64,000 nucleotides of DNA from Chloroflexota bacterium. GTDB lineage: Bacteria > Chloroflexota > Anaerolineae > J102. Under the pieces are notes generated by a model. The model was not told where the DNA came from. It did no database searches and saw nothing but the letters and a program-made list of their open reading frames with translations. Location of the stretch: positions 23,050 to 87,049 of the forward strand of contig JAYRVO010000064.1 of the NCBI GenBank assembly GCA_041918515.1, given 5' to 3'. The position numbers and the translations under genes are program-made. Of this stretch, positions 1 through 64,000 are shown in pieces; the first letter of the stretch is position 1, and every line of letters begins with the position of its first letter.

Positions 1-1065
1 GATCCCGAACTCCGGCAGGCTTTGCAGCGATCCGCCGACCGCATCGCCGCCTTTCATCGCCGCCAGCCCAGCCAATCGTGGCTGCACATGGACGAAGGCG
101 AGGGCACACTCGGCCAAATCGTGCGGCCTCTGGCTTCGGTCGGGGTCTACGTTCCGGGCGGGACAGCGCCACTGCCCTCGTCGTTGCTCATGTCCGCCGT
201 CATCGCCCGCGTGGCCGGCGTCGAACGCGTCATCGCCTGCTCGCCCCCCGACCGCATCACCGGCCAGCTTCCCGACATCATCCTCGCCGCCGCCGAGATC
301 GCCGGTGTGGATGAATTGTACGCGCTCGGCGGGGCGCAGGCGATCGGGGCCATGGCATTCGGCACGGAAACGATTGCGGCGGTGGACAAAATCGTGGGGC
401 CGGGCGGCTTGTTCGTCACCCTGGCCAAGCGCCAAGTGTTCGGGACGGTCGGGATCGACGGGCTGCCGGGGCCGACCGAGACGGTCGTCATCGCCGACGC
501 CGACGCCGATCCGCAGCGCGTGGCCGCCGATTTGCTGGCCCAGGCCGAGCACGACGTGCTGGCGACCGCCATCCTCCTCACCCCCAGCCGCGCCCTGGCC
601 GAAGCCGCGCAAATCGCCGTGGCGCAACGGCTGGAATCGCTCAGCCGGGCGGAGATCATCGCCGAATCATTGTCCGCCCGCGGCGGGGCCGTGATCACGC
701 CCGACCTCGCCGCCGCCGTGGACGCGGCCAACGCTTTTGCCCCGGAGCATCTCTGCCTGGCCGTGGCCGAGCCGTGGGCGCTGGTGCCGAAGGTGCGCAA
801 CGCCGGCGGCATTTTCGTCGGTGAATACTCGTTCGAGGTCTTGGGCGACTACATCGCCGGGCCCAGCCACGTCATGCCCACCGAAGGCACGGCCCGCTTC
901 GCCTCGCCACTCAACGTCGAGGATTTCGTCAAGCGCATCAGCCTCATCGCCCTCATGCCCGCCGCCAGCGCCGAACTCAGCCCCATCGCCGCCCGCCTGG
1001 CCGAAGCTGAAGGCCTGGACGCCCACGCCGCCGCCGCGCGGGAGCGATCACTCCTCGGAGGTTGA
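1..1065 (+). CDS. hisD: histidinol dehydrogenase, C-terminal portion (5' end lies outside window)
   Basis: Frame-1 ORF open from position 1. Conserved HisD C-terminal motifs ([39 protein letters not shown]). Confidence 0.9.
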
Positions 1066-1359
1066 AGTCTGCCAGACCGGACGACTTTCCGCCAATACGG
1101 TGGCGATGATCTCGTCGCTCACTCCGTGCTTACGCAGATTCTCGACCAGCACCGGCAGCGTGGGCTGAGCCTCCAGCCGATCGAGATCAGCGCGTAAGCC
1201 CTGACCGATGTAAGCTCGCATCAGCGGCTGGTAGCCAGAGAAACCGAGCAGCGGTGCAATCCGCTTCAGGTCTTCCACCACATCTTCCGGCACGCGCAAG
1301 CTGATCATAGTCATGACCCGGTCTTTGTGAAGTCGCTCCTTCAAGTCACTGGTTTTCAT
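1048..1359 (-). CDS. brnA: BrnA-like ribbon-helix-helix antitoxin
   Basis: About 103 aa starting at [10 protein letters not shown]. CopG/RHH-like ([18 protein letters not shown]). Overlaps brnT stop by 14 nt, a typical TA arrangement. Confidence 0.55.
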
Positions 1360-1642
1360 AGATCTTTCTCTCGGCGTTCGTCGCCAGTCGCGCAGAAATG
1401 AGTCGGAGCGTGTCGCCACGCAAGGTATACACAACGTACAACAGCTGCCACTGCTCGGTCAGGCCCAGTAATGCCCCGCGTTGCTCGTCGTCAACTATTT
1501 CGTCATCGAGCACCACGAGGAATGGATCGAAAAACGCCTCACACGCTGCACCGAAATCGACGCCGTGTTTCTGTCGGTTGATGTGGGCCTTCTCCACGTG
1601 CCACTCGAAAATGATCCCTCGCACGATGCGTCGCTCATCCAT
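1346..1642 (-). CDS. brnT: BrnT toxin (DUF497 family)
   Basis: 98 aa with IIFEWHVEKAHINRQKHGVDF..FFDP, the BrnT/DUF497 signature. Sits upstream of an RHH partner. Confidence 0.65.
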   Translation of the reverse strand: MDERRIVRGIIFEWHVEKAHINRQKHGVDFGAACEAFFDPFLVVLDDEIVDDEQRGALLGLTEQWQLLYVVYTLRGDTLRLISARLATNAERKIYENQ

Positions 1643-1686
1643 GAGCCTATTCTAATCCAATGTATATACAATGTCAATCCTGTGAC

Positions 1687-2817
1687 ATGACGCCCACCTT
1701 CCAATCTCCAATCAACCAATCTCCAATCTCCCTCCTCCGCCCCGACATCGCCGGCATGGAAGAATACACGCCCGTGCAGCCGTTCGAGGTGCTGAGCGCA
1801 CGGTTGGGGCGCAGGCCCGAAGACATCGTCAAGCTCGACGCCAACGAAAACCCGTATGGCCCGTCCCCGCGCCTGCGTCAGGCGCTGGCCGAATTCCCGT
1901 GGTATCATATTTATCCCGACCCGCAGCAATTTGCCTTGCGCGACGCTCTTTCCCAATACACCGGCATCCCCACCGAATACATTTTACCCGGTCACGGCGC
2001 CGACGAGCTGCTTGACTATCTCTGCCGCCTCTTCCTCACTCCGGGCGACGCCATCATCAACTGCCCGCCTACCTTCGGCATGTACAGCTTCGACGCCAAG
2101 CTCAGCGGCGGGCGCGTGATTGATGTCTGGCGGCGTGACGATTCCAGCCTCGATGTCGAAGGCATCGAGCGGGCGGTGGCAGGCGAGCCGCGGGCGAAAC
2201 TGCTCTTCCTCACCTCACCGAACAACCCCGACGGCAGCCTGATCCCGCACGATGTGCTGCGCCGCCTGCTGCGCCTGCCCCTCGTCGTGGTCGTCGACGA
2301 AGCCTACATCGAGTTTGCGCCCGCTGATCAGTCCGTGGCCGCCTGGGTTCCCGACGCGCCGAATCTGGTCGTGCTGCGCACCTTCAGCAAATGGGCGGGC
2401 CTCGCCGGGCTGCGACTGGGCTATGGCATCTTCCCGGCGGAGATCATCGCACATCTGTGGAAGTTCAAACAGCCATACAATGTCAACGTCGCCGCCACCG
2501 TGGCCGGATTGATCAGCCTCGATGATTTGCCCTATTTGCGCACCCGCATCGATGCCCTCAAGACCGAACGCGACCGCCTCATTGCCGAACTCGCACACTT
2601 CCCCTTCCTCCGCCCTTTGCCCAGCCAGGCCAACTTCGTGCTCTGCCGCGTCGAGGGCCGCTCGGCGGTCGAGCTACACCGCCGCCTGGCCGAGCAAGGC
2701 ATCCTCGTCCGCTACTACGACAAGCCCGGTCTGCAGAACTGTATCCGCGTCAGCGCCGGCCGGGCGGAGGATACGGATAGGTTGTTGGCAAACTTGAAGG
2801 TAATCGACCATGTTTGA
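1687..2817 (+). CDS. hisC: histidinol-phosphate aminotransferase
   Basis: [27 protein letters not shown] and PLP-aminotransferase class II layout. N-terminus carries in-frame ccaatct repeats ([10 protein letters not shown]). Confidence 0.9.
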
Positions 2818-3163
2818 ACATAGCAGCCAACCCATGCTCTCGCGCCGGGATTTTGTCAAGCGCCAGCTGCTATTCGCTGCGCTGGCAATTACCGTGCTCC
2901 TGCTGTCACTCGCGATCGGCATTGTAGGCTATCACATAACCGAAGGGCTGAACTGGACGGACTCACTGCTCAATGCCTCGATGATCCTCGGCGGCATGGG
3001 GCCGGTGAATGACCTCAAAACTGAGGTTGGCAAGATCTTCGCCTCGTTCTATGCCTTGTTTTCGGGCATCGTCTTCTTGTTGGTGATGGGCATTTTCCTG
3101 GCCCCCGCCCTCCATCGCCTGCTCCACCGTTTGCACTTCCCGATCGATGAGGAATCGTCGTGA
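2810..3163 (+). CDS. small integral membrane protein, hypothetical
   Basis: 117 aa with two strongly hydrophobic segments. Start overlaps the hisC stop. No recognisable catalytic motif. Confidence 0.45.
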
Positions 3164-3209
3164 TCTCATTTCCCGTCATCCTCACCCGCGCACTTGGTGG
3201 AGAACTTTG

Positions 3210-3446
3210 ATGCCAACAGTTCTTCAGGACGGACCCTATACCTTTCTGTTCTTCAGTTCTGACGCCGGTGAACCCCCGCATATTCATGTCAAGCGCGATC
3301 GGCAGATCGCCAAGTTTTGGCTCACTCCGGTTTTCCTTGCCAAGAATCGAGGTTTTCGGGAACACGAATTGAACGACATACTTCGCCTTGTCGTCAAGCA
3401 CCAATCCTTTTTATTGGAGGCATGGCATGATTACTTTAGTGCTTGA
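3210..3446 (+). CDS. DUF4160 family protein
   Basis: MPTVLQDGPYTFLFFSSDAGEPPHIHVKRD..AKFWLTPV..LLEAWHDYF matches the DUF4160 pattern. Confidence 0.6.
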   Translation: MPTVLQDGPYTFLFFSSDAGEPPHIHVKRDRQIAKFWLTPVFLAKNRGFREHELNDILRLVVKHQSFLLEAWHDYFSA

Positions 3447-3732
3447 AGCTGAACCGACGGCGCTTAATGTCATTGTCAGCAATGATAAACTGATCGTTGA
3501 TCTCGCGGATGGCCGTACATTGGCAATTCCGCTTGAATGGTACCCGCGATTGCACTATGCCACCACCCAAGAGCGCCACAATTGGCAGTTTTTGGGCGAT
3601 GGCTATGCCATCGAATGGCCTGATCTGGATGAGCATATTGGCATCGAAGGATTATTGGCCGGGCGTCATAGTGGCGAAAGTGAACAATCCTTGCAGCGTT
3701 GGCTGCAATCTCGTCCTATGAGCCGAAATTGA
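3427..3732 (+). CDS. DUF2442 family protein
   Basis: Usual partner of DUF4160, with ATGA overlap. About 100 aa from MITLVLEAEP. Confidence 0.55.
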   Translation: MITLVLEAEPTALNVIVSNDKLIVDLADGRTLAIPLEWYPRLHYATTQERHNWQFLGDGYAIEWPDLDEHIGIEGLLAGRHSGESEQSLQRWLQSRPMSRN

Positions 3733-3734
3733 TC

Positions 3735-3795
3735 ATGCCTACCCTCACCCGCGCCACCACCGAAACCCAACTCGCCCTCTCGCTCGATCCATGCA
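3735..3795 (+). pseudogene. remnant duplicate of hisB 5' end
   Basis: ATG CCT ACC CTC ACC CGC GCC ACC ACC GAA.. encodes MPTLTRATTETQLALSLD, versus genuine his[20 protein letters not shown] at 4148. Followed by a stop and the MNT cassette. Confidence 0.45.
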
Positions 3796-3822
3796 TCTTC
3801 CTCAATAATTGCGAGGTGAATC

Positions 3823-4113
3823 ATGACAACTTTTGAAGTACTACACAACAGACGCGATGAAATTCTCCAACTCGCTGCCAAACATGGCGCCGCAGATGTG
3901 CGTGTTTTCGGCTCGGTTGCACGCCATGAGGACTCGCCGGAAAGCGATATCGATTTCGTGGTGCGTACACAAGCTGAGACAAGCCGGTGGTTCCCTGCTG
4001 GCCTGATTGTCGAACTCGAAAACTTGCTTGGCCGGCGGGTCGAAGTAGTGATTGAACGGGCGATTAGTCCTTACATTCGTGACCGCATTCTCTCTGAATC
4101 ACTTCCTCTATGA
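3823..4113 (+). CDS. nucleotidyltransferase (MNT-type, Pol-beta superfamily), orphan antitoxin-like
   Basis: VFGSVARHEDSPESDIDFVV is the GS..(D/E)h(D/E)h NTase motif. No adjacent HEPN partner. Confidence 0.7.
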   Translation: MTTFEVLHNRRDEILQLAAKHGAADVRVFGSVARHEDSPESDIDFVVRTQAETSRWFPAGLIVELENLLGRRVEVVIERAISPYIRDRILSESLPL

Positions 4114-4147
4114 AAGATGATACTGGCGCGGCAGGAGATAAAACCTG

Positions 4148-4735
4148 ATGCCAATCACCCTCACTCGCACCACCCGTGAAACCGATATCACGCTCTCGCT
4201 CGACCTGCACGGCAGCGGCCGGGCGCAGATCAACACAGGCATCGGCTTCTTCGACCACATGCTCACGCTCTTTGCCAGCCACGGCCTCTTCGACCTGACG
4301 GTGGAGGCGAAGGGCGACCTGCACGTGGACGAGCATCACACGGTCGAGGATGTCGGCATCTGCCTGGGCAAGGCCATCAGCCAGGGCCTGGGCGACCGGG
4401 CGGGTATCGTCCGCACAGCCCACAGCTATGTGCCGATGGATGAGGCACTCGGCTTTGTGGCGGTGGATTTGTCTGGCCGCCCGTATTGCGTGTTCGAGGC
4501 CGCCTGGCACACGCCGCGCATTGGTGGCCTGGGCACAGATTTGATCCACCACTTTTTCGAATCGGTGGCCATCCACGCCGCCATGAACCTGCACGCCCGC
4601 GTCCTCTATGGCCGCAACGACCATCATCAATGCGAAGCCCTTTATAAAGCCTTCGCCCGCGCCCTCGACGCCGCCACCCGCCAGGACCCCCGCCGCGTCG
4701 GCGTTCCTTCCACCAAAGGCACGCTGATTGCGTAA
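4148..4735 (+). CDS. hisB: imidazoleglycerol-phosphate dehydratase
   Basis: 195 aa. HisB motifs ([43 protein letters not shown]). Confidence 0.9.
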
Positions 4736-4736
4736 A

Positions 4737-4815
4737 CTGGTTATTGGTAATTGGTTATTGGCGATTGACCGCCAATAACCAATTACCAATAACCAATAAC
4801 CAATAACCAATAACC
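4737..4815. repeat. CCAATAA-family heptamer hairpin (inverted ggttattgg / ccaataacc arms plus a tandem ccaataa run)
   Basis: Seen directly: ggttattggtaattggttattggcgattgaccgccaataaccaattaccaataaccaataaccaataacc, between hisB and hisH. Confidence 0.85.
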
Positions 4816-4818
4816 ACC

Positions 4819-5445
4819 ATGATCACCATCCTCGACTACAACATCGGCAACGTGCGCAGCGTGCAAAAGGCTGTCGAGCGGGCTGTGGCCGACGCCGGCA
4901 GCAGTCAGGCCGTGACGCTGACGGCCGATCCGCGCGCCATCCTTGACGCCGACGGCGTGATTCTGCCGGGCGTGGGCGCGTTCGGCGCTTGCATGACCAA
5001 CTTGCAGGCCGCTCACCTTTCGTCCATCGTGCGCGAGGTCGTGGTCGAAGGCATTCCCCTGCTGGGCATCTGCGTGGGCATGCAGATGCTGTTCGAGTTC
5101 AGCGAAGAGATGGGGGAATGGCGCGGCTTGGGTTTGCTGCCAGGCCGGGTGCGGCGCTTCGAGGGCGACCTGCGCGTGCCGCAGATCGGCTGGAATCAAC
5201 TTCACCCCACTCGGCCCGATCCTCTGCTCGATGGCATCGCCGATGGCGACTACGCCTACTTCGTGCATTCCTACTACTGCGACGCTTCCAACCCCGCCGA
5301 TGTGCTGGCGACGACCGACTACGGCCTGAGTTACCCTTCCGTCATCCAGCATGGCCGCATCTGGGGCATCCAATGCCACCCGGAAAAAAGCCAGCAGGTA
5401 GGGTTGCGGATTTTGCGAAATTTTGTTCATATTGTTGATCAGTAG
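4819..5445 (+). CDS. hisH: imidazole glycerol phosphate synthase glutamine amidotransferase subunit
   Basis: GICVGMQMLF (catalytic Cys), HSYY and CHPEKS motifs of class I GATase HisH. Confidence 0.9.
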   Translation: MITILDYNIGNVRSVQKAVERAVADAGSSQAVTLTADPRAILDADGVILPGVGAFGACMTNLQAAHLSSIVREVVVEGIPLLGICVGMQMLFEFSEEMGEWRGLGLLPGRVRRFEGDLRVPQIGWNQLHPTRPDPLLDGIADGDYAYFVHSYYCDASNPADVLATTDYGLSYPSVIQHGRIWGIQCHPEKSQQVGLRILRNFVHIVDQ

Positions 5446-5535
5446 ACAAGTAAATAAGGAAACAAGTAGACAAGGAAACAAGTGGATGTGCGCCCTTGTC
5501 TACTTGTCTACTTGTTTCCTTATCTACCCAAATTA
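5446..5535. repeat. inverted-repeat hairpin (gtagacaag...cttgtctac) after hisH
   Basis: tagacaagtaaataaggaaacaagtagacaagg, then its reverse complement ccttgtctacttgtctacttgtttccttat. Likely a terminator or structured element. Confidence 0.6.
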
Positions 5536-5554
5536 CTCAAAAGAGGTTTAAATC

Positions 5555-6121
5555 ATGCTACAAACCCAAACTCTCACATCTTCTCGTTGGACCACCCGCG
5601 CGGCGCTCATCGTTGGCTTCGCCCTGTTCACCGGGCTGGCGGCGCAGGTGCGCATCCCGCTACCGTTCACGCCAGTGCCGGTCACGTTGCAAGTGCTGGC
5701 CGTGATCCTGGCCGGATTGCTGCTTGGCCCGCGCGCTGGCTTCCTCAGCCAGTTGACCTATCTCGGCTTAATCGCGCTCGGCGCGCCGCTGGCCGCGGGC
5801 TGGATCGGCGGCCCGACCGCTTTCGTCGGCCCCACAGCCGGCTACCTCATCAGCTTTCCGGTGGCGGCGGCAGTGGTAGGCTGGCTGGCCGGGGATGGAA
5901 AGGCGCGCGGGCGCAGCTTTTTGGCCGGGCTGGCGGGCGTGGCCGTTATCTACCTGGTGGGCGCGACCTGGCTGGCTTTGGTGCTCGGTCTCTCGCTGCA
6001 ACAGGCATTTCAACTTGGCGTGGCGCCGTTCATCCTGGTCGATGTGGCCAAAGCTCTGATCGCCGTGCTGGTCGGGCGTAGTGGCGCGGCCCTGTTGCAC
6101 AATCTCCAATCGCGAGCGTGA
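5555..6121 (+). CDS. bioY: BioY family biotin transporter (ECF S-component)
   Basis: VPVTLQ..AGLLLGP..GAPLAAGWIGGPTAFVGPTAGYLISFP is the BioY signature. Multi-TM protein. Confidence 0.8.
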   Translation: MLQTQTLTSSRWTTRAALIVGFALFTGLAAQVRIPLPFTPVPVTLQVLAVILAGLLLGPRAGFLSQLTYLGLIALGAPLAAGWIGGPTAFVGPTAGYLISFPVAAAVVGWLAGDGKARGRSFLAGLAGVAVIYLVGATWLALVLGLSLQQAFQLGVAPFILVDVAKALIAVLVGRSGAALLHNLQSRA

Positions 6122-6887
6122 AGACCCATTGAGCGGCGAACTCTCGGTGCTGTTGACCCAAATCGACGCCAAGCGCGGCCTGCTCGACCAACGCCGGCCC
6201 CTGAACGCGGGCGAAGCGGCGCGACTGCGCGAGTACATCGACGTAGAATGGACGTATCACACGAACAGCATCGAGGGTTCGACGCTCACCCGCCAAGAGA
6301 CGATGGTCGTGCTCAAGCATGGCGTCACGGTCGGCGGCAAAACCCTGGTCGAGCACCTGGAAGCGACGAATCACAAGCATGCCATCGACTACGTGATGCA
6401 ATTGGCGACGCGCGGCGCCCCACCCACCGAAGCCGACATCCTCACCTTGCACAGCCTGGTGTTGCGCGGCATCGACGACGAGAATGCGGGCGTTTATCGC
6501 CGCCGGCAGGCTTTCATCGCTGGTTCGGAATACACCCCGCCCCCGCCGCGGGCTGTGCCCGGACGCATGGCCGAATTCGGCCAATGGCTGGAGAGGACGC
6601 ACACAGCCGAACCTCGTCTGCATCCGGTCGAACGAGCCGCCCACGCTCATTTCTGGCTGATGGATATCCATCCCTTCATCGATGGCAATGGCCGCGTGGC
6701 GCGCTTGTTGATGAACCTGCTGCTCTTGCAAAGCGGCTATCCCATCGCCATCATCCGCAGCGAAGACCGCCTGGCCTACTATGCCGCTCTCGATGCCGGC
6801 CACGCCGGCCATCTGGATGACTTCCTACTGCTCGTGGCCGCCGCCGTCGATCGCACAGCCGACCTCCACCTCTCCGCCACCGATTGA
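6081..6887 (+). CDS. Fic family protein (AMPylation/Fido domain)
   Basis: HPFIDGNGRVARLLMNLLL is the canonical Fic motif. The true start is probably an internal TTG/GTG near 6129-6147, because the ATG at 6081 overlaps bioY by 41 nt. Confidence 0.75.
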   Translation: MARPCCTISNREREDPLSGELSVLLTQIDAKRGLLDQRRPLNAGEAARLREYIDVEWTYHTNSIEGSTLTRQETMVVLKHGVTVGGKTLVEHLEATNHKHAIDYVMQLATRGAPPTEADILTLHSLVLRGIDDENAGVYRRRQAFIAGSEYTPPPPRAVPGRMAEFGQWLERTHTAEPRLHPVERAAHAHFWLMDIHPFIDGNGRVARLLMNLLLLQSGYPIAIIRSEDRLAYYAALDAGHAGHLDDFLLLVAAAVDRTADLHLSATD

Positions 6888-6953
6888 CAAAAGACGCTCC
6901 TCGCCTCTCTTTCCTCGTCTCCCCGCCTCCTCGCCTCCCCATCTCCCCCACCC

Positions 6954-7721
6954 ATGATCCTCTTCCCCGCCATCGACCTTCGCCACGGCCGCTGCGTGCG
7001 TTTGCGCCAGGGCGACCCCAATGCCGAGACCGTCTTCGGCGATGACCCGGCGGCCATGGCCCGGCATTGGGCCGAAATGGGCGCCGAATGGCTGCACGTC
7101 GTCAATCTCGACGGCGCTTTTGGCGATGCCGGCCGGTCGAGCGATGACCTGCCAGTGAATTTGCGACGGCTGGTCGAGATTCGCGCCGCGGTGGGGCTTC
7201 CCATCCAGTTCGGTGGCGGCCTGCGGCGGCTGGCGGACATCGAACTGGCGTTGAATTTGGGCGCCACGCGCGTGGTGCTGGGCACGGCCGCCGTGCGCGA
7301 CCCTGGCCTTGTGGTCGAAGCCCTGCGCCAGTTCGGGGCAAGGCAGATCGTGGTCGGGATCGACGCCCGCGACGGCTATGTGGCCACGCACGGCTGGCAA
7401 GAAACGAGCAGCCTGGCGGCCACCACCCTCGCCCGTGTCCTGGCCGAGACCGGACTGCGACGCATCGTCTACACCGATATCAGCCGGGACGGGATGCTGG
7501 CCGGAGTCAATCTGGGCGCCACTGTCGAACTGGCCCAGACGAGCGGGCTGGGCGTGATCGCTTCGGGCGGGGTGAGCGGGCTGGCCGACATCGAGGCGCT
7601 AGTCGCCCATGAAGCCGATGGGATCGAAGGCGCTATCATCGGCCAGGCGCTTTACACCGGCGCTCTGGATCTGGGCGAGGCCCTGGCTGTGGCCAGGCGC
7701 GCGACCGAGGCGACGGCATGA
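6954..7721 (+). CDS. hisA: ProFAR isomerase (1-(5-phosphoribosyl)-5-[(5-phosphoribosylamino)methylideneamino]imidazole-4-carboxamide isomerase)
   Basis: [24 protein letters not shown] and GGGLR motifs of HisA. Confidence 0.9.
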
Positions 7722-8659
7722 CGCTGGTCATCCGGCAGGCGGAGGAGGCCGATGTCCCTGCCATCTGCGCCGTCATCGACGCCAGCTACGCCGCCCAAGT
7801 GCAGCACCTGTACGGGGATAGCCGTCGCGGGCGCTGGACGCTCTACGACCCGGCCAGAGTGCAAACTTCGATGGAGCGAGAGCCTGCGGGCGTGCGCGTG
7901 GGCCAAAGCCAGGACGAGATCGTGGCCGTGTGCATGAGCCGCAACTACGGCAGCCTGGGTTGGTTCCACACGTTGGGCGTCCATCCCCAGGCCCAATGCC
8001 GGGGATTCGGCCGTGCGATGGTGGCCGACGCCGAAGCCTATCTGTCTGGCCGCGGCGCCCGCACCATCGGCCTGATGACCTGGCCCGACGCCGTTGACAA
8101 CATTGCCTTCTACCAACGATTGGGCTACGACGCCGTTGGGCTTTCTATCTATGCCTATCGGCAGACGCACGACGCCGTGATCAACGGGAAGGCGCCTGTC
8201 CACGCCAGGATGCTGTCTTCGCTGGTCGGCGCTGAATTCGACCTCGCCCTGACCACCGCCGCCAGGTTGTGCGACCAGATTCTACCCGGTCTGAATTATA
8301 CTCCCTGGCTTCGCTGGCTGATCGAACACAAGGCCGGCAATGCCCTGCTCGTTGGACGGGACGAACACCTCGTCGCCCTGGCCCTGGCGCAGCCAAAACA
8401 TGATTGGCTGGAGGGCCGACTGCTGCTCATCTCGCCCGCTGCCACGGCAGACGAAACCGCCTGGACGGTGGAATACATCCGCCGCTGGGCATTGAACCAC
8501 CATTTCGCCAGCTTCAGCTTTCCAGTGGATGTGATGTCGCCCGGCGAAGCTCGCTTCATCCGTGACCTCGATCTGCGGCTGTATAGCGACAGCATGCTCA
8601 ACCTGGCCCGCGGCCCCTGGCCCCCCTCCGGCATCCATTGCCTGCGCTTTAGCGGTTAA
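7718..8659 (+). CDS. GNAT family N-acetyltransferase (two-domain)
   Basis: N-terminal acetyl-CoA-binding pattern ([28 protein letters not shown]) plus a second GNAT-like half. ATGA overlap with the hisA stop. Confidence 0.65.
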
Positions 8660-8660
8660 G

Positions 8661-8750
8661 GTTGGTTATTAGTTATTGGTTATTAGTTATTGACGTTTTC
8701 TACCAATAACCAATAACCAATAACTAATCTCCAATAACCAATCCCCAATC
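8661..8750. repeat. CCAATAA-family heptamer hairpin between GNAT and hisF
   Basis: ggttggttattagttattggttattagttattgacgttttctaccaataaccaataaccaataactaatctccaataacc. Confidence 0.85.
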
Positions 8751-8754
8751 TCCC

Positions 8755-9531
8755 ATGTTAGCCAAACGCATCATTCCCTGCCTCGATGTCAAAGACGGCC
8801 GCGTCGTCAAAGGCATCAATTTCCTGCAACTGCGCGACGCCGGCGATCCGGTCGAACAAGCACGCATCTACGATGCCGAGGGCGCCGATGAGCTCGTTTT
8901 TCTTGACATAACTGCAACGCATGAGGGCCGCAACATCATGTTGGATGTGGTGCGCGCCGTGGCCGATTCAGTCTTCATCCCCTTCACGGTCGGCGGCGGG
9001 CTACGTACGGTCGAGGACATGCGGGCCATGCTCCAGGCCGGGGCCGACAAAGTGTCGATCAACTCCGCCGCTGTGGCTCAGCCCGATCTCATCAGCGCTG
9101 GCGCCGAGCAATTCGGCAGCCAGTGCATCGTCGTTGCTATCGACGCCCGGCGACGGAGCGAGGGCGGTTGGGAGGTGTACACGCACGGCGGCCGCAAGCC
9201 CACCGGTATCGACGCCATCGCCTGGGCGCAGGAGGCGGTGGGGCGAGGTGCGGGCGAAATCCTCCTCACCAGCATGGATCGCGATGGCACCGCCGCCGGT
9301 TACGACATCGAACTGCTGCGCGAAGTCGCCGACGCTGCGCACGTACCCATCATCGCCAGCGGCGGCGCCGGCCTGCCCGAACACTTTTTCGAGGCGCTGA
9401 CCAATGGTGGAGCCGACGCCGCTCTCGCCGCCACCCTTTTTCATTACAAACAACTGACCGTGCCTGATCTCAAACGCTTTCTGCTCGAACGCGGCCTGCC
9501 CATTCGCCCGGTGGAGGCCCGCCATGCTTGA
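8755..9531 (+). CDS. hisF: imidazole glycerol phosphate synthase cyclase subunit
   Basis: [32 protein letters not shown] and SGGAG motifs. Confidence 0.9.
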
Positions 9532-9865
9532 TCCCGACCTGGTTCGCTTCGACGACCGCGGCCTCATCCCCGCCATCGTCCAGGACGCCGACACCGGTGC
9601 GGTGCTGATGCTGGCCTATATGAATCGGCTGGCGCTGGAGCGCACCCTCGCCACCGGTCAGACGCACTTCTGGAGCCGCAGCCGCAACGAGCTTTGGCAC
9701 AAGGGCGCCACCAGCGGCAACATCCAGCAGGTGGAGGAGATCGCCCTCGATTGCGACGGCGACGCTCTCTTGCTGCGCGTGCATCCGGCCGGCCCGGCCT
9801 GTCACACGGGCGAGTCAAGCTGCTTTTTTCGGCCTCTCGTCGATGTCGTGAAACGTGAGGCGTGA
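9524..9865 (+). CDS. hisI: phosphoribosyl-AMP cyclohydrolase
   Basis: [31 protein letters not shown] and CHTG motifs. Overlaps the hisF stop. Confidence 0.85.
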
Positions 9866-10100
9866 GGCGTGAGGCGTGAGGCTGTAATGGGACATGATTG
9901 TATTTGTTCACTAGCCACCTGACAGTTTCCGAAAATAGGACGCGGACGAGCGCGAAAAACGCGGAAAAAGCGCTTCTTTGCCGTGAATTTGGAGAAAAAT
10001 CCGCGTTCATCCGCGTTTATCCGCGTCCCATTCCCAAAGTGTCAGGTAGCTAGTTTATTCGTGCCATTCGTATATTCGTGTTATTCGTGATGAAAAAAGT
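9848..10100. repeat. composite repeat region: (tgaggcg)x4, a ~140-bp element with imperfect terminal inverted repeats (ctagccacctgacagtttcc / ggaaactgtcaggtagctag-like) and internal GGACGCGGA/TCCGCGTCC palindromes, then a tattcgtg-type heptamer run
   Basis: Seen in sequence at 9848-9890, 9922-10058 and 10060-10098. AT-richer than the surrounding DNA. Confidence 0.6.
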
Positions 10101-10126
10101 GTAAAATGCGCCATATGGAGCCAACC

Positions 10127-10408
10127 ATGACATCCAACACCCTCGAACAGCTTTGGGCCACGATCCAGGCCCGCAAAACGACGATGCCGGAGGGAAGTTA
10201 CACCGCCTTCCTCTTCCAAAAGGGCGAGAACGAGATCCTGAAAAAATTGGGCGAAGAGGCCGTGGAGGTGATCATCGCTGCCAAAGGTGAGGGAGACGAG
10301 CGCGTGATCTACGAGTCGGCGGACGTGATCTATCACCTGATGGTGTTGCTGGCCGCGCGCGGTCTGAGGTGGGAACAGATCGAGGCCGAGTTGGCGCGGC
10401 GCTTCTAA
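10127..10408 (+). CDS. hisE: phosphoribosyl-ATP pyrophosphatase
   Basis: [49 protein letters not shown] is the HisE (MazG-like) signature. Confidence 0.8.
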
Positions 10409-10446
10409 TTCGGTGCGCCGGGCTGCGCGACCATTTTCTGACCAAA

Positions 10447-10485
10447 ACGTCTGCTTGATCAGCAGGCGTTTTTGTTTTTCTACTC
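10447..10485 (+). terminator. rho-independent terminator after hisE
   Basis: acgtctgcttgatcagcaggcgt stem-loop followed by ttttgttttt. Confidence 0.6.
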
Positions 10486-10503
10486 ATCAAAGGAGGATTT
10501 CAC

Positions 10504-11469
10504 ATGGTTTCACACTTCTCCCCGACCTTTTCCCGGCGTCTGTTCCTGGCTCTAACCATCGTTTTGATGGTGCTGACGACGGCGGTGTTCGTGGGGCCGG
10601 TCAGCGCCTCTGCCAGCAATTCATCCGCACCATCCAGCCAGAGCAACAGCCCGACCTGCCGTTGGTATGTCGTCAAGCGCGGGGATACGTTGCGCAAGCT
10701 GGCGACGCGTTTTGGCGTTTCGGTCGCAGACATCGTTCGCGCCAATCACCTTGCCAATGCCGACCGCATCACCATCGGCCAGCGCTTGTGCATTCCCGTC
10801 CAGCCGCGCCCGACGCCGGCGCCGAAGACTTGGCCGGCGCCCGATGTTGCCATCGAGTTGTTCTCACCCGTGTCGGGTGGTCGCTACCACAGCCCCATCG
10901 AGATCATCGGCTTCGCGCGGACGTTCGAGGGCAATGTGAACATTCGGCTCAAGCTGGAGGATGGCACACTTCTGGCGGAGCGCAATGTTACGGGCGGGAG
11001 CACTGCGCACGCTTTCTTCCAGAGTTCTCTTCGCTTCGAAACGTTCACAGAGGAACCGGCGCCCGGTCTTCTGGAGGTTTTCGAGACCAGCGCCGTGGAT
11101 GGCGCCGAGATCAACAAGGTGACGATTCCCCTTACGCTTGCGCCTGGCCAGCGCGTGCTCGATATCACCGGGCCGCGAGTGGGCGCGCGCGTATGCAATC
11201 CGGTTTTGGTGACCGGCTACTCGTTTACTTTCGAGGGCAACCTGGCGCTCAGCGCGCAACAGCGCGATGGTGCGCCGATCTGGGAGGGCTTTGCCACCGG
11301 CGGCGGCGGAGATTATCGCGACTGGAGCGCTTCGGCCGGCCCCCTGACTCCGCCCGCTCCTTTTGTTCTCCTCAGCATCCGGGAACCGAGCGCGCTGGAC
11401 GGCGCAGCCATCGACGAGACGCGCATCCCGGTCACGCTGCTGCCCGCCGGAGACCAGGCATGCCCTTGA
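10504..11469 (+). CDS. secreted LysM domain protein with two Gmad2 (Ig-like) domains
   Basis: Signal peptide/TM region. LysM (YVVKRGDTLRKLATRFGVSVADIVRANHL..IGQRLCIP). Repeated YHSPIEIIGFARTFEGNV / NPVLVTGYSFTFEGN Gmad2-like modules. Confidence 0.7.
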   Translation: MVSHFSPTFSRRLFLALTIVLMVLTTAVFVGPVSASASNSSAPSSQSNSPTCRWYVVKRGDTLRKLATRFGVSVADIVRANHLANADRITIGQRLCIPVQPRPTPAPKTWPAPDVAIELFSPVSGGRYHSPIEIIGFARTFEGNVNIRLKLEDGTLLAERNVTGGSTAHAFFQSSLRFETFTEEPAPGLLEVFETSAVDGAEINKVTIPLTLAPGQRVLDITGPRVGARVCNPVLVTGYSFTFEGNLALSAQQRDGAPIWEGFATGGGGDYRDWSASAGPLTPPAPFVLLSIREPSALDGAAIDETRIPVTLLPAGDQACP

Positions 11470-11657
11470 GTATTGCTACGGGCGGCGCGCCCATAACTTC
11501 TGACCTGGCTCTACGTCAATGTCTTCATAGTTTCTTGCCCAGGTAAGCATTTCCCCGGCTACCACTGCCGTCATCCATCTGCCAAAACGTAGCTATTCGG
11601 CCTTTCCCCAAGCTGAATCTGCGACTGCTCTGGCCCTACCATCCTGCTGAGGTTGCC

Positions 11658-12437
11658 ATGAACTCGCAGACTCACCGCGCACAGTTGTTGCGCGCCATGA
11701 TGCACAGTCTCACTCACGTTCCCGATCTCTCGATCCCGGCTCATCACGATGTTCTTTCCCAACCCTATCCTATCGCTGAAGCCCCCCCCCTCCCACACCC
11801 CTGGCAGATGGCGGCGGCGCCGATCGAGGTCTTCTCACCGATGGCGGCGGGCGCTTACCACAGCCCCATGGAAGTCATTGGCTGCATCCACTCTGCCAGC
11901 GATAGGATCAATATCCGTCTTGCCGACGCGCGGGGAGAAATCATCGCCAGGCGCACTTTGCAAGTCAAGCCAGGCGACGCTGTATTCTTCCACACCTATC
12001 TGCGCTTTGAAACCTATCTGGAGCAGAATGCCATGCTGGAAGTATGCGAGCGCAGCGTCGATGATGGCAGCGAGATCAATCAGGTTCGCTTGCCCGTGAC
12101 CATTACGCCGGGGCAACGCTATATCGATCTGACATCGCCCACCGTGGGCGCAAACGTGGCCAACCCCGTTCTTGTTTCGGGGTACTCCAACACGTTCGAA
12201 GCAAATGTCATTGTCGAACTGAGCTACCGTGAAGGCGGCTATCTCGTGCGACAACCGGCCAAAGGCGGCAATTATGGCTTGTACCGCGACTTTCATCTTA
12301 CCTTCGACGAGGTGCTGTCCACCCCACGCGCGGCGTTCATCAGCGCTTACGAACTCGATCCGGGCAGCGGTGCCGCCATCGACCAGACGCGCATTCCGAT
12401 TACTTTGTTGTCACTCGATGCCAGGTGCTACAGCTAA
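11658..12437 (+). CDS. Gmad2 domain protein (paralog of the upstream gene, no LysM)
   Basis: YHSPMEVIGCIHSASDRINIRL and NPVLVSGYSNTFEANV modules parallel those of the 10504 gene. Confidence 0.55.
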   Translation: MNSQTHRAQLLRAMMHSLTHVPDLSIPAHHDVLSQPYPIAEAPPLPHPWQMAAAPIEVFSPMAAGAYHSPMEVIGCIHSASDRINIRLADARGEIIARRTLQVKPGDAVFFHTYLRFETYLEQNAMLEVCERSVDDGSEINQVRLPVTITPGQRYIDLTSPTVGANVANPVLVSGYSNTFEANVIVELSYREGGYLVRQPAKGGNYGLYRDFHLTFDEVLSTPRAAFISAYELDPGSGAAIDQTRIPITLLSLDARCYS

Positions 12438-12457
12438 TGGGTGCTGTTTTTGCCTCC

Positions 12458-12497
12458 CATCTCGCTCCACTCCCCGGCTCGCAGGTCGGGGAGTGGC
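12458..12497 (+). terminator. rho-independent terminator
   Basis: ccactccccggctcgcaggtcggggagtgg hairpin followed by ccttttttg. Confidence 0.7.
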
Positions 12498-12585
12498 CTT
12501 TTTTGAACGAAGCGAAAAGTTGGTTCGCTGTTCGACCATCTGCTACAATCTTCACGAAATGGTCTGGTTGAAACCACCAGTTTGA

Positions 12586-14127
<1,542 letters not shown>

Positions 14128-14177
14128 ATTCGGCAACCACGAAGACACGAAGAAACAAAAACACGAAGACAGTAAAG

Positions 14178-14570
14178 ATGGCTCATCTCCCCATTTCTGA
14201 ACAGGAAGAGCATATCGCCAGGCATATTGTGGACGCGGCGTTTACGGTTCACCGCACGCTTGGGCCTGGTCTGCTGGAGAGCGTGTATGAAGTTTGTTTC
14301 TGCCACGAGCTTGCTAAACGAGGCCTGTCACACCAACGACAGGTTGTCGTACCGATTCTTTACGATGGCCTCTGCATCGATGATGGCCTGCGGCTCGATG
14401 TTCTTGTCGAAGAGTTGGTCATTTGCGAATTGAAAGCCGTGGAAGTGGTTCATCCTGTATTTACGGCGCAATTGCTGACCTATCTGAAACTGACCGAAAA
14501 ACGGCTGGGATTTCTCATCAACTTCAATGTGCCCTTGATCAAGCAGGGTATCCAACGCTTTGTTCTTTGA
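14178..14570 (+). CDS. GxxExxY protein (PD-(D/E)xK nuclease-like fold family)
   Basis: 131 aa. GPGLLESVYEVCFCHEL is the GxxExxY motif. Conserved ..GFLINFN C-terminus. Confidence 0.65.
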   Translation: MAHLPISEQEEHIARHIVDAAFTVHRTLGPGLLESVYEVCFCHELAKRGLSHQRQVVVPILYDGLCIDDGLRLDVLVEELVICELKAVEVVHPVFTAQLLTYLKLTEKRLGFLINFNVPLIKQGIQRFVL

Positions 14571-14940
14571 ACTTTGTGCCTTTGTGTCTTCGTGGTGAAT
14601 ATAACCACCTCCACTTTCACACCAGCCATGCTCTTCCGCTCCTTGTTCTTTGACCTTCGTGCCTTTGTGTCTTCGTGGTGAATATAACCACCTCCACTTT
14701 CACGCCAGCTATGCGCTTCCGCTCCTTGTTCTTTGACCTTCGTGCCTTTGTGTCTTCGTGGTGAATATAACCACCTCCACTTTCACGCCAGCTATGCGCT
14801 TCTGCTCCTTGTTCTTTGACCTTCGTGCCTTTGTGTCTTCGTGGTGAATATAACCACCTCCACTTTCACACCAGCTATGCGCTTCCGCTCCTTGTTCTTT
14901 GACCTTCGTGCCTTTGTGTCTTCGTGGTGGATGGAGTTTT
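14561..14940. repeat. 83-bp tandem repeat, about 4.6 copies
   Basis: The motif tgttctttga recurs at 14561, 14644, 14727, 14810 and 14893 (period 83). Unit: ..gtgcctttgtgtcttcgtggtgaatataaccacctccactttcac(g/a)ccagc(c/t)atgcgcttc(c/t)gctccttgttctttgacc. An imperfect inverted copy (cacgaagacacgaag) lies at 14130-14170. Confidence 0.9.
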
Positions 14941-14945
14941 GACTG

Positions 14946-17900
14946 ATGTATTTCCGCCTTGAACTTACCCCCCGCCGCGGCCCGGACGACGGCCGCGCCA
15001 AAGCCACCCTGGCCACTTGCCGCGCCCTCGGCCTGACCGACCTCCCCCCCGTCGTCGTCTCCGACCTCTACTTCCTCGACGCCGACTTGTCCTTGCCCGA
15101 AGTCGAAGCCCTGGCCGCCACCGCCCTCCTCGACCCCGTCGCCGCCGAGCTTGTCGTTCAGCCACAGCCACAGCCATCGTCCATCGTCCATCGTCCATCG
15201 TCCGTCGAAATCACCTTCCTCCCTGGCGTCACCGACAGCGTGGCCGACAACCTGCTGGCGGTGGCGCACAGCCTGGGCTACGAAAACGTGCGGGCGGCGG
15301 CATCCGGCTTGAGCTACAGCTTCCTCGGCGAAGTCACCCCCACTGACCTCGACCACATCGCCCGCGACCTTTTGGCGAACGGCACCGTGCAACGCTATGT
15401 GATCGGCCAGCAGATTGCGCCGCCGTTCGTGGAAACGCACGAGCTGGCCGCGGGTGAGCGTTTGGTCGAGACCATCGCCATTCGAGATCAGGGCGAAACC
15501 GGGCTGCTCGCTCTCAGCCGTGAGCGCCGCCTCAGCCTCGATCTGGCAGAGATGCAAGCGATCCAGGCGTATTTTCGCAGTGAAGGTCGCGAGCCAACCG
15601 ATGTCGAGCTGGAAACCCTGGCGCAGACCTGGTCCGAGCATTGTGTGCACAAAACGTTTCGGGCGGAGGTGGAGTACCGGAGCGAGGAGGGAGATATCCC
15701 CGCTTCTTCGCCTCCCGTTTCCTCGCCTCTCCTCATCGACGGCCTGCTGAAGACGTATATCCGGGCAGCGACGGAGGCGGTGAATAAGCCGTGGGTGCGC
15801 TCAGCGTTTGTGGACAACGCCGGCATCATCGCCTTCGACGACACGTTCGACCTGGCCTTCAAGGTGGAAACGCACAACCACCCCTCGGTGCTGGAGCCGT
15901 TCGGCGGAGCGGACACGGGTGTGGGCGGGGTCATCCGCGACATTTTGGGCGTCAGCGCCAAGCCCATCGCCAACACCGACGTGCTCTGCTTTGGGCCGGA
16001 AGACTTGCCGGATGACAAACTCCCGGCCGGGGTGCTGCACCCGCGCCGCGTCGCCGCCGGGGTCATCCACGGCATCGAAGATTACGGCAACAAGATGGGC
16101 ATCCCCACCGTGAATGGAGCCGTGCACTATCATCCCGGCTACACCGCCAACCCGCTGGTCTATTGCGGTTGCCTGGGCATTTTGCCGCGCGGCAGCCACC
16201 GTTCGTTGCACGAAGCGCAGGCTGGCGACCTCATCGTCGCCATCGGCGGGCGCACGGGGCGCGACGGGCTGCGCGGGGCCACGTTCTCCAGCATGGAAAT
16301 GGATCACACCACCGGGGCCATCGCCAGCACCGCCGTGCAGATCGGCAACCCCATCGTCGAAAAGCAAGTGATGGAGGTGATCCTGCGGGCGCGCGACGCT
16401 AGGCTGTACAACGCCATCACCGACTGCGGCGCCGGCGGATTCAGCTCGGCGGTGGGCGAGATGGGCGAGCACGTGGGCGCGAGCGTGCAGCTTCAGGGCG
16501 TTCCGCTCAAATATCCGGGCTTGCAGCCGTGGGAGATTTGGCTTTCGGAGGCGCAAGAGCGCATGGTGCTGGCCATCTCGCCAGCCCATTGGCTGGCATT
16601 CCAGCAGATTTGCCGGGCGCACGATGTCGAAGCCAGCATCCTGGGCGAGTTCGATGGCTCCGGCCGATTGCGCGTGGCCTACGGCGAGACAATCGTGGCC
16701 GATCTCGACATGCACTTCCTGCACGATGGCGTCCCCCGCCGCCGCCTCACGGCCGTTTGGTCCCCGCCCGACCTGGCCAACCCCAACCCCGCCTCCTCGC
16801 CTCCTCCCCACCTCGCCTCCTCACTCCTCCGCCTCCTCGCCTCCGCCAACATCCGTTCGCGTGCCCCCATCATCCACCGCTACGACCATGAAGTCCAGGG
16901 CGGAACGGCTGTCAAGCCGCTAGTCGGGGTCGATCAGTGCGGGCCGAGCGACGCAGCAGTCGTGATCCCCCAACCGCTCCTCGCCTCCTCTTCCCCACCC
17001 GCAACTCGCCACCCGTTTCCCGCAGCCGTTTTGTCCGCCGGCCTCAACCCCCGCTACGGCCTCATCGACCCGTATGCTATGGCCTGGGCCTGCGTGGACG
17101 AGGCTTTTCGCAATGCCGTGACTGTGGGCGCTGACCCCGACCGTATCGCCATCCTCGACAATTTTTGCTGGGGCAACCCCAATCTACCCGACCGCCTTGG
17201 CGCGCTCGTGCGCTGCGCCCAGGGCTGTTTCGATGCTGCCATCGTTTATCAAACGCCTTTCATCTCTGGCAAAGATAGCTTGAACAATGAGTACATGGGC
17301 GAGGATGGCCAGAAGCACGCCATCCCCGGAACCCTGCTCATCTCCGCCCTCGGCATTGTCCCGGATGTGACCCGCACGACCACGAGTGACCTGAAAGCGC
17401 CCGGCGATTATCTTTATCTTTTGGGCGAGACTCGCCCCGAACTCGGCGGCTCGGCCTATCTCGACCTGCTCGGCGAAATCGGCACTTCCGTCCCCCAATC
17501 CTATCCTGCCCCGCTCGACCGCCTGCGCGCTCTGCACGGGGCCATCGCCGCCGGACTCGTGCGCGCCTGCCACGACCTCAGCGAAGGCGGGCTGGCCGTG
17601 GCCCTGGCCGAAATGTGCATCGGCGGCGGTTTGGGAGCGGAAATCAACCTGTCAAGCATTCCTCCCCAATCCTCAATAACCAATACCCAATTACTTTTCT
17701 CCGAATCCCTCGGCCGCTTCCTGATCGAGGTCGAGCCTGGCCATGCGGTCGAGTTCGAAGCGATGCTGGCAGGGCAGCCCGTGGCGTCGATCGGACGGGT
17801 GACCGCCGAGAAGAATATGGTTCTTGACGCTGGAACTGAGCGCGTCGAGGTCTCGATTGCCGACCTGAATCATGCTTTCTGTGGAGAACCGGCGCCATGA
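14946..17900 (+). CDS. purL: phosphoribosylformylglycinamidine synthase subunit PurL with N-terminal PurS-like extension
   Basis: 984 aa. PurL AIR-synthase-related domains (HKTFRAEVEY, ETHNHPSVLEPFGGADTGVGGVIRD, AIGGRTGRDG). Contains several in-frame low-complexity repeat inserts. Confidence 0.85.
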   Translation: MYFRLELTPRRGPDDGRAKATLATCRALGLTDLPPVVVSDLYFLDADLSLPEVEALAATALLDPVAAELVVQPQPQPSSIVHRPSSVEITFLPGVTDSVADNLLAVAHSLGYENVRAAASGLSYSFLGEVTPTDLDHIARDLLANGTVQRYVIGQQIAPPFVETHELAAGERLVETIAIRDQGETGLLALSRERRLSLDLAEMQAIQAYFRSEGREPTDVELETLAQTWSEHCVHKTFRAEVEYRSEEGDIPASSPPVSSPLLIDGLLKTYIRAATEAVNKPWVRSAFVDNAGIIAFDDTFDLAFKVETHNHPSVLEPFGGADTGVGGVIRDILGVSAKPIANTDVLCFGPEDLPDDKLPAGVLHPRRVAAGVIHGIEDYGNKMGIPTVNGAVHYHPGYTANPLVYCGCLGILPRGSHRSLHEAQAGDLIVAIGGRTGRDGLRGATFSSMEMDHTTGAIASTAVQIGNPIVEKQVMEVILRARDARLYNAITDCGAGGFSSAVGEMGEHVGASVQLQGVPLKYPGLQPWEIWLSEAQERMVLAISPAHWLAFQQICRAHDVEASILGEFDGSGRLRVAYGETIVADLDMHFLHDGVPRRRLTAVWSPPDLANPNPASSPPPHLASSLLRLLASANIRSRAPIIHRYDHEVQGGTAVKPLVGVDQCGPSDAAVVIPQPLLASSSPPATRHPFPAAVLSAGLNPRYGLIDPYAMAWACVDEAFRNAVTVGADPDRIAILDNFCWGNPNLPDRLGALVRCAQGCFDAAIVYQTPFISGKDSLNNEYMGEDGQKHAIPGTLLISALGIVPDVTRTTTSDLKAPGDYLYLLGETRPELGGSAYLDLLGEIGTSVPQSYPAPLDRLRALHGAIAAGLVRACHDLSEGGLAVALAEMCIGGGLGAEINLSSIPPQSSITNTQLLFSESLGRFLIEVEPGHAVEFEAMLAGQPVASIGRVTAEKNMVLDAGTERVEVSIADLNHAFCGEPAP

Positions 17901-18490
17901 CAACCGGATCACCATCCCCTGCCGGCCTGCCCATTCTGCTGTTCACGAACCCGCAAGAATGGGCCGATTGGCTCGACCGCTATCACGCCGATGCTGCTGG
18001 CGTGTGGCTACGCCTGGCGAAGAAGGCATCCAGCCTGACGTCCGTGACTTACGACGAGGCGGTGGAGGTGGGGCTGTGTTATGGCTGGATCGATGGCCAG
18101 AGCAAGCGCTATGACGCCGATTCATGGCTACAGAAGTTCACGCCGCGTTCGTCCAAGAGCATTTGGTCGAAAGTGAACACGCAAAAGGCGCAGAGACTGA
18201 TCGCAGAGGCCCGGATGAAACCGGCGGGGCTGCGGGAGGTGGAGCGCGCCAAGCAAGATGGACGTTGGGCAGCGGCGTATGACCCCCAGAGCACGGCTGT
18301 CGTTCCCGAAGATTTGCAGGTCGAACTCGACGACAATCCGGAGGCGAAGGCATTCTTCCAGACTCTCGACAGCCGCAATCGTTACGCCATCCTGTTCCGC
18401 ATCCAGACCGCCAACAAGCCCGAGACCCGCGTAAAGCGAATTCAGCAATTTATGGCCATGCTGGCGAAAGGGGAGAAGTTGTATCCATGA
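17897..18490 (+). CDS. YdeI/OmpD-associated family protein
   Basis: GVWLRLAKK..YDEAVEVGLCYGWIDGQSKRYDADSWLQKFTPRSSKSIWSKVN pattern. Overlaps the purL stop. Confidence 0.65.
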   Translation: MTTGSPSPAGLPILLFTNPQEWADWLDRYHADAAGVWLRLAKKASSLTSVTYDEAVEVGLCYGWIDGQSKRYDADSWLQKFTPRSSKSIWSKVNTQKAQRLIAEARMKPAGLREVERAKQDGRWAAAYDPQSTAVVPEDLQVELDDNPEAKAFFQTLDSRNRYAILFRIQTANKPETRVKRIQQFMAMLAKGEKLYP

Positions 18491-18555
18491 TACCCATCGC
18501 CATCCTCCACGCCCCCGGCACGAACCGGGACACCGACGCCGCTATCGCTTGTTAG
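18487..18555 (+). pseudogene. remnant duplicate of purQ 5' end
   Basis: ATGATACCCATCGCCATCCTCCACGCCCCCGGCACGAACCGGGACACCGACGCCGCTATCGCT is near-identical to the genuine purQ start at 19318 (MIPIAILHAPGTNRDTDAAIA vs MPPPPIAILHAPGTNRDTDAAIA). Terminated by TAG, then the TA cassette. Confidence 0.55.
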
Positions 18556-18981
18556 TTAGCCAGTCTTCCAAGCTTCGCTTAGGAAGCCACGTGGGGTGAC
18601 AATAGCAACGCCACGGAATGGATTGAGCCGAAGCAAATCACTATCTCCACTCACAATGCACTTTGCATTCCCACTGACCGCAAGCTCGATAAACTTATCG
18701 TCGCTAGGGTGACGGCAAGCTCGGATACGTTCGGCCGCTTCGATGAGTTTGGTTTCCCGCAGTAGCACAGCCAGGAATTCAAGTCGTTCCTCTTCACTTA
18801 CATACCTGGCAAAACCAGGACGCCCCAGCACTTCATTCAGCTCAGAGAGAGTCTCCACAGAAACGAGCAGATCACCATCGGCGATTGCTTTATCGAAAGC
18901 TTGACGTGGCAGCGAATGCTTCAATAAAGCTGCACCAACAACCGCATTCGTATCGAACACGAAACGTGGTCTAACGCTCAC
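18556..18981 (-). CDS. PIN domain toxin (type II TA system)
   Basis: RFVFDTNAVV..(acidic residues)..CIVSGDSDLL layout of PIN nucleases. 141 aa. Confidence 0.7.
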   Translation of the reverse strand: MSVRPRFVFDTNAVVGAALLKHSLPRQAFDKAIADGDLLVSVETLSELNEVLGRPGFARYVSEEERLEFLAVLLRETKLIEAAERIRACRHPSDDKFIELAVSGNAKCIVSGDSDLLRLNPFRGVAIVTPRGFLSEAWKTG

Positions 18982-19198
18982 GTAGCAACTCTTCGAGTTT
19001 TTCTTCAGTCAATCCACGTTCCATTGCTTTGTCACTCATTTCATCCATGATGTTGGCTAAAGAACTAGAACGAGTCGCGTATTCACGTAGCCAAAGATTC
19101 ATCAGCATCTGTAGTTTTGATTTGGTCTCTTTCGATGCCGAACGATAGGCTTGTGCTAATTCGGAATCGACTTGCAGTGTGACAGTGGCAAGCGCCAT
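18971..19198 (-). CDS. antitoxin (cognate to PIN toxin), start uncertain (19198-19246)
   Basis: Small ORF overlapping the PIN start by 11 nt (MALATVTLQVDSELAQAY...EEKLEELLRER). Confidence 0.5.
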   Translation of the reverse strand: MALATVTLQVDSELAQAYRSASKETKSKLQMLMNLWLREYATRSSSLANIMDEMSDKAMERGLTEEKLEELLRER

Positions 19199-19317
19199 TT
19201 CGTTTCGCTCCTGTAATCCATTTGAGGAACTCATCATGCTGTTCACATTATAGCACCCTCATCCTGGTCTCCTCAATTCCTCGCCCCTTCGCCCCCTCAA
19301 CTCCCTCGCCTCACCCC

Positions 19318-20136
19318 ATGCCCCCACCTCCCATCGCCATCCTCCACGCCCCCGGCACCAACCGGGATACCGACGCCGCCATCGCTTTCGAGCTGGCTGG
19401 CGGCAGCCCTGAAATCGTCCACGTCAACCAACTTCTCGCTGGCGAACGCCGCCTCGCTGACTACGCCCTGCTCGTCGTTCCCGGCGGCTTCTCGTATGGC
19501 GACGACCTGGGCGCGGGCAAACTGTGGGCCGTGCGCCTGCTGCACGATCTCGGCGAGCAGCTTCGTGCTTTTGCGGATGCGGGCAAACCCATCCTCGGCA
19601 TCTGCAACGGATTCCAGGTGCTGGTGAAGACGGGGCTGCTGCCGGGAGCAGGGGACGAAGGTGGCAAGTGGCAGGCGGCAATCTCCAATAACCAATCTCC
19701 AATAACCAATCTCCAACTCGCCACCCTCACCCGCAACGAATCCGCGCATTTCGAATGCCGATGGGTGTGGCTAGAGCCGAATGTTGCCAATCGTTCACCC
19801 TGGTTGGCCGGACTCGACCGCATCCATTGCCCGGTAGCGCATGGCGAAGGCAACTTCATGACCCGCGACGCCGCTGCACTCGATGCCATCCTGTCGCAAA
19901 ACCTCGTTGCCTTCAGCTATGTCGATGCCGATGGCCGCCCCGGCCCCTATCCGATCAACCCCAACGGCTCGGCCGCCGACATCGCCGGCGTGACGAACGC
20001 CAGCGGCAACATCCTCGGCCTGATGCCACATCCCGAAGACCATATCTTTCCCTGGCAGCACCCGGCGTTCCATCGCGGCACGGCCGGCTGTTCCGGTCTG
20101 AAACTTTTCCAGAATGGCGTCTCCATGACAAAGTGA
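19318..20136 (+). CDS. purQ: phosphoribosylformylglycinamidine synthase subunit PurQ (glutamine amidotransferase)
   Basis: IAILHAPGTNRD, GGFSYGDD, GICNGFQVL (Cys) and HPE motifs. Contains an in-frame ccaataacc/ccaatctcc insert ([17 protein letters not shown]). Confidence 0.85.
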   Translation: MPPPPIAILHAPGTNRDTDAAIAFELAGGSPEIVHVNQLLAGERRLADYALLVVPGGFSYGDDLGAGKLWAVRLLHDLGEQLRAFADAGKPILGICNGFQVLVKTGLLPGAGDEGGKWQAAISNNQSPITNLQLATLTRNESAHFECRWVWLEPNVANRSPWLAGLDRIHCPVAHGEGNFMTRDAAALDAILSQNLVAFSYVDADGRPGPYPINPNGSAADIAGVTNASGNILGLMPHPEDHIFPWQHPAFHRGTAGCSGLKLFQNGVSMTK

Positions 20137-20212
20137 CTGGGTGACAAGGTGACAAGGTGATCGCAGCGACATCACCTTGTCACCTTGTCACCTTGTCACC
20201 TTGCCACCGTAT
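20137..20212. repeat. GGTGACAA-family octamer hairpin
   Basis: gtgacaaggtgacaaggtgatcgcagcgacatcaccttgtcaccttgtcaccttgtcacc, a perfect inverted arrangement. Confidence 0.85.
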
Positions 20213-20236
20213 CAAGCAACCCAAGGATCTCCCACC

Positions 20237-21508
20237 ATGACTGTCACCGCAATCGTCGGCGCCCAATGGGGCGATGAAGGCAAAGGCCGCATCATCGACA
20301 ACCTGGCCCAGCAGGCCGATGTCGTCATCCGCTTTCAGGGCGGCGACAACGCCGGCCACACCGTCATCAACCAGTTCGGCAAACACGCCCTCCATCTCGT
20401 CCCCAGCGGCATCTTCAACCCCGCCACCCAAAACATCATCGGCACGGGCTGCGTCGTCAACCCGCAATCGCTGTTGGCCGAGCTGGAAGGTCTGACCGCC
20501 GCTGGGGTCAACCTCGATAACCTGTGGATCAGCTCCCGCGCTCAAATGCTGCTGCCCTATCATCGCACGCTGGATGTGCTGGAAGAAGGTGCGCGGGGCA
20601 AAGACACCATCGGCACCACCAAGCGCGGCATCGGCCCGGCCTATGCCGATAAATCCGCTCGCGCGGGCTTGCGCATGGGCGACTTGCTCCAACCCGATTG
20701 GCTGGAATCCCGGCTGGATAGCGCACTCGGCAGCGTCAACCGCAAGCTGCAAATCCTGGGCGGCGAACTTATCGACGGCTCGGAATTGTACGCGTTGTGC
20801 CTGGAGTTCAGAGAAAAGCTGGGGCGACGGATCATCGACACCGTCCCCATGATCCGCCGTTCGCTCGAAATCGGCGCCGACATCTTGCTGGAAGGCCAGC
20901 TCGGCGTCATGCGCGACCTCGATTGGGGCATCTACCCCTATGTGACCAGCAGCAACCCCACTGCCGCCTATGCCGCCAGCGGGGCCGGACTGCCCGCCCG
21001 CTGCATCGACCGCGTCATCGGCGTCGTCAAAGCCTACAGTACGGCTGTGGGCGACGGCCCCTTCCCCACCGAACTGCACGACGCCGACGGCCAGAAACTG
21101 CGCGAGATCGGCCAGGAGTTCGGGGCCACCACCGGCCGGCCCCGGCGCTGCGGCTGGTTCGACGGCGTGGCCATTGGTTATGCCGCCTGGCTTAACGGCA
21201 TGACTGGCCTGGCCATCACCAAGCTGGATGTGCTCGACGCCTTCGAGACGATCAAAATCTGCACGGGCTACCGCCTGCCTTCGGGCGAGATCATCACCGA
21301 TTCCATGCCCGCCACCCCCACGCTCTACCAAGTCACGCCGGTGTACGAAGCCTGGGACGGCTGGCTGACCTCGACCGCCGACTGCCGCCGTTGGGACGAT
21401 CTGCCCAAGCAGGCGCGGGCCTACATCCACCGCCTGAGCGAATTGGCCGGGATCAAGGTCGATTATGTGTCCGTCGGGCCGGAGCGGGAGCAGATGTTTG
21501 CGGTTTGA
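20237..21508 (+). CDS. purA: adenylosuccinate synthetase
   Basis: [21 protein letters not shown] and [10 protein letters not shown] motifs with GTP-binding elements. Confidence 0.92.
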
Positions 21509-21568
21509 CCCACCGCCTGCGACGGGATAGAATGCGAGTAATCGGAATTTCGGAAATCAGGAGGAGCT

Positions 21569-21847
21569 ATGGCCACTGACACGATTCAGATGCGCGCCAA
21601 GGGCAGCATCACCATTCCAATTGAATATCGAAAGAAATATGCGCTCGAGGAAGGTGATGTGTTTACACTCGTAGATCTCGGAGATGGAAGCTTCGTAATC
21701 GTGCCGCGCGTATCATTACTGCCGAAACTAGTGGCTGAACTCGAAGCCATTCGCGAGGAAGCCGGCGTCACGGTCGAGGATCTATTGGCTGATGTTCCCA
21801 AATACCGCCAACAGATCTACGAGGAACGCTATCGTGGGCGGTTCTGA
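21569..21847 (+). CDS. AbrB/MazE/SpoVT-type antitoxin
   Basis: IQMRAKGSITIPIEYRKKYALEEGDVFTL swapped-hairpin pattern. AGGAGG ribosome-binding site. Confidence 0.6.
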   Translation: MATDTIQMRAKGSITIPIEYRKKYALEEGDVFTLVDLGDGSFVIVPRVSLLPKLVAELEAIREEAGVTVEDLLADVPKYRQQIYEERYRGRF

Positions 21848-22295
21848 AACGAACGCGCCGCGTATCTTCTTTGACACTTCTGTCGTGTTGGCCTGCGCGT
21901 TTTCAAAGAGGGGTGCCAGCTATGTTCTAATCGAGCTGGCAAACCTCACGCTGATCGAAGGGCGTATTTCGCCTGACGTGCGTGAGGAGGTGTTGCGCAA
22001 TGCTCCTTCGAAGATGCCTGCGGCTATGCCTGCCTTGCGCTCGATCCTTTCCGAATATCTGATCGAAGGTCCGGCGCCATCGGCTGAAATGCTGATCACG
22101 ATGCGCGGCTATGCTGACGTCAAAGATGTCCCCATCCTGGCGGCAGCGATCGAGCAGAGGTGTCGGTACCTGGTGACGCTGAACGAGCGCGATTTTTGGC
22201 CGCCCTCAACTTTGATCACAATTGTGCGCCCGGGCGATCTGCTCTCGGCTATTCGGAAGCAGGTTGGTACGTTGATCATGGGAAATGATTTGTAG
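21834..22295 (+). CDS. PIN domain toxin
   Basis: GTG start overlapping the antitoxin stop. [19 protein letters not shown] acidic residues. Confidence 0.6.
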
Positions 22296-22302
22296 GTTTG
22301 CC

Positions 22303-22388
22303 CTACCTTCACCGCCTGAGCGAACTGGCTGGGATCAAAGTCGATTATGTGTCCGTAGGGCCGGAGCGGGAGCAGATGTTTGCGGTTT
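22303..22388 (+). repeat. copy of purA 3' end (..[24 protein letters not shown]-stop)
   Basis: About 90% identical to 21421-21508 at nucleotide level, including the stop codon. Confidence 0.85.
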
Positions 22389-22496
22389 GACGCCCCGCCT
22401 CTGGCCGCATCCCTGTTTGATTGGATATCGACGGGGTGGCATAATAGGGGCCAGAATTTATTCCTAATTCGAGGGCCAGCTCAGGAGGCCATGCTC

Positions 22497-22730
22497 ATGG
22501 AACGGGTTAAGGTCAGTCTAACGCCCCCGCTAAACGAATTTCTTAGCCGCCACGCATTCTACGGCTTCTCGGATAAGAGCGCGATGGCCCGCGCCGCTTT
22601 GTCTCGCCTGAAAGAAGAGATTGAGTTGCAGCTTCTGCAGCAATCCGCCGATCTGTATGCTGAGGAGTATGAAGATGATCGGGAATTGCAGGAATTGACG
22701 AAAGCGGCGCTGGCAGGATGGCCAGAATGA
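22497..22730 (+). CDS. RHH/CopG-like antitoxin (MazE-type partner)
   Basis: MERVKVSLTPPLNEFL... AGGAGG 8 nt upstream. ATGA overlap with mazF. Confidence 0.5.
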   Translation: MERVKVSLTPPLNEFLSRHAFYGFSDKSAMARAALSRLKEEIELQLLQQSADLYAEEYEDDRELQELTKAALAGWPE

Positions 22731-23083
22731 GCGCCCTGCGACGGGGGATGGTGGTCGAGGTCGATCTCGATCCGACGCTTGGTTCGGAGACAGGGAAGAC
22801 GCGGCCATGCGTGATCGTGACGAACGATGTCTACAACGAACGCGTGCCTGTGATTCAGGTTGTTCCGATCACGGCCTGGAGCGAGAACAAGGGCCGGATC
22901 AGGACGAACGTCGAGCTATTCCCCAGTTCTGATAACGGCTTGACGAAACGGTCGGTGGCCGATTGTCTGCAAACTCGTCCGGTCGATCATCGCTTGCGAT
23001 TGGTCGCCATTCTGGGTGAGCTAACAAAAACAGAAATGGGGCAGATCGATGAGGCACTAAAAGTCATATTTGCGCTAAAATGA
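22727..23083 (+). CDS. mazF: MazF/PemK family endoribonuclease toxin
   Basis: [30 protein letters not shown] is the MazF/PemK signature. Confidence 0.75.
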
Positions 23084-23215
23084 GCGAGCTGGCCGGAATC
23101 AAGGTCGATTACGTGTCGGTGGGGCCGGAGCGAGAGCAGATGTTTGCGGTATGACCGACCACTCCACCTACCTCTCCCCCTTCACCTGGCGCTATGGCTC
23201 CGACGCCAGTCGCTT
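23084..23215 (+). repeat. copy of purA 3' end fused (ATGA) to a purB-like 5' start ([19 protein letters not shown])
   Basis: gagcgagctggccggaatcaaggtcgattacgtgtcggtggggccggagcgagagcagatgtttgcggtatgaccgaccactccacctacctctcccccttcacctggcgctatggctccgac. Confidence 0.8.
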
Positions 23216-23252
23216 TTTCTCTTCGATTTGCCGCCCGCCATTTGTCGTACTA

Positions 23253-23275
23253 TGCTTTCTCGTACTTACACTATA
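23253..23275. promoter_or_regulatory. palindromic operator-like site upstream of the phd/doc-like pair
   Basis: tcgtacttacactataagtacga (9-bp inverted repeat) with an extra gtcgtacta half-site upstream. Typical of TA autoregulation. Confidence 0.35.
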
Positions 23276-23308
23276 AGTACGAGTACCCCAACAGGACGAG
23301 ATCAAATC

Positions 23309-23551
23309 ATGGTGCGCAAAATCTTCCGAACCGGCAACAGCATGGTCATCGCCCTGCCCAAAGAAATGCTCGATCCCCTTCGTCTGGGCGAAGGCGCCGA
23401 GGTGGATGTGCAGTTCGACCGCGCCCGCGGGGTGATCACCGTCTCGCCAGCGCCGGTGATGGTCAAAGGCGTGGATGAGGATTTCGCCCGGCAGGTCAGC
23501 GAGTTCATCGACCAATACCGTCCTGCCCTGGAAGCTCTGGCGCGGGCATGA
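23309..23551 (+). CDS. AbrB-type Phd-like antitoxin
   Basis: MVRKIFRTGNSMVIALPKEML. ATGA overlap with doc. Confidence 0.55.
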   Translation: MVRKIFRTGNSMVIALPKEMLDPLRLGEGAEVDVQFDRARGVITVSPAPVMVKGVDEDFARQVSEFIDQYRPALEALARA

Positions 23552-23931
23552 TCTATCTCTCGGTCGAGCAAGTACTGTTCGTCCACATGCGCTTGATCAG
23601 CGAGATTGGCGGTAGCCCTGGCATCCGTGATCTGGCGCTGCTGGCATCGGCAGTGGCTCGACCGCAGGCTATTTTTGGCGGCCAGTACCTCTATCCCGAC
23701 CTGGCCAGCAAGGCGGCGGTGCTCATGGATTCGCTGATGCGCAACCACCCTTTTATCGATGGCAATAAGCGAGTGGGAATCACGGCCGCCAGCTTGTTCC
23801 GGCAATTGAATGGCTACAGATTGACCGCATCCTCTGCCGAAGTCGAACTCTTCACCCTCCAGGTTGCCCGCTCGGAACTGACGCAAGTGCAGATCGCCGC
23901 CTGGTTTCGCTCTCACGGCGCCGCAAATTGA
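23548..23931 (+). CDS. doc: Doc (death-on-curing) toxin, Fic/Doc family
   Basis: HPFIDGNKRVGITAASLF Fic/Doc motif. 127 aa. Confidence 0.8.
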   Translation: MIYLSVEQVLFVHMRLISEIGGSPGIRDLALLASAVARPQAIFGGQYLYPDLASKAAVLMDSLMRNHPFIDGNKRVGITAASLFRQLNGYRLTASSAEVELFTLQVARSELTQVQIAAWFRSHGAAN

Positions 23932-23990
23932 CCGACCACACCACCTATCTTTTCCCTTTCACCCAGCATTGCGGCTCCGATGACATGCCT
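23929..23990 (+). repeat. degenerate copy of purB-like 5' start
   Basis: tgaccgaccacaccacctatcttttccctttcacccagcattgcggctccgatgacatg. Confidence 0.6.
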
Positions 23991-24016
23991 CGGGGCCAGG
24001 CTGCCTCGCCCCGTTT

Positions 24017-24025
24017 GTGGTATCA
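24017..24025 (+). promoter_or_regulatory. extended -10 promoter candidate (TGGTATCAT)
   Basis: TGnTATCAT upstream of the MNT/HEPN pair. Confidence 0.3.
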
Positions 24026-24074
24026 TGGCTCGTAACATACGATTGAGCGCGACCTGTTCTGTGATCGTGAAACT

Positions 24075-24431
24075 ATGTCGCAAACGAACGCCACAGGAAC
24101 ACACCCTGTTCGCTACACTCCCTCTCCAACCGTCGAAACGCTACGCGAGGCAGCGCCCAGCTTTTGGGCGGATTTGACTCGCGCACACATGATATTGCAG
24201 GAGGCGGGGTGTACTGATATCTACGTCTTTGGGTCGCTGGTTAGCGGGCGGGCGCGTTCGGATTCAGATATCGATTTAGCGGTGCGGGGTTGCCCTAAAG
24301 GTAAGTTCTTCCATTTGCTTGGACAGCTCATGTTCCAGTTGGAGCATCCTGTGGATTTAGTCGATCTTGATGGGAATCACTCGTTTGCCGAATTCCTGGA
24401 GAGAGAAGGGGGCCTGGTGCGAATTGAATGA
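24075..24431 (+). CDS. MNT nucleotidyltransferase antitoxin (Pol-beta superfamily)
   Basis: YVFGSLVSGRARSDSDIDLAV NTase motif. Confidence 0.7.
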   Translation: MSQTNATGTHPVRYTPSPTVETLREAAPSFWADLTRAHMILQEAGCTDIYVFGSLVSGRARSDSDIDLAVRGCPKGKFFHLLGQLMFQLEHPVDLVDLDGNHSFAEFLEREGGLVRIE

Positions 24432-24894
24432 GAAATTTGTATCTCAGATTCGTTTTGAAGTTGGGGAAATCGAACACCTGATCGTCGCCTATGCAGAGTT
24501 GCTGGCGACATCTGTCAGCACGATGCCAGATCAGGTGCACCTTGCTGCTTTGGCGGCAGTCTTGCATTCGTTTTATTCTGGCGTGGAGCGGATTTTTCTG
24601 ACCATCGCCAATTCGATTGATGGCATGACGCCTACAGGACAGCAGTGGCATCGTGATTTGCTCGCACAAATGACCATTGCCACTCGACATCGTCAGTCGG
24701 TTTTGTCAACTGGAGCAGCGGCGCACTTACGCGACTACTTGGCATTTCGTCACTTCTTCCGACATACGTACTCGTTCTATCTGGATTGGGATGAGATGGC
24801 AGAACTTGTGCGAATGCTACCAGCGGTTTGGGCAGAGACGAAAGGGGACATCGAACACTTTCTCACAACGATTGATCTACCACACAGGCCGTGA
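24425..24894 (+). CDS. HEPN domain toxin (HepT-like), probable TTG start overlapping MNT stop
   Basis: Adjacent and overlapping an MNT gene. Alpha-helical ~155 aa protein with an R(x)4-6H-like region (RHRQSV..RHFFRHT). Confidence 0.55.
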
Positions 24895-24940
24895 GAGTGG
24901 ACCACACCACCTACCTCTCCCCCTTCACCTGGCGCTACCA
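24893..24940 (+). repeat. short copy of purB-like 5' start
   Basis: gtggaccacaccacctacctctcccccttcacctggcgcta. Confidence 0.6.
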
Positions 24941-25018
24941 CGTCTTTGCGATGCCCAATTTCTTGCGACTTGCCCTCTAAAACTTGGTGTGCTAACCTGC
25001 ATTTCAGGAGACTCAACT

Positions 25019-25312
25019 ATGATCAACCAGGTGACACTCACTTCGCCGCGGCAGCGCCCACTCAAACCACTCATCGAAGCGGCGTTGAACAGCGAGATGC
25101 GACTTCTGCAAACCGCCATCCAACGCACCGAACGACATCTGCAGGAATTCGAGGTCGCTTATGGCATGACGAGTGACGAATTTGTGCGGCGTTTTGAAAA
25201 CGATGACTTGCCAGAAACGCTCGACTTCGTCGACTGGATCGGCGAGTATCGGCTCTTGAACCGGTTGAGCGATAAAGCAGATGCCTTCATGGAGATCAAG
25301 TTTGCTCATTGA
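25019..25312 (+). CDS. hypothetical protein (first gene of unassigned two-gene cassette)
   Basis: 98 aa. AGGAG ribosome-binding site 8 nt upstream. Overlaps the next ORF. Confidence 0.4.
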   Translation: MINQVTLTSPRQRPLKPLIEAALNSEMRLLQTAIQRTERHLQEFEVAYGMTSDEFVRRFENDDLPETLDFVDWIGEYRLLNRLSDKADAFMEIKFAH

Positions 25313-25691
25313 CGTCTACTTTCGCCAGATCGCCGAGCTAATCGAAAATTGTGCGATCGTGCAGTCAGCGAATGTCGCCTACGACAAACGGGGCAGGTAT
25401 GAGGGATATATACGCGGGGAAATCTATTTTGTCGATGGCTCAGTTCTCCATCTTCGTGAATTCATCGATGTGGAATCCGAGGTGGAGCGCCTTACCTATG
25501 CCTACCAATACATGAACGCCAACCAGGCATTGATATTTCGCTATGACAACACGGGGCACCATCGGAGACTTCTGTTGCCCACCCATCCCCATCACAAGCA
25601 TGTTGGTGGCGAGACCACCGTGATTGCCTCGTCCGCGCCTCATCTCGCCGAAGTGCTCGATGAAATCCTGATGTCAATGACCTGGACCTGA
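25281..25691 (+). CDS. hypothetical protein (second gene of unassigned cassette, putative TA-like)
   Basis: About 130 aa. Overlaps the upstream gene. No motif I can assign. Confidence 0.35.
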
Positions 25692-25957
25692 TGACCGACC
25701 ACACCACCTACCTCTCCCCCTTCACCTGGCGCTGCGGCTCCGACGACATGCGCCAGATTTTCTCCGAAATCCATCGCCGCAAGCTGTGGCGGCGGATTTG
25801 GGTGGCGCTCTCGCCCAGACCCTGCAAGATTTGGGGGTCGATTGGGAAGAAATCCGCCGGGCGCGGGCCTACATCCACCGCCTGAGCAAACTGGCCGGGA
25901 TCAAAGTCGATTACGTGTCCGTCGGGCCAGAGCGGGAGCAGATGTTTGCGGTTTGAG
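25691..25957 (+). pseudogene. chimeric fragment: purB-like 5' end (~50 codons, frameshifted) joined to purA 3' end
   Basis: [38 protein letters not shown], then (after a 1-nt shift) [49 protein letters not shown]-stop. The N-terminus resembles E. coli PurB (SP.DGRYG...IFSE...VEVRWL). Confidence 0.55.
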
Positions 25958-26014
25958 CATCTAAATCATAGGTTTACCAGATAGCAATTCTTTTCACCAA
26001 GGAGCCTTCATTTC

Positions 26015-27151
26015 GTGGATATTTCCCCTTACGGCGTCCCTCAAAACCGTCGCCATCGCGTGCTGGCGGCCATCCGGCACGAAGAAACCGACTACACACC
26101 CTACAACTTTCACTCCATCCCCATGGTCTACCACGCCATCCGGGATTACTACGGCCTGCGGGATAGCGAGGAAGTGGCGGATTTCATCGGCAACCACGTC
26201 GTCAAGATTGGCACCGACTTCAACTACAACCCCTGGGCCAGCGAGATCAAACAGCTCGACCTGACCCCCAGCGGCGGCCCTGTCCACACCAATCTCGACG
26301 CCAAAGGCGAGCTGCACATGGACGAATTTGGCTGCGTGTGGGACCGGCAGTCGGGCATGCCCCACCCCGTGGCCTATCCCATCGCTGATGACCACCGCAA
26401 GCTGGAGAGCTACCAGATGCCTGACCCCCACCGTCAGGGTCGTTTCGACCAGGCCCAAGCCCTGGCCGACCGCTGGCGCGACAAAGCCTTCATCTTTGGC
26501 AAGCTGGGCATGGTGATGTTCGAACGCGCCTGGAGCATTCGCAGCATGCCGCAACTGATGATGGACATGAAAAAACGCCCGGAATTCGTCCACGAGCTGA
26601 TGGATCGCATCCTCTATGAGTGGGATTTGCCCATCATCGACCTGCAATGCGACATCGGCATCGACGGCATGTACTTCGCCGATGATTGGGGCACCTCGGC
26701 CGGCCTCATGTTCAGCCCCGACTATTGGCGCACCTTCATCAAGCCCCGGCTGGCCGTCATCTTCAATCGCTGTCACCAGAACGGCGTCTACGTCGGCCTG
26801 CACTCCGACGGCAAGATCGCCCCGCTCTTCCCCGAACTGATCGAGATTGGGCTGGACATCTTCAATCCCCTGGAGCCGGCGGCCATGGACCGGCTGGAAA
26901 TAAAGCAGCTGTACGGCGACAAACTCACCTTCTACGGCGGGCTGGATGTCGAGCACACCATGCCCTTCGGCACAGCCGAAGACGTGCGCCAGGAAACGCG
27001 CTGGCTGGTGGAGAACCTGGGCAAAGGCGGCGGCTACATCCTGCAGACCAGCCATCAGGTGCTGTGGGACACGCCGATGGCGAATATCGTCGCCTACATC
27101 GAGGAGGTGCGGGCGATGGCAGGGTTGGAGACGCCGCGGGTAAACTCGTGA
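26015..27151 (+). CDS. uroporphyrinogen decarboxylase (URO-D) family protein (methyltransferase/decarboxylase fold)
   Basis: 378 aa. URO-D-like architecture. C-terminal region (GGGYILQTSH) typical of MtaA/CmuA/URO-D family. Confidence 0.7.
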   Translation: MDISPYGVPQNRRHRVLAAIRHEETDYTPYNFHSIPMVYHAIRDYYGLRDSEEVADFIGNHVVKIGTDFNYNPWASEIKQLDLTPSGGPVHTNLDAKGELHMDEFGCVWDRQSGMPHPVAYPIADDHRKLESYQMPDPHRQGRFDQAQALADRWRDKAFIFGKLGMVMFERAWSIRSMPQLMMDMKKRPEFVHELMDRILYEWDLPIIDLQCDIGIDGMYFADDWGTSAGLMFSPDYWRTFIKPRLAVIFNRCHQNGVYVGLHSDGKIAPLFPELIEIGLDIFNPLEPAAMDRLEIKQLYGDKLTFYGGLDVEHTMPFGTAEDVRQETRWLVENLGKGGGYILQTSHQVLWDTPMANIVAYIEEVRAMAGLETPRVNS

Positions 27152-27225
27152 TGATGCTTGTAGTAACGACTTTAGTCGTTAACGATCATATGAACGACTA
27201 AAGTCGTTACTACGAACTTTCGTCT
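27150..27225. repeat. palindromic element GTAGTAACGACTTTAGTCGTTA present as an inverted pair
   Basis: gtagtaacgactttagtcgttaacg...cgactaaagtcgttactac. The same 22-mer recurs at 50710. Likely a bidirectional terminator between convergent genes. Confidence 0.7.
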
Positions 27226-27413
27226 TGCTTATCTTTTTCTATAGCTACCTCGTTATTCGACGTTTCTGCTGGTTTCCATATGCCTCTTGGCTGCAATCGC
27301 TGCATTTGCTCGATGATAGCGACCTTCTCTTCCCAGGACAAAGCCGACAAGGCGCGCCTTCGTTCCGCTTTGGCGGCCAGGATGGCGGAAATGTCATAGT
27401 AGGCTTTCTCCAT
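27210..27413 (-). CDS. hypothetical small protein
   Basis: 67-aa ORF downstream of the NTase-like gene. Charged, helical. Confidence 0.3.
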   Translation of the reverse strand: MEKAYYDISAILAAKAERRRALSALSWEEKVAIIEQMQRLQPRGIWKPAETSNNEVAIEKDKQDESS

Positions 27414-27426
27414 ACTTGCTCCTTGT

Positions 27427-27942
27427 TCAGTCCTCGGTCAGAAACCGTCGCCGGAAATTCTCCCATCGCCCCATAAGTTCATGGCGAAGCAGGATGGCCC
27501 GCAGTTTCTCTTGATCCAGCACCTGCGCCTCAAGAAATTGGAGCAATCGAGCGTGGTCTTTCGGACGACCGGTCTGTAACATGATGGCCGCCAAGTGTTC
27601 GGCAGTAAAAACACGAGTCGGGGTCGAGCCGAAGTTCACCGAAATAGCTTGCTCCATCGCTTCCTCTGTCAGCGGGTTGAAGACCGGCAGGAATTGGATC
27701 GGCCAACCTTCGACGATGATCGCTTCTCCCTGCGGAACATAGCCACGCTCGCTCAAGTAACGATAAATGGGACTGAGTGAAACTAGGCCAACTGGCAGTA
27801 TGGGGAAGAATACAAAAACGTCGAGATCAAAGGTCTGGACGGGTTCGATATAAAAGGTGGCGGCCACTGCTCCACCAATAGCATAGTGCTTGATGATCCC
27901 TTCGCTTTGCATGAGGTTGATGATGGCCAAAGTTCGTTCCAT
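27427..27942 (-). CDS. nucleotidyltransferase-fold protein (AbiEii/MNT-like), hypothetical
   Basis: HYAIGGAVAATFY..TFDLDVFVF resembles a GG(S/T)A...D.D NTase motif. About 172 aa. Confidence 0.4.
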   Translation of the reverse strand: MERTLAIINLMQSEGIIKHYAIGGAVAATFYIEPVQTFDLDVFVFFPILPVGLVSLSPIYRYLSERGYVPQGEAIIVEGWPIQFLPVFNPLTEEAMEQAISVNFGSTPTRVFTAEHLAAIMLQTGRPKDHARLLQFLEAQVLDQEKLRAILLRHELMGRWENFRRRFLTED

Positions 27943-28355
27943 AGTGGGAGTATAGCGCCTGCGCCTTCTCTTGAACAAGCTCATCCAAACAGGTCACATA
28001 TGCGAGTTTTGACAGCGGCAATCAGAGAAGGGCGCTCGCCTGTCGCACTCCACCCTCCCGGTCTGGGGACGGCGGGGCTTGCCGCGTGTCGCTATGTTCG
28101 TCTTGGGTAAGCGTCCAGAGATAGAGGACAACGAGAGCAATGATGATGAGAACAATCATGGGGATCTCCGAAGCAGTGGCGGGGATGAACGACGTCAGAT
28201 TGATTCTGACAGGCCAAAGTGAACATAGCTTGAAAACGGAGAGCAGCTTGCGTGACAGTTCTTTCACCTGACCAACATCGTTGCCGGATGCGTCGCCTGT
28301 TTCCTCGACGGCGACGTTATCTCACAAAATTTCTTCAAAATAATTAGAAAATACC

Positions 28356-28384
28356 TTGACAAAATCTTTTATACATGCTATCAT
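28356..28384 (+). promoter_or_regulatory. sigma-70-type promoter (TTGACA-17-TATCAT)
   Basis: ttgacaaaatcttttatacatgctatcat in a locally AT-rich stretch about 100 nt upstream of the hydrolase gene. Confidence 0.55.
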
Positions 28385-28492
28385 CCAGCTATGACATCAA
28401 CCCCGCGCTCGCGGTCGCGGTCGTGGCCACGACCGCGAAGCTTTGCCCGACTGGCAAGAGCGTCCCCGCCGACTACTTGATTACGAAACACG

Positions 28493-29275
28493 ATGACCTT
28501 ACAACCTGATACGACTCGCACTCCGACGCCGCCCCGACGCCATCTGCTGCGCTGGACCCTCCTGGCAGCACTTGTCATCCTCCTTGTCGCCATCAGCGGC
28601 TTTCTCGTCTGGGCCATGACCCCGCTTGGCCCCGCGCCCGCGGCCCTGGCCGCTCTGCAATCTGACGCCCAAGTGACCGTCGAGCAAAACGACTGGCTGG
28701 TCTTCAAGCCAAGTACGACCTCGCCCACGACCGGCCTCGTCTTCTACCCCGGCGGTCGCGTCGACTACCGCTCCTATGCTCCCCAGATGCATGACATTGC
28801 GGCCCAAGGTTATCTGGTCATCATCGCGCCCATGCCCCTCAGCCTGGCAGTCTTCGCTCCTGGCCAAGCCGCCGACATCATCGCCGCCCATCCTGAGATC
28901 GAACATTGGGCCATTGCGGGCCATTCGTTGGGCGGCGCCATGGCGGCCAACTTCATCTACACTCACCCTCAAGCTGCTGAAGGCCTGGCTCTATGGGCGG
29001 CCTACCCTGCCGACAACAACAGCTTGGCCAGCCACATCCTGCCCGTCACCTCCATCTACGGCACGAACGACGGCGCCGCCGCAACCCTGGCAGCCTCCCG
29101 CACGCTTTTGCCGCCCCAAACCCGCTGGATAGTTATCACTGGCGGCAACCACGCCCAATTCGGCAGCTATGGCGCCCAGCCCGGCGACGGAGTAGCGGCC
29201 ATCTCCGCCGAGGAACAACGCCGCCAAACAGTGGGCGCCACCGTCGAACTGCTGGCCAGTATCAGCGCCCAATAG
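28493..29275 (+). CDS. alpha/beta hydrolase, membrane-anchored
   Basis: N-terminal TM helix. GHSLGG nucleophile elbow. Conserved His near the C-terminus. Confidence 0.7.
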   Translation: MTLQPDTTRTPTPPRRHLLRWTLLAALVILLVAISGFLVWAMTPLGPAPAALAALQSDAQVTVEQNDWLVFKPSTTSPTTGLVFYPGGRVDYRSYAPQMHDIAAQGYLVIIAPMPLSLAVFAPGQAADIIAAHPEIEHWAIAGHSLGGAMAANFIYTHPQAAEGLALWAAYPADNNSLASHILPVTSIYGTNDGAAATLAASRTLLPPQTRWIVITGGNHAQFGSYGAQPGDGVAAISAEEQRRQTVGATVELLASISAQ

Positions 29276-29373
29276 ACCAAACCCCACGGCCATGACCGCT
29301 GCTCTTCGGCCACGAAGAACAGCGCCGGAAGCGACCCTCGCCACCTGCATGACCAACACTCCCCCTCGCTGCC

Positions 29374-29847
29374 ATGTACGAAACTCTCACCGCCCCTGAC
29401 TTCACCCTCCAAACCTCCGACGGACAAACCTTTCGGCTCTCCGCCCAACAGGGCCAGCAACACACCGTTCTCGTCTTCAATCGCGGCTTCACCTGACCGC
29501 ACTGCCGTCGGCATATGGCGCAGTTGCGTCAAGACTATACGAAATTTACGAGTAAACACGCCGAGATCGTCGTTGTGGGGCCAGAAGACAGGCGAACCTT
29601 CACGTATGTCTGGAACAAAGAACGCTACCCCTTTGTCGGACTGCCCGATCCTACTCACACCGTCGCCGACCTCTACGGACAACAAGTCAAGCTCCTCAAA
29701 TTCGGGCGCATGCCCTCCCTCGTGGTCATCGACAAACGCGGACAAATCCGCTATCGGCACTATGCCGACTCGATGAGCGACATCCCTCCCAACGACGAAA
29801 TCCTGGCCGTACTGGATGAACTCAACCGGGCGGATGATCCTACATAA
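29374..29847 (+). CDS. peroxiredoxin/redoxin-like selenoprotein candidate (in-frame TGA at 29494-29496 read as Sec)
   Basis: MYETLTAPDFTLQTSDGQTFRLS..VLVFNRGFT-[TGA]-PHCRRHMAQL.. then the 29515 ORF continues in frame. The TGA sits exactly where Prx/Trx-fold proteins carry the catalytic Cys (U-P-H-C = UxxC). A hairpin, gcactgccgtcggcatatggcgcagttgc, starts 3 nt after the TGA. Confidence 0.55.
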
Positions 29848-29866
29848 GCCACAACGCACTGCTCAA

Positions 29867-30901
29867 ATGACCCCACAACCTGGCCTCGTACTCCTCTTCG
29901 GCTCTGGCGAGACCGCCCACAGCGGGCACAAAACCTGGGATTGGCTTCTCCGTCGCCTCCCCCCCTCGCCCAATCTGGCCATCCTCGAAACTCCCGCCGG
30001 CTTCCAGCCCAACTCCGCCCTGGTCGCTGGCGAGATCGCCGCCTTCCTGGAACACCACCTGCGCAACTACGCCCCGCGCGCCACCGTCATCCCCGCCCGC
30101 AGGCGCGCCACCCCCTTCAGCCCCGATGACCCCGCCATCGTCGCGCCACTGTGTCTCGCCGACGCCATCTTTCTCGGCCCCGGCAGCCCCACCTATGCCG
30201 TGCGCCAACTACGCGACAGCCTGGCCTGGCGCTTCCTTGTAGCCCGCCATCGGTTGGGCGCACCCATCGTGTTCGCCAGCGCCGCCGCCCTTGCCGCCAG
30301 CACCCACACCCTCCCCGTCTACGAAATTTACAAGGCGGGAGAAGAACTGCATTGGCAGCCGGGCCTTGATTTCTTGCAACCATTTGGCCTCGACCTTACC
30401 TTCATCCCGCACTGGAACAACCAGGAAGGCGGCGCCAACTTGGACACCAGCCGCTGCTTCATGGGTCAGGAGCGCTTTGCCGCCCTCCAAGCCCTTCTTC
30501 CCACCGACGCCATCATCGTCGGCATCGACGAACACACCGCCTTGATCCTCGATCTGGCTGCGGAGGAGGCCAGGGTGCAGGGGCGAGGCGCCGTCACCCT
30601 GGTGAGAGGCTGCCAGACAACCATCTATCCCAGCGGCGCCCGCTTTCCTCTGCGCAGATTGGGTGACTATCAGGCCGTGCGCTTGCCCGACCTCAGCGAG
30701 AATCTACCCTTCGATCTCCGGCCCTCGCCTTCGACGCCATCCCCTCCCCCGCCCGATGTGCTTGCGCTCGTCGAAGCGCGCGAAAGCGCACGCCAGCAGA
30801 GCGACTGGGCGCGCGCCGACGCTCTGCGCAGCCAGGTGCAGGCGCGCGGTTGGCACATCCGTGACACCGCCGCGGGGCCTGCACTCAGCCCGGTCGTTTA
30901 G
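29867..30901 (+). CDS. hypothetical protein; C-terminus resembles the CysRS C-terminal helical module
   Basis: LVEARESARQQSDWARADALRSQVQARGWHIRDTAAGP resembles ..ARK.KDWA.AD.IRD.L...G..LEDT..G. The N-terminal domain is unassigned. Confidence 0.4.
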   Translation: MTPQPGLVLLFGSGETAHSGHKTWDWLLRRLPPSPNLAILETPAGFQPNSALVAGEIAAFLEHHLRNYAPRATVIPARRRATPFSPDDPAIVAPLCLADAIFLGPGSPTYAVRQLRDSLAWRFLVARHRLGAPIVFASAAALAASTHTLPVYEIYKAGEELHWQPGLDFLQPFGLDLTFIPHWNNQEGGANLDTSRCFMGQERFAALQALLPTDAIIVGIDEHTALILDLAAEEARVQGRGAVTLVRGCQTTIYPSGARFPLRRLGDYQAVRLPDLSENLPFDLRPSPSTPSPPPPDVLALVEARESARQQSDWARADALRSQVQARGWHIRDTAAGPALSPVV

Positions 30902-31269
30902 CACCGCCCACGCAATGACTCGTTTGGCGTCGTCAGAAATCCATGCTATACTCGCCGCCAACTGTGAAAGAGCGCCACGAAACAGGCATCACTCCTCTTC
31001 ACAGCCTTGCTGAAACCGCATTTGTGGTGATTTGGCTTGCTGTTCTGTCGCAAGCCGCCAATCGAACATGGCATGATGCCCGGAATTATGCCCGCTCTGG
31101 GGGTGGTTGGTTGTAGATTTGGGTGAGACCGATCCCAGGGTGAAGAAAACGCTGGTCGTTCTGGTTCAGCGCACAAGGAGGCACAAAAAAGCGATAGAGA
31201 TCGATAGTCCTACATTCGCCGTCATAGACTTCCCCGCTCTTTCTTCATCACACTCCGAAGGAGGATAAC

Positions 31270-33018
31270 GTGAACAAACCGCAAGTCGACAAGAAGCAGA
31301 TGGAGACCATCCATCCTGCTATCCCGGCCGCCTACGAACAATTGGAGCAGGGCCGTATCTCTCGCCGCGAGTTCCTGCGCTTTGCTACTTTGCTAGGCAT
31401 GTCTGTCGGCGCCGCCAGCTTCGCTGCCGCCTGCGCAGGGGGAGGCGCTGCCCCTGCTGCCACAGTCGCCCCTGCTGCCACCGCCGCTCCTGCCGCCACC
31501 GCGGTCCCGGCTGCCTCGGCCATCAAGCGCGGGGGTGTGTGGACGTGCTCGATGCAGCTCCAATTGCTCGACCATCCCGCTCGCCTTTCCTGGGTGGAAG
31601 GCGCCAACATCGTGCGCCAGACCAACGAATATCTGACCGAGACCGGCCCCGACAACATCACCCGGCCCTATCTGCTGGACAAATGGACCGCCAGCGATGA
31701 TGTCAAGACCTGGGACCTGTTCCTGAAGAAGGGGATCAAGTTCAACAATGGGGACGAGCTAACCGCCGATGACGTCATCTTTACTTTTGGGGAATGGCTG
31801 AACCCTGATGTAGGTTCGTCGATGTTTGGTTTGCTTTCCTACCTCTATGTCCTCGATGCCGAGGGCAAGAACATCACGAAGGGTGGCATGACAAACATCG
31901 AGAAGGTCGATGATTATCACATCCGCCTGCATCTAGAGTCGGCCAACATCGCCATCCCCGAACACCTCTTCCACTATCCCGCTGTGATCCTGCACCGCAA
32001 ATTCCAGGGCGACATCGTCAAGGAGCCGGTGGGCACAGGGGCGTTCACGCTCGAAGAATACGCTGAGGGTGAGCGCGCCCGCTTCAAGCGTCGTGCCGAC
32101 TATTGGCAGATGGGCGAGGATGGGCAATCGTTGCCCTATTTGGACGAGCTGATCTTTGTTCATACTGACAAGGACGCTGGCGTCGCCGCCCTGCAGTCGG
32201 GCCAGGTGGATACCATGTACGACCCGCGTCCACAGGATTTCCAGGCGCTCAAGGAGAACGCCAGTCTGGCCGTATATCCTGCCAGCACAGCCCAGGCGCT
32301 GATCTTGCGTATGCGCGTGGACATGGATCCTTGGTCGGACGTGCGCGTGCGCACCGCCCTCAAGCTGTGCCAGGATCGCCAGAAAATCATGGATCTGGCC
32401 TACTTCGGTCAAGGCGACCTCTCCATCGACGCCCACGTGGCCCCGGCTCATCCCGAATACTGCGAGCGACCCATCCCAGCCTATGATGTGGCCGCGGCCA
32501 AGGCCCTATTGGAGGAATACGCCAAAGAAAAGGGCGTCACGCTGCCTCTAAAAGTCTCGTTGGCCACCAAGAACGATCAGAACGAACCAGAGATCGCTCA
32601 GGCCCTCAAAGAACTGGCTGCCCCTGCCGGCTTCGAGATCGAACTTGACATCACCGAACCAGGTGGTTACTGGGACCGTTGGACCGAGGTGCCCTTGGGC
32701 ATTACTTCGTGGACCCACCGACCGCTTGGCACCATGGTGCTACCACTGGCCTACACCAAGGAATCGATCGGCGCCTGGAACGAGACCCGCTGGTACGATG
32801 ACGAGTTCGGAACTATCCTCAAGCAGGCTGAAGGTACGCTGGATGTGGAAAAGCGCCGCGCCCTCTTCTGCCAGCTCGAGGACATCATGCAGGAACGCGG
32901 GCCTATCGGCAACGCCTTCTGGAAGAAGATATGGAACATCACCAACAAAAAATTCCATAACGTGGTTGGACATCCCACAGCCTACTACCTGATGAACACC
33001 GTCTGGAAAGAAGCATAG
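31270..33018 (+). CDS. ABC transporter substrate-binding protein, family 5 (peptide/nickel/oligosaccharide type), Tat signal
   Basis: RREFLRF twin-arginine motif. Ala/Pro-rich linker. SBP_bac_5 architecture (~580 aa). Confidence 0.85.
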   Translation: MNKPQVDKKQMETIHPAIPAAYEQLEQGRISRREFLRFATLLGMSVGAASFAAACAGGGAAPAATVAPAATAAPAATAVPAASAIKRGGVWTCSMQLQLLDHPARLSWVEGANIVRQTNEYLTETGPDNITRPYLLDKWTASDDVKTWDLFLKKGIKFNNGDELTADDVIFTFGEWLNPDVGSSMFGLLSYLYVLDAEGKNITKGGMTNIEKVDDYHIRLHLESANIAIPEHLFHYPAVILHRKFQGDIVKEPVGTGAFTLEEYAEGERARFKRRADYWQMGEDGQSLPYLDELIFVHTDKDAGVAALQSGQVDTMYDPRPQDFQALKENASLAVYPASTAQALILRMRVDMDPWSDVRVRTALKLCQDRQKIMDLAYFGQGDLSIDAHVAPAHPEYCERPIPAYDVAAAKALLEEYAKEKGVTLPLKVSLATKNDQNEPEIAQALKELAAPAGFEIELDITEPGGYWDRWTEVPLGITSWTHRPLGTMVLPLAYTKESIGAWNETRWYDDEFGTILKQAEGTLDVEKRRALFCQLEDIMQERGPIGNAFWKKIWNITNKKFHNVVGHPTAYYLMNTVWKEA

Positions 33019-33180
33019 TTTGGCGTATAGCGTATTTCGTATTACGTGTTCCGTAGCAATCACCCTGAGAGATACGAAATACGTAATACGGGATAAAATT
33101 ATTGCGTATTGCGTATTTCGTAGGAATAACGCACCATTCCAAGAAATACGCAATACGTAATACGCAACACGCAATACAAC
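33019..33180. repeat. CGTAATA/CGCAATA-family heptamer hairpins
   Basis: gcgtatttcgtattacgtg..., ...gaaatacgtaatacgg..., ...attgcgtattgcgtatttcgtagg...gaaatacgcaatacgtaatacgcaacacgcaatac. Confidence 0.85.
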
Positions 33181-33202
33181 CCCTCCTCCAGGAGACACAC
33201 TC

Positions 33203-34501
33203 ATGGCGCGATTTCTGCTGCGCAGCGTTCTTTCGACTATTGTCACCATGCTGATCGTCTCCATCACCCTCTTCTTCTTCCTGGAAGTGGGGTCAGGAGA
33301 CATCACGGTGAAGCTCCTGGGCATCGAATCGACGCCGGAACAGCGCGCCTCCTATCGGGCGCAGTTGGGCCTCAATGCCCCGGCCTGGCAGCGCTATCTC
33401 GATTGGCTGATCGGCAGCGATTGGCGAGTCAAGCGTCAGGTGGGGCATCGATTGGTCACGACCAAGAATCCGCAGACGGGCGAGGCAGAGTGGTGGGTCG
33501 AGGAGAACGGTGCGCTGGTGCGCTGGGAAATGAAGAATGGGGAAATGATAGTTTTCCGACGACAAGCAGACGGCACAGCCAGCCAAGAGCCGGCCACAGT
33601 TACGTGGATCACGAATGAAAAAGGCGAGCAGATCTTTTGGGGCGTCAACACCGACAACAGCGCCGTGATGTGGGTGAAAGGATCGGGAGAGACGGTGTGG
33701 GTGCGCACGAAAGCTGGGTTTCGCAAAGAAGGCGATGGCCCGCGCGAGTATATCCCGTTGCGTAAAGGCTTGATCCGCCTTGATGCCGGTAAATCCTTGC
33801 AGACGGGACGCCCCGTGGCGGTCACCCTGTTCCCGCGCGTCCGCAACACCCTGGTGTTGGCCGCCGTCGCCTTTCTCATCGTCATGCCTTTGGCCCTCAT
33901 TCTTGGCGTCGTGGCTGGCACCAACGAGGGCAAGCCCACCGATCGCACCATCTCCATCGGCGGCCTGGCGCTGACAGCTACGCCCGAGTTCGTCACCGGC
34001 ATTTTCCTCATCCTCATTTTCGGCGTGTGGCTCAAGATATTTCCCGCTGTCGCCATTTTTACCAGCGCCAACGCTATTTTCGAAAACCCGAAGCTGCTGG
34101 TTCTGCCCGTGCTGACGCTCACCGCCGCTGAATTGGGCTATGTGGCGCGCATGACCCGCGCCAGCATGGTCGAGGTGATGGATACCGCCTACATCCGCAC
34201 CGCCATCATCAAGGGCATGCCCCGCCGCCGGGTGATCATGAACCACGCCCTGCGCAATGCTTTGTTGGCCCCCATCACCATCATCATGCTGCATGTCAAC
34301 TGGCTGATCGGCGGCGTCGTGGTGGTTGAGTCGATCTTCGGCTATCCTGGCCTGGGCACGTATATCTATCAATCGGCCATCTTCGGCGACATCAACGCCG
34401 TCGAAGCCGCCGCCATGCTCATGGTCATCATCGCTGTCATCACGCGTCTGCTGGGTGATTTTGCGTATACGATGTTGAATCCGCGCATTCGGTATTCGTA
34501 A
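33203..34501 (+). CDS. ABC transporter permease (OppB/DppB type) with large periplasmic insert
   Basis: N-terminal TM helix, then a 170-aa loop, then the EAA-like MTRASMVEVMDTAYIRTAIIKG permease signature. Confidence 0.85.
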   Translation: MARFLLRSVLSTIVTMLIVSITLFFFLEVGSGDITVKLLGIESTPEQRASYRAQLGLNAPAWQRYLDWLIGSDWRVKRQVGHRLVTTKNPQTGEAEWWVEENGALVRWEMKNGEMIVFRRQADGTASQEPATVTWITNEKGEQIFWGVNTDNSAVMWVKGSGETVWVRTKAGFRKEGDGPREYIPLRKGLIRLDAGKSLQTGRPVAVTLFPRVRNTLVLAAVAFLIVMPLALILGVVAGTNEGKPTDRTISIGGLALTATPEFVTGIFLILIFGVWLKIFPAVAIFTSANAIFENPKLLVLPVLTLTAAELGYVARMTRASMVEVMDTAYIRTAIIKGMPRRRVIMNHALRNALLAPITIIMLHVNWLIGGVVVVESIFGYPGLGTYIYQSAIFGDINAVEAAAMLMVIIAVITRLLGDFAYTMLNPRIRYS

Positions 34502-34582
34502 GTAGAGATTAGAGATTAGAGATTGCAATCTCCAATCTCTAATCTCTAATCCCCAATAACCAATCTCCAATAACCAATAACC
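34502..34582. repeat. GAGATTA / CCAATAA heptamer hairpin
   Basis: gtagagattagagattagagattgcaatctccaatctctaatctctaatccccaataaccaatctccaataaccaataacc. Confidence 0.85.
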
Positions 34583-34585
34583 ACC

Positions 34586-35512
34586 ATGGCCCTCGCCCAA
34601 CCCCTCGCCTCTTCGTCGCCCCGCCCATCCCGTTGGCAACGGACGTGGAAGAGCCTGTCCATCGTTTTCGAGTCGCGCGTCGCCACCGTTGGCCTGGTCA
34701 TCGTCGTCTTTTGGTTTACGGTCGGCATCCTCTCGCTGTTCTGGACGCCGGCCCTGCCCAATGCCCAGCTTTTCAAGCCGAACCTCAAGCCAAATGTCGT
34801 TAACTGGCTGGGGACGGACAACCTGGGCCGCGACGTGACCTCGCGCCTGATGGTGGGCACGCAAGTGATCTTGTTGAAAACCCGGTTGCCCGGAGAGAGG
34901 GGCATCGTCATCCCCGGCGGAGTGGCGCTGTGGGGCGTGTTCGGCGCGCTGGTGCTCGGCTCCATCCTCGGCCTGAACGCTGGCTATCGTGGCGGGTGGT
35001 GGGATCAGAGCATCATGCAAGTGCTCGATGCTTTGGTGGCATTTCCGGCCATCGTGCTCTATCTCGTCATCATCACGGCCTTCAGCCAGGGCGATCTCGT
35101 GGTGATCTTCGCTATCACGATCACCGGCGCGCCCGGCATGGCGCGCTTGGTGCGCAGCCTTACGCTCGATATCAAAACGCGCGACTACATTCGCGCCGCC
35201 GAGACGCGTGGCGAACGTTTGGGCTGGATCATGTTCCGCGAGATCCTGCCCAATGCCCGCGGCCCACTGCTGGTGGATGCCACCCTGCGCGTGGGCTACG
35301 CCATCTTCGCTATCGGCACCCTGGGTTTTTTGGGCGTGGGCTTACCCCCGCCCGACCCCGATTGGGGCAGTATGGTCAACGACGCCCGTCGCTATATCTT
35401 CGCCAATGCCTGGGGCGTCATCCCGCCTTCGGTTGCCATCGCCTCTCTGGTCATCGGTCTGAACCTTTTGGCCGACGGCCTGCGCGAGGAACTAGCGCGC
35501 TATCAGAGATAG
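34586..35512 (+). CDS. ABC transporter permease (OppC/DppC type)
   Basis: Six TM helices. ARLVRSLTLDIKTRDYIRAAETRG EAA motif. Confidence 0.85.
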   Translation: MALAQPLASSSPRPSRWQRTWKSLSIVFESRVATVGLVIVVFWFTVGILSLFWTPALPNAQLFKPNLKPNVVNWLGTDNLGRDVTSRLMVGTQVILLKTRLPGERGIVIPGGVALWGVFGALVLGSILGLNAGYRGGWWDQSIMQVLDALVAFPAIVLYLVIITAFSQGDLVVIFAITITGAPGMARLVRSLTLDIKTRDYIRAAETRGERLGWIMFREILPNARGPLLVDATLRVGYAIFAIGTLGFLGVGLPPPDPDWGSMVNDARRYIFANAWGVIPPSVAIASLVIGLNLLADGLREELARYQR

Positions 35513-35622
35513 ACGAGGCTGGACGAAGATAGACGAAAGTTGACGAAAACGCGCGCACCCGCCCTCCGCCCCCTGCCCTCTGATCTCTGATTTCTGACCT
35601 CTGATTTCTGATCTCCGCCCAC

Positions 35623-37773
35623 ATGACCGCACCGACACTGAATTGGACCATGCAAGAAGAACCTCGCGACCGCGGCGGCCCCATCCTCAAGATCGAGAAC
35701 CTGGCTGTCGCCTACAAAATCCGTGGCGGCGAAATCGAAGCCGTGCAGGACGTATCCTTCGAGATTCACCGCGGCGAAAACCACGGCATCGTCGGCGAGT
35801 CGGGCTGCGGCAAGAGCACCGTGGCTTGGGCTATTCTCAATTTCTTGGGCGCCAACGGCTACATCAAGCGCGGCTCGGTCAAATTCTTGGGCCAGGAATG
35901 GGCGGGCAAGAGCGAAGAGGAACTCCGCCGGCTGCGAGGAGACCAGATCGCCATGGTTTTTCAAGACCCGATGCAGGCGCTGAACCCTTCGATGCGCATC
36001 GGTGAGCAGATGAAAGAAGTGCTCATGGTGCACCGCGGCGTCACCGCCGAAGAGGCCGAGGATCGCTGCATCAAAATGCTGGAGCGGGTGTACATGCCCG
36101 ACCCGGCCAACGTCCTGCGGCGCTACCCCCACCAGATTTCCGGTGGACAGCAGCAGCGCATCGTCATCGCCACCGCCTTGCTCAACAACCCTGCCCTGCT
36201 GATCATGGACGAGCCGACCACCGCCCTCGATGTCACCGTAGAGGCGGCTGTGCTCGATCTGATCGCCGATTTGCAACGCGATTTCGACACCGCCATCATG
36301 TTCATCACCCATAACCTCGGCGTGGTCGCTCGCGTCTGCGACAAGGTGGGGGTCATGTATGCGGGCGAGATGGTGGAGCGGGGAACGGTGCAGCAAATCT
36401 TCAAACAGCCCCAACACCCCTACACCCAGGGCCTCATGCGCTGCCTGCCCCGCCTGGGCAAAGACAAAGCCAGCAGCGTGCTCTATCCCATCCCTGGCCG
36501 CGTGCCCCCGCCCCATGCTCGCCCCGCTGGCTGCATCTTCAGCCCTCGCTGCGACTACGTCCAGGCTCGCTGCCAGGAAGAACGCCCCAAAGTGCGCCAA
36601 CTCCCCAACGCCGTGCAGGTGCGTTGCCATTTTGCCGAGGAAATCGACCCAGGGCGCTGGCAGCCACCGGCCGCGTTGGGCGCCGATCTCTCGCAACCCG
36701 CCGCGATCCCGGCGGCCACGTCTGGCGAAACCATCCTCAAGATCGATAGCCTGCAAAAGCACTATCCGGTGGTGGGCAACTCGCTGCAGGACGTGCTGGG
36801 GCGGGGGCAGAAACGCTTCGTCAAAGCGGTGGAAGGCGCTTCCTTCTCGGTGCCCAAAGGACGGACGCTTGGCATTGTGGGCGAGTCGGGCTGCGGCAAG
36901 AGCACTTTGGTCAAAACCATCATCGGCCTGGAAAGCCCAACCGCCGGCAAAATGGAGTTCATGGGCTTCGACATCACCAACGAACTCTCGAAGCGGGATG
37001 TCAAGATCATCCAGGAACTGCAAATGGTCTTCCAGAACCCGGATTCGACCATGAATCCATCGTACACCGTCGGCCAGCAGATCGGGCGGCCCATGCTGCG
37101 TTTCGGCGTCGCCTCCAAGAACGAGGTGCGGGACAAAGTGGTGCAGATTTTACAGGCCGTGCGCTTGGGCGAGAACTACTTCGACCGCCTGCCCCGCCAA
37201 CTCAGCGGCGGCGAAAAACAGCGCGTCGGCATCGCCCGTGCTTTGGCCTCTCGCCCCGACCTGGTGCTGTGCGATGAGCCTGTCAGCGCCCTCGATGTCT
37301 CGGTGCAAGCGGCCATCCTCAACCTGCTGCTGGATGTGCAGCGGGAATTTGGCACTACCCTCATCTTCATCGCCCACGATCTCAGCGTCGTCCGCTTCTT
37401 CTCGGACGATGTGGCGGTGATGTATCTGGGCCAGATCATGGAGATCGGCCCCGCCGAAGCCATCTACGCCCCGCCCTACCATCCCTACACCGAGGCCCTG
37501 CTCTCGGCCGTACCCATCCCCGACCCCACCATCCAGCAAAAACGCATCCGGCTGGAAGGGAATGTGCCCAGCGCGCTCAATCCGCCCAACGGCTGCCGCT
37601 TCCACACCCGCTGCCCTCGGCGTCAGCTTCTGCCCGAAGGCGGAAAAATTTGCGAAACCGTCATCCCGCCCTGGCAAGAGACCAGCGACGGCCATCGCAT
37701 CTTCTGCCACATCCCGCTGAATACATTGCGCACTTTCGATCCCGTCATCACTTCCTCTGCCACAGCGAGTTGA
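35623..37773 (+). CDS. ABC transporter ATP-binding protein, fused tandem ATPase (DppD-DppF type)
   Basis: Two Walker A sites (GESGCGKST twice), two LSGGQQQRV/LSGGEKQRV signatures and C-terminal oligopeptide-ABC extensions. Confidence 0.9.
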   Translation: MTAPTLNWTMQEEPRDRGGPILKIENLAVAYKIRGGEIEAVQDVSFEIHRGENHGIVGESGCGKSTVAWAILNFLGANGYIKRGSVKFLGQEWAGKSEEELRRLRGDQIAMVFQDPMQALNPSMRIGEQMKEVLMVHRGVTAEEAEDRCIKMLERVYMPDPANVLRRYPHQISGGQQQRIVIATALLNNPALLIMDEPTTALDVTVEAAVLDLIADLQRDFDTAIMFITHNLGVVARVCDKVGVMYAGEMVERGTVQQIFKQPQHPYTQGLMRCLPRLGKDKASSVLYPIPGRVPPPHARPAGCIFSPRCDYVQARCQEERPKVRQLPNAVQVRCHFAEEIDPGRWQPPAALGADLSQPAAIPAATSGETILKIDSLQKHYPVVGNSLQDVLGRGQKRFVKAVEGASFSVPKGRTLGIVGESGCGKSTLVKTIIGLESPTAGKMEFMGFDITNELSKRDVKIIQELQMVFQNPDSTMNPSYTVGQQIGRPMLRFGVASKNEVRDKVVQILQAVRLGENYFDRLPRQLSGGEKQRVGIARALASRPDLVLCDEPVSALDVSVQAAILNLLLDVQREFGTTLIFIAHDLSVVRFFSDDVAVMYLGQIMEIGPAEAIYAPPYHPYTEALLSAVPIPDPTIQQKRIRLEGNVPSALNPPNGCRFHTRCPRRQLLPEGGKICETVIPPWQETSDGHRIFCHIPLNTLRTFDPVITSSATAS

Positions 37774-37777
37774 AAAC

Positions 37778-38434
37778 ATGCTCGTCCAAGATTGCATGAC
37801 CCGCCACCCCATTCTGATCTCGGCCAAAACGCCCGCTGCCGAAGCGCAGCAGATCATGGTCGAAAACAATGTCCGCCATCTCCCGGTCGTGAGCGACGGC
37901 AAGCGCCTTGTCGGTCTGGTAACCCGGCAATGCCTGACTATCAAGCCTGACGCGCTGGCAAGCCTGAACGTTTGGGAGATCTCGCGCTATCTGGCCAACA
38001 TGACAGTGGATCGGGTGATGGTGAAAGCCGAGCACACCATCACCATCGGCCGCGACCGTACGGTCGAGCGGGCGGCGAAAGTGATGACCGAACACAAGAT
38101 CGGCTGCCTGCCCGTGATCGAAGATGATGTGGTGATCGGCATTCTCTCCGAGACCGATCTGCTGCGGGCGTTCCAGGAGATGTTAGGCATCCGCTCCGAG
38201 GGCATTCGCGTCACCGTGCGCGTGCCTGACCGCAAAGGCGAATTCGCCAAGATTTTCGGGGTGGTGGCGGCGCACGGCTGGGGCATCATGGGCGTGGGCA
38301 GCTTCCCGTCTCGGCGCGCGCCTGGGTTCTACGATATGGTGCTCAAAATCACGGAGGTCACGAAGGAGGAAGTCATTTCCGCCTTGAGCGCGATTCCCGA
38401 ACAGGAGATCGTGGACGTGCGGACGGCAGTGTAG
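37778..38434 (+). CDS. CBS domain pair plus ACT domain protein
   Basis: Two CBS motifs (VRHLPVV.., KIGCLPVIEDD..) plus a C-terminal ACT-like region. Confidence 0.7.
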   Translation: MLVQDCMTRHPILISAKTPAAEAQQIMVENNVRHLPVVSDGKRLVGLVTRQCLTIKPDALASLNVWEISRYLANMTVDRVMVKAEHTITIGRDRTVERAAKVMTEHKIGCLPVIEDDVVIGILSETDLLRAFQEMLGIRSEGIRVTVRVPDRKGEFAKIFGVVAAHGWGIMGVGSFPSRRAPGFYDMVLKITEVTKEEVISALSAIPEQEIVDVRTAV

Positions 38435-38466
38435 GTCTCGGTTAGCCGATAGGCTTCGTCGCGAGC

Positions 38467-39324
38467 TCAGCCGAGCGGTATCCCCAAAGCCTTGATCTTG
38501 TCGGTCAGGTTTCGCTTGGCCAACGCCAGCAGGCTGATGGGCAGGTGCTCGATGATGACATAGCCGCCGGGCAGCGTTTCGTGCGCGCGCCGGAGCACAG
38601 TGTCCACATCCATCATGCCTGTCCCCACCACCGTCTCGGAGATATGGAGGACGAAACGGTCTTCGAGATAGAAATCCTTGACATGCACGGTGTCGGCGAA
38701 GGGGCCGAGCAAATCGAACATTTCGTGGATCATGGGCGCGGGGTTGCAGGCGATCTGCAGATCGGCGACAAAATTGACGGGATCGAGGTTCACCTTCAGC
38801 CGGTCGGAGCCGATACGGTCGATGATGCGACGAACGGTGGGGGCGTCTTTGAGCAAGGTGGTCTGGTGGACTTCCAGGATGATATCGATGCCGTAATCGT
38901 TGGCTGTCTCCAGAATTTCGGCCAGGCTGCGGACGAAGCGGTCTTCAGTTTCAGGCTTGTAGTTGTCGGGATGGGGCCACCAATCGCCGCGCGGGTTGAG
39001 ACTGGTGGGGCGTATGCCTGAGCCGGGGACGCCCAGTTTGGCCGCCAGCTTCACGCTCGCGCGCGCCTGCGCCACGCCAGCCTGGCGCACGCTCTCGTCG
39101 GGGGTGATGAGGCAAGGGTAGAGCGGCCACAGTTGTAGGAATTCCAGGCCCTGGTCGGCAAAGGCGGCCTTGACGTTGGCGATGGTGCGCTCGGAGATGG
39201 TCTCAGCGGGAGCGGTCAGGTGTGCGCCGAGGCCGTGGAAGCCAAGTTCGGCGGCAAAACGAATGTTGTTGTAGTCGACGTCGGTCAGATCGCCGACGAT
39301 CAGGCCCAAGGCGCCAATTTTCAT
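38467..39324 (-). CDS. sugar phosphate isomerase/epimerase (xylose isomerase-like TIM barrel)
   Basis: 285 aa with the AP-endonuclease-2/xylose-isomerase-like layout (ILEVHQ..., HVKDF...). Confidence 0.7.
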   Translation of the reverse strand: MKIGALGLIVGDLTDVDYNNIRFAAELGFHGLGAHLTAPAETISERTIANVKAAFADQGLEFLQLWPLYPCLITPDESVRQAGVAQARASVKLAAKLGVPGSGIRPTSLNPRGDWWPHPDNYKPETEDRFVRSLAEILETANDYGIDIILEVHQTTLLKDAPTVRRIIDRIGSDRLKVNLDPVNFVADLQIACNPAPMIHEMFDLLGPFADTVHVKDFYLEDRFVLHISETVVGTGMMDVDTVLRRAHETLPGGYVIIEHLPISLLALAKRNLTDKIKALGIPLG

Positions 39325-39333
39325 AACGATTCC

Positions 39334-40692
39334 TCATTCGTGCTGGCGGCCAGCGACGCGATCGACGAACACCCCTGCCAGGCCGGTGTAGGCATCGGGG
39401 TTCAGCATGGCGTCGATCTCGGCCGCTGTGAGGTGGGTGGTGACGTGCTCGTCGGCCAGAAGCAGGTCGCGCAAGGGCCGGCCTTGCTCGAAGGCCAGCA
39501 TCGAGGCTGCGTGCACGACTTCATGGGCTTGCTGGCGGCCCAGGTGCTCGCCCAGTTTCAGCATGACGGCCTCGGAGAGCGGCAGGCCCAGCAACTGATC
39601 GAGGTTGCGGCGCATGCGGTCGGGGTAGACGATGAGGCCGCTGATGGCGCGCAGGGTGTGGGCGACCGCCCCTCCCGTAAGAATGCTGGCTTCGGGGATG
39701 ACGGCCCACTCGATGTGCATCGACGACCAATCCCGCTCGTGCTCAGCCTCCATGGCTGCCAACAGTGCCGGCGTCAACCCGCGCACGAGGCGCGCCTGGG
39801 CCATGATGCCTTCGCACAGCATGGGGTTGCGCTTGTGCGGCATGGTGCTGGACCCCACCTTGCCGCGCTGATAAGGTTCTTCGACCTCAGCTACTTCTGA
39901 TTTTTGCAGCAATATGATCTCGTGGGCGATCTTGCCCATGGTGGCAGCCACCAAAGCCAGGACGGAGACGTACTCGGCCATGCGGTCGCGGGCGGGATGC
40001 CAACAGATGTCGGGGGTTCCCAAGCCCAGATCGGCCATCAGGCGTTGTTGGATGTCCAGCCCGATCTCGCCCACCGAGGCCAGCGTGCCGGAGGCCCCGG
40101 CGAATTCGCCGACGAAGAGGCGCGGGGCCATCTCTTCCATGCGGGTGATGTGCCTCTGCACCTCGGATAGCCAGATGGCGACTTTGTAGCCGAAGGTGAT
40201 GGGGGTGGCGTGTTGGCCGTGTGTGCGTCCCGGCATCAGGGTGTCGCGATGACGGCGGGCTAGATCGGTCAATGCCGTGGCCAGGGCCTGCAGGTCGCGC
40301 AGGATGATGGCGTGGGCGCGCTTCATCTGCAAGATGAGGCCGGTGTCGGCCACGTCCTGCGTGGTGGCGCCCCAATGCACCCAGCCGCCAGCATCGCCGG
40401 CGCAGCGGGCCGAGAGCTGCCAGATGAGGGGGACCAGCTCGTGAGTGGTTTGGTCGATGCCGCGTTTGAGTGCGACGAAGTCGATGTTCTCCGCCGCGAA
40501 AGCCCGCGCCTGGCGCGTGATCTCTTGCGCGGCGGCGGCGGGGATCAGGCCAACGGCAGCTTCGGCGCGGGCCAGCGCGGCTTCGAAATCGAGCCAGGAC
40601 TGCACCATGGCTTCGTCGCTGAAGGCGCGGCGCAATTCCTCGGTGCCGTACATGTCTTGAAAGAGGAGGGAATCGATGACGTGGGAGGGCAT
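39334..40692 (-). CDS. adenylosuccinate lyase / 3-carboxy-cis,cis-muconate cycloisomerase family protein (PcaB-like)
   Basis: LFQDMYGTEELRRAFSDEAMVQSWLDFEAALARAEAAVGLIP and GSSTMPHKRNP (fumarate-lyase signature). Confidence 0.75.
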   Translation of the reverse strand: MPSHVIDSLLFQDMYGTEELRRAFSDEAMVQSWLDFEAALARAEAAVGLIPAAAAQEITRQARAFAAENIDFVALKRGIDQTTHELVPLIWQLSARCAGDAGGWVHWGATTQDVADTGLILQMKRAHAIILRDLQALATALTDLARRHRDTLMPGRTHGQHATPITFGYKVAIWLSEVQRHITRMEEMAPRLFVGEFAGASGTLASVGEIGLDIQQRLMADLGLGTPDICWHPARDRMAEYVSVLALVAATMGKIAHEIILLQKSEVAEVEEPYQRGKVGSSTMPHKRNPMLCEGIMAQARLVRGLTPALLAAMEAEHERDWSSMHIEWAVIPEASILTGGAVAHTLRAISGLIVYPDRMRRNLDQLLGLPLSEAVMLKLGEHLGRQQAHEVVHAASMLAFEQGRPLRDLLLADEHVTTHLTAAEIDAMLNPDAYTGLAGVFVDRVAGRQHE

Positions 40693-40708
40693 GATGGCGA
40701 TGTGCTTT

Positions 40709-44479
<3,771 letters not shown>

Positions 44480-44519
44480 GGTCGCTACCTTTGGGGTGCA
44501 GGGGTGGGGCGGGCCAGGA

Positions 44520-45737
44520 TCAGAGCAATTGGCTGATGAAAGCGGCGACGGGGCCGGCGCCGTTGGGTCGTTGGGAGTGCTGGCGGGGTAAAGAGAGCAG
44601 GTCGGGGATGCGGGGAATCCAGGCGCCTTCGGCAAAGGCGGCGCCATCGATGGCGAAGCCAGGCATGGAGCGGTCGGCAAAGGTGGCGAAGGTTTCGGAT
44701 TCACGAAAGTGGGGGCGGGTGACGTAGCCGTAGGGGATGCCGGCGTGGTAGGTTTCGGCCAGGGTGCTGTAGCCCAGTTTGCCGATGAGGGCGTCGGCGG
44801 CGTTGACGAGGTCGGGGTGATAAAAGGGGGATTGGGTGGGCAGCAGGAGGATGTTTTCGTTGCGCACCATCGTTTCGCCCACGCCGGGGATGATGAATTG
44901 GATGGGGCGCAGTTCGTGCAGGCGGTGGAGGAAGGTGTAGTCCCAAGCGACGCCGCCCATGGTGATGATGACTACGGCGGCCTCCGGTGAGACGCCGAGT
45001 TGCTGGCGAATGGTCGCGGCAGGCGTGCGCGGTTCGCGGCTGACGGGCGGAACGGTGAGATCGGCCGCGCAGGGTTGGCAGACGGGTTGGATCTGGATGT
45101 GGTGGTCGGCTTGGGCGAAGAGTTGGGCAAAGAGGTCGATGTAGGGCAAAAGGCGGGGTTCGGCGGCCGCGTAGCCGGCGTAGATCCAATCCCAGGTGAA
45201 GTTTTCGATGAGGATGGAGGGTAAGCCGGCGGCGCGGGCGACGCTGAGGCCGAGGGGGGAGATGTCGCAGAGTACGAGCGTGCAGCCGAGATCGTGGAGT
45301 TGGTCGGCAAGGCGGCTGAGGGAGGCTTCGTCCCGAGGCTTCGTCCCGAGGCTTCGTCGCGAGCGCCCCTCGGCCTGAGACTTCGTCGAGCTCAGTCGAG
45401 ACGCTCGGGACGAAGGCTCAGCCGAGCGGCTCAGCCCGAGGGGCTCAGCCCGAGGGGCGACAGGGAAGGGGGCGAAGTGAGCCAGTCGCTCCACCGTGGC
45501 GGCCGCGTCTTCGATCAGGGCTGTGGTTTGCACCAGGCCGATGTCGGTGAGGAGTTCATGATAGCCAAAGGGCTGGCGCAGGGTCTGGCGGAAGAACCAG
45601 GCGGGGACGGTGGTGAAGATTTCGCAGCGGAGGGCCGGGTTTTGCGTCTGGAGGGCGTCCATGACGGCGATGGCCCGCGCGGCGTGGCCGAAGCCGTGGG
45701 GGGTGATGAAGTAGGCAATGGTAGATTGCGGATTCAC
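44520..45737 (-). CDS. glycosyltransferase, GT1/MGT-like
   Basis: N-terminal GFGHAARAIAV and C-terminal UDP-sugar-binding-like region. Central in-frame insert PRAEPLGLSRSAEPSS..LGTKPRDEA. Confidence 0.6.
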   Translation of the reverse strand: MNPQSTIAYFITPHGFGHAARAIAVMDALQTQNPALRCEIFTTVPAWFFRQTLRQPFGYHELLTDIGLVQTTALIEDAAATVERLAHFAPFPVAPRAEPLGLSRSAEPSSRASRLSSTKSQAEGRSRRSLGTKPRDEASLSRLADQLHDLGCTLVLCDISPLGLSVARAAGLPSILIENFTWDWIYAGYAAAEPRLLPYIDLFAQLFAQADHHIQIQPVCQPCAADLTVPPVSREPRTPAATIRQQLGVSPEAAVVIITMGGVAWDYTFLHRLHELRPIQFIIPGVGETMVRNENILLLPTQSPFYHPDLVNAADALIGKLGYSTLAETYHAGIPYGYVTRPHFRESETFATFADRSMPGFAIDGAAFAEGAWIPRIPDLLSLPRQHSQRPNGAGPVAAFISQLL

Positions 45738-45792
45738 GTTTTACGCCTTACGCCTTACGTTTCACGTCCTGTATAAAGGACCAACCTAGCAG

Positions 45793-47448
45793 TCAATAAC
45801 GATCTTTAGCTCTCAGGGACAAGGCTTCGTCGCGAGCGCTCAGCCGAACGGTTTTGGCGCATCGTATCGCCGGGTTGCGTTGGTCGGTGATCACGGCGCC
45901 GGCGTCGTCCTTGAGGGTGATGCTGGCCGTCCCCGCCCCGACGTTCACTTCCACCAGGCCGTAGCTGTAGGAATCGAGGTCGCGGCAATCGATGCCGATG
46001 AGGTCGAGGGTGGCGTGTAGCTTGGCTACGTATTGGGGGCCGTCGAAGCGCGCCACGGCTTGTTCCAGGGTCAAGGCGGCGATGGGGCCGGTGACGGCTT
46101 CGTAGGCGATAGGCTCCGGATCGCTGTATTTGTCGATGTAGACTTCGTTCATCATGTTGGCGTGGGCGTCGGCGGTGAGGAAGATGACGTTGGCGATGTC
46201 GTTGCCGCGGATGAAGTCGAGGATTTCGTTGCGTTCGGCGGCATAGCCCTCCCAGCGGTCGTAAGGCCAGGCATAGTATTGCTGGATGGGCGTCTCGTTG
46301 ATCACGAATTTGAAGCGAGCGGTGGAAGTGCGCAGGGTTTGCTGGAAGGCGAGTTTTTGGGCGGCGCCGAGGAAGGTGCGAGATGGATCGTTGATGGCTT
46401 CGCGACAGCCGACGGGCGGGACGGCTGGCAGGCCCAGGAGGAGGCGGGCGGCGGCAGGCAGCGTTGGCGCCAGGTCTTCGACGCCGTTGCCGTCGAGACA
46501 GTGGTCGCTGACATCGGCGCTGCGGCACGAGCGTTCATCCAACATGATGAGGTCGGCGTCGCTGCCCCAGTGGAAGACGCGAAAGAGAGGTGGGCCGGCG
46601 CAGGCGGTGGTTTCGGCAGCGGGCAAGGTGGGAGCGCGAACGGGCAGGTATTCCAGGAAGGCCTGGCGTCCGTTGGCGTAGCGGGAGGGGTCCACCGTCT
46701 GCCCGGCGTAGTCGTTCAGCACTTCGTGGTCGTCCCAGATGGCGTAGGTGGAGACGGCGGCCAGCAGGTTGGGGAGGGCAGGGAGGGCGCGGTTGGTTTT
46801 GTACGCCGCGCGGTATTCGTCGAGGGTTTGGGCGGGCTGGGGCAACAGACCGGAGTCGGCGTAGATGGTGTCGCCCAGGTAGACGAAGAAGTCGGGCTGC
46901 TCGCTGCGAATGGCGTCCAACGCCTCGAAATGGTTGTAGCCCGGCTGGCCACCGACAAGGGCGCCGTCGGAATCGCCGCTGTAGGCGAAGCGAAGAGGAA
47001 CGGCCTGAGTGGGCAAAGGCGCCGTCTTGAAGCTCCCCGTCGGGCTGACGTGGCTGCCGATGCCAGCGCCGGCGCGCCAACGGTAGAAGTAGCGCTGATG
47101 GGGAGTCAGGTTCGCAACGTCGCCCTGGGCGGTGAAGTCAGTGGCGGTGGAGAGGGGCAGGGTGGAGGTATGGACAAGTTGGGAGAAAGACGAGTCGGCG
47201 GCGACTTCGAGCCGGATGTCACCCGCACGATCGCCGCGCGTCCACAGTACGGCGCTCGTTGTCGTGACTTCGCTGCTGGCCACGCCGTGCGTGAAGGTAA
47301 TGGTCGGGGCGGGATGGGCGATGAAAGGAAGGTAGACGCGATGGGGTGAGGCTTCAGGGCGGGCGCCGCCGCTGGCCGACGCGCTGACGCTGACAATCAA
47401 GATCAGTTCGGGCAACAACATGAGGACGCGAAAGGGAAATGAAGGCAT
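45793..47448 (-). CDS. phoD: alkaline phosphatase D (PhoD) family phosphodiesterase
   Basis: Signal anchor. FAYSGDSD, YLGDTIYAD, WDDHEV and TADAHA metallophosphatase motifs. Confidence 0.8.
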   Translation of the reverse strand: MPSFPFRVLMLLPELILIVSVSASASGGARPEASPHRVYLPFIAHPAPTITFTHGVASSEVTTTSAVLWTRGDRAGDIRLEVAADSSFSQLVHTSTLPLSTATDFTAQGDVANLTPHQRYFYRWRAGAGIGSHVSPTGSFKTAPLPTQAVPLRFAYSGDSDGALVGGQPGYNHFEALDAIRSEQPDFFVYLGDTIYADSGLLPQPAQTLDEYRAAYKTNRALPALPNLLAAVSTYAIWDDHEVLNDYAGQTVDPSRYANGRQAFLEYLPVRAPTLPAAETTACAGPPLFRVFHWGSDADLIMLDERSCRSADVSDHCLDGNGVEDLAPTLPAAARLLLGLPAVPPVGCREAINDPSRTFLGAAQKLAFQQTLRTSTARFKFVINETPIQQYYAWPYDRWEGYAAERNEILDFIRGNDIANVIFLTADAHANMMNEVYIDKYSDPEPIAYEAVTGPIAALTLEQAVARFDGPQYVAKLHATLDLIGIDCRDLDSYSYGLVEVNVGAGTASITLKDDAGAVITDQRNPAIRCAKTVRLSARDEALSLRAKDRY

Positions 47449-47711
47449 GGTTGTTCTCGTCAAGCGTCTGCAAGCAGAGAGGGGGGCTGCATGTCGCTTC
47501 ATTATCCCCTGCTGTCTGGCGAAAAACAAACCGCCCGCCCACCTTGAATCCGCCAATCAAAATTTGTCCCACGAAGTTAAGCACAAATTCGTGCAATATG
47601 ACGCAGATCATACACAAGCCCGCGCGCGTGTGTTTTACTAACAATGTCTCACATCCCAATCGAAGCACCCCTTCATCGGTGCACCTCCTTTCAGTGTGTG
47701 TGTGTGTGGAG

Positions 47712-47745
47712 AGGCCCCCGGCGCTAACAACGCCGGGGGTTCTCT
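47712..47745 (+). terminator. orphan hairpin with T-rich tail, preceded by a (GT)6 run
   Basis: gtgtgtgtgtgtgg...ggcccccggcgctaacaacgccgggggttctcttt. No + strand CDS upstream, so it could close a small transcript. Confidence 0.35.
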
Positions 47746-47874
47746 TTGTGGGGAAAATGCTGCGGCCAGAGCTGTTCTACAGCCCGGTGGGAGTGAATGA
47801 TTGCACTGTTGCATAGCCTGCCGCTATAATCGCAGGCAACCGCATTCACCCCCAGATCGCTGAGGTTCTCGCCC

Positions 47875-48984
47875 ATGCCCAACACCCCCTTCAAACTCCG
47901 CTGCCGCCAGTGCAACCAGCCGGTCGATTGGCCCCCGCCCGACCCGCGCTGTCCCCGGCCATCGTGTCGCGGGCCGCTGCAACCACGCGTCAACATCACT
48001 TTCGATACTGGCCTCATCGAACCCCTGCAACCGGGCATGTGGCGCTATCGGCACCTGCTGCCCCCGCTGCCCGACAACCCGATCACGTTGGGCGAGGGCC
48101 TCACGCCGCTTCTGGCCGATCGCGTCGGCGACATCCGCCTCTACTTCAAGAACGAGAGTCTGAACCCTACCGGCAGCTACAAAGATCGCGGCGCGGCCAT
48201 GCTCATCAACACCGTCGGCAAGGCCCAAATCGTCATGGACGACTCTTCGGGCAATGCCGGCGCCGCCCTCGCCGCCTATGCCGCCCGCGCCGGCGTCACC
48301 GCCCATATCTACACCCCCCTGCGCGCACCCAAGGCCAAGCGCGACCAGATCACCCGTTTCGGCGCCCAACTCTTCCCCATTCGTGGCAATCGCACCAACG
48401 TCGCCTTGGCTGCCGAGACCGCTGCCCAGGACCCGAATATCTTCTACGCCAGCCATGTCTGGCATCCTGGCTATCCCATCGCCCTCCAGACCATCGCCTG
48501 GGAAATCTGGGAACAACTGGGTGGGCGCGCGCCCGATTGGGTGATTTTGCCCACTGGCAACGGCAGCCTCCTGCGCGGCATTCGCTGGGGCTTCCGCTCG
48601 TTACAGAAAGGCAAACGCATCCGTGATCTCCCCAAGTTGGTCGCCGTCCAGGCCGCCAACTGCGCTCCTCTCCTCGCCTTCAGCCAGGACGCCTATGACC
48701 CTCGCACCTTCAGGGCCTCTCGCACCGCCGCCGATGGCGTCGCCATCCCGCACCCACCACTGGTCGAGGCCATGTGGGCGGCAGTGCGCCGCACCAAAGG
48801 CCGCGTCGTCGCCGTGCCCGAAGACGAGATCCGCCCTGCCCAGGCCGAACTCATCCGCCGCGGCTTTTTTGTCGAACCAACTGCCGCCCTCCCCTTTGCT
48901 GCTCTCCGCCAACTTCAGGACGCCATCCACCCTGACGACACCGTCGTCCTGATCCTCACCGGTCATGGCTTCAAATCAATCTAA
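47875..48984 (+). CDS. thrC: threonine synthase (short form with N-terminal zinc ribbon)
   Basis: CRQCNQP..CP Cys cluster. FKNESLNPTGSYKDRG PLP-lysine motif. Fold-type II PLP enzyme. Confidence 0.85.
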   Translation: MPNTPFKLRCRQCNQPVDWPPPDPRCPRPSCRGPLQPRVNITFDTGLIEPLQPGMWRYRHLLPPLPDNPITLGEGLTPLLADRVGDIRLYFKNESLNPTGSYKDRGAAMLINTVGKAQIVMDDSSGNAGAALAAYAARAGVTAHIYTPLRAPKAKRDQITRFGAQLFPIRGNRTNVALAAETAAQDPNIFYASHVWHPGYPIALQTIAWEIWEQLGGRAPDWVILPTGNGSLLRGIRWGFRSLQKGKRIRDLPKLVAVQAANCAPLLAFSQDAYDPRTFRASRTAADGVAIPHPPLVEAMWAAVRRTKGRVVAVPEDEIRPAQAELIRRGFFVEPTAALPFAALRQLQDAIHPDDTVVLILTGHGFKSI

Positions 48985-49744
48985 CGCCTTTCCTGCCCTG
49001 CTCGACTTCGAGCAGCGTTTGGGCTTCGCCTTCAGCGACAAATCCCTGCTCCTGCGCGCGCTCACCCATCGCTCCTATCTGAACGAAACCGCCATCGCCT
49101 ACGCCGACAACGAGCGCCTGGAATTCCTCGGCGACGCCGTCCTCGACCTCATCGTTGCTGAACTGCTCTACCAACGCTTCCCCGAACAACGCGAAGGCTT
49201 CCTCACGGCTTTGCGCGCCAAATTGGTGCGCCGCGAAACCCTGGCCCAGTTCGCCCGCCAACTCGAACTGGGTCCTCTTCTCCTCATGGGCAAGGGCGAA
49301 GAAGATGGCGGGGGCCGCGAGCGCGACGCCATTCTGTGCGCTACTTTCGAGGCCCTGGTGGGAGCCATGTATCTCGACCAGAGCCTGAATGCCACCGCCG
49401 CCTTTCTCATCCCCTTCGTCCGGCCAGAGATCGACCTTGTCAGCGACGGATACTTGCACAAAGACCCCAAGAGCCTGCTCCAGGAATGGGCGCAGGCCGA
49501 GCTGAACGCTACGCCCACCTACATCACCACCGCCAGCGAAGGCCCCGACCACGCCCGCGCCTTCACCGTCGAGGTGCGCATTGCTGGCGTCACCTACGGC
49601 GTAGGCAAAGGCCAGAGCAAGCAACGCGCTGCCCAGGAAGCCGCGCGCGCCGCCCTGGCAGCCTTACCCCGTGCGGGCGACGCCGATGATAGGGAGACGC
49701 AGGGACAGGGTGGCAAGGTGACGGCGCTGAGTACAGCGCGGTGA
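48965..49744 (+). CDS. rnc: ribonuclease III
   Basis: NERLEFLGDAVL (RNase III signature) and a dsRBD in the C-terminus. Confidence 0.9.
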   Translation: MASNQSNAFPALLDFEQRLGFAFSDKSLLLRALTHRSYLNETAIAYADNERLEFLGDAVLDLIVAELLYQRFPEQREGFLTALRAKLVRRETLAQFARQLELGPLLLMGKGEEDGGGRERDAILCATFEALVGAMYLDQSLNATAAFLIPFVRPEIDLVSDGYLHKDPKSLLQEWAQAELNATPTYITTASEGPDHARAFTVEVRIAGVTYGVGKGQSKQRAAQEAARAALAALPRAGDADDRETQGQGGKVTALSTAR

Positions 49745-49850
49745 CAGGGTGACAAGGTGGCGGCGCTGAGTACAGCGCGGTGACAAGGTGACAAGGTGAT
49801 TCTGCCCTCCGCCCTCCGCCCTCCGCTCTCCGCTCTCTGCTCTCTGCCTC
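49728..49850. repeat. GGTGACAA octamer and CTCCGCC heptamer repeats
   Basis: aggtgacggcgctgagtacagcgcggtgacagggtgacaaggtggcggcgctgagtacagcgcggtgacaaggtgacaaggtg, then ccctccgccctccgccctccgctctccgctctctgctctctgcc. Confidence 0.85.
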
Positions 49851-49852
49851 CA

Positions 49853-50713
49853 ATGCGCGTTCTCCTCACCGGCGCCAGCGGCTATCTGGGCCGCCACCTC
49901 CTCGCGCTCCTGCCGATCCACTGGCGCGTCTGGGCCTGCTATCACCATCAGCCGGTCGCCCCAGGCCCGCAGATCACCCCCCTCCCGCTCGACATCAGCG
50001 ACGCAGAGGCCGTGCGCGACGCCGTCCGCTCGCTTCGCCCCGACCTCATCCTCCACACCGCCATCGCTCGCCAACCCGACGCCTTCACCGCCGTCATCGT
50101 CCAGGGCAGCGCCCACCTTGCTGCCGCCGCCGCGGCCGTTCGCTTCATCCACCTTTCCACCGACATCCTCTTCGACGGCCTCGCCGACGCCTACGACGAA
50201 AGCGCCCGCCCTTGCCCCGAGCCAGCTTCTGACCAACCCGACCCACTCAACCCCCACGGCCGCGCCAAAGCCCGCGCCGAAAACCTTGTTCGCACCCTTC
50301 ACCCTGCCCCCGTCATCGTTCGCATCTCCCTCATCTACGGCTTCGACCCCCTCGATCACAGCACCACCTGGCTGGTCGACGGCCTGCAGCGCGGACAAAC
50401 CGTCACCCTCTTCACCGACCAGATCCGCTGCCCCGTCTACGCGCCCGATCTCGCTGCCAGCCTCATCGAGCTGGCCGAGACCGACTTCACCGGAATCATC
50501 CACCTGACCGGGCCAACACCCCTCAGCCGCTACGATTTCGGGCGCCTTCTCTGCCGCCGGCTGAACCTCGACCTCTCGAACCTGCGCGGCATCCCCACCC
50601 CACCCGACTTCGTCGCCCCGCGCCGCCTCGTCCTCACCGACGCCCTGGCCCGTCGCCTGCTGCGCACCCCGCGTCGCACCCCGCAACAAATCTGCGACAT
50701 ATCATCATCGTAG
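49853..50713 (+). CDS. NAD(P)-dependent epimerase/dehydratase family reductase (RmlD-like)
   Basis: MRVLLTGASGYLGRHL Rossmann motif. SDR-extended layout. Confidence 0.7.
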   Translation: MRVLLTGASGYLGRHLLALLPIHWRVWACYHHQPVAPGPQITPLPLDISDAEAVRDAVRSLRPDLILHTAIARQPDAFTAVIVQGSAHLAAAAAAVRFIHLSTDILFDGLADAYDESARPCPEPASDQPDPLNPHGRAKARAENLVRTLHPAPVIVRISLIYGFDPLDHSTTWLVDGLQRGQTVTLFTDQIRCPVYAPDLAASLIELAETDFTGIIHLTGPTPLSRYDFGRLLCRRLNLDLSNLRGIPTPPDFVAPRRLVLTDALARRLLRTPRRTPQQICDISSS

Positions 50714-50743
50714 TAACGACTTTAGTCGTTAATCACCCCCCTC

Positions 50744-51463
50744 ATGCGACTCTTCGGCGCTGACCCCCTCCTCTACCTTGCCCTCTTCCTCGGCCTTGTC
50801 TTCAGCATGGCCGCCGGCTTCGTCACCCAGCAACAGACGCTGATGCCGCTATTCGGCGGCCTCCTCGTCTGGCCCTTTCTACTGTGGGCGCTGCGCCACG
50901 CCCGCGTCGATGTCGCCGTTCGCTTCGCCGCCTTCTGGGCCGCGTCCGTTTTTCTCATCAGCGTTGTCGCCGGCCACCTCCTCGGCGCCAGCGCCCAGGC
51001 AGCCGTTCCCGGCAGCACCGACTACATCGCCGACCAACTACTGGGCTTCACCGGCCAGGCCAACGCCGTGCAACCACCCACGGCCTGGCTCCCCGGCCTG
51101 GCGCGGCGGATCGGCCTCCTCCTGGCGGGCGGCGCCCTGACGGCCGGACTACTCCCCCTCATCGTCGCCGCCCGCGACCTGACCATATTGGGCCTGTGGA
51201 CGGCCAACCTCTTCGCCGCCGCCCACCCCATCGGCGCCGTCCTCCTCAGCCTCAGCCCCTGGACCCTGGCCGAGATCGTCGCCTGGGTGGCTCTGGGCGT
51301 CTATGTGGCCGAGCCTATCGTCACCGGCGACGTCCACGCCCTCCTCACCCGCGACCGCCGTCGCCTCTTCTTCACCGGCCTCATCGCCCTGGCCCTGGCT
51401 CTGATCCTCCACCTCCTTCTCCCCGGCCTCCTCGCTTCACCCCTGCGCTCCCTCATCCTCTGA
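50744..51463 (+). CDS. hypothetical integral membrane protein
   Basis: Six predicted TM helices. No motif assigned. Confidence 0.5.
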   Translation: MRLFGADPLLYLALFLGLVFSMAAGFVTQQQTLMPLFGGLLVWPFLLWALRHARVDVAVRFAAFWAASVFLISVVAGHLLGASAQAAVPGSTDYIADQLLGFTGQANAVQPPTAWLPGLARRIGLLLAGGALTAGLLPLIVAARDLTILGLWTANLFAAAHPIGAVLLSLSPWTLAEIVAWVALGVYVAEPIVTGDVHALLTRDRRRLFFTGLIALALALILHLLLPGLLASPLRSLIL

Positions 51464-51527
51464 TCCGCTCCTCCACTGCCCACTGCCCTCTGCCCTCTGC
51501 TCTCTGCTCTCTGATCCGCCGCCCCGC

Positions 51528-54500
51528 ATGCGCCTCAAAAAGCTCTACCTCCACGGCTACAAAACCTTCGCCAACAAGACCGAACTCATGTTCGATGACG
51601 GCGTCACCGCCATCATCGGCCCCAACGGCTCCGGCAAATCGAACGTCGCCGACGCCGTGCGTTGGGTGATGGGCGAACAATCCTACACAACCTTGCGCGG
51701 CAAGAAAACCGAGGACATGATCTTCAGTGGCTCCAACGAACGCGCGCGCATGGGCATGGCCGAGGCCGTCCTCACCCTCGACAACACCGACAACTGGTTG
51801 CCGCTCGACTTCAGCGAAGTCGTCATCGGGCGTCGCGCCTACAGATCGGGCGAGAACGAATATTTCCTCAACGGCCAAAAAGTGCGGTTACGCGACATCC
51901 AGGAAATCCTCGATCGTTCGGGGCTGGGGCGGCGCACCCACCTGGTCATCGGCCAGGGCCTCATCGACCAGGCCCTCGCCTTGCGCCCCGAAGACCGCCG
52001 CGAGCTATTCGAAGAGGCGGCGGGGATCACCCACTATCGCCACAAGCGCCGCCAAACCCTCGAACGACTGGAGCAGACGCACGAGAACCTGATGCGCGTG
52101 CGCGACATCATCGCCGAGATCGCCCCGCGCCTGCGCCAGCTCGAGCGCCAGGCCGAGCGCGCCCGTCAATACGAAGAGATCAGCCGCGAGCTGCGCCAAT
52201 TGCTACTCACCTGGTATGGCTATGGCTGGCATCAGGCCCTCGGCCGCCTGGTCGATGCTCGCGGCGCCGTGGCCCAGTGGCAACTCGTGATCGCGCGCAC
52301 GCAGAGCGCCATCGAAACCCACAACACCCACAGCCTGGCCTTGCGCCAGCGCCAGATCGAACTGCGCGCACAGTTGGCCGAATGGCGCCGGCAACTGAGC
52401 GGCCACGCCACGGCCCGCAACCACTTGGCGCGTGAGCAGGCGGTGGCGCAAGAACGACTGCGCGGGCAGCAAATCGAAAGACAGCGGATGCATGACGAGC
52501 GCGAGGTGCTGGTCTCCCGCGGCCAGGGTGAAGCCGGGCGCCTGGCCGAAGCCGAAGCCGCCCTGGCCACCATCCTCGCCCAGCGCCAGGAACACCAACA
52601 GCACCTGACGCGGGCGCGCAGCGAACTGAACGCCCTGGAAAACGACCGTCATCAGACCGACGCCGATCTTGCCGCGGCCCGACGCAAACACCTGGACTTC
52701 AGCGCCCGGCTGGCCGACCGCGAAAACCGCATCGCTCAGGCCAAAGAGCGCCGCCAGGCCATTCAGTCCGAACGCGCCGCCGAACTGACCGCCGCCGAAG
52801 CCGCCGCCGCCGAAGTAGCGCGACTGGAAGCCGATTTCGCCGCGGCCGGCGCCGAACTACGCGACCTGGGCGCGCAGATCAGCACCTTGCGCCAGCGCCA
52901 CCACGAAACCGAGAAACGACGCTTGGATCTGACCGCCCAGCGCAGTCGCCAAGAAAGCCAGCGCTCCGAGTTGGACGCGCAGACGCGGGCCTTGCGCGCC
53001 CGCTTCGATCTGCTCGACCGCTTGCGCGCCGAGGGTGAAGGGCTTTTTGCGGGCGTGCGACAAGTCTTGGCCGCCAGCCAAAAGGGGCGGCTGCAGGGCG
53101 TGCTCGGGCCAATGGCCACGCTGCTTGACGTCCCCGACCATGTCGAACAGGCCATCGAGGTGGCGCTGGGAGCGCGCATCCAGGACATCGTCGTCGCTAC
53201 GTGGGAGGACGCCGAGAACGCCATCGCCTATCTCAAAGAAACTCAGGGCGGGCGCGCCACCTTCCTGCCGCTCGACCACCTGCGCCCCTCGCCGCGCCCC
53301 CGCCTCCCGCGCGACCCCGGCGTGCTTGGCTGGGCCGCCGACCTCATCGGCCACGACCGCGTCGTTGGCCCCGCCGTCGAACTATTGCTCGGCCAGGTTC
53401 TCGTCGTCTCCGATTTGCCAACGGCGCGGCGCGTCTTTCGTGGCGACGAACGCGACCGCCACCGCATCGTCACCCTGGAAGGCGACTTCGTGCATCCCGG
53501 CGGCAGCGTCAGCGGCGGCAGCCGCGAGCGTCCGTCGCAACAAAAGGGGGGAATGCTGGGGCGCGAGCGTGAATGGCGGGCGCTTCCCGGCCAGATCGAG
53601 GAGATGCTGGGGCGAGGCAAAGCGCTCAGCCAGGAGATCGAAGGGCTGAATCAGGCAGGTCGGGCGGTGGATGAACAGCTGACGGAGCTGGTGAGACAGG
53701 CATCGGCGCTGGGCGAGACCGAGCGTGAGCGCACCGCCCACCTGAGCCGGATGCAGAACGCCAGCGACCGCGCCCGCCAAACCGAAGCCTGGCGTCGCGA
53801 ACGCGCGAGCAAGTTGGCATTGGAATTGGAGAATCTAGGGCGGCAAATGGCCGGGCTGCGCCAGGAAAGCGATGAGTTCACGGCCCAACAAGAGCAGACC
53901 GCCCACCGCATGGCCGCGCTGGAAGAACGCCTGGCCGCGCTCAGCACCGCCGGTTTGGTGCAGGCTGTGGCCCAGGCCCAGGCCCGGTTGGATGCGGCCG
54001 AGTCTACCCGGCGCAGCCAGCAGGCCCTGGTCGATAGCCACCGCGCCAATCTCCGGCAGACCGAGGCCGAATTGGCCGCGCGCGGGCAACGCGCCGAGGT
54101 GCTGGCGCAGGAAATCACGGCGCTGGAGAGACGCATCGAGGAATTGCAGGCGCTGTATGCCGAGGCGGAGAGTGTGCATCAGGCGATTAGCAGCCAGATC
54201 GAGCCGGCGCAGGCCGAGTTGGATGAGCTGGAACAGGGTTGGGGCGAGCAAGAGCGGCAGGGCGAGACGCTGCGCGGTCGTCTGCACCAGGAAGAATTGC
54301 AGATCAATCAAGCGCAATTGGCGCAGCAACGAGCGGAGGATCACCTGACTTATTTGCGCAGCCAGATCGAGCATGATTTCGGGCTGGTGGCGATGGAGGC
54401 GGGAGCCGGTCTGCCGGCGCAAGAGCCATTGCCATTCGATCAGATCGTCACCGCGCTCCCCCGCGTAGCGACGTTGCCACTCGAGACCGAAGCCGAGATT

Positions 54501-55142
54501 CATCGGCTGAAGGGTTTGCTCAGCCGCCTGGGGCCGATCAATCCCGGCGCCCAGGCCGAGCACGCCAGCACGCGCGAACGGCACGATTTTCTGACCCAGC
54601 AGGCCGCTGATCTGGAAGAGGCAAGCGCGCAGTTGCAGAAGGTGGTGGGCGAGCTGGATCAACTGATGGATATGGAGTTCCGGCGCACGTTCGAGGCGGT
54701 GGCCAAAGCCTTCACGCGCTATTTCACCCGGCTGTTTGGCGGGGGGACGGCCAAGCTGTTGCTGACCGACGCCGATAACCTGAGCACGACCGGCGTCGAG
54801 ATCGTCGCCCGCCCACCCGGTAAAAAAGCCGCCAACCTGGCGATGCTTTCTGGCGGCGAGCGCGCCCTGACCGCGGCCGCGCTTGTTTTCGCCATTCTCA
54901 GTGTCAGTCCCACGCCTTTCTGCGTGCTGGATGAGGTGGACGCTGCCCTGGATGAGGCCAATATCGGGCGCGTGCGCGAGGTGCTGTTGGAACTGGCGCG
55001 GGCGGCGCAGTTCATCCTGATCACACACAACCGCGGCACAATCGAGGTCGCCAACACGATCTACGGGATCAGCATGGGCGCCGATAGCGTCTCGCAGGCG
55101 CTGTCGCTCAGACTGAAAGGGGATCGGTTGGAGGCGGGGTAA
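51528..55142 (+). CDS. smc: chromosome segregation protein SMC
   Basis: N-terminal Walker A (GPNGSGKSN), long coiled coils, a hinge (GVLGPMATLLDV), and C-terminal LSGGERALTAAAL plus Walker B. Confidence 0.92.
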   Translation: MRLKKLYLHGYKTFANKTELMFDDGVTAIIGPNGSGKSNVADAVRWVMGEQSYTTLRGKKTEDMIFSGSNERARMGMAEAVLTLDNTDNWLPLDFSEVVIGRRAYRSGENEYFLNGQKVRLRDIQEILDRSGLGRRTHLVIGQGLIDQALALRPEDRRELFEEAAGITHYRHKRRQTLERLEQTHENLMRVRDIIAEIAPRLRQLERQAERARQYEEISRELRQLLLTWYGYGWHQALGRLVDARGAVAQWQLVIARTQSAIETHNTHSLALRQRQIELRAQLAEWRRQLSGHATARNHLAREQAVAQERLRGQQIERQRMHDEREVLVSRGQGEAGRLAEAEAALATILAQRQEHQQHLTRARSELNALENDRHQTDADLAAARRKHLDFSARLADRENRIAQAKERRQAIQSERAAELTAAEAAAAEVARLEADFAAAGAELRDLGAQISTLRQRHHETEKRRLDLTAQRSRQESQRSELDAQTRALRARFDLLDRLRAEGEGLFAGVRQVLAASQKGRLQGVLGPMATLLDVPDHVEQAIEVALGARIQDIVVATWEDAENAIAYLKETQGGRATFLPLDHLRPSPRPRLPRDPGVLGWAADLIGHDRVVGPAVELLLGQVLVVSDLPTARRVFRGDERDRHRIVTLEGDFVHPGGSVSGGSRERPSQQKGGMLGREREWRALPGQIEEMLGRGKALSQEIEGLNQAGRAVDEQLTELVRQASALGETERERTAHLSRMQNASDRARQTEAWRRERASKLALELENLGRQMAGLRQESDEFTAQQEQTAHRMAALEERLAALSTAGLVQAVAQAQARLDAAESTRRSQQALVDSHRANLRQTEAELAARGQRAEVLAQEITALERRIEELQALYAEAESVHQAISSQIEPAQAELDELEQGWGEQERQGETLRGRLHQEELQINQAQLAQQRAEDHLTYLRSQIEHDFGLVAMEAGAGLPAQEPLPFDQIVTALPRVATLPLETEAEIHRLKGLLSRLGPINPGAQAEHASTRERHDFLTQQAADLEEASAQLQKVVGELDQLMDMEFRRTFEAVAKAFTRYFTRLFGGGTAKLLLTDADNLSTTGVEIVARPPGKKAANLAMLSGGERALTAAALVFAILSVSPTPFCVLDEVDAALDEANIGRVREVLLELARAAQFILITHNRGTIEVANTIYGISMGADSVSQALSLRLKGDRLEAG

Positions 55143-56047
55143 TGTTGGATTTCAGTTTCAGCCGGCCGCCGTTGCGCCAAATGATGCCGTTGGTCGTGGT
55201 CGGGTTGTGGGGGTCGGCGATCTTCGTGGCGGCCCTGGCGATGCGCGATATCGGGCCGCTGGCGACGGCGTTCTGGCGTTGGTTGGTGGCGCTGGCGCCC
55301 CTGTGGACGTTGTTATTGGCGTCGGGCCAGGGACAGGATGTCTGGAAGACATTTCGTCGCCGCCCGCGCACCTATCTGTTTCTGGGGCTGACCGGCATTG
55401 TCCTTCTCTACGCCTGCCAGAATCTGGCGCTGCGCTATACGACCGTCTTCAACACCACTTTTCTGATCAATCTGACCCCGATTTTCATCGTGCTGTTGGC
55501 GGTTTTCTGGCTGCACGAGCGCCCGCGCGGGTTCACACTGGTTGGCATTGGCGTGGGCGTGGGCGGAGCTATCCTGTTGTCCGGCGGTTCCTTCGCCGAT
55601 TTCCGGTTGAGCCTGAGTTCACTCGGTGGGGATGCGTTGGCAGCTGGGGCGGCATTGGCGGCTGCTATTTACACCGTGTATGGAAAGCGGACGACTGGCG
55701 CTGCGGTCAAGGTCACGCCGCTGACAATGCTCACGCTCGCCGTCACTGTGGGTGTGGTGGGCTTGCTGCCGTTGGCGCTCTACGAAGGTGATTTTTGGCC
55801 CCAGCAACCCCTCACCTGGCTCTGCTTGCTGGCGCTTGGCTTGGGCGCCGGCGCGCTGGGCAATACATGGTGGCTGCACATGCTGACCACCACCCCGGCT
55901 GCGCACGCGGGCGTGTATCTGTACGCGACGGCGCTGGTCGGTTCGGCGCTGGCGGTGCTGGTCTTGGGCGAGCCGCTGACAGTCTGGATTGTGATCGGCG
56001 GGGCGCTGATCTTGGCAGGGGTGTGGTTGGTGCAACGGGGGCAGTAA
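55142..56047 (+). CDS. DMT superfamily (EamA-type) transporter
   Basis: Ten TM helices and duplicated EamA-like halves. Confidence 0.8.
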   Translation: MLDFSFSRPPLRQMMPLVVVGLWGSAIFVAALAMRDIGPLATAFWRWLVALAPLWTLLLASGQGQDVWKTFRRRPRTYLFLGLTGIVLLYACQNLALRYTTVFNTTFLINLTPIFIVLLAVFWLHERPRGFTLVGIGVGVGGAILLSGGSFADFRLSLSSLGGDALAAGAALAAAIYTVYGKRTTGAAVKVTPLTMLTLAVTVGVVGLLPLALYEGDFWPQQPLTWLCLLALGLGAGALGNTWWLHMLTTTPAAHAGVYLYATALVGSALAVLVLGEPLTVWIVIGGALILAGVWLVQRGQ

Positions 56048-56069
56048 AGGTCCGCAACGGAAAACGAAG

Positions 56070-56093
56070 GGCCTGGCAGAGATGCCAGGCCCA
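56070..56093. terminator. hairpin between convergent genes
   Basis: gggcctggcagagatgccaggccc, a perfect 9-bp stem. Confidence 0.4.
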
Positions 56094-56120
56094 GGCGCAT
56101 GGTTGTTCCTTGATCGGAAG

Positions 56121-56384
56121 CTAGGCTGGGGCCAGCGCCGTGTCTGCTTCGGCGAGGGCGGGCAACATGCCCTCCAGCACCTTCTCCATCGCCATGGTGT
56201 GACTGCATACCCCGCGCTGGAGGAAGAAATCGCAGTTGCAGTCCCAGCGTCCCACGTTGTACGTCACGGTGTGGTCGCGGTGATCGCCGGTAAACACCAC
56301 AGTGAACGACCGGAAGTGCATCCGATCCCGCTCTTCCGCATACTTTTTGGCCTTCATGATCTTGCTGATCATCGCTGAATCCAT
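56121..56384 (-). CDS. SWIM zinc-finger small protein
   Basis: CNCDFFLQRGVCSH is a CxC..CxH SWIM motif. Confidence 0.5.
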   Translation of the reverse strand: MDSAMISKIMKAKKYAEERDRMHFRSFTVVFTGDHRDHTVTYNVGRWDCNCDFFLQRGVCSHTMAMEKVLEGMLPALAEADTALAPA

Positions 56385-56589
56385 GCAAAGCCTCCTGGTA
56401 AAGCAACAGGCACCGGCGCGAAGGTGCGGGTGCCTGTCAGATGAGTGTGTCGAAAGGGGAAGTAGCCATTTTCACGTTGGTTTTTCCTCATGGCTCAGGC
56501 CTTGTCAGTCAAGCCTGATAAATGCAGTATAGCGCTGAGGGGGTGCGCTGTCAAACCCCCGGCGCGGACGCCCGCCCTACGTTTGCCCT

Positions 56590-56740
56590 ACGGGGGGATT
56601 GGTTATTGGTTATTGGGGATCAGCAATTCCAAATTTGTGGACGCGGATCGAAAGAACACGGATTCTTGGCCATAAAACTATCCGTGTTTCCCCCATCCGT
56701 GTCCACAAGGAGATTGGAGATTAGGGATTGGGGCATGTCT
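56590..56740. repeat. composite element: ggttattgg repeats plus a GTGGACGCGGAT-family palindromic unit plus ggagattgg repeats
   Basis: ggggattggttattggttattgggg..caattccaaatttgtggacgcggatcgaaagaacacggattcttggccataaaactatccgtgtttccccc is related to the 100-bp unit at 60221-60547. Confidence 0.7.
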
Positions 56741-57563
56741 ATATCCTCATCTGTGCGCGGCGATAGAGGTCGCGGCGGGGGAGGCCGGTGAGGGCGGAGA
56801 GGAGGCGTGCGGCTTCGGGTGCGGGCAGGCCGCCTGCCAGCAACGTCTGCAGGGCCATCTCGACATCTTCGGCCAGGGCGGGGGTGGTTGCGGCTGGCGC
56901 GCCGCCCACCAGGACGACGATCTCGCCCAATGGTGGTTCGATAAAGGCGGCGCTGGCGTCGGCGACCGTTCCCCGCCAGAAAGTCTCGTGCAGCTTGGTC
57001 AATTCGCGGGCGATGACGAGGGGGCGGTCGGGGCCGAGGTGGGCGGCGATGTCGTGCAGGAGGGCGGGCAGGCGTTGGGGGGATTCGAACAAGATGAGGA
57101 CGCCCGGTTCGGCGGCCACGGCGCGCAAGAGGTCGGCGCGGGCGGTGGCTTTGCGCGGGGGGAAGCCGAGGAAGAGGAAGCGGTCGGTGGGCAGGCCCGA
57201 AGCCACGAGCGCGGCCAGCACGGCGCTGGGGCCGGGGATGGGGGTGACGGCGTGGCCGGCGGAGAGGGCGGCGCGGACGAGTTTGTAACCGGGGTCGGAG
57301 AGGGTGGGCGTGCCGGCGTCGCTGATCAAGGCTACGTCTTGGCCCCGATCCAGGATGGCGAGGATGGCGGGGATGCGGCTGTCTTCGTTGTGTTCGTGCA
57401 GGCTGAGCAGGCGTTGGTCGATGGCGAAGTGTTCGAGCAGCCGCCCGCTGTGCCGGGTGTCTTCGGCGATGACCAACGATGCCTCAGCCAGGACGCGCAG
57501 CGCCCGCAAGGTGATGTCTTCGAGGTTGCCGATGGGCGTGGAGACGAGGTAGAGCGTTGCCAT
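56739..57563 (-). CDS. rsmI: 16S rRNA (cytidine1402-2'-O)-methyltransferase
   Basis: MATLYLVSTPIGNLEDITLRALRVL.. tetrapyrrole-methylase-like RsmI signature. ALISDAGTP motif. Confidence 0.85.
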   Translation of the reverse strand: MATLYLVSTPIGNLEDITLRALRVLAEASLVIAEDTRHSGRLLEHFAIDQRLLSLHEHNEDSRIPAILAILDRGQDVALISDAGTPTLSDPGYKLVRAALSAGHAVTPIPGPSAVLAALVASGLPTDRFLFLGFPPRKATARADLLRAVAAEPGVLILFESPQRLPALLHDIAAHLGPDRPLVIARELTKLHETFWRGTVADASAAFIEPPLGEIVVLVGGAPAATTPALAEDVEMALQTLLAGGLPAPEAARLLSALTGLPRRDLYRRAQMRI

Positions 57564-59029
57564 CACAGGTAGCCCAGGCTGCGCAGGTGCCGTTCCAGGC
57601 CGGGGTCCAGGGTGGCGGCCGGGGCTTCGTCGCGAGCGCTCAGCCGAGCGGCGGCTGCGGCGGCTGGGGTCAGCGAGGAGAGGCGGGCGTCGAGCGCGGC
57701 CGCAAGGTCGGCGACGCGCTGGGGTTGGGCCGCGGCCAGGTCTTGGCATTCGCCGGGGTCGTCCTCCACGTCGTAGAGTTCGCTCTCGCCGCGGCTGCTG
57801 CGGATGAGCTTGTAGCCGCCGCGCACGAGCGCATCGAAGGTGCGGTCGTAGCCTTTGCTGGCGGGGTCGAAGCGGGGATGGCGGCGGGCGAAGCGATGGC
57901 GGTGGGGGGCGGTGTATTGGATGATTGCGAATTGCGAATTGCGAATTGCGAAATCGGAGGAGAGAAGGGAGCGGCCGGGGAGGGCTTCGTCCTGAGGCTT
58001 CGTCCCGAGGCTCAGCCCGAGGGGCTCAGCCCGAGGGGGGGGACGGTGGTCGGGGGGGGCGGCGGCGAGGTCGAGGAGGGTGGGGAAGAGGTCGGTGTGT
58101 TGGACGGGGGCGTCGTCGTCGCCGGGGGGGAAGACGCTGGGGTAGTGGATGAGGAGGGGGACGTGGGCCAGGCTGTCGTAGACGCAGTATTGGTGGTCCA
58201 TGAGGCCGTGGTCGCCGATGTTTTCGCCGTGGTCGGCGGTGACGATGATCATCGTGTTTTCCAGACCGCCGACGGCGCCGAGGAAGTCGAGCAGCTCGCC
58301 CAGTTTGTGGTCGACGTAGTTGATCTCGGCGTCGTAGAGGGCGCGCAGGCCGAGGAAGTCGAGGTCGGTCATGGGGATTTCGCCGGCCATGTAGGCCCAG
58401 GCGTCCTGGTTGGCCTGGCGGGCGCGGCGCAGGGCGGCGGGCTGTAAGAGGCGCTCGGCGTAGCCGGGGGGCGGCTGGTAGGGCAGGTGGGCGTCGAGGT
58501 AGAGGCCGAAGAGGAAGAAGGGGCGAGCGGGGTCGCGTTCACGCGCCCACCAGCGCTGCACATAGGTGTTGAGTTTGGCCGCGCCTTTGTCGTGGCGTTC
58601 GAACACGCGCTTGCGCAGGGCTTTTTCCCAGCGAGGGAAGGGGAGGCGGCCCTGGCTGGGGAGCAGCCGCCAGAGTGAGTAGAAGCGCTCGAAGCCTCGG
58701 TCGAGGCCGAAGTGCGGTCCCACCCAGGCGTTGGTGGAGAAGGCCGCCGTCTGGTAGCCCAGTTCGCGCAGGGCGGCGGCCAGGGTGGGGAGGGCGGGGT
58801 CAAGAAGGCGCTGCTCGACATTGACGCCGTGTTGGCGGGGGAAGAGGCCGGTGAAGAGGCTGGCGTGGCTCTCCAGCGTCCAGACAGAGGCGGCGCGGGC
58901 CTGGGTGTAGCGCCGGCTGGCCGCGGCCAGGTTATCGAGGCGCGGGGTCACGGGCAAGGGATTGCCGTAAGAGCCGAGGCCATCCGCGCGCACGCAGTCG
59001 AGGACGAGGAGGAGGAGGTTGGGGGGCAT
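57563..59029 (-). CDS. sulfatase family protein (alkaline-phosphatase superfamily)
   Basis: LLVLDCVRAD (Cys/Ser for formylglycine), ADHGE motif. Contains in-frame inserts PRAEPLGLSLGTKPQDEA and FAIRNSQFAI (from ttgcgaa repeats). Confidence 0.75.
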   Translation of the reverse strand: MPPNLLLLVLDCVRADGLGSYGNPLPVTPRLDNLAAASRRYTQARAASVWTLESHASLFTGLFPRQHGVNVEQRLLDPALPTLAAALRELGYQTAAFSTNAWVGPHFGLDRGFERFYSLWRLLPSQGRLPFPRWEKALRKRVFERHDKGAAKLNTYVQRWWARERDPARPFFLFGLYLDAHLPYQPPPGYAERLLQPAALRRARQANQDAWAYMAGEIPMTDLDFLGLRALYDAEINYVDHKLGELLDFLGAVGGLENTMIIVTADHGENIGDHGLMDHQYCVYDSLAHVPLLIHYPSVFPPGDDDAPVQHTDLFPTLLDLAAAPPDHRPPPRAEPLGLSLGTKPQDEALPGRSLLSSDFAIRNSQFAIIQYTAPHRHRFARRHPRFDPASKGYDRTFDALVRGGYKLIRSSRGESELYDVEDDPGECQDLAAAQPQRVADLAAALDARLSSLTPAAAAAARLSARDEAPAATLDPGLERHLRSLGYL

Positions 59030-59572
59030 CTACTCCTCCGGCCTCTTCGCCTCCAACTCCGCCAGCTCCTCCAGCAGCCCTGCCGGCGCTTCCGGCCCCA
59101 GCAGGCGCAGCACCAGTTCCACCCGCCGGCGGTTGCGCAGCTCCACCTCGTACTCTTCTTGCCAGCGCTCAGGGTCGCGGGCGCGCTGGTCCAGGTAGTA
59201 CTTCCAGTTCTTGACATAGCTGTCCAGCTCGCGCTTGAGCTTGGCCGTCACCTGCGCGGGATAGCGGCGCCGCGCCGCGGCCCAGGCTTCGCTCACGGCG
59301 GCCAGACGGCGACGGTCGCCCGGGCCCAGGTCGGCGGCTTCGAGTTGCTTGAGGCGTTCGTACAGCCCGCCCAACGTCATCTTGGGTTGTCGCTCGCCCA
59401 GGGGCGTGGCCACATCGATCTGCCAGAACAGCCGGTTGCTGAGCAGATAGTCCACCAGCTCGCCGGCCATGGCCTCGACCTCGAGCAGGTCGGCGGCCAG
59501 GTCGGGTGAGGAATCGCAGGAGGGAAAGGGCGACGGGGGTCGGGAGCCGAAGAGGCGTTGGAGCCAGTTCAT
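59030..59572 (-). CDS. hypothetical protein
   Basis: 180 aa, helical and charged. No motif assigned. Confidence 0.45.
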   Translation of the reverse strand: MNWLQRLFGSRPPSPFPSCDSSPDLAADLLEVEAMAGELVDYLLSNRLFWQIDVATPLGERQPKMTLGGLYERLKQLEAADLGPGDRRRLAAVSEAWAAARRRYPAQVTAKLKRELDSYVKNWKYYLDQRARDPERWQEEYEVELRNRRRVELVLRLLGPEAPAGLLEELAELEAKRPEE

Positions 59573-59581
59573 GATCAGACA

Positions 59582-60019
59582 TCACCTTTCGAGAAGAATG
59601 GTCACCGGCCCGTCGTTCACCAGGCTGACCTGCATCTCGGCCTGGAAGACGCCGGTGGCCACGGCCAGACCCTGCGCCCGCAGGCTGGCGACGACATGCT
59701 CGACCAGTGGCTCGGCCACGGCGGGAGGCGCCGCCTCGGTGAAGGAGGGGCGGCGGCCTTTGCGCGCGTCGGCGTAGAGCGTGAACTGCGAGACGACGAG
59801 CACTGTCCCGCCCACGTCGGCCAGGGCCAGGTTGGTGAGGCCCTGCTCGTCCGCGAACAGGCGCAGCGTGGCGATCTTGCTTGCCATCCACTCGGCCTGC
59901 TCGCGGCCATCGCTGTGGGTCACGCCCAGCAAGACCAGGTAGCCGCGCCCGATGGCGCCGACGATGTGATCGTCGACCGTGACCGAAGCGGCGCTGACGC
60001 GCTGGATGACGGCTCGCAT
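59582..60019 (-). CDS. dtd: D-aminoacyl-tRNA deacylase
   Basis: [22 protein letters not shown] and the C-terminal NDGPVT motif. Confidence 0.9.
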
Positions 60020-60034
60020 GGGTGCAGTTTAGCA

Positions 60035-60180
60035 GTCAAGGTGACAGGGTGACAAGGTGGCAGGGTGACAAGGTGGCAGGGTGACAGGGTGACAGGGTGA
60101 CAAGGTGACAAGGTGACAGGGTGACAAGGTGACAAGGTGACAAGGTGACAAGGTGATAAGGTGATGGGGTGACAAATCAT
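60035..60180. repeat. GGTGACAA/GGTGACAG octamer array (about 17 units)
   Basis: caaggtgacagggtgacaaggtggcagggtgacaaggtg...gtgacaaggtgataaggtgatggggtgacaaatc. Confidence 0.9.
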
Positions 60181-60204
60181 CCGTTCCTTCGCTGCACTCA
60201 GGAC

Positions 60205-60548
60205 AAGGTTTTCCCTATCTGCGTCCACAGATTGACCACACGCAGAGCAATTCCAAATTTGTGGACGCGGATGGAAGGAACACAGATTTTTGACCAAGAA
60301 CTATCCGCGTTTCCCTATCCGCGTCCACAGATTGACCACACGCAGAGCAATTCCAAATTTGTGGACGCGGATGGAAGGAACACAGATTTTTGACCAAGAA
60401 CTATCCGCGTTTTCCTATCCGCGTCCACAGATTGACCACACGCAGAGCAATTCCAAATTTGTGGACGCGGATGGAAGGAACACGGATTTTTGACCAAGAA
60501 CTATCCGCGTTTCCCTATCCGCGTCCACAGATTGACCACACGCAGAGC
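60205..60548. repeat. 100-bp tandem repeat, about 3.4 copies, each with an internal 12-bp inverted repeat (atccgcgtccaca / tgtggacgcggat)
   Basis: The motif gcgtccacag recurs at 60221, 60321, 60421 and 60521. Unit identity is above 97%. The array abuts the glmS stop codon. Confidence 0.9.
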
Positions 60549-60549
60549 C

Positions 60550-62397
<1,848 letters not shown>

Positions 62398-62439
62398 AGC
62401 GTTTCTCCGTTGGTAAAAGTGGATGGTGAGGAGGCCACA

Positions 62440-62662
62440 GCCTGACCGCCGCGGGCGCGCGTTCGCAGCATCCCGCTCGAGCAGGCAACGTTGGTACTGG
62501 GAGAAGAGACGTCCGGGTGTGGCTTCCCGGGGAGGCATCCGCCGATCTTTCGCTTTTCCCCGCTGGGACGATCCCAGGGGTTGGCTCACACGCGTGTGTG
62601 AGAACCTCCACCTCGTCTACTGCGCCCGCCTCAGGCGAGTTCGTCGCAGCACTGGCGCTTCG
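62440..62662 (-). ncRNA. glmS ribozyme (GlcN6P-responsive self-cleaving riboswitch) in glmS 5' UTR
   Basis: The minus strand reads AAGCGCCAGUG..UAGACGAGGUGGAGGUU..AUCGGCGGAUGCCUCCCCGGGAAGCC. It matches the conserved glmS core blocks AGCGCCAG, GACGAGG(A/U)GGAGGUU and CGGCGGAUGCCUCCCGG in the correct order. It lies immediately upstream of glmS. Confidence 0.75.
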
Positions 62663-62893
62663 TCTGCTCCACTGGTTCGATTCATCAAGATATAGGCGTC
62701 TCCTAAACGTGAAACAGCCTGCCCTGAGTGCGTTGTACTCAACGCCGTCGAAGGGTGAGGCGTGAAAATTTCCGATGTTTTCTCGCGTCTCACGAGCGAT
62801 GAAGGCGATTATACTTCCGAGCCGCCGTCGGGGGCAAAGAACGGCGGCTGACCATGACCGAATCCCATTTTCGCCTGCCATCATCACCAGGTC

Positions 62894-63622
62894 TCATACG
62901 TAATGCACCCAATCGGGCGTGGCCGCCGGCGGAGTGTACACCCCGCGCATCGTCGCTGGCAGCAGTCCGGCCAATTCCTGCATGGCGAAATCAGTGACAA
63001 CGGCCTCGGCCTCCCGCCGCGGCAACCCGGCCGGCATCTCCACGCGATACGGTCTCCCCCACCGCATGGCAATGGGCGTCCGTCGACCGCGTTTCAAGGT
63101 GACAGGAAAGTCCTCCGTGCCCCACACAGCCACCGGCAACAACACAGCCGGTGTGCGCCGCACCAGGAAGGCCATCCCCCGTCGGCCCATTTGCAGCGAA
63201 AAATCGACCTGATTGCGCGTGCCTTCCGGCGCGATCAACAGCGCGTGGCCATGCTCCAACACCTGTTGACTGGCCCGCAGCGCGTCCACATCGGCCTGGC
63301 CGCGCGCCACGAGGATGACGCCGAAGCTGGGGATGAAGCGACCGATGAACGGGATGTCGATGGACTCCTGCTTGCCCAGGGGCGCTGTGTAGCGCAGATG
63401 GTACAGGCTGGCCATGATCACAGCGGGATCGGTATAGTGGATGTGGTTGTAATAGATGATCAGCGGCCCTGTCCGCGGCACTCGCTCGCGTCCCTCCTCT
63501 TCGATGCGCATGAGCAGGTGCACCAGCCGATACAAGGTAAAGAACCAAAAGCGCCGGCTGAACCGCCGGGTGACGATTTCGGGGTGAACGGCGTCGAAAG
63601 GACTGTAGGTCGAGTCAGTCAT
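62894..63622 (-). CDS. plsC: 1-acyl-sn-glycerol-3-phosphate acyltransferase
   Basis: NHIHYTDP (HxxxxD) and APEGTR motifs. Confidence 0.8.
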   Translation of the reverse strand: MTDSTYSPFDAVHPEIVTRRFSRRFWFFTLYRLVHLLMRIEEEGRERVPRTGPLIIYYNHIHYTDPAVIMASLYHLRYTAPLGKQESIDIPFIGRFIPSFGVILVARGQADVDALRASQQVLEHGHALLIAPEGTRNQVDFSLQMGRRGMAFLVRRTPAVLLPVAVWGTEDFPVTLKRGRRTPIAMRWGRPYRVEMPAGLPRREAEAVVTDFAMQELAGLLPATMRGVYTPPAATPDWVHYV

Positions 63623-64000
63623 GGCGCGAGGGAGGAGTCAGCAGAACGAGTTGGGGCAGGCGCGCGTCGATCAAAGCCAGGATGGCTTCCACCACCTGGG
63701 CGATGGTTAGATCATCGGTGTCGATGACCACAGCATCGGGCGCGGCGCGCAAAGGGGAGGCCGCGCGGTGGCTATCGATGTCATCGCGCTGGCGCACCCC
63801 GGCCAGGATGCTCTCGTAGTCGGCAGGCTGGCCGCGCTGAATTAGTTCGCGATAACGCCGCCGCGCCCGCTCGGCGGGCGACGCATCCAGATAGATTTTC
63901 AATGGCGCTTCGGGGAAAACCACCGTGCCGATATCTCGCCCGACCATGACCACCCGCCCGGCGATGGCAATCCGGCGTTGCTGCCGCACCATTGCTTTGC
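63615..64000 (-). CDS. cmk: cytidylate kinase, C-terminal part (5' end beyond window)
   Basis: GRDIGTVVFPEAPLKIYLDASPAERARRRY and the ..IDT..L..VV. pattern of Cmk. Overlaps the plsC start. Confidence 0.75.
   Translation of the reverse strand, partial: KAMVRQQRRIAIAGRVVMVGRDIGTVVFPEAPLKIYLDASPAERARRRYRELIQRGQPADYESILAGVRQRDDIDSHRAASPLRAAPDAVVIDTDDLTIAQVVEAILALIDARLPQLVLLTPPSRHD

Follow-up and report, generated by a model that had tools for sequence, protein, structure and literature searches.

What kind of process puts small toxin-antitoxin (TA) cassettes at the ends of genes for histidine and purine biosynthesis in a Caldilineales (Chloroflexota) bacterium, and leaves beside these cassettes a short copy of the adjacent gene's end? 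We addressed this in a 64,000-nt stretch of its DNA (the window; features are listed in Table 1). The original prediction, made from this sequence, held that one architecture recurs at three loci: a duplicate of a gene start, then a cassette, then the intact gene. The recurrence at several loci was borne out, and the third locus proved larger than claimed, with purA followed by five TA cassettes among repeated purA 3' and purB 5' ends.

Cassettes and gene-end repeats at three loci

The cassettes are horizontally acquired small units, mostly type II/VII TA operons with their own promoters. Their GC content is about 50-58%, vs 63-70% for host genes, and by Pfam or NCBIfam their cargo falls into the families PIN_3, PemK, Fic/Doc, HepT-like_2, TumE, BrnT, MazE/AbrB, MntA, TumA and DUF4160/DUF2442. 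All cassette ORFs belong to TA or DUF families or have no family match. Adjoining small antitoxin and toxin genes of known families identify TA modules, with TA activity predicted from the gene families; the MNT gene at hisB stands without its toxin. Direct repeats of 30-100 nt, corresponding to the start or the end of the adjoining host gene, bracket the cassettes, one copy lying within the intact gene and the other being a dead remnant beyond the cassette. The repeats differ between loci, with lengths of 33 (hisB'1), 38, 55, 58, about 63, 74 and 89-99 nt.

Table 1. Features of the hisB, purQ and purA/purB loci (window coordinates)
Position	Strand	Feature	Evidence
2810..3163	+	117-aa membrane-protein gene, native upstream neighbour of hisB	gene order in L081, L084
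3160..3192	+	hisB'1, candidate older remnant of hisB start	aligns with hisB 5' ends of L084 and L081
3210..3732	+	cassette Ca: DUF4160 gene (about 3210-3446), DUF2442 gene (3427-3732)	Pfam PF13711 1.5e-16, PF10387 5.4e-21
3735..3789	+	hisB'2, hisB 5' duplicate	alignment to hisB start 4148-4205; ATG start
3823..4113	+	cassette Cb: orphan MNT (MntA-like nucleotidyltransferase antitoxin)	Pfam NTP_transf_2/Polbeta; NCBIfam MntA below cut-off
4110..4121	+	probable HepT 5' stub (MKDD) overlapping MNT stop	L152 HepT starts MKDDKVYLQ in equivalent ATGA overlap
4148..4735	+	intact hisB (imidazoleglycerol-phosphate dehydratase)	PF00475 homologues
17897..18490	+	YdeI/OmdA gene inserted between purL and purQ, ATGA overlaps at both ends	Pfam OmdA 1.9e-23
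18487..18555	+	purQ' remnant ORF, repeat core 18493-18550	55/58 identical to 19330-19387
18556..19317	-	PIN toxin 18556-18981, partner antitoxin 18971-19201, promoter-like site 19276-19247	PIN_3, TIGR00305, promoter scan
19318..20136	+	intact purQ, repeat core 19330-19387	sequence analysis
20177..21518	+	purA; repeat copy c1 21412-21518 (last ~100 nt and 10 nt past stop)	repeat family D6, alignment
21569..22295	+	C1: AbrB/MazE-type antitoxin, PIN toxin	Pfam; purA-C1 arrangement orthologous in L150
22302..22400	+	purA 3' remnant c2	92% identical to c1
22497..23083	+	C2: antitoxin, MazF/PemK toxin	Pfam PemK 3.1e-25
23081..23213	+	J', native purA/purB junction fragment: purA 3' remnant c3 23081-23154, ATGA overlap, purB 5' remnant c1 23151-23213	families D6, D7
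23309..23931	+	C3: AbrB-type antitoxin, Doc/Fic toxin	Pfam
23929..23990	+	purB 5' remnant c2, most decayed copy	repeat alignment
24075..24894	+	C4: MNT and HepT (HEPN) pair	Pfam Polbeta; HepT-like_2 9.2e-33
24897..24937	+	purB 5' remnant c3	37/37 identical to c4
25019..25691	+	C5: TumA-like antitoxin, TumE toxin	Pfam TumE 5.9e-23; NCBIfam TumA below cut-off
25691..25956	+	array-end mosaic: purB codons 1-40 25691-25809, internal purB piece 25811-25865, purA 3' copy c4 25860-25956	repeat alignment

Two relatives (L081 and L084) have hisC, the 117-aa gene and hisB in this order, with stop and start overlapping and with neither cassette nor duplicate. The window's 117-aa gene, which matched no Pfam or NCBIfam family, is followed by a short segment, hisB'1, that retains the native GTGA overlap with the 117-aa stop and is identical at 25/32 positions to the hisB start of L084, the best match in the window to that query. 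Given its length of 33 nt, we regard hisB'1 with moderate confidence as a hisB 5' remnant at the native junction. The original prediction had missed this segment. Cassette Ca, with a GC content of 0.50, is missing from L081 and L084.

The hisB 5' copy predicted upstream of the orphan MNT gene is present, and alignment places it (hisB'2) at 3735-3789. It matches the hisB start with 79% identity over 47 ungapped nt (repeat family D15), or at 43/55 positions with one in-frame 3-nt gap; DNA-level BLAST did not report the match. The concern attached to the prediction, that such similarity might not exceed the background for GC-rich sequence, was not realized: this segment is an extreme outlier over the window background. 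Across the whole window and both strands it is the top non-self match to the hisB 5' end, with a DNA score of 27 vs 15 for the next best (background 7.4 +/- 2.1) and a peptide score of 54 vs 34. It sits 413 nt upstream of the hisB start copy with the register unchanged. Its short ORF extends to 3836, overlapping the MNT start, and its peptide shares RATTETQ with a functional HisB allele (P0005).

The MNT gene has a homologue in L152 (72% identical) located between hisC and a HepT gene. The four codons at the MNT stop that match the L152 HepT start, and only these four, are probably the leftover start of a deleted HepT toxin gene. The intact HisB has 7963 homologues with PF00475, at identities up to 94% (the source record itself excluded), and the N-termini of hisB'1, hisB'2 and hisB are unequal in length. 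An independent Logan assembly (L151) is 100% identical to window positions 823-4384, so that the his structure is not tied to a single assembler.

At purQ, the relatives L001 and L002 have purL adjoining purQ, with the YdeI/OmdA gene absent and no duplicates; in the window no purQ remnant is evident between purL and YdeI. The purQ 5' copy expected ahead of the minus-strand PIN/antitoxin pair is there, with the near-identical core given in Table 1. It had been thought to run from the first codon, which was right as to the presence of a copy and wrong as to its start: the first codons differ (ATGATA vs ATGCCCCCACCT) and the repeat proper begins at about codon 5. This remnant is read from an ATG overlapping the YdeI/OmdA stop (ATGA) and terminates at TAG 18553-18555. 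The PIN/antitoxin cassette has a GC content of 0.495, and its antitoxin gene found no family match. L150 also has this cassette adjoining purQ (81% nt identical over 1597 nt), together with an orthologous purQ remnant with an identical inner boundary. Two purQ copies in L005 flank 263 nt in which no plus-strand ORF of at least 60 aa was called.

Downstream of purA, the purA 3' end and the purB 5' end each recur in four copies that separate the five TA cassettes. Orthologues of C2 occur immediately 3' of purA in L143 and L147-L149, and orthologues of C3 immediately upstream of intact purB in L001, L143 and L147; the purB part of J' is identical at 56/56 positions to the intact purB start of L143. 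The window array is an L150-type purA-C1 joined to an L147-type purA-C2-remnant, and comparison with L150 gave no resolution of microhomology at the C1/c2 joint. Intact purB does not follow the mosaic at the array end.

Searches for mobility machinery were negative. Pfam found no integrase or transposase gene in the cassettes, and no recombinase was seen next to the arrays, which are bounded by hisC/hisB, purL/purQ and purA/URO-D-like genes, or among the ORFs of the 64-kb window screened by Pfam or by eye. Cassette ends have no terminal inverted repeats, and the repeats have no attC-like hairpins (single-strand folding z of -1.1 to +1.8, both strands). No tRNA genes were found in the window, and a search for Rfam families there was negative.

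Empty sites, linkage and evolution of the repeats

That the cassettes are insertions, as originally predicted, is supported by relatives that keep the genes adjacent and have neither cassette nor duplicate: L001 and L002 at purL-purQ, and L081 and L084 between the 117-aa gene and hisB. The hisB and purQ 5' ends are single in relatives and present in two or three copies in the window. A duplicate with nothing inserted, which would have spoken for the opposite, was not seen among the relatives, the nearest case being L005.

L143 and L145, with flanks 99.9% identical, show a presence/absence polymorphism exactly at a 74-nt repeat. L145 has a single copy of this purA 3' segment, and L143 has two, around a 424-nt insert that carries a truncated MazF. 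L145 is the exact product expected from a crossover between the two L143 copies; the polymorphism can be read either as gain or as loss. Toxin decay accompanies cassette loss, as seen in the truncated MazF of L143 and in the loss of HepT from the window MNT.

Across genomes a cassette keeps one particular gene end while its opposite flank varies. The PIN/antitoxin cassette stays with purQ; on its other side the window has YdeI/purL, and L150 an unrelated gene on the minus strand. C1 (window, L150) and C2 (L143, L147) directly follow purA, and C3 directly precedes purB (L001, L143, L147). In L088 the 3' end and terminator of an unrelated, methylase-like gene are present in three copies around two TA cassettes. 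This was the only clear further case from a scan of metagenomes with the PIN toxin; many repeats around the PIN genes of metagenome contigs were dispersed intergenic (L090) or possibly attC-like (L105, L108, L109), not gene ends. The closest PIN relative in the metagenome collection was 67% identical and the closest MNT 72%, and that scan yielded no donor; nor did we find a donor molecule, circular junction or near-identical cassette elsewhere. Repeat searches around the 276-aa gene of L082 stayed at background level, as did those around BrnTA (window, L137) and HicAB (L137), and no duplicates were detected at AbrB/Doc (C3) in L001 and L143. Since BrnTA, HicAB in L137 and these C3 cassettes, which lie in the same operons, are without them, repeats are not an obligatory product.

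Repeat copies within each genome evolve in concert, sharing genome-specific substitutions; in L150 the two purQ copies match at 76/76 positions, although the unit as a whole has only 81% identity to its window counterpart. Copy-to-copy differences are rare at second codon positions, numbering 10, 1 and 23 at positions 1, 2 and 3 (P=3e-4 against in-situ decay). We first took this bias as proof that the remnants had been imported from other alleles, and downgraded it after concerted evolution was seen, because conversion by the functional copy accounts for the bias just as well. Given this homogenisation, a gene end that was imported and a true target duplication converted afterwards cannot be told apart by their alleles. 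The left 25 nt of the right copy in L143 diverge far too much to have been freshly copied from a target with 99.9% identity to L145. The gene starts at hisB appear to be different alleles and not copies of one target, because the N-termini differ in length and hisB'2 matches the functional allele P0005. Native junction pieces hold the innermost position, namely hisB'1 with its GTGA overlap and J' with purA 3' and purB 5' ends joined by ATGA, and this order of remnants fits a stepwise stacking of cassettes.

Origin of the insertions

The original prediction invoked a mechanism aimed at gene 5' ends or translationally coupled junctions. Recurrence at gene ends stands, but the pattern is confined neither to 5' ends nor to such junctions; 3' ends are used too (purA and the unrelated L088 gene). 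We consider a gene-start-targeting mechanism less likely than homology-driven recombination combined with survivorship, because 3' ends are also duplicated, the repeats vary by locus, and no recombinase, inverted repeat or hairpin was found. Homology with survivorship is favoured because only integration through a terminal gene fragment leaves the gene intact.

The direct observations from which we start are the repeats, the empty sites, the polymorphism, the concerted evolution, the absence of mobility genes and the constant linkage of cassette and gene. The best explanation for them, which we hold to be somewhat probable, is that host homologous recombination integrates DNA in which a cassette is linked to the gene end of a conserved neighbour, with no dedicated recombinase taking part. 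The cassette would travel physically joined to the end of its conserved neighbour, and would enter a related cell or loop out as a circle through its own repeats. Host homologous recombination would then pair the incoming gene-end segment with the resident gene, either by a single Campbell-type crossover of a circular molecule or by a one-sided homologous anchor with an illegitimate join opposite; we infer the topology of the incoming DNA, as we do the dependence on RecA and the role of addiction. The product would be an intact gene, a cassette and a truncated gene-end copy. Integration through an internal fragment would wreck an essential biosynthetic gene, and the apparent targeting of gene ends would arise because only terminal-fragment integrations survive. 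Repeated rounds would stack cassettes outward from the native junction. The repeats would remain recombinationally active, being homogenised by conversion and able to delete the cassette cleanly, and toxin addiction would resist such loss until the toxin decays. Several points count against this explanation, among them the failed search for a donor, the two readings of the L143/L145 polymorphism, the masking of allele origins by homogenisation and the cassettes without repeats. Stretches of 33-60 nt at 80-95% identity are, moreover, inefficient substrates for homologous recombination, and hisB'1 measures just 33 nt; and the first origin of each unit of cassette plus gene end still requires an illegitimate event outside the homology model. 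On balance our results suggest that TA cassettes bracketed by gene-end repeats can move without a dedicated recombinase.

A possible objection is that these are true insertions with long target duplication, in which an enzymatic or repair process inserts a free cassette and both repeat copies come from the target. Staggered double-strand breaks 30-100 nt apart might capture foreign DNA by end joining and then be filled in, or a transposase might act in trans, with later gene conversion and allelic replacement yielding the present sequence patterns. We judge this rather unlikely. It agrees with one copy at the empty site and two at the occupied site and with repeats that are long and variable, like those of restriction-modification cases, and the demonstrated homogenisation could hide the origin of the repeats; that the window and L150 have the same inner boundary is compatible with one ancestral event, whatever its nature. 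However, the TA toxins here are RNases or translation inhibitors, and the cassettes encode no agent for double-strand breaks. The outer repeat edge lies at or near a gene terminus at every locus, for which random staggered cuts need a survivorship argument too, and each cassette is tied to one gene across genomes, with no new targets seen. The differing N-terminal lengths at hisB and the diverged left 25 nt in L143 also speak against fresh target copies. A related reading is that the clade has a dedicated trans-acting cassette-acquisition system, independent of integrase and attC, that places promoter-bearing TA cassettes at conserved gene termini with 30-100-bp target duplications; this would in effect be an integron-like platform with host gene ends as attachment sites, and we think it distinctly unlikely.

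Alternatively, an integrase encoded elsewhere in the genome might act by site-specific recombination, integron-like or akin to that of cis-mobilisable elements, as with SXT in prfC, the gene-end repeats being attL/attR mimicked by the cassettes. Tandem promoter-bearing TA cassettes do resemble chromosomal integron arrays, the window and L150 share the inner boundary, and PIN-cassette relatives in L105, L108 and L109 are flanked by 100-180-nt repeats that are candidate attC sites. Yet the repeat is different at each locus (hisB, purQ, purA, purB, the L088 methylase-like gene), measuring 33-99 nt with differing inner boundaries; the repeats have no hairpin potential, and no integrase lies beside the arrays or among the screened window ORFs. 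We consider this reading very unlikely. Scarcely credible, finally, is a local origin without horizontal transfer, in which slippage duplicates gene ends and cassettes land later, or an explanation by chance similarity or mixed-strain assembly artefact. The source is probably a metagenome-assembled genome, and the hisB repeat is weak at the DNA level, but the hisB' copy is far outside the window background and its structure recurs in an independent assembly. No relative has duplicates without an insert between them, and assemblies from other samples (L150, L143, L147) contain orthologous units of repeat, cassette and repeat. A de Bruijn path, moreover, should be unable to re-enter the second variant from the right flank without a real junction.

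Known systems and implications

The closest known pattern comes from restriction-modification gene complexes, for which insertion with long target duplication has been described (Nobusato et al. 2000, Gene 259:99; Furuta, Abe and Kobayashi 2010, PMC2853133). The direct repeats there are > 30 bp, of variable length and single-copy at the empty site, and some overlap gene 3' ends; double-strand breakage by the restriction enzyme was suggested to drive insertion (Nobusato et al. 2000; PMC2853133). Our loci likewise have a small addiction-type unit without a mobility gene, inserted relative to a close relative. The insert is missing from relatives with alignable flanks (L145 for L143; L001, L002; L081, L084), a sequence single-copy at the empty site is doubled around it, and the repeats exceed 30 bp and are variable (33-99 nt). 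The cargo here, in contrast, consists of TA modules and not of a restriction-modification complex, and restriction-enzyme breakage cannot apply because TA toxins do not cut DNA. Further differences are the tandem arrays in biosynthetic operons, the repeats that are always gene termini and the documented concerted evolution of repeats.

Rhs/CDI loci and the T6SS immunity arrays of Vibrio cholerae form orphan arrays by sequential displacement (Kirchberger et al. 2017, PMC5361080), the mechanism proposed for the T6SS arrays being homology-facilitated illegitimate recombination (PMC5361080). Entry through homology with a conserved neighbour and outward displacement of older modules with gene-end remnants would be shared with our loci, where purA 3', purB 5' and hisB 5' remnants lie between displaced cassettes. 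The modules of those systems, however, are variable ends of a conserved toxin gene with an immunity gene, whereas here unrelated, self-contained TA operons stand beside housekeeping genes (hisB, purQ, purA, purB), on the 5' or the 3' side.

Chromosomal integrons also hold arrays of small cassettes, often TA modules, with repeated elements between them, and TA modules are thought to stabilise these arrays. They differ from our loci in that no intI or attI was found by the arrays in the 64-kb window, the repeats are host coding sequence without attC hairpins, and the cassettes have their own promoters. The minimal mobile elements of Neisseria comprise varied cassettes in one interval between conserved genes, exchanged by homologous recombination in the flanks. 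Cassettes at our loci and at such core-gene-flanked hotspots similarly vary by strain between conserved genes, but double-crossover exchange of the Neisseria type leaves no duplicated gene ends and stacks no cassettes. SXT/R391 integrates into prfC at its 5' end, where the original gene start is displaced and the element provides a functional replacement. The likeness lies in the insertion at a gene 5' end; SXT/R391 spans 100 kb and carries a tyrosine integrase of its own and a 17-bp att core, whereas the units here measure 0.4-0.9 kb and have no integrase. Site-specific and cis-mobilisable elements differ more generally, since we found no common att core, fixed boundaries or integrase, and IS, MITE and transposon insertions differ in that our cassettes have no terminal inverted repeats and duplications of 33-99 nt, not of a short fixed length. 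We found no description of TA cassettes with this architecture in the literature searched, a search beyond whose reach most subscription journals lay.

How chromosomal TA modules move is an old open question; they have clear signs of horizontal transfer yet usually no mobile-element signature. The loci described here offer a concrete, testable answer: 30-100 nt of a linked conserved gene end may be enough for host recombination to carry, stack, homogenise and cleanly lose a cassette. If dedicated machinery exists instead, it would be a new type of cassette platform. If host recombination is indeed the answer, TA systems would join restriction-modification systems as cases of insertion with long target duplication, and a restriction enzyme would no longer be required to explain it. 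It would also explain why TA modules pile up within essential operons, and gene-end pseudo-fragments next to small operons of low GC would serve annotators as a simple signature of such hotspots in metagenome-assembled genomes.

Cassettes and gene-end repeats in the his operon

The source organism belongs to the Caldilineales (Chloroflexota), the taxon name attached to PurA sequences 94-95% identical to its own; among species-level genomes of the collection searched, L001 and L002 come closest (PurQ 74% identical). The original prediction was of a gene-start duplicate, a toxin-antitoxin (TA) cassette and then the intact gene. We found this architecture at the his, purQ and purA loci, in a pattern far more extensive than predicted. 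The hisB and purQ duplicates both exist where they had been placed, and the MNT and PIN identities agree with Pfam and NCBIfam. Empty sites in L001, L002 and two further relatives, L081 and L084, mark the cassettes as insertions; cassette GC is 50-58%, against 63-70% for host genes.

Features of the window discussed in the text
Feature	Coordinates	Strand	Remarks
BrnT/BrnA cassette	1048-1642	minus	between hisD and hisC
hisB'1, first hisB remnant	3160-3192		directly after stop of 117-aa gene; found by alignment to relatives
DUF4160/DUF2442 pair	3210-3732		between hisB'1 and hisB'2
hisB'2	3735-3789		peptide MPTLTRATTETQLALSLD
MNT	3823-4113		Pfam, NCBIfam
hisB start, counterpart of hisB'2	4148-4205
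BioY and Fic-domain genes	5555-6887		between hisH and hisA
83-nt tandem repeat	14560-14929		4.5 copies, 97% matches
purQ' repeat	18493-18550
PIN toxin	18556-18981	minus	Pfam, NCBIfam
Sigma-70-like promoter	19276-19247	minus	upstream of PIN operon
purQ counterpart of repeat	19330-19387
purA	20177-21508		five TA cassettes downstream
C1			AbrB/PIN; downstream of purA
C2			antitoxin/MazF; downstream of purA
C3			AbrB/Doc; downstream of purA
C4			MNT/HepT; downstream of purA
C5			TumA-like/TumE; downstream of purA
J' (purA|purB junction fragment)	23081-23213		within the array
Mosaic at array end	25691-25956
185-aa ORF	27427-27984	minus	in low-GC stretch 27200-28490
Adenylosuccinate-lyase-family gene	39334-40725	minus	14 kb off
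Single copy related to 100-nt unit	56622-56707		86-88% identical, 3.6 kb distant
100-nt tandem repeat	60210-60548		3.4 copies, 98% matches

The hisB'2 remnant is 79% identical to the hisB start over an ungapped 47 nt, or 43/55 once a single in-frame 3-nt gap is allowed. BLAST reported no match between them at the DNA level, the divergence being too great, and we therefore took the opening 60 nt of hisB and scored it against all 120-nt tiles of both window strands. The remnant scored 27, the next unrelated match 15 and the tile background 7.4 +/- 2.1 (peptide-level score 54, against 34 for the next); being so far above the next unrelated match in the window, the repeat is real. The other remnant, hisB'1, retains the native GTGA stop/start overlap with the 117-aa gene, which is the gene preceding hisB in relatives. 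The locus thus holds two stacked cassettes and two hisB remnants, in the order 117-aa gene, hisB'1, DUF4160/DUF2442 pair, hisB'2, MNT, hisB. In L081 and L084 (HisB 90-93% identical) hisC, the 117-aa gene and hisB follow one another with stop and start overlapping. Window positions 823-4384 are matched at 100% identity by L151, assembled independently from a sequencing run.

In the relative L152 an MNT gene 72% identical to that of the window lies between hisC and a HepT gene, of which the window retains the first four codons; the window MNT thus appears to have been orphaned by deletion of its toxin gene. With HicAB between hisC and hisB in L137, a 276-aa gene there in L082 and MNT/HepT in L152, this interval is a hotspot. 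The BrnT/BrnA cassette, on the opposite strand, is kept at the same place in L137 (4653-5250; HisB 91% identical); gene-end repeats are not detectable at it in either genome, and it is either an older or a repeat-free insertion. The BioY gene and the 268-aa Fic-domain gene are also present in L084 (2856-4179) and missing in L081 and L137; hisH-hisA is another variable interval of the operon.

The purQ and purA loci

The two purQ copies are identical at 55/58 positions. That the first codons of purQ are copied was only partly borne out: the purQ' ORF starts at an ATG overlapping the YdeI/OmdA stop and its opening codons do not match purQ, which places the start of the actual repeat at about codon 5. 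The partner protein of PIN matched no Pfam or NCBIfam family; the promoter found by scanning would fit a self-transcribed PIN operon. In L001 and L002 purL adjoins purQ, without YdeI, PIN or duplicate. The purQ'-PIN/antitoxin-purQ unit recurs in the relative L150 (81% nucleotide identity over 1597 nt) with the same inner boundary and an entirely different upstream neighbour. A purQ 5' duplicate (53 nt, 96% identity) is also found in L005, a Caldilineaceae metagenome-assembled genome with PurQ 61% identical; there, over 416-3911, a low-GC 1009-aa gene lies between purL and purQ, then the duplicate, followed by 263 nt without a called plus-strand ORF of at least 60 aa. L005 is an independent case, its insert between the repeats lacking a recognisable gene.

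The cassettes downstream of purA are interspersed with gene-end copies: four of the purA 3' terminus, that of the intact gene included (74-99 nt), and four of the purB 5' terminus (38-119 nt). Fragment J' preserves part of the native purA|purB junction: 74 nt from the end of purA run through an ATGA overlap into 63 nt from the start of purB. The last element of the array is a mosaic made up of purB codons 1-40, a ~55-nt internal purB piece and a purA 3' copy; intact purB is absent after the array in the window, whereas canonical purB follows it in relatives. The distant lyase-family gene (357 bits against the TIGR00928 purB cut-off of 326; 32% identity to L001 PurB) may or may not be a purB replacement. 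Across genomes each cassette keeps to a single gene end: C1 directly follows purA in L150, C2 does so in L143 and L147-L149, and C3 directly precedes intact purB in L001, L143 and L147; the window array can be read as an L150-type purA-C1 joined to an L147-type purA-C2-remnant.

Other repeats occur in the window. The 83-nt units, without an Rfam match, lie in the low-GC sequence that separates the IMPDH gene from purL and extend as far as the purL start; the 100-nt units, beside a glmS-like gene, each contain an inverted segment. Microsatellites with 7-8-nt units (CCAATAA, CTCTCCG, CAAGGTGA) lie at 4738-4816, 8662-8761, 19671-19729, 34487-34597, 41492-41579 and 60037-60175, mostly in intergenic spacers, the third inside the purQ ORF; several are long palindromes (e.g. 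4738-4795), and such runs are apparently characteristic of spacers throughout the genome of this organism. The 185-aa ORF, without a Pfam match and between URO-D-like and hydrolase-like genes, may be another inserted gene.

Exchange between the repeats

Genomes L143 and L145 encode the same PurA protein, with both flanks 99.9% identical. The L143 insert, 424 nt with a C2-type antitoxin and truncated MazF, is bracketed by a 74-nt purA 3' repeat that is single in L145, exactly the product expected of a crossover between the two L143 copies. The gene-end repeats are active in recombination. The 58-nt purQ core matches at 55/58 and 56/58 positions within genomes, against 51/58 and 48/58 for corresponding copies between genomes; copies of one genome have genome-specific substitutions in common (window versus L150), and the L150 copies are mutually identical (76/76) though the whole unit is old. 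The purA 3' copies show the same within-genome likeness (window versus L143 and L147).

Differences between remnants and intact copies of purQ, hisB and purA number 10, 1 and 23 at codon positions 1, 2 and 3, a skew incompatible with plain decay of pseudo-copies in situ (P=3e-4) and predicted where functional copies repeatedly overwrite the remnants or exchange sequence with them. Three sites distinguish the window purQ copies; at these the remnant agrees with L150, and the three changes, all synonymous, are in the functional copy. The purB copies, none of them part of an intact gene in the window, lack this skew, with 5, 10 and 9 differences at the three positions.

The pattern recurs in another lineage (L088), where the 3' end and terminator of a methylase-like gene occur in three copies around two TA cassettes, one homologous to the window PIN cassette. 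PIN cassettes at the metagenome loci L105, L108 and L109 lie in arrays with flanking repeats of 100-180 nt (78-86% identity), which may be integron attC sites rather than host gene ends.

Origin of the arrangement

Pfam found no recombinase or transposase among the cassette ORFs, and the rest of the window encodes routine metabolic and housekeeping functions. Cassette ends lack inverted repeats, neither strand of the gene-end repeats is unusually prone to fold into hairpins, and the 64-kb window has no tRNA genes or Rfam matches. These cassettes are not an integron, an IS or MITE, or an integrase-borne island. Site-specific recombination fits the data poorly and is very improbable; slippage, chance or artefact, also a poor fit, is scarcely credible.

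The architecture shares four of five criteria with the "insertion with long target duplication" of Kobayashi's group and departs from it in cargo, always a restriction-modification system there and TA cassettes here; we found no published description of TA cassettes so arranged in the literature accessible to search. Breakage by the restriction enzyme, suggested as the driver of those insertions (PMC2853133), is inapplicable to the RNase-type and translation-inhibiting toxins here. A true long target duplication, by staggered breaks or an unknown enzyme and with later conversion, is the main rival, and we consider it unlikely.

We lean towards integration by host homologous recombination through the gene-end segments, the most economical account. 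A cassette beside a conserved gene would carry along a piece of that gene's end, which on incoming DNA would pair with the resident copy of the gene. One crossover of a circularised fragment would leave intact gene, cassette and truncated remnant, and so would homology anchoring one side while the other is joined illegitimately. Host recombination alone would suffice for this natural insertion-duplication. It would place native junction pieces innermost and newer cassettes beside the intact gene, and would give three hisB starts differing in N-terminal length, one gene per cassette, homogenised repeats, and polymorphism of a cassette with a decayed toxin. It leaves unexplained the first arrival of each cassette beside its gene, and no circle or donor DNA was observed. 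Nor does it account for the purL-purQ spacers of other Chloroflexota contigs (L004 2399-2446, L010 9916-9987, L032 6347-6435), which hold copies (48-90 nt, 75-85% identical) of segments internal to purQ or purL.

Of the original prediction, the repeated architecture and the inserted status of the cassettes stand, and the dedicated targeting of gene 5' ends or coupled junctions does not. Under host recombination, gene-internal fragments would disrupt the gene, and in the essential his and pur genes only integrations of terminal fragments would survive, giving the appearance of targeting to 5' and 3' ends.

Follow-up and report, generated by a model that had tools for sequence, protein, structure and literature searches.

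Tandem 7- and 8-base repeat runs and their hairpins between and within housekeeping genes of a Caldilineales (Chloroflexota) genome

Results

Repeat runs in the his operon

The window, i.e., the whole 64-kb stretch of DNA that was analysed, comes from a Caldilineales (Chloroflexota) genome with many 7–8-base repeat runs between and inside its housekeeping genes. By PurL, the closest relatives are without exception MAGs of Caldilineales or of other Chloroflexota. Features are on the plus strand unless marked otherwise.

In the his operon, the N-terminal extension of hisC contains an in-frame TCCAATC run of 4.4 copies (1700–1731), detected by TRF and followed through the translation; the conserved domain of hisC (HMM match) starts downstream of this run, at residue 27. 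The hairpin flagged at the start of this work (4738–4816) fills the spacer between the hisB stop (4735) and the hisH start (4819). Its TGGTTAT-type 5' arm (4738–4763) and its 3' arm (4770–4795) enclose a loop (4764–4769) and pair over 26 of 26 bp, and the mirror symmetry of the 4738–4795 stem is perfect, non-unit bases included. An unpaired CCAATAA tail follows on the 3' side and ends with CCACC ahead of the ATG. The related locus L004 has an ATGA overlap at this junction, which is the ancestral state, versus an 83-nt insert in the window. Directly 3' of the hisH stop lies an octamer hairpin with ACAAGGAA-type and CTTGTCTA-type arms (5446–5527; 30/33 bp), and downstream of it a BioY-family ORF (5555–6121) that is missing from the L004 junction. 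A solo C-rich period-8 run, CTCCTCGC (6897–6946), fills the spacer between a Fic-domain gene and hisA; it has no complement, and CCCACCC stands at its end ahead of the ATG. Upstream of hisF, a hairpin with tail (8660–8755) has arms at 8662–8692 (TTGGTTA/TTAGTTA) and 8704–8734 (CCAATAA) that pair over 28 of 31 bp, and its CCAATCT/CCCCAAT tail reaches into the hisF ATG (8755). In the relatives L001 and L004, the GNAT/hisF junction is repeat-free and measures 37 and 22 nt, respectively. Finally, four copies of GGCGTGA (9854–9882) overlap the end of hisI and supply its stop (TGA, 9863–9865), a run that is G-rich on the coding strand and lies just past the gene end.

Repeat runs in the pur operon

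In PurL, the linker that joins the LLDPVA and VEITFLPGVTD motifs contains an in-frame CCATCGT run of 4.9 copies (15174–15207), which encodes the peptide PSSIVHRPSS. The same unit occurs at the linker in L001 in a different copy number; elsewhere, depending on the lineage, this position holds other in-frame units or hairpins or, as in L009 and L027, no repeats. Run-plus-complement hairpins are also found in frame within purL of relatives. Two further runs are in frame in purL of the window, namely the C-rich period-8 run CGCCTCCT (16782–16844) and, near the PurL C-terminus, a degenerate CCAAT(A/C)N run (17655–17695; PPQSSITNTQ) that falls under the TRF threshold. In purQ, (CAATCTC CAATAAC) is repeated 2.7 times in frame (19679–19716; NNQSPITNLQ). 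The purQ–purA junction carries an octamer hairpin with GGTGACAA-type and TCACCTTG-type arms (20126–20208; 31/35 bp), the 5' arm of which overlaps the purQ stop (20134–20136), and CCCACC stands ahead of the purA start (20237).

Repeat runs in the opp operon and the remaining window

Nested heptamer stems, CGTATTA/ACGAAAT and TATTGCG/AATACGC (33025–33177), separate the gene for the oligopeptide-binding protein from the first permease gene, and a normal AGGAG ribosome-binding site lies downstream of them. Between the two permease genes, a hairpin of three TAGAGAT copies and CAATCTC-type units (34487–34585) has a CCAATAA tail with CCACC at its end ahead of the ATG. A solo CTCTGAT run (35559–35615) abuts the start of the ABC ATPase gene (35623); the purine-rich 10-mer run upstream of it (35507–35547) is not complementary to it.

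Twelve copies of CGGAGAG, as read on the sense strand (41492–41579, minus strand), are in frame in a GH13-like protein (ESGERRAESGERRTESGERR). At 49704–49848, an GGTGACAA run with a 39-nt super-unit overlaps the RNase III gene (48965–49744) at its end, and a non-complementary CTCCGCC run comes next, ahead of an RmlD-like ORF whose conserved domain starts at residue 20. The spacer ahead of smc (51528) is filled by a solo C-rich run (51473–51513) with the units CTGCCCT/CTCTGCT, and not CTCCGCT as first read at 51470. At 56598–56731 (minus strand), CCAATAA (2.7 copies) and AATCTCC (3 copies), in minus-strand reading, lie in direct orientation around a palindromic element (56635–56708). A REP-like palindrome, GTAGTAACGACTTTAGTCGTT, separate from the heptamer runs, is also present in the window. 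Four TCGCAAT copies (57924–57952, minus strand) are in frame in a sulfatase (FAIRNSQFAI), and a solo run of 17 TCACCTTG copies in sense-strand reading (60037–60175, minus strand) ends 17 nt ahead of the dtd start (60019). The in-frame coding runs reported by the first-pass annotation are thereby borne out in hisC, purL (three sites), purQ, the GH13-like protein and the sulfatase.

A GxxExxY gene and other ORFs between complementary arms

At the guaB/purL junction, a GxxExxY gene (14178–14570; TIGR04256/PF13366 PDDEXK_3, E 4.9e-41) is the cargo between complementary octamer-run arms. The 5' arm, ACCACGAAGACACGAAGA... (14136–14171), carries a motif that also flanks homologues in Roseiflexus and others. 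On the other side, an 83-bp sequence is repeated in tandem 4.5 times (14560–14929) and each unit holds the 3' arm CCTTCGTGCCTTTGTGTCTTCGTGGTG, complementary to 14136–14159, so that 14560–14929 represents the duplicated 3' flank of the cassette. GxxExxY homologues are 75–84% identical across classes, and the ACCACGAAGACAC / GTGTCTTCGTGGT flanks are common to those in Roseiflexus and metagenomes, at unrelated insertion sites. The GxxExxY gene is horizontally mobile and travels with its octamer-run stem pair.

In L001, a GGGTGGC run and a GCCACCC run enclose a four-helix-bundle gene at the guaB/purL junction (6693–7229; TIGR02436, E 1.5e-25), with arms that score 40 versus a shuffle maximum of 33. 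A four-helix-bundle-like ORF of the TIGR02436 family also lies between arms in L083 (1631–2141), and significantly complementary flanks surround 9 of 14 cargo ORFs. Compared with the CCAATAA, GAGATTG and GGTGACAA hairpins, the cassette arms have their own vocabulary and the reverse polarity, with the A/C-rich arm first. Complementary pairs 1.5–2 kb apart were also considered as cassettes and rejected, being same-family runs at neighbouring junctions instead.

Abundance and distribution

Within the 64-kb window, TRF detected 22 period-7 arrays (2.0 in shuffles) and 12 period-8 arrays (2.5 in shuffles), and a strict detector found 10 and 2, respectively, with 0 in 50 Markov-3 simulations. The arrays are far above shuffles and simulations, and the possibility that base composition alone accounts for their frequency does not hold for the window. 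All the period-7/-8 runs first listed from the letters were recovered by TRF, except the degenerate purL run at 17655 (1700, 4738/4772, 8662/8702, 9854, 15174, 19679, 20126/20172, 33025–33177, 34503/34526, 35559, 41492, 49704/49804, 51473, 56598/56709, 57924 and 60037).

A census of the window and the relatives' loci gave an intergenic array density 4.6 times the coding density, with 107 of 122 intergenic arrays between co-directional genes and 54% of arrays inside called genes; genes were called by a home-made GC3 method, and many census loci are orthologous, so that the counts are partly non-independent. Arrays scored for G-tracts numbered 265 (25 in the window), and 161 sources were scanned for classical units. 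Of 80 purL loci, about 25 had dense arrays and about 40 had none. The carrier lineages are Caldilineales, Ardenticatenaceae, Promineifilaceae and their relatives. An Rfam gathering scan of the window gave no family match, and our literature search found no description of such repeats in Chloroflexi.

Unit vocabulary

The units were initially described as locus-specific. This is contradicted by 353 identical-unit cross-locus pairs, versus 30 ± 5 for permuted units: one vocabulary (GGAGATT/AATCTCC, GGTGACAA, AATACGC and others) is shared by loci from different Chloroflexota orders and by viral contigs. The main units are GGAGATT, which is the commonest, TGGTTAT and GGTGACAA; GGAGATT is one base off GGGGATT, which also occurs in this set. 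At least 10 different unit families coexist within 64 kb, and the units are AT-rich despite the 62% GC of the genome. A test for a common motif among units gave 4.1 bits versus about 3.6 for permuted units, with a null flawed by re-seeding, and was set aside. An identical 22-nt run-to-start junction, CCAATAACCAATAACCACCATG, is found at 4800 (to 4821) and at 34567. In viral contigs, the runs are likewise positioned directly ahead of AUGs; this placement, viral contigs included, could reflect a selected function over tolerance.

Hairpin architecture, strand and position rules

Long perfect hairpins had been proposed for at least 15 sites. This architecture stands at 6 junctions, with 7 stems of 19–32 bp and a complementary partner within 130 nt (4738–4795, 5450–5527, 8662–8734, 20126–20206, 33025–33177 (nested) and 34487–34564), and fails at the remaining listed sites. 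The runs at 6897, 9854, 15174, 35559, 41492, 51473, 57924 and 60037 have no complement; such one-stranded runs are mostly G-poor and abut start codons or lie in frame within protein linkers. An inverted partner accompanies 47% of co-directional intergenic arrays, 24% of coding arrays and about 1% of shuffles, and the 55 distinct hairpins across sources have a median stem of 28 nt and a median loop of 11 nt.

The hairpins follow a clear polarity, with a G/T-rich 5' arm and a C/A-rich 3' arm; of the scored 5' arms, 24 of 25 intergenic ones and 15 of 16 coding ones are G-rich (39 of 41 together). On the sense strand, runs beside starts are mostly C-rich (39 versus 16 G-rich) and runs beside stops mostly G-rich (21 versus 4), a contrast with a Fisher p of 6.5e-6; the sense-strand bias of solo arrays is only moderate, both in genes (63 versus 27) and near starts (18 versus 8). 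We withdrew the argument that arm polarity flips with gene strand and so follows transcription, since an inverted repeat shows the identical arm first on both strands and the flip is trivial. Arm mismatches, examined as a test for pairing in the sense RNA, had no wobble signature (G.U 39, A.C 57, other 99). The mean complementarity of arms to their own partner (0.669) equals that to same-family partners elsewhere (0.670), and simple fold-back copying is thus not supported.

Each insert takes up exactly the stop-to-start spacer, ending 0–30 nt ahead of the AUG. Among 52 genes behind runs, 7 have a Shine-Dalgarno (SD) core upstream, versus 96 of 318 other genes (p = 0.012). Mimicry of SD/anti-SD sequences by the G-rich and C-rich arms was rejected (4.55 versus 4.31 and 4.26 versus 4.09 for permuted units; p ~0.09). 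Since 7 and 8 are not multiples of three, intragenic units would have to be stop-free in all three frames, and units of this kind make up 80% within genes versus 64% intergenically (p = 0.006). In L025, a TGA-to-TGG variant sits exactly at the in-frame unit.

Turnover among relatives

The hisB/hisH, hisF, hisI and purA junctions carry inserts in the window, and relatives have 4-nt ATGA overlaps or plain spacers of 20–40 nt at these positions, with no proto-repeat at the uninserted junctions. At these junctions, L081 and L082 carry different units, and neither L084 nor L085 has any. These tight or overlapping ancestral junctions indicate that the inserts are recent and recurrent. Insert lengths range from 40 to 185 nt, termini are not fixed, and no target-site duplication was seen at the insert borders of hisB/hisH, GNAT/hisF and purQ/purA when compared with the empty junctions of relatives. 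In L161, the only near-identical contig found, the copy number of three arrays was unchanged over 4.3 kb, which gives no sign of hypermutability. Searches for exact matches to the proteins HisH, HisB, P0001 and a permease found none.

The hairpins are not terminators

The heptamer-run hairpins are not transcription terminators. The first-pass annotation had suggested terminators or insulators, and this was not borne out, with no T-tract after the stem in 32 of 32 intergenic hairpins. Their stems have 41% GC within loci of 58% GC, and a terminator scan skipped them while calling canonical GC-stem/T-run terminators at 10444 and 12467, after hisE. Compared by junction type, co-directional junctions are favoured and convergent ones depleted about 4-fold (0.12 and 0.03 per junction, respectively), instead of the enrichment at convergent sites that terminators might lead one to look for.

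Discussion

Origin of the repeat runs

The explanation that we favour, and consider rather probable, is that the runs are STRR-like long simple-sequence repeats, recurrently inserted where they are tolerated, as a trait of some Chloroflexota lineages. The runs enter tolerant DNA, i.e., stop-to-start gaps in operons and stretches coding for linkers. Units would be seeded by copying at the DNA level, either by template switching or by import of an existing run, and the seeded runs would then grow and shrink through replication slippage, with selection acting only as a filter on the sites of survival. Within genes, survival may depend on units that are stop-free in three frames and on location in a disordered linker. 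At operon junctions, it may depend on an insert that folds on itself and on a G-poor tail devoid of start codons or SD sequences up to the AUG. Runs in a polycistronic mRNA probably uncouple cistrons that once overlapped, and the downstream gene would be left with SD-independent initiation on an unstructured, C/A-rich leader. A stem of at least 20 bp is plausibly an RNase III or stability element.

The shared vocabulary, the AT-rich units and the lack of a local proto-repeat are unlike in-situ slippage, making a sequence-specific or mobile source possible. This bears on the initial proposal of templated spreading in place of slippage: inserts without a proto-repeat, the shared 22-nt junction, the cross-order and viral vocabulary, and the mobile GxxExxY pair lend it partial support; on the other hand, copy-number differences among relatives are a prediction of slippage.

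It is possible, although we think it unlikely, that the runs are selected intercistronic elements acting at the RNA level, in mRNA protection or processing (as an RNase III site or a block to 3'-exonucleases) or in stop–start coupling, with the G-poor tail as an SD-independent leader (S1/standby). Such a role fits the exact filling of spacers with insert ends 0–30 nt from the AUG, hairpins that are twice as common at operon junctions as in genes (47% versus 24%), and the scarcity of SD cores upstream of genes behind runs, a rule that compact viral contigs also follow. Stems of 19–32 bp would suffice for RNase III, itself encoded in the window (48965–49744), and transcript stability, translational coupling or regulation have been proposed for STRR (PMC2670836) and TAACTGA repeats (PMC4679880). 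However, G.U mismatches are not above A.C on the sense strand (39 versus 57), the orthologous junctions of relatives work insert-free, both units and their presence turn over fast, the same structures occur in frame in purL, where processing would do harm, and no Rfam family matches.

A second alternative regards complementary runs as the ends of small mobile cassettes with selfish ORFs, nuclease-like GxxExxY or four-helix-bundle/IVS proteins, and the ORF-less hairpins as their MITE-like empty remnants, which would have spread through copying from locus to locus and genome to genome. The GxxExxY gene between complementary octamer-run arms (14136–14929), the four-helix-bundle ORFs between arms in L001 (guaB/purL junction) and L083, the complementary flanks of 9 of 14 cargo ORFs, the GxxExxY homologues with identical flanks across classes at unrelated sites, and the 22-nt run-to-start junction identical at two loci all agree with it. 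We nevertheless consider it quite improbable, because these arms differ from the CCAATAA, GAGATTG and GGTGACAA hairpins in vocabulary and polarity, target-site duplications, fixed termini and a fixed length are lacking, at least 10 unit families occur in 64 kb with no linked transposase, and many runs are solo and partnerless.

More speculatively, and with little expectation on our part that it is correct, a dedicated sequence-templated process, not slippage, might write the runs and be shared by mostly filamentous lineages and their mobile DNA. As an example, at a break or gap, both 3' ends could be extended by repeated copying of a short template, in a telomerase-like manner, and then joined. 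If true, this would account for converging G/T-rich strands and arms that behave as independent one-family arrays, for short irregular loops, unequal arms and inserts without a proto-repeat, for GxxExxY and four-helix-bundle (Avd-like) genes trapped between arms, and for the reappearance of near-identical units (GGAGATT, GGGGATT, GGGAATC) from Chloroflexota to Nostoc, Xanthomonas and viral contigs. The stem at 4738–4795, perfectly mirror-symmetric down to its non-unit bases, argues against templated writing at that site.

We regard as very improbable that the runs are G-quadruplex-forming or protein-binding arrays that regulate their neighbours at the DNA level, a role put forward for the G-rich heptamers of Xanthomonas and Nostoc: their geometry and strand rule equal those of the G4-forming GGGAATC repeats, and regular 7–8-nt spacing and a shared vocabulary would fit a repeat-binding protein, but four G3+ tracts occur in just 13 of 265 arrays (0 of 25 in the window), many unit types stand side by side, and runs are tolerated in coding sequence. 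Intrinsic terminators or insulators between genes are scarcely credible, even though the hairpins are stable intergenic stem-loops and one cyanobacterial STRR hairpin has been proposed to end transcription of the upstream gene (PMC2670836), given 0 of 32 T-tracts, AT-rich stems that the terminator scan does not call, sites within the his, pur and opp operons, which in relatives have contiguous or overlapping genes, depletion at convergent junctions, and in-frame occurrence in purL.

Comparison with known systems

Recurrent insertion of STRR-like repeats, the reading preferred here, places the Chloroflexota runs beside several described systems, from which other repeat classes can be set apart. 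In enterobacteria, REP/BIME elements consist of one conserved imperfect palindrome per genome, spread by RAYT (IS200/IS605-like) transposases, and are not tandem arrays of heptamers. They share with the hairpins described here that they are transcribed within operons and are not terminators, but the window has at least 10 tandem-unit families in 64 kb and no single palindromic consensus. MITEs differ in that no target-site duplication at the tested borders and no family-specific length were found here, and CRISPR arrays (23–50-nt direct repeats, unique spacers) in that the 7–8-mers are contiguous and spacer-free. Borg tandem repeats (PMC9879509) are likewise pervasive and fast-evolving, and their genic copies create new disordered protein segments, but they have longer units that are multiples of three in genes, are direct, and reside on archaeal extrachromosomal elements.

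The cassettes resemble the RNase III-excised intervening sequences (IVS) of 23S rRNA with an S23p/four-helix-bundle ORF, e.g., in Coxiella (PMC4990558). As in L001 and L083, complementary flanks form a stem around a small selfish ORF of the TIGR02436 family; in contrast to the rRNA IVS, the cassettes lie between protein genes of operons (guaB–purL) and not in 23S rRNA, their stems consist of tandem 7–8-mers, and the cargo in the window is GxxExxY instead of a four-helix-bundle ORF.

Closer counterparts are the heptamer repeats. TAACTGA direct repeats are known from marine Beggiatoaceae, some Cyanobacteria and Bacteroidetes (MacGregor 2015, PMC4679880), in housekeeping operons with RBS-poor leaders, and their cross-phylum distribution suggests horizontal spread (PMC4679880). 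Both there and here, heptamer runs stop a few nt from start codons and canonical RBSs are rare behind them, but the TAACTGA system has a single unit with inverted pairs in 1 of 170 sets (PMC4679880), and here units are many and pairs frequent. Tandem TAACTGA was absent from the scanned sources. The classical STRR units are CCCCAGT, TTGGTCA and CAACAGT, and tandem copies were found in 2, 0 and 1 of the 161 sources, respectively, with none in the window. Cyanobacterial STRR include, e.g., the hupS–hupL intergenic hairpin, for which stability or translational coupling was suggested (PMC2670836). They too are 7-bp tandem units forming hairpins between co-transcribed genes, and their hosts are filamentous bacteria, namely heterocystous cyanobacteria, the host here being a member of the Chloroflexota.

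The nearest match is with the heptameric intergenic SSRs of Xanthomonas (GGGAATC) and Nostoc PCC 7120 (GGGGA(T/C)T) (Rehm et al. 2015, PMC4692102) and with the "long SSRs" of Mrazek et al. 2007, a class summarised in PMC4679880. Xanthomonas genomes have 70–75 "convergent" inverted pairs each, plus then minus strand, and in both genera the G-rich run lies on the non-coding strand when 0–50 bp ahead of an ORF, and on the coding strand when 0–50 bp after a stop or overlapping it (PMC4692102). As here, these are over-represented 7-nt tandem units, mostly between co-oriented ORFs, with G-rich-arm-first pairs, the same strand and position rule, length and sequence that vary among close relatives, and no link to IS elements. 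The present repeats differ in their occurrence in Chloroflexota and in the many coexisting families, including 8-mers and AT-rich units without G-tracts; because the latter coexist here, G4 formation cannot be the common denominator. About half of the arrays are genic, versus 7–11% in Xanthomonas (PMC4692102), and in-frame hairpins in an essential gene, the replacement of overlapping stop/start junctions and small ORFs between some arms are further differences.

Since geometry and strand rules match the Xanthomonas/Nostoc heptamers and the STRR hairpins, the Chloroflexota repeats represent a new member, at the phylum level, of a known but functionally unexplained kind. They have practical consequences: gene callers are misled, as starts are extended into repeats, and the runs yield repeat-encoded protein linkers and may break or mis-join metagenome assemblies. 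Heptamer runs next to starts and stops have been reported piecemeal for 35 years, in cyanobacteria, Xanthomonas and Beggiatoaceae, with no accepted origin or function. The Chloroflexota cases constrain the models through replaced overlapping junctions in essential operons, in-frame hairpins in purL, no RNA-wobble bias and no G-quadruplex potential. Overall, the same geometry, strand rule and near-identical units in a fourth and unrelated phylum and in viral contigs suggest one common process and not a set of lineage quirks.

Occurrence of the repeats

At the flagged hisB–hisH site, the TAA stop (4733-4735) is followed by AC, a 5' arm (TGGTTAT TGGTAAT TGGTTAT TGGCG), the loop ATTGAC, a 3' arm (CGCCA ATAACCA ATTACCA ATAACCA) and the tail ATAACCAATAACCAATAACCACC, which leads to the ATG at 4819. 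The stem (26/26 bp), the 6-nt loop and the unpaired 23-nt CCAATAA tail thus occupy the whole spacer. Period-7/8 runs like these are a real and strongly non-random feature of the window. A strict detector found ten arrays of period 7 and two of period 8, with none in 50 third-order Markov simulations, while TRF reported 22 of period 7 (2.0 expected) and 12 of period 8 (2.5 expected). Periods 10-11 were at expectation, so that the excess over composition is both large and period-specific.

The first-pass annotation had placed hairpins at 15 or more sites. TRF lists arrays at all of its coordinates but the degenerate purL run at 17655, and the in-frame runs in hisC, purL, purQ, the GH13-like protein and the sulfatase are confirmed. 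A true complementary partner, in turn, is present at six junctions (4738, 5450, 8662, 20126, 33025-33177 and 34487), the other listed sites being solo runs (6897, 9854, 15174, 35559, 41492, 51473, 57924 and 60037).

PurL relatives put the window in the Caldilineales (Chloroflexota; top match 81% protein identity). Its housekeeping operons are punctuated by runs: hisC...hisB-hisH-(bioY-like)-Fic-hisA-GNAT-hisF-hisI...hisE, guaB-purL...purQ-purA, rnc-rmlD-like-...-smc, and an oligopeptide ABC transporter operon with a run at every junction. These junction inserts are derived, since the syntenic junctions of relatives overlap or are short: hisB/hisH is a 4-nt ATGA overlap in the related locus L004, 22-37 nt of plain sequence separate GNAT from hisF in L004 and L001, and hisI/hisE and purQ/purA are likewise short. 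At the hisH junctions, two relatives (L081, L082) carry other units (TTGAGAG; CAACAAT/CAACAGT; AATCCGC) and two (L084, L085) no arrays.

Among 80 Chloroflexota purL loci, about 25 were array-dense (3-13 per 10 kb), including Caldilineales, Ardenticatenaceae, Promineifilaceae (Ca. Leptofilum, Ca. Hadersleviella) and some Thermoflexales, and about 40 were array-free. In a wider set of 161 sources (1.63 Mb), arrays were 4.6 times denser outside genes than inside, and a junction carried on average 0.12 arrays if co-directional, 0.07 if divergent and 0.03 if convergent. Of the co-directional intergenic arrays 47%, and of the coding arrays 24%, had a complementary partner no more than 130 nt away (about 1% in shuffles). 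Median values for the 55 distinct hairpins were 28 nt (stem), 11 nt (loop) and 0.88 (complementarity).

Polarity and tests of function

Of the 5' arms of hairpins, 24 of 25 between genes and 15 of 16 within coding sequence were G-rich. We rejected this as a link to transcription: in an inverted repeat, either strand shows the same arm first, so that convergent G-rich strands are an intrinsic property of the hairpin, and the G-poor arm adjoins the downstream start whichever way it is transcribed. Considering all arrays on the sense strand, start-adjacent runs were mostly C-rich (39 vs 16 G-rich) and stop-adjacent runs mostly G-rich (21 vs 4; start/stop contrast, p = 6.5e-6); for solo runs only, the counts were 18 vs 8 near starts and 63 vs 27 within genes. 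In the window, genes behind runs begin after ...CCACC, ...CTCCC, ...CCCACCC or ...CCCCGC, and a Shine-Dalgarno core was rare before genes behind runs (7/52 vs 96/318 other genes; p = 0.012).

The proposal that the hairpins act as terminators does not hold. A T-tract was absent from all 32 intergenic hairpins, the stems are AT-rich (GC 0.41 vs 0.58 for the loci), and the terminator scanner skips them, yet calls canonical ones after hisE (10444) and at 12467; arrays are also depleted at convergent junctions and lie in frame in purL. A selected role in RNA is rather unlikely. Arm mismatches (G.U 39, A.C 57, other 99) gave no sign of selection for sense-RNA pairing, G-quadruplex potential was nearly nil (13/265 arrays overall, 0/25 in the window), and the window matched no Rfam family. 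Mimicry of the Shine-Dalgarno or anti-Shine-Dalgarno sequence was rejected as well, being no better than in permuted controls.

Probable mobile cassettes

Upstream of purL, a GxxExxY gene (TIGR04256/PF13366, PDDEXK_3) lies between complementary octamer runs (14136-14159 and 14573-14596), the second of which recurs within an 83-bp x4.5 tandem that is the duplicated 3' flank of the cassette. Homologues with 75-84% protein identity occur in Roseiflexus and, across classes, in many other Chloroflexota; they (L162, L164 from Roseiflexus, L165-L171) occupy unrelated insertion sites with common ACCACGAAGACAC... / ...GTGTCTTCGTGGT flanks. The element at 14136-14929 appears to be a previously undescribed IVS-like cassette that moves horizontally. 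At the guaB/purL junction of L001, a gene for a four-helix-bundle protein (23S-IVS-protein family, TIGR02436, Avd-like; 6693-7229) lies between GGGTGGC and GCCACCC runs, so this junction is one hotspot with different cargo and different arms in L001 and the window. In L083 (1631-2141), complementary runs of heptamers or octamers enclose a similar ORF.

The GxxExxY cassette shows that repeat-built stems can move along with mobile DNA. Its arms, however, are opposite in polarity to the CCAATAA and GAGATTG hairpins and draw on another vocabulary, so that the cassette does not explain those hairpins, and a mobile origin of the repeats as a whole is improbable.

Unit vocabulary

Contrary to the first-pass annotation, the units are not locus-specific: we counted 353 cross-locus pairs of identical units vs 30 ± 5 after letter permutation, and 17 units in at least three loci vs 2.6 expected. 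GGAGATT/AATCTCC (8 loci), AAGGTGAC (5) and AATACGC (4) are among the units that the window has in common with distant orders. Mean unit GC is 49% in genomes of about 58-62% GC, and positions 4800 and 34567 share one identical 22-nt junction from run to start, CCAATAACCAATAACCACCATG. Besides, (GGAGATT)x3 occurs on 17 viral contigs (about 0.03 expected by chance), usually immediately 5' of an ATG on the sense strand. These high-GC IMG/VR contigs (L172-L188) carry several different heptamer runs each (GGAGATT, GGAGACC, GAAAATT, GTTGGCA) that directly precede ATG starts in sense-strand reading, including the ...CCACCATG context known from the window.

A templated origin, suggested earlier from the constant architecture, has little probability. 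Arms were on average as complementary to same-family arms elsewhere (0.670) as to their own partner (0.669); in the window, three of four hairpins were more mirror-like than that average.

In one near-identical strain contig (L161), copy number was unchanged in three arrays over 4.3 kb. This contig is 100% identical to window positions 5620-9876, and its homology stops exactly at the base where the 3' arm of the 5450-5527 hairpin begins (L161 1-407 vs window 5494), beyond which lies an unrelated acyltransferase-like gene. Either the DNA was rearranged at the repeat, or the repeat led to a false join in the assembly.

Runs inside genes

Neither 7 nor 8 is divisible by 3, so a coding run passes through all three reading frames and only stop-free units survive, a simple cause of part of the in-gene bias. 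Stop-free units make up 80% of coding vs 64% of intergenic units (p = 0.006), and in L025 the sole unit whose TGA would fall in frame reads TGG. The PurL linker (LLxDPVTE to IExTxLPGVTD) is non-repetitive in array-free lineages, whereas in array-rich lineages it consists of in-frame runs, some of them run-plus-complement hairpins (e.g., GAGATTG x4 ... CCAATCT x4, encoding ERLEIGDWRL...QSPISNLQ). CCATCGT occurs in this linker in both the window and L001 at different copy numbers. The RNase III gene rnc (48965-49799 region) ends within a GGTGACAA run, which provides its final codons and stop and is built of a 39-nt super-unit that contains a GC hairpin (GGCGCTGAGTACAGCGC).

Other repeats and insertions

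A second family of 13-nt GGCTTCGTCCCGA and 14-nt GGCTCAGCCCGAGG units forms tandem and inverted copies (38452, 40808-40861, 41439-41465, 45324-45455, 45823, 57623 and 57983-58036), which in frame give the GH13-like protein and the sulfatase a common peptide, RAEPLGLSLGTKP(R/Q)DEA. Another element, the palindrome TTGTGGACGCGGAT...ATCCGCGTCCACAA, occurs as a single copy between heptamer runs (56635-56708) and as a 100-bp tandem triplet (60210-60548, x3.4) beside a 17-copy TCACCTTG run; related ATCCGCGT triplets occupy the hisI-hisE spacer (9999-10026). The REP-like perfect palindrome GTAGTAACGACTTTAGTCGTT (27160-27213, as two inverted copies at 27160 and 27193, and 50710-50730) is, unlike the heptamer runs, conserved in sequence across related genomes (L010 ~2410-2470; L001 ~2553-2575).

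Between purL and purQ, about 100 nt apart in relatives, a 1.4-kb insertion (17897-19386) contains a gene for a PIN-family toxin (18556-18981, minus strand) and is bordered by a 58-nt, 95% duplicate of the purQ 5' coding end (18492-18549 vs 19329-19386). The last 78 nt of purA have three further downstream copies of 87-92% identity, each bordering small inserted genes (four sites in all: 21420-21497, 22296-22379, 23081-23143 and 25868-25945), as if serial insertions had regenerated the gene end each time.

Origin and comparison with known repeats

The account that we consider most likely, and somewhat favor overall, is recurrent seeding at the DNA level. Units from a shared vocabulary would repeatedly enter permissive DNA and expand by slippage, after which selection would retain stop-free in-frame runs in linkers within genes, and self-folding inserts with G-poor tails at operon junctions. 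Likely side effects at the RNA level would be the uncoupling of formerly overlapping cistrons, leaders without a Shine-Dalgarno sequence and RNase III-sized stems.

We found no earlier report of such repeats in Chloroflexi in the searchable literature. In filamentous cyanobacteria, the STRR hairpins between hupS and hupL have no known function and are described as 'usually made up of 7 bp repeats' (PMC2670836), and in Beggiatoaceae TAACTGA runs stop a few nt 5' of start codons without ribosome-binding sites (PMC4679880). The heptamers GGGAATC of Xanthomonas and GGGGA(T/C)T of Nostoc are intergenic, mainly between co-oriented ORFs, form 70-75 convergent inverted pairs per genome, vary among close relatives, and lie on the non-coding strand just before ORFs but, at stops, on the coding strand, where they overlap the stop or follow it directly (Rehm et al., PMC4692102). 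This rule of strand and position is that of the Chloroflexota runs. The Chloroflexota repeats thus share the defining architectural features of the heptamer-repeat/STRR class but differ in host, unit sequence and G-quadruplex potential, and the repeats in the window are a new, Chloroflexota member of this known class.

Follow-up and report, generated by a model that had tools for sequence, protein, structure and literature searches.

The locus analysed here raises two related questions: how did a small gene followed by a tandem array of 83-bp units come to lie between guaB and purL, and does the array serve purL, the gene immediately downstream, in any way? The locus is part of a 64,000-nt stretch of DNA from a Chloroflexota bacterium (called here the window, and the source of all coordinates), in which three genes follow one another on the + strand: guaB, which encodes IMP dehydrogenase (12628-14127; TIGR01302, E 5e-182); a GxxExxY, PD-(D/E)XK nuclease-like gene (14178-14570); and purL, with an N-terminal PurS-like region (14946-17900; TIGR01736, E 5.7e-173, and Pfam). 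The GxxExxY gene and the inverted repeats, or arms, that flank it make up what is called here the cassette, with guaB as the upstream and purL as the downstream host gene; GC content is 45-55% within the cassette plus array and 63-68% within the surrounding genes. The guaB stop codon (TGA, 14125-14127) is overlapped by an ATG at 14124, from which the database version of the GxxExxY protein (P0001) starts. This version, which translates the left arm, probably reflects a mis-called start; the open reading frame (ORF) at 14178-14570 encodes 130 aa plus a stop, rather than the 131 aa that had been claimed.

The original prediction of an 83-bp tandem array upstream of purL was confirmed both by Tandem Repeats Finder, which places it on the + strand at 14560-14929 (period 83, 4.5 copies, 97% matches, score 691), and by a repeat search, in which the copy spacing is exactly 83 nt. 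Two details need correction: the copy number is 4.5 rather than 4.6, and the gap to purL is not 5 nt, inasmuch as the homology ends at 14929, leaving a 16-nt spacer (14930-14945, gatggagttttgactg) that contains a GGAG at 14933-14936 and precedes the purL ATG at 14946. The array lies outside any ORF, between a stop codon and the Shine-Dalgarno sequence of the next gene. Each unit opens with the last 11 nt of the GxxExxY ORF (ttgttctttga, including its TGA), which are separated by 1 nt from the 25-nt right arm; 31 nt of spacer then lead to ATGCTCTTCCGC(TCC). Right arm copy 1 (CTTTGTGCCTTTGTGTCTTCGTGGT) spans 14572-14596, beginning 2 nt past the ORF stop, and is followed by copies at 14655-14679, 14738-14762, 14821-14845 and 14904-14928. 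What looks like a decoy purL start, ATGCTCTTCCGC, occupies 14628-14639 in unit 1, and further such starts occur at 14711, 14794 and 14877 (ATGCGCTTCCGC); every one of them begins a 17-codon mini-ORF that is closed by the TGA of GTGGTGA.

The unit appears to be confined to this locus. Its 45-nt core occurs four times in the window, always within the array (0 expected from shuffles), and outside the array no match to the unit was found in the rest of the window, in contigs of 185,579 species genomes (one genome per species, scanned with a 28-mer) or in JGI metagenome contigs (scanned with a 27-mer). When the unit or its spacer was compared by blastn-short with the rest of the window and with 81 loci, the left arm was recovered, and otherwise chance-level matches only. 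Two other identities for the repeats were considered and set aside: a decayed GxxExxY C-terminus as the origin of the spacer was rejected by eye (EYNHLHFHASYALPLLVL is unlike INFNVPLIKQGIQRFVL), and a CRISPR array was ruled out, the spacers being 97% identical to one another.

The predicted GxxExxY identity of the small gene is borne out by TIGR04256 (E 4.9e-41; 139.8 bits against a curated cut-off of 35) and by PF13366 (E 9.3e-40; 136.1 bits against 22). The latter, on which the only statement found in open-access text is the entry "Unknown; multiple transfers" (PMC3424549), is the only Pfam match of the protein, with no match to an HUH/Y1 (IS200/IS605-like) transposase. The GxxExxY motif and the PD-(D/E)xK catalytic residues are present, and the AF2 model (pLDDT 84.9) has a restriction-endonuclease-like fold; the invariant residues are E34, D74, E84 and K86, along with C40, C42, H43 and C83. 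The nearest structures found by Foldseek are generic PD-(D/E)XK nucleases, none of them at E <= 0.001. A sequence search of the PDB gave no match, and neither did PADLOC (defence systems) or PHROGs (phage families).

The left arm (14136-14168, + strand) has an octamer-periodic sequence, ACCAC-GAAG-ACAC-GAAG-AAAC-AAAA-ACAC-GAAG, which Tandem Repeats Finder reports as an octamer tandem repeat (CACGAAGA) x 4.2 at 14138-14171. An inverted partner of the array unit had been claimed on the far side of the gene, and it is indeed present: the 24-nt left-arm core at 14136-14159 is 88% complementary to 14573-14596 within right arm copy 1, with a local inverted-alignment score of z = 7.8 relative to shuffles, and is 83% complementary to each of the four later right-arm copies. 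Of the suggestion that the locus is MITE-like or cassette-like, the second half stands, the gene being bracketed by inverted repeats, and the first does not, the unit containing a right arm only. The arm motif occurs 14 times in the window, as against 1.1 times expected, and 11 of these occurrences are at the GxxExxY locus; the arms themselves, like the unit, are confined to this locus within the 64 kb. Beyond the arms the flanks remain inverted-symmetric (TTW-RCCAC...GTGGY-WAA). GATG is the only direct repeat observed around the cassette, both in the window and in the closest orthologous locus (L001), and no target-site duplication could be defined.

A comparison of this junction among relatives bears on how it arose. 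In L001 (a Logan contig) the order guaB-GxxExxY-purL is the same and the cassette protein is 84% identical; its arms, which are 28 nt long and 89% complementary, include one right arm that is followed directly by ggatggagttttgatcgATG, without an array. On alignment, L001 with 4 x 83 nt added gives the arrangement of the window: unit 1 retains the L001-type arm variant, and the last copy retains the L001-type spacer, the 16 nt before the purL ATG being collinear with L001. In L091 (PurL 71% identical) the site is empty, and the guaB TAG is followed directly by the purL ATG (ggTAGATGcac), with no arms at the junction, though this is a single allele from a distant relative. In L087 (PurL 81% identical) the same guaB|purL slot is filled by a PF05635 four-helix-bundle gene ("23S rRNA IVS protein", E 2.2e-27), whose 30-nt arms, (GGGTGGC)n and (CCACCTC/CCGCCTC)n, are heptamer-periodic and 87% complementary; phmmer found no copy of this four-helix-bundle protein in the window or in the fetched loci. 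In L089 the slot is filled by an RNase H-like gene without arms. The array upstream of purL is absent from L001, L087, L089, L091, L088 and L090, and a metagenome scan with the PurL N-terminus recovered only relatives that are 31-37% identical. Exact-protein look-ups with guaB and with the GxxExxY protein (its 130-aa and 148-aa versions and P0001) matched no indexed contig, and no other assembly of the lineage came to light. Because the junction occurs in these several states, the GxxExxY cassette is best read as an insertion into an originally abutting guaB-purL junction, and the array as a later, lineage-specific addition to the inserted cassette; likewise, because the empty L091 allele is without arms, the arms would have arrived at this slot together with the gene.

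The array probably arose when the right boundary of a selfish GxxExxY cassette was duplicated in tandem and then amplified. According to this explanation, a small promoter-less cassette, consisting of the left arm, the 130-aa nuclease gene and the right arm, would first have inserted between guaB and purL. A tandem duplication would then have copied an 83-nt segment that begins 11 nt short of the ORF end, takes in the right arm and the spacer, and reaches ~12-15 nt into purL. The junction thus created (CGC-TCC-TTG) lies at a short similarity between AACGCTTTG (ORF end) and TTCCGCCTTG (purL start), as might be expected of a microhomology-mediated event. Expansion to 4.5 copies could have followed through slippage or unequal recombination, with the 25-nt arms as the recombining sequences, and with the functional purL start, and its own GGAG, remaining downstream of the last arm. 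In other words, the array would consist of extra right arms plus dead purL starts, a by-product of cassette ends that are prone to recombination and hairpin formation.

That the duplicated segment ran from the end of the GxxExxY gene into purL is suggested by the unit's 20 nt CACCAGCCATGCTCTTCCGC, which agree with the L087 sequence CACCCG-CATGCTCTTCCGC, comprising the end of its right arm and the start of purL, in 18 of 20 positions (z 5.5, p 0.003); the match is located exactly at the start codon, and its length is only 20 nt. The four full units differ among themselves at five positions, and right arm copy 1 would be the ancestral-type copy, to judge by its likeness to L001. The last copy carries the L001-type spacer (gatggagttttgactgATGtat), and the internal copies have an arm-to-ATG spacer that is 15 nt longer together with an L087-type purL start. 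This counts against the explanation in its simplest form: one duplication alone does not account for both arrangements, and gene conversion or allelic recombination has to be assumed in addition. The copy number comes from one metagenome-assembled contig, in which mis-assembly is possible. What was observed directly is the anatomy of the locus, an ortholog without the array, an empty site and, as described below, arms that are conserved and arm arrays that recur; from this we infer the order of events, the microhomology mechanism and the neutrality of the array.

The bracketing of the gene by inverted repeats, noted originally for this locus alone, turns out to be a general and sequence-conserved trait of GxxExxY genes that is absent at the empty guaB|purL junction. 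It was explored among 80 GxxExxY loci drawn from one-genome-per-species contigs and 55-78% identical, which represent the closest subfamily only; these come from Anaerolineae, Nitrospinota, Desulfobacterota, Planctomycetota, Bacteroidota, Ignavibacteria, Acidobacteriota, Margulisiibacteriota and others. For at least 62 of the 80 loci the best inverted alignment of the 120-nt flanks scores z > 3 relative to shuffles (median z 7.6), and in ~76 of them a motif map shows the gene preceded by a left-type and followed by a right-type arm. The left arm has the consensus RCCAC-NAAG-RCAC-NAAG-RCAC-NAAG before the start codon, and the reverse complement of this follows the stop codon, across more than 10 phyla. 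Arms were detected with a pattern covering the first two octamers; the third octamer, which lies outside that pattern, is still 80-95% conserved. The positions of the arms relative to the gene are likewise constrained. The left arm starts 23-36 nt upstream of the start codon in 39 of 63 loci and ends 8-10 nt before it, so placed that its last octamer (NAAGGA) overlaps the Shine-Dalgarno sequence; the right arm starts 2-3 nt past the stop codon and, in 34 of 63 loci, ends 23-28 nt downstream of it. No description of arms flanking GxxExxY genes was found in open-access text.

More distant GxxExxY proteins are flanked by arms of other sequences: (CACAGAGG)n in Bacteroides finegoldii, whose protein is 46% identical; (CACAGAGA)n in Bernardetia; (CGCGAAGN)n at an insertion between fabD and fabG in Sphingomonas; and, in Treponema, a plain 11-nt inverted repeat. 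When the genes lying behind CACNAAG arms were searched for other types of cassette, only host genes or spurious ORFs were found.

The cassettes also share a characteristic genomic setting. By a crude ORF call, both neighbouring genes are on the cassette strand (+,+) at 55 loci and both are on the opposite strand (-,-) at 1 locus, and the same co-orientation is seen in curated records, namely radA|x|FAD protein, fabD|x|fabG, ade|x|manC-like and ABC|x|ABC. GxxExxY cassettes appear to be promoter-less and to be located within host transcription units. A search for the cassette in a phage collection gave no match, viral contigs yielded nothing useful, and a plasmid search returned seven records only, mostly chromid-like. 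One exact protein, P0051, occurs on 23 contigs, with identical neighbours in all 10 places listed; hence, among those 10 places, there was no case of recent mobility, that is, of one exact protein in different contexts.

Nor is the window's array the only one of its kind. Arm-bearing arrays with a period >= 25 were found by Tandem Repeats Finder at 9 of the 80 loci, that of the window scoring highest. At some loci left arms are repeated upstream (41 nt x 6.4 in L030; also L038 and L052), and at others right arms are repeated downstream (L002 and L003, L036, L023 and L062); the L002 array, 48 nt x 2.2, again includes the ORF end, and L003 likewise has a period of 48. L027 carries two arrays, of 94 nt x 4.2 and x 3.3, and in L005, L027, L039, L072 and L097 complete hairpins without a gene occur in arrays. 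Of the ten assemblies of the P0051 population (L097-L106), nine, which are clean and derive from different samples, share one arm map; in the remaining one, L100, a scaffold gap and a duplicated flank coincide with the arm hairpins.

Against this background four other explanations of the array can be weighed. According to one of these, which seems unlikely, the arms form an RNA-level device: within a guaB-GxxExxY-purL transcript, base pairing between the purine-rich left arm and a pyrimidine-rich right arm would loop out the cassette or allow it to be processed, comparably to a 23S rRNA intervening sequence (IVS), and so restore guaB-purL coupling, and the extra right arms would serve as alternative partners that tune the translation of purL or of the GxxExxY gene. 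The co-orientation of cassettes with both neighbours and the closeness of the arms to start and stop codons, including the overlap with the Shine-Dalgarno sequence, fit such a device, as do a complementarity that in L001 reaches outward to the purL ATG, and a minimum-free-energy fold in which the left arm is paired with right arms. Moreover, the outermost base pair switches concordantly from A-T to G-C in 62 of 63 loci. However, the fold of the region is not significant relative to shuffles (z only -1.25), L001 has no array, and a stem alone would not require conservation of the motif in more than 10 phyla. Nor do the five variable arm positions (N, R) covary: three of them (9, 13 and 17) are at chance level, Watson-Crick pairs over all five total 118 as against 101 +/- 7.6 expected, and combinations compatible with G.U pairing on the transcribed strand are not in excess over A.C combinations (13 vs 12, 13 vs 11 and 5 vs 7). 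As for the outermost base, it is A in Chloroflexota-type loci and G elsewhere, and it tracks protein similarity (55 of 63 nearest neighbours agree, vs 35 expected). Since the arms do not covary with each other, each is conserved as a motif rather than as half of a stem; and since, in addition, distant subfamilies have other octamers, each arm is apparently recognised by its sequence, the encoded protein being the simplest candidate for the reader.

The notion that the 83-nt units are non-autonomous, miniature derivatives of the cassette, repeatedly inserted beside the resident right end in the manner of REP/BIME clusters or MITEs, is improbable. Each unit would then have ACCAC as its left end and keep, beyond an internal deletion, the final 11 nt of the ORF together with the right arm. 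It is true that GTGGTGAATATAACCAC within the unit equals the right-arm/left-arm junction between consecutive complete hairpins in L004 and L005, that the CCAC-CTC-CAC-TTT-CAC following it could pair with an arm, and that gene-less hairpins and hairpin arrays exist in the other genomes mentioned. Yet the presumed left arm is unrecognisable past ACCAC, the unit is found nowhere else in the window or the two collections, the copy of the purL start within it points to a local origin, and an exact 83-nt head-to-tail register at 97% identity favours amplification over independent insertions. It is less credible still that the array is a regulatory leader or phase-variable spacer, as the original prediction suggested, one that would set purL transcription or translation and switch purL through changes in copy number. 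In favour of this are its position immediately upstream of an essential purine gene, the four decoy ATGs and the CCUCC (anti-Shine-Dalgarno-like) tracts per array, and the intrinsic instability of tandem repeats. Conservation is lacking, however, inasmuch as the closest ortholog has no array and the junction is empty or otherwise filled in other relatives; and there is no support from Rfam (no match in the window at the gathering threshold and none within 13900-15100 at E <= 10), from a promoter and terminator scan (terminator-like sites were absent, as were promoter-like sites on the + strand) or from folding of the + strand units (z -0.67 to +0.62), which is no better than that of shuffles. 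The minus strand of the unit folds somewhat better than shuffles (z -2.34), which counts against the preferred explanation. (The window also contains no rRNA match.) A period of 83 nt located outside an ORF or a -35/-10 spacer is unlike a classical contingency repeat, and the related arm array of the P0051 population does not vary among the nine clean assemblies, which come from different samples. Finally, an artefact of short-read assembly across a repeat, affecting either the copy number or the whole array, has very little to recommend it: the source is a metagenome-assembled contig of 151,856 bp and the gap in L100 coincides with arm hairpins, but the four full units differ at five positions, with the ancestral arm variant in unit 1, the junctions are clean and in register, and arrays of a comparable kind are seen in other lineages, whose assemblies are independent. 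Duplication and amplification at the right boundary of the cassette is thus retained as the preferred explanation. The array presumably has no dedicated regulatory role and should not be annotated as a purine regulatory element; its neutrality is suggested by its non-conservation.

For purL itself, then, the array is of little consequence and looks like a recent by-product. Of wider significance is a testable handle on two large families of unknown function, GxxExxY/PDDEXK_3 and the four-helix-bundle "23S IVS proteins": a 24-nt motif on both sides of the gene in many phyla, co-orientation with the host operon, and occupied versus empty alleles. A broader reading, offered tentatively, is that GxxExxY genes together with their (CAC-N-AAG-R)3 arms may constitute undescribed, cross-phylum selfish cassettes that invade operons and whose nuclease recognises the arm motif. 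This is proposed because the motif is conserved without covariation, because arm motifs change with the protein subfamily (as with CACAGAGG beside the 46%-identical Bacteroides protein), because proteins remain 62-84% identical across phyla, and because the empty site is without arms. Under the same reading, the arms might conceivably be transposon-like ends or the two halves of a homing site, and gene-less hairpins and arm arrays, such as the 83-bp array, could perhaps be non-autonomous relatives or scars of activity. A sister class, in competition for the same intergenic slots, would be formed by the four-helix-bundle "23S IVS proteins", whose short-period arms are of other kinds. If the nuclease does act on the arms, housekeeping operons (guaB|purL, fabD|fabG and paired ABC transporter genes) would harbour a mobile or selfish cassette of a new kind; and this could, if true, partly explain the short-period hairpin repeats that break short-read assemblies in Chloroflexota, Bacteroidota and others.

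Several known systems resemble parts of this arrangement. The 83-bp array by itself behaves as a locus-specific minisatellite (VNTR). As in the short tandemly repeated repetitive (STRR) sequences of cyanobacteria, 7-8 nt tandem repeats, often in hairpin pairs, are abundant in the intergenic DNA of the window; here, however, the host is a Caldilineales-like member of the Chloroflexota, to judge by the relatives of its PurL, rather than a cyanobacterium, and the arms are tied to a specific gene family. Like MITEs and transposons with terminal inverted repeats, the cassette has ~25-nt inverted ends, an empty site and a GC content below that of its flanks, but it encodes a protein, which is not a known transposase; the 83-bp unit, unlike a MITE, has one arm only and no dispersed copies in the 64 kb or the two collections. 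Homing endonuclease genes, whether free-standing or intron-borne, include a PD-(D/E)XK class (e.g., I-Ssp6803I), and in the cassette, too, a small nuclease gene is wedged between conserved genes, with gene-less arm hairpins that could be the uninterrupted target. Against this likeness, the empty L091 allele, one distant allele, is without arms and hence offers no uninterrupted site.

The REP and REPIN-RAYT systems and BIME clusters, reportedly described by Nunvar in 2010 and by Bertels and Rainey in 2011, likewise place a small gene between inverted short repeats that also form gene-less hairpin doublets and intergenic clusters; the REP/REPIN-RAYT family has been described as multi-copy. The differences are that the GxxExxY protein has a PD-(D/E)XK fold (PF13366), whereas RAYT is an HUH/Y1 transposase; that the GxxExxY arms are octamer-periodic, (CACNAAGR)3, whereas REPs are GTAG-type palindromes; and that the arm motif is common to many phyla, whereas REPs are species-specific. 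The IVSs of 23S rRNA, which carry PF05635 ORFs, also consist of a small ORF with inverted ends inside a host transcription unit, and the PF05635 gene with heptamer arms in L087 fills the identical guaB|purL slot. Unlike an IVS, however, the cassette lies between protein genes rather than within rRNA, and it is the sequence of its arms, and not just their pairing, that is conserved. The cassette therefore belongs to neither system: it encodes no HUH transposase, and it does not lie within rRNA. Its main interest lies in the conserved, motif-defined bracket of a widespread gene family; the architecture of this bracket is analogous to those of both REPIN-RAYT systems and IVSs.

The slot between guaB and purL, which in the window holds a GxxExxY gene flanked by inverted repeat arms, is occupied in a relative whose PurL is 81% identical (contig L087) by a gene for a PF05635 four-helix-bundle '23S rRNA IVS protein' (L087:3044-3445). 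This gene, too, is enclosed by inverted arms, here heptamer-periodic--that is, (GGGTGGC)n and (CCACCTC/CCGCCTC)n--with 30 nt of 87% complementarity, the bracketed unit spanning L087:2962-3498. Hence a second small-gene family is bracketed in the same way, by arms of another motif. Within the GxxExxY family itself, loci of more distant subfamilies from cultured bacteria (L092:338-817, L093:355-820, L094:330-819 and L095:300-815) lie between co-directional housekeeping genes (radA, fabD|fabG, ade) and have arm motifs of other kinds, namely CACAGAGG, CGCGAAGN (in the left arm only), CACAGAGA and a plain 11-nt inverted repeat. The arm motif seems to track the protein subfamily.

The database version of the window's GxxExxY protein (P0001, 148 aa) begins at 14124, where its ATG shares bases with the guaB stop codon (ATGA), and the added stretch (window 14124-14177) reads the left arm as the peptide TTKTRRNKNTKT; because the second methionine corresponds to the start in homologues, the start at 14124 was probably mis-called. 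In one of ten assemblies of another GxxExxY locus (L100:1660-1760), a run of Ns and a duplicated flank coincide exactly with the arm hairpins. Short-read scaffolding is broken by these repeats, so that copy numbers in MAGs need to be treated with care.

Further along the pur cluster (window 17897-20214), interruptions are present wherever neighbouring genes abut, or almost do, in L091, a relative's contig with an empty guaB|purL junction: purL|purQ contains an OmdA/YdeI gene (17897-18490) and, on the minus strand, a PIN toxin gene (18556-18981) and a small ORF (18971-19246), and purQ|purA contains a hairpin of octamers, (TGACAAGG)n/(TCACCTTG)n, that encloses no gene (20126-20214). Within purL, tandem repeats with units of six, seven and eight nt (CAGCCA, CCATCGT, CGCCTCCT) occur at 15159-15207 and 16782-16844; these sites are two linker regions of hypervariable length across relatives, both far more expanded in P0123.

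Other repeats are scattered through the window. At 60037-60548, a second long array, with 3.4 copies of a 100-bp unit at 98% identity, comes after (CAAGGTGA) x 17.4; the 100-bp unit contains a hairpin, CCGCGTCCACA...TGTGGACGCGG, related to one at 56635-56708. Repeats of 13-14-nt period (GGCTTCGTCCCGA / GGCTCAGCCCGAGG) occur in three places (40808-41579, 45322-45458 and 57983-58038). A minus-strand 1331-aa ORF (40709-44704) contains one inverted pair, whose members, at 40816-40849 and 41437-41470, are 94% complementary, as well as a (CTCTCCG) x 8.9 tract. Finally, hairpins that enclose no gene and consist of tandem repeats with a 7-8-nt unit, such as TGGTTAT/CCAATAA and ACAAGGAA/CTTGTCTA, are found at 4738-4816, 5442-5527, 8659-8751, 33025-33177 and 34487-34578; their arms are 82-100% complementary and their loops 0-25 nt long. 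These hairpins resemble the cyanobacterial STRR, though the host here belongs to the Chloroflexota.

Follow-up and report, generated by a model that had tools for sequence, protein, structure and literature searches.

Toxin-antitoxin cassettes interspersed with copies of purA and purB gene ends in a Chloroflexota bacterium: probable serial insertion anchored in gene-end homology, with long target duplication

Insertion with long target duplication is on record for restriction-modification gene complexes (Furuta et al. 2010, PMC2853133; Nobusato et al. 2000, as cited in PMC2853133). Experimental precedent comes from E. coli: in assays meant to reveal homology-facilitated illegitimate recombination, the events recovered were mostly single crossovers of circular molecules, with duplications of 109-950 bp at the homologous locus (PMC3240628). 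In our literature search, insertion with long target duplication was not found described for toxin-antitoxin (TA) cassettes. The locus presented here appears to resemble the restriction-modification case, with TA cassettes as the cargo; an earlier note on this DNA had been unable to name a described mechanism for it, and the restriction-modification phenomenon fits.

The whole stretch of DNA analysed (64,000 nt, hereafter the window) has five intact type II TA pairs downstream of purA, with three extra copies of the purA 3' end and four copies of the purB 5' end between and after them. The features of the array are as follows:

20237..21508, + strand: purA, adenylosuccinate synthetase (Pfam Adenylsucc_synt, 550 bits)
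21412-21508, + strand: a1, the native purA end, last 97 nt (self-BLAST repeat family)
21505-21533, + strand: promoter-like site of cassette 1 (promoter scan), its -35 overlapping the purA stop
21509..22295, + strand: cassette 1, AbrB/MazE-type antitoxin 21569-21847 and PIN_3 toxin 21834-22295 (Pfam)
22302..22400, + strand: a2, last 89 nt of purA and ~10 nt past the stop, 91/99 identical to 21420-21518
22401..23083, + strand: cassette 2, antitoxin 22491-22730 and MazF/PemK toxin 22718(22727)-23083 (Pfam PemK_toxin 1-109/109)
22417-22445, + strand: promoter-like site of cassette 2 (promoter scan)
23081..23154, + strand: a3, last 74 nt of purA, ~89% identical to a1
23151..23226, + strand: b1, ~76-88 nt from the purB start, clearly identical up to 23213, then a decayed tail
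23228..23931, + strand: cassette 3, upstream region, AbrB/MazE-type antitoxin 23309-23551 and Doc/Fic toxin 23548-23931 (Pfam)
23928..23998, + strand: b2, purB-5' copy with TTG start, 51/60 identical to b4
23999..24894, + strand: cassette 4, MNT-type nucleotidyltransferase antitoxin 24075-24431 and HepT (HEPN) toxin 24370-24894
24900..24968, + strand: b3, purB-5' copy beginning at codon 3, clearly identical up to 24937 and decayed from there to ~24968
24969..25691, + strand: cassette 5, TumA antitoxin 25019-25312 and TumE toxin 25281(25302)-25691, -35-like TTGCCC at 24969
25691..25859, + strand: b4, purB remnant, purB nt 1-119 (25691-25809) and an internal purB piece (25811-25859, ~purB nt 494-545)
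25860..25956, + strand: a4, last 97 nt of purA, 92/97 identical to a1
26015-27151: unrelated URO-D/MtaA-like gene 3' of a4 (Pfam and NCBIfam)

All five pairs were confirmed by Pfam or NCBIfam, with every toxin covering its profile almost end to end: MazE/AbrB with PIN_3, PemK/MazF with an antitoxin lacking any family hit, MazE/AbrB with Fic/Doc, a Polbeta nucleotidyltransferase (MNT) with HepT-like_2, and TumA with TumE. The earlier note had likewise counted five pairs, one of them unassigned; this is now resolved as TumA/TumE (TumE by Pfam, TumA by a weak NCBIfam hit of 30 bits), while its ribbon-helix-helix (RHH) label for the cassette 2 antitoxin found no support. The cassette 2 MazF is full length against homologues of 117-118 aa, and the cassette 4 genes (Pfam Polbeta/NTP_transf_2; HepT-like_2 1-109/110) were also called on Logan contig L081. 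The cassettes have promoter-like sites of their own, two of which pass a consensus scan, and GC3 of the TA genes is 0.44-0.71 versus 0.73-0.88 for neighbouring core genes.

Repetition of purA-3' and purB-5' segments had been claimed from inspection, and self-BLAST of the window bore this out with four copies of each (a1-a4 and b1-b4; E-values 3e-38 to 1e-5 in the 64-kb self-search) and no further copy of either elsewhere in the window. The purB-like starts noted after cassettes 2-5 are present but longer than first described (~70-88 nt), with decayed tails; b1 and b3 match b4 at 54/58 and 37/37 positions, and b2 is the most decayed, with many non-synonymous changes. These are copies of true purB, as they align to the 5' ends of the full-length purB genes of relatives (that of contig L088 scores 377 bits on TIGR00928). 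Copies a3 and b1 form a single contiguous purA-stop/purB-start junction, GTATGACC, in which the a3 stop overlaps the b1 ATG. The array ends in the purB remnant fused to a purA-3' copy (b4/a4), a chimera which had been recognised previously and which proved to have three parts: purB nt 1-119, a stretch from within purB (~nt 494-545) and the 97-nt copy of the purA end. Alignment to the purB genes of L088 and L108 showed an internal purB deletion in b4.

The insertion points lie within the genes and not at the ATGA overlap itself as had been proposed: on the purA side they are ~74-99 nt upstream of the stop, on the purB side ~70-88 nt downstream of the start. At joint J1, a2 begins 0-6 nt after the PIN stop codon; at J2, MazF stops at the TGA within purA cTGAgcga, a 3-nt microhomology; and at J6, a4 meets the purB remnant at the microhomology GCGGGCC. 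The stop of the Doc/Fic toxin overlaps the b2 start, and that of TumE overlaps the b4 ATG by 1 nt. Three toxin-side joints fall 0-7 nt from the stop codon, tighter than random breakpoints predict; in our explanation, a fragment of greater length would be exchanged by recombination at either side, so that no scar would remain. All purA copies are exactly alike over the last 17 nt before the stop, and b1 and b3 may stop at the same purB position (~+86-88), which could hint at a preferred cut site.

The same locus was found in several states on metagenome contigs of relatives, in agreement with the earlier suggestion that TA cassettes accreted serially at the purA/purB boundary and that the repeated fragments are footprints of the insertion events. 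L089 has an empty site in which purA and purB overlap at ATGA, L108 carries a single cassette and no extra copies (purA-c1-purB), and arrays were observed in L088 (purA-c1-decayed purB-5' copy-c3-purB) and L163 (purA-c2-a-TumAE-a-(inverted HepT/MNT)-c1 remnant-...-c3-purB). Cassette 1 lies directly 3' of purA in L082, L083, L088 and L108, and in L088 Doc overlaps the ATG of the full-length purB. The unit 22302-23154 (a-c2-a) is collinear with L163 5578-6430 (76% identical), including an identical MazF-stop/purA(-74) joint J2 at 6355-6357, and 23228-23988 is collinear with L088 11004-11764 (74% identical). Cassette 5 likewise precedes a purB-5' fragment in L172 (24969-25809 vs 5701-6537, 88% identical), where the genomic context is different. 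MazEF homologues in other contexts lack flanking repeats; the signature therefore does not accompany these cassettes in general. Among the relatives fetched, none had purA directly before the URO-D-like gene, the order assumed to be native for the last event.

Two further loci in the window, at purQ and hisB, carry the same signature as the purA/purB array:

18487..19387: purQ locus, q1 purQ-5' fragment 18487-18552, full purQ from 19318, repeat copy 19330-19387
18556-18981 and 18971-19246, both - strand: inverted TA cassette of the purQ locus, PIN_3 toxin (Pfam PIN_3) and antitoxin, respectively
3736..4203, + strand: hisB locus, h1 hisB-5' fragment 3736-3790, full hisB (Pfam IGPD) from 4148, repeat copy 4157-4203
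3823-4113, + strand: MNT-type gene of the hisB locus (Pfam NTP_transf_2)

The purQ repeat pair is 55/58 identical with all three differences synonymous (3/3), q1 overlaps the upstream gene's stop at an ATGA, and L083 presents a clean empty site for the purQ cassette. The hisB repeat is a 47-nt match of 79% identity (E=2e-4).

Comparison of a2-a4 with a1 revealed 19 differences, 17 synonymous and 2 non-synonymous, an excess which is significant under neutrality (P=3e-9) and also if only one copy is constrained (P=6e-6). Copy a2 differs from a1 by 5 synonymous and 1 non-synonymous changes and a3 by 8 and 0, while in pairs between fragments 22/25 changes are synonymous; among the purA copies pS is 0.17-0.55 and pN 0-0.03. 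Since the differences are almost exclusively synonymous, the copies derive from different functional purA alleles rather than from decay in place, and re-duplication of the target in this genome at each insertion, as the earlier note had it, is unlikely. Copy a3 is nearer to the L163 purA (92%) than to the resident gene (89%), and the third purA copy of L163 is 94% identical to an L083-type allele against 91% to its own purA. Judged from these sequences, the purA copies were brought in together with the cassettes from foreign functional alleles.

We therefore favour, with a probability of roughly 0.6, serial, homology-anchored insertion of TA cassettes with long target duplication. Cassettes would be added singly at the purA/purB boundary, the conserved gene ends serving as recombination homology: incoming DNA from a related lineage, bearing a cassette adjoining a purA 3' or purB 5' end, would undergo homologous recombination in that gene end, and the other side would be closed by an illegitimate, microhomology joint. 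This would amount to homology-facilitated illegitimate recombination in which the joint lies within the anchor; equivalently, a circularised fragment could integrate by a single crossover (Campbell-type). By either route the gene itself would stay intact and a 70-100-nt copy of its end would remain at the cassette's far side. The duplicated block runs to the gene boundary in a2-a4, b1-b4, q1 and h1, as would be expected because homology between donor and recipient would end there. The flanking copies could then act as portable homology, by which a unit may loop out, move to related genomes and reshuffle with host RecA alone. Ordinary DNA between direct repeats of 70-100 nt would be deleted, while TA pairs would stay because their loss kills or arrests the cell, which would account for the filling of such arrays with TA pairs. 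The gene-end leftovers suggest how TA pairs can enter a chromosome without a transposon, phage or integrase. Points that speak against this reading are the tight toxin-side joints, the possible common end point of b1 and b3, the lack of support among the fetched relatives for the gene order assumed for the last event, and the MazEF homologues that lack flanking repeats.

Site-specific recombination in trans, with the gene-end copies as att-like sites and the cassettes as integrase-less passengers resembling cis-mobilisable elements or integron cassettes, dependent for movement on a tyrosine or serine recombinase from another part of the genome, is unlikely. Direct repeats of gene 3' or 5' ends around an insert are the classic footprint of an integrase, tandem accretion at one site is known for integrase-type elements, the invariant 17 nt could hold a core, and b1 and b3 may share their end point. 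However, as the earlier note had already remarked of integrase and attC, neither was found: no integrase or transposase was detected in any sizeable ORF of the 64 kb, nor a recombinase among the called genes of the 12-kb L163 locus, and the array showed no attC-like hairpin, terminal inverted repeats at the cassette ends, common core or Rfam family. The four targets (purA 3', purB 5', purQ 5' and hisB 5') without a common core at their joints would require several specific integrases, the repeats vary in length from 47 to 99 nt, and microhomologies of 3-7 nt at the joints are typical of illegitimate recombination. The integron resemblance raised earlier is only formal, the cassettes having their own promoter-like sites and neither a hairpin site nor a common core.

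Long target duplication in situ, whereby staggered breaks at a distance of ~70-100 nt, perhaps connected with nuclease activity of a toxin or of the host, receive a precise cassette and the gaps are filled, appears distinctly improbable. It is the reading implied by the name of the restriction-modification phenomenon, for which a link to double-strand breakage has been suggested (PMC2853133), and the toxin stop and the -35 element lie hard against the ends of the cassettes. Copies made in this way would nevertheless begin identical and diverge at random codon positions; the differences for purA and purQ pooled are 20/22 synonymous, and the copies are nearer to alleles from other lineages than to the resident gene. 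The one-sided adjacencies (toxin stop to purB ATG; purA stop to cassette promoter) also occur in relatives with no duplication, so that one new joint, not two, arose per event. Several of the array toxins are nucleases, but by annotation the families present are RNases or protein modifiers and not DNA endonucleases.

Equally improbable is a history in which unequal crossing-over, set off for instance by transformation, duplicated the purA-3' to purB-5' interval in tandem, cassettes were then exchanged by allelic replacement, and deletions trimmed the redundant gene copies to stubs. The new joint that a tandem duplication would create is precisely of the purB'-'purA kind seen at b4/a4, merodiploidy induced by transformation through alternative repeat pairing is documented (PMC3784515), and deletions do occur in such arrays (the internal purB in b4; fused, decayed cassettes in L084 and L086). 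It demands many more steps, however, with a duplication, a swap of each cassette and several deletions all ending at cassette edges; no second cassette 1 or purB copy follows a4, stubs carrying the alleles of different lineages are left unexplained, and the purQ case is a clean empty site and a single cassette.

An assembly artefact, in which strain variants (purA-cassetteX-purB) were threaded into a chimeric path through shared flank k-mers, is highly improbable: the locus does vary between strains, the repeats coincide with the points at which an assembly graph would fork and two Logan contigs break inside them, yet these two separately assembled contigs (SRR26835467) match 21480-22387 and 23165-24929 at 100% identity with J1, J3 and J4 in their interior, reads must span the new joints (from a toxin stop to purA -89 or -74; from purB +70-88 to a cassette promoter), J2 and the joint of the purB copy to c3 are found again, at 74-76% identity, in L163 and L088, different genomes that come from other samples, and the copies (38-99 nt, 85-95% identical) are shorter than a read and distinguishable.

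A purB-family gene is present elsewhere in the window (39334..40692, - strand; Pfam Lyase_1 and ADSL_C; TIGR00928 357 bits, cut-off 326), only 30% identical to the purA-linked purB type. As the purA-linked purB is a remnant, this gene may supply adenylosuccinate lyase.

Profile searches against Pfam and NCBIfam were carried out on the genes downstream of purA, and the series of five same-strand antitoxin-toxin pairs which an earlier note, made from the sequence alone, had described there was confirmed. The genes were placed as follows.

20237-21508, + strand: purA (Pfam Adenylsucc_synt)
21569-22295, + strand: cassette 1, MazE/AbrB and PIN_3 (Pfam, NCBIfam)
22491-23083, + strand: cassette 2, antitoxin without a family and PemK/MazF (Pfam, NCBIfam)
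23309-23931, + strand: cassette 3, MazE/AbrB and Fic/Doc (Pfam, NCBIfam)
24075-24894, + strand: cassette 4, MNT-type nucleotidyltransferase and HepT-like_2 (Pfam, NCBIfam)
25019-25691, + strand: cassette 5, TumA (weak match) and TumE (Pfam, NCBIfam)

Each cassette is 0.7-0.9 kb long (below 20 kb) with both genes intact, and every pair has the type II toxin-antitoxin (TA) layout, in which a small antitoxin gene comes first and overlaps the gene for a toxin of a known TA toxin family. Profile coverage was near end-to-end for all five toxins, and the five pairs are predicted type II TA systems. The RHH label previously attached to the antitoxin of cassette 2 was dropped, as no family could be assigned to it, while cassette 5, previously left unassigned, received a toxin assignment (TumE) and a weak antitoxin match (TumA). 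GC3 was 0.44-0.71 in the TA genes compared to 0.73-0.88 in the surrounding core genes. Consensus promoter-like sites were predicted upstream of cassettes 1 and 2 by promoter scan, and -35/-10-like motifs upstream of cassettes 3-5; the resembling stretches in front of cassettes 3-5 are best read as these promoter elements. The predicted -35 hexamer of cassette 1 (TTGACC; site 21505-21533) overlaps the purA stop codon, so part of the cassette promoter would be supplied by the gene end. No convincing terminators were found between the cassettes.

The re-iterated purA-3' and purB-5' segments were also recovered when the window was compared with itself, as four copies of each (E-values 3e-38 to 1e-5), with 88-95% mutual identity among the purA copies and no additional copies of either elsewhere in the 64 kb. 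All were identified by this self-comparison.

21412-21508, + strand: a1, native purA 3' end
22302-22400, + strand: a2, copy of the purA 3' end
23081-23154, + strand: a3, copy of the purA 3' end
25860-25956, + strand: a4, copy of the purA 3' end
from 23151, + strand: b1, copy of the purB 5' end
from 23928, + strand: b2, copy of the purB 5' end
from 24900, + strand: b3, copy of the purB 5' end
from 25691, + strand: b4, copy of the purB 5' end

The b copies were recognised as purB by alignment to the starts of full-length adenylosuccinate lyase genes in relatives (the purB of the relative L088 scores 377 bits on TIGR00928). The duplicated blocks all extend to the gene boundary and measure 74-99 nt at the purA end and approximately 70-88 nt at the purB start, the end points of the purB fragments being approximate as the tails of b1-b3 have decayed. 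The direct repeats flanking the inserts are 47-99 nt long (all >30 bp) with 79-95% identity. Copies a3 and b1 together form a single unbroken purA-stop/purB-start junction, GTATGACC. The last copy, b4, is composed of purB nt 1-119 and an internal purB piece (approximately nt 494-545) followed by a4; its earlier description as a purB'-'purA chimera holds for the fusion to a4, but the internal piece means that it is not a simple fragment.

Boundaries were classified by comparison with relatives as natural (occurring elsewhere too) or novel (otherwise). The natural boundaries were the purA stop followed by the cassette 1 promoter (also in L082, L083, L088 and L108), a2 followed by cassette 2 (the same MazEF cassette follows purA in L163), a3 followed by b1 (equivalent to the empty junction, as in L089), and the purB start overlapped either by the Doc stop (also in L088 and L163) or by the TumE stop (also in L172). 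The novel joints of the array were the following.

J1: PIN stop to purA position -89
J2: MazF stop to purA position -74
J3: b1 to the upstream region of cassette 3
J4: b2 to cassette 4
J5: b3 to cassette 5
J6: purB remnant to purA position -97

J2 lies on a 3-nt microhomology, TGA, the MazF stop being the TGA of cTGAgcga in purA, and J6 on the microhomology GCGGGCC, which is common to the internal purB sequence and purA position -97; by visual inspection, the deletion inside purB seems to coincide with a short CGCT match. A common core or motif was looked for among the eight novel joints of the window and none was found, nor were inverted repeats detected at cassette ends or boundaries by self-comparison, or Rfam families anywhere in the window. 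In a profile scan no integrase, transposase or other recombinase was present among the sizeable ORFs of the 64 kb, which are his, gua and pur genes, transporters, SMC and similar; the earlier remark that neither an integrase nor attC could be seen thus extends to the flanks, with no recombinase in the scanned ORFs and no hairpins at the boundaries.

Relatives were found by a metagenome scan with the purA C-terminus together with context look-ups for close homologues of the toxins, and are mostly fragmentary metagenome contigs. The window was assigned to Caldilineae, with the best species-level purA match (81%) in a Litorilinea MAG. The following arrangements were observed after purA, where c1-c3 are counterparts of cassettes 1-3 and a is a purA-3' copy.

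L089: purA and purB overlapping at ATGA, cassette-free
L108: purA, c1, purB, without extra copies
L088: purA, c1, decayed purB-5' copy (its ATG overlapping the PIN stop), c3, purB
L163: purA, c2, a, TumA/TumE, a, inverted HepT/MNT, c1 remnant, gene for 1011 aa, c3, purB
L084 and L086: decayed c1 (antitoxin and first ~22 PIN residues missing) fused to c3
L095-97: distant MNT/HEPN pair after purA

The contents of the site thus differ among L089, L108, L088, L163, L095-97 and the window, and purB is visible on the far side in the first four of these. The direct purA-purB adjacency that the earlier note had proposed looking for in related genomes is found in L089. Flank fragments are re-iterated between the cassettes; only L108 looks clean. 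Empty sites were identified for the purQ cassette described below (L083), for the purA/purB junction (L089) and for the insertion of cassette 1 (L163, where purA lies directly before c2). The a2-cassette 2-a3 block of the window is collinear with positions 5578-6430 of L163 (76% identity, with the same joint between the MazF stop and purA; purA itself is 88.7% identical at the DNA level), the joint from a purB-5' copy to the upstream region of cassette 3 is common to the window and L088, and cassette 5 with its attached purB-5' piece has an 88% identical counterpart in L172, beside unrelated genes and followed by cassette 1. These shared blocks indicate that cassettes move together with gene-end fragments and that their order varies among genomes. 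The identical left edge of cassette 5 in its two contexts was rejected as proof of a defined element end, since a homology start reports only the inner of two breakpoints. In L172, fragments of ISAZ013- and ISL3-family transposases are present (586-2822), 3-5 kb upstream of cassette 5, the purB fragment and cassette 1. In L084 (1185-1662) and L086 (508-1221) one deletion removed the cassette 1 antitoxin and the first ~22 PIN residues, the remainder being fused to the cassette 3 antitoxin; the cassette is decayed, with both partners of the pair inactivated at once.

In seven other contexts, MazEF homologues lacked flanking direct repeats. Among species-level genomes the three closest (L001, L002 and L004) have no purB after purA, and in no relative examined does the gene order support the position of the URO-D-like gene behind the array. 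Exact-sequence searches with purA, MazF, the 64-aa purB' ORF and TumA gave no matches. The purB-5' peptide, used as a protein query, matched nothing but the 64-aa ORF of the window itself, real purB genes being obtained through the purA C-terminus metagenome scan. Scans of viral contigs for the purB-5' and purA-3' cores were empty. When all retrieved loci were scanned blindly for spaced direct repeats, a few matches were obtained, in unrelated phyla.

The same signature was found at two further genes of the window, purQ and hisB.

18487-18552: purQ-5' fragment, 65 nt, retaining the ATGA overlap with the upstream gene
18556-19246, inverted: PIN_3/antitoxin cassette, between the purQ-5' fragment and full-length purQ
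3736-3790: hisB-5' fragment, 55 nt, 2 nt past the stop of a DUF4160/DUF2442 pair

The two purQ copies are identical at 55 of 58 positions, and in L083 the upstream gene directly adjoins purQ, giving a clean empty site. At the second locus an MNT-type gene separates the hisB-5' fragment from the full-length hisB downstream. The 64-kb window therefore contains at least eight duplications of this kind, at four different gene ends and with six at one gene boundary, and all adjoin TA-type cargo. The his operon region (1065-6887) is peppered with further TA-type genes.

1346-1642, - strand: BrnT, between hisD and hisC
3147-3446: DUF4160, between hisC and hisB
3427-3733: DUF2442, between hisC and hisB
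3823-4113: MNT gene, between hisC and hisB
6081-6887: Fic-domain protein, 268 aa, before hisA

A site-specific recombinase acting in trans from elsewhere in the genome could be proposed for insertions of this kind, but with four target genes it would need several specificities, and no core, hairpin or fixed repeat length in the 64 kb points to such an enzyme; we consider this explanation improbable.

If the copies had been made in place and had then decayed, differences would be expected at all codon positions, and this was not observed. Compared with a1, the copies a2, a3 and a4 carry 17 synonymous and 2 non-synonymous changes (pS 0.17-0.50, pN 0-0.016), a synonymous bias which was significant both with the two copies taken as unconstrained (P =3e-9) and with only one constrained (P =6e-6). 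Synonymous changes also accounted for 22 of 25 differences in fragment-to-fragment comparisons of purA and for 3/3 differences between the purQ copies. Copy a3 is 92% identical to the purA of L163 and 89% to the resident purA, and the third purA copy of L163 is 94% identical to an L083-type allele compared to 91% to its own purA. Differences dominated by synonymous changes, together with matches to other lineages, imply that the purA fragments are pieces of different functional purA alleles; judged from these substitution patterns, they would have been captured recently, with almost no neutral decay since. For repeats of 85-95% identity an imported copy appears to fit better than duplicated resident DNA, and import is favoured over the earlier suggestion that the target was re-duplicated at each insertion. 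In-situ duplication at a staggered cut conflicts with the synonymous-only differences and also with the natural adjacency seen on one side of every cassette, and is unlikely. Between b1 and b2, 7 synonymous and 10 non-synonymous changes were counted; these fragments have decayed, which fits the lack of any functional purB copy at the purA array.

Tandem duplication followed by replacement and trimming would account for the b4/a4 joint, but many steps would be required and the foreign alleles would be left unexplained, so that it too is given little weight. Two Logan contigs from run SRR26835467, the only ones carrying genes of the window and both short, match window positions 21480-22387 and 23165-24929 at 100% identity; they were built independently, both end within repeats, and they span joints which are consequently not peculiar to one assembly. 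An assembly chimera is very improbable, being contradicted by these separately built contigs and by joints that are found again in other genomes: the array is real rather than an artefact, and is more general than had been seen from the sequence alone.

Most likely, the cassettes entered by recombination anchored in a conserved gene end. A donor fragment would bring a cassette in its natural place beside a purA-3' end (or a purB-5', purQ-5' or hisB-5' end); the donor gene end would pair with the gene of the recipient, while the far end of the cassette, having no homologous partner, would be joined illegitimately at a microhomology a short distance inside the same gene, and the stretch from the illegitimate joint to the end of homology would thereby be present twice. 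Alternatively, and with the same product, the fragment would circularise and integrate by a single crossover. Both routes account for blocks which end at the gene boundary and vary in length, for a natural neighbour on one side of each cassette and different alleles in the two copies, and for microhomology at the joints. In an assay of homology-facilitated illegitimate recombination in E. coli, 56 of 60 recombinants were single crossovers of circular molecules and the sequenced clones had 109-950 bp of the homologous locus duplicated (PMC3240628), and transformation can yield duplications through alternative pairing of repeats (PMC3784515).

Once placed between direct repeats, a cassette could loop out and re-integrate elsewhere by RecA, which fits both the shared a-cassette 2-a unit and the differing cassette orders. 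The dominance of TA cargo may reflect counter-selection of repeat-mediated deletion of an addiction module; the sole decayed cassette in the relatives lost its antitoxin and the toxin N-terminus together, which is the only safe route by which such a pair can be lost. A plausible order of events is that cassettes 3, 4 and 5 were added at the purB start, that the purA end then received cassette 2 and after it cassette 1, leaving the newest cassette beside purA, and that the whole block with the broken purB was then placed behind a purA preceding the URO-D-like gene, giving the a1/a4 pair. This block transfer is the least secure step, because no relative has purA adjoining the URO-D-like gene. 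It is possible, though we put it forward tentatively with a probability of roughly 0.3, that the gene-end fragments act as portable recombination sites and, with TA addiction, constitute a recombinase-free cassette platform (a 'homology-based integron') in which cassettes re-enter related genomes by RecA alone and are stacked and reshuffled in core biosynthetic operons. If true, chromosomal TA (and restriction-modification) modules would have a general means of spreading that needs no mobile element, within Caldilineae and possibly beyond.

The earlier note could name no mechanism for the structure; its closest published relative is the 'insertion with long target duplication' described for restriction-modification (RM) gene complexes (Nobusato et al. 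2000, Gene 259:99, as cited in PMC2853133; Furuta, Abe & Kobayashi 2010, PMC2853133; review PMC3874152). These inserts are small addiction modules without a linked mobility gene, mostly in competent species, with direct repeats of variable length (>30 bp up to ~400 bp), of which the unoccupied site in a relative has one copy and which often touch the end of the neighbouring gene; a life cycle has been proposed in which they invade, make use of the repeats and are released (PMC2853133, PMC3874152). Of four features taken from Furuta et al. (2010, PMC2853133) for long target duplication, the window shows three: a complete addiction module of <20 kb lacking a mobility gene, direct repeats of >30 bp, and an empty site in a relative. 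The fourth, a repeat which is duplicated resident DNA, with its two copies nearly identical to each other and to the empty site, is doubtful here. In contrast to the RM inserts, the cargo here is made up of type II TA pairs and the events, serial in nature, are nested; the copies bear alleles of other lineages, which points to import, and DNA cleavage by the cargo is not required.

The footprints also resemble homology-facilitated illegitimate or single-crossover integration, in which one-sided homology is combined with an illegitimate joint or a circle crossover and the host, rather than an element enzyme, is relied upon. Whereas that process and transformation merodiploidy are known from laboratory marker constructs, the footprints here are natural, recurrent, confined to TA cargo and 47-99 nt in length. 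The minimal mobile element concept was reportedly put forward for Neisseria by Saunders and Snyder in 2002. The concept is in use (PMC3787668, PMC1797815). As in those elements, different whole-gene cassettes occupy the site between two conserved genes depending on the strain, and movement is thought to proceed through DNA uptake and homologous recombination in the flanks without an element-encoded recombinase; however, minimal mobile elements have two-sided homology, no duplicated flank and cassette replacement without stacking, whereas here the flanks are re-iterated and the cassettes accumulate.

Like integron arrays, the locus has small same-strand cassettes with repeated sites between them and an order that varies among genomes, and TA cassettes are known to stabilise the array in chromosomal integrons (PMC13108822). 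The likeness to an integron raised earlier did not hold further: the 64-kb scan found no intI or attI, no attC hairpins and no common core, the cassettes have promoter-like sites of their own, unlike the mostly promoter-less integron cassettes served by the common promoter Pc, and the 'sites' are fragments of housekeeping genes. Unlike transposons, IS elements or MITEs, the cassettes lack terminal inverted repeats, and duplications of 47-99 nt contrast with target-site duplications of <~15 bp; unlike integrase islands or cis-mobilisable elements, they lie at four target genes without a shared att core and with no recombinase in the window. In streptococcal ICEs and CIMEs at fda, tandem units occur at the gene 3' end with repeated copies of that end between them, and some units lack an integrase. 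The separation of tandem units by 3'-end copies is thus shared, but the streptococcal units are kilobases long, with one att core and a cognate integrase on a neighbouring element, none of which was seen here.

New in the present case are the type II TA cargo, the serial nested build-up within core biosynthetic operons, the evidence for imported alleles and the cassette-plus-fragment units common to several genomes. A literature search, weak evidence given that most subscription journals fell outside it, returned no report of the signature for TA cassettes. How chromosomal TA modules move outside plasmids, phages, transposons and integrons is a long-standing loose end. Here the footprints of at least eight insertion events lie within 64 kb, with empty sites, intermediates and shared units supplied by relatives, and they point to homology-anchored integration which copies 50-100 nt of a conserved gene end, the copies being reused later as recombination handles. 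A phenomenon described for RM systems is thereby extended to TA systems, and a simple reason is offered for the survival of addiction modules, rather than ordinary genes, between direct repeats. The signature, in which a piece of the neighbouring core gene flanks a small cassette, is searchable and could allow transfers to be detected and dated in any collection of genomes.

No intact purB was found downstream of the array. A purB-family gene is located 13 kb away (39334-40692, - strand; TIGR00928 357 bits compared to a cut-off of 326), which is only 30% identical to the purA-linked type and for that reason was rejected as the origin of the b copies. With this gene present, the linked purB may have become dispensable. 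The actual activity of the gene is uncertain; it gave higher scores, yet below cut-off, on the 3-carboxymuconate cycloisomerase and XcbD models.

Several other repeats were observed in the window. An 83-nt unit is repeated 4.5 times at 14560-14929 (97% identity), ending 17 nt before the purL start codon (14946) and adjoined by two small minus-strand ORFs of low GC3 without a family match (14112-14555). The 8-mer CAAGGTGA occurs ~17 times at 60037-60175 and is followed at 60210-60548 by 3.4 copies of a 100-nt unit (98% identity), an extra copy of which lies 3.6 kb upstream (56622-56707). The purQ-purA spacer (20126-20211) contains a 36-nt inverted pair built from arrays of the 8-mer TCACCTTG and of its complement; the TCACCTTG array is also found just 3' of purA in the Litorilinea MAG (L001, 3300-3350) and has the look of an intergenic repeat typical of the lineage. 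A CCAATAA-type 14-nt repeat is intergenic at 4772-4816, 8702-8753 and 34526-34583, and at 19679-19716 lies within the purQ coding region, where it is translated in frame. A perfect 21-nt hairpin follows the URO-D/MtaA-like gene (27160-27213); one of its arms is found again 23 kb away after another gene (50708-50733), possible interpretations being a shared terminator and a REP-like element.
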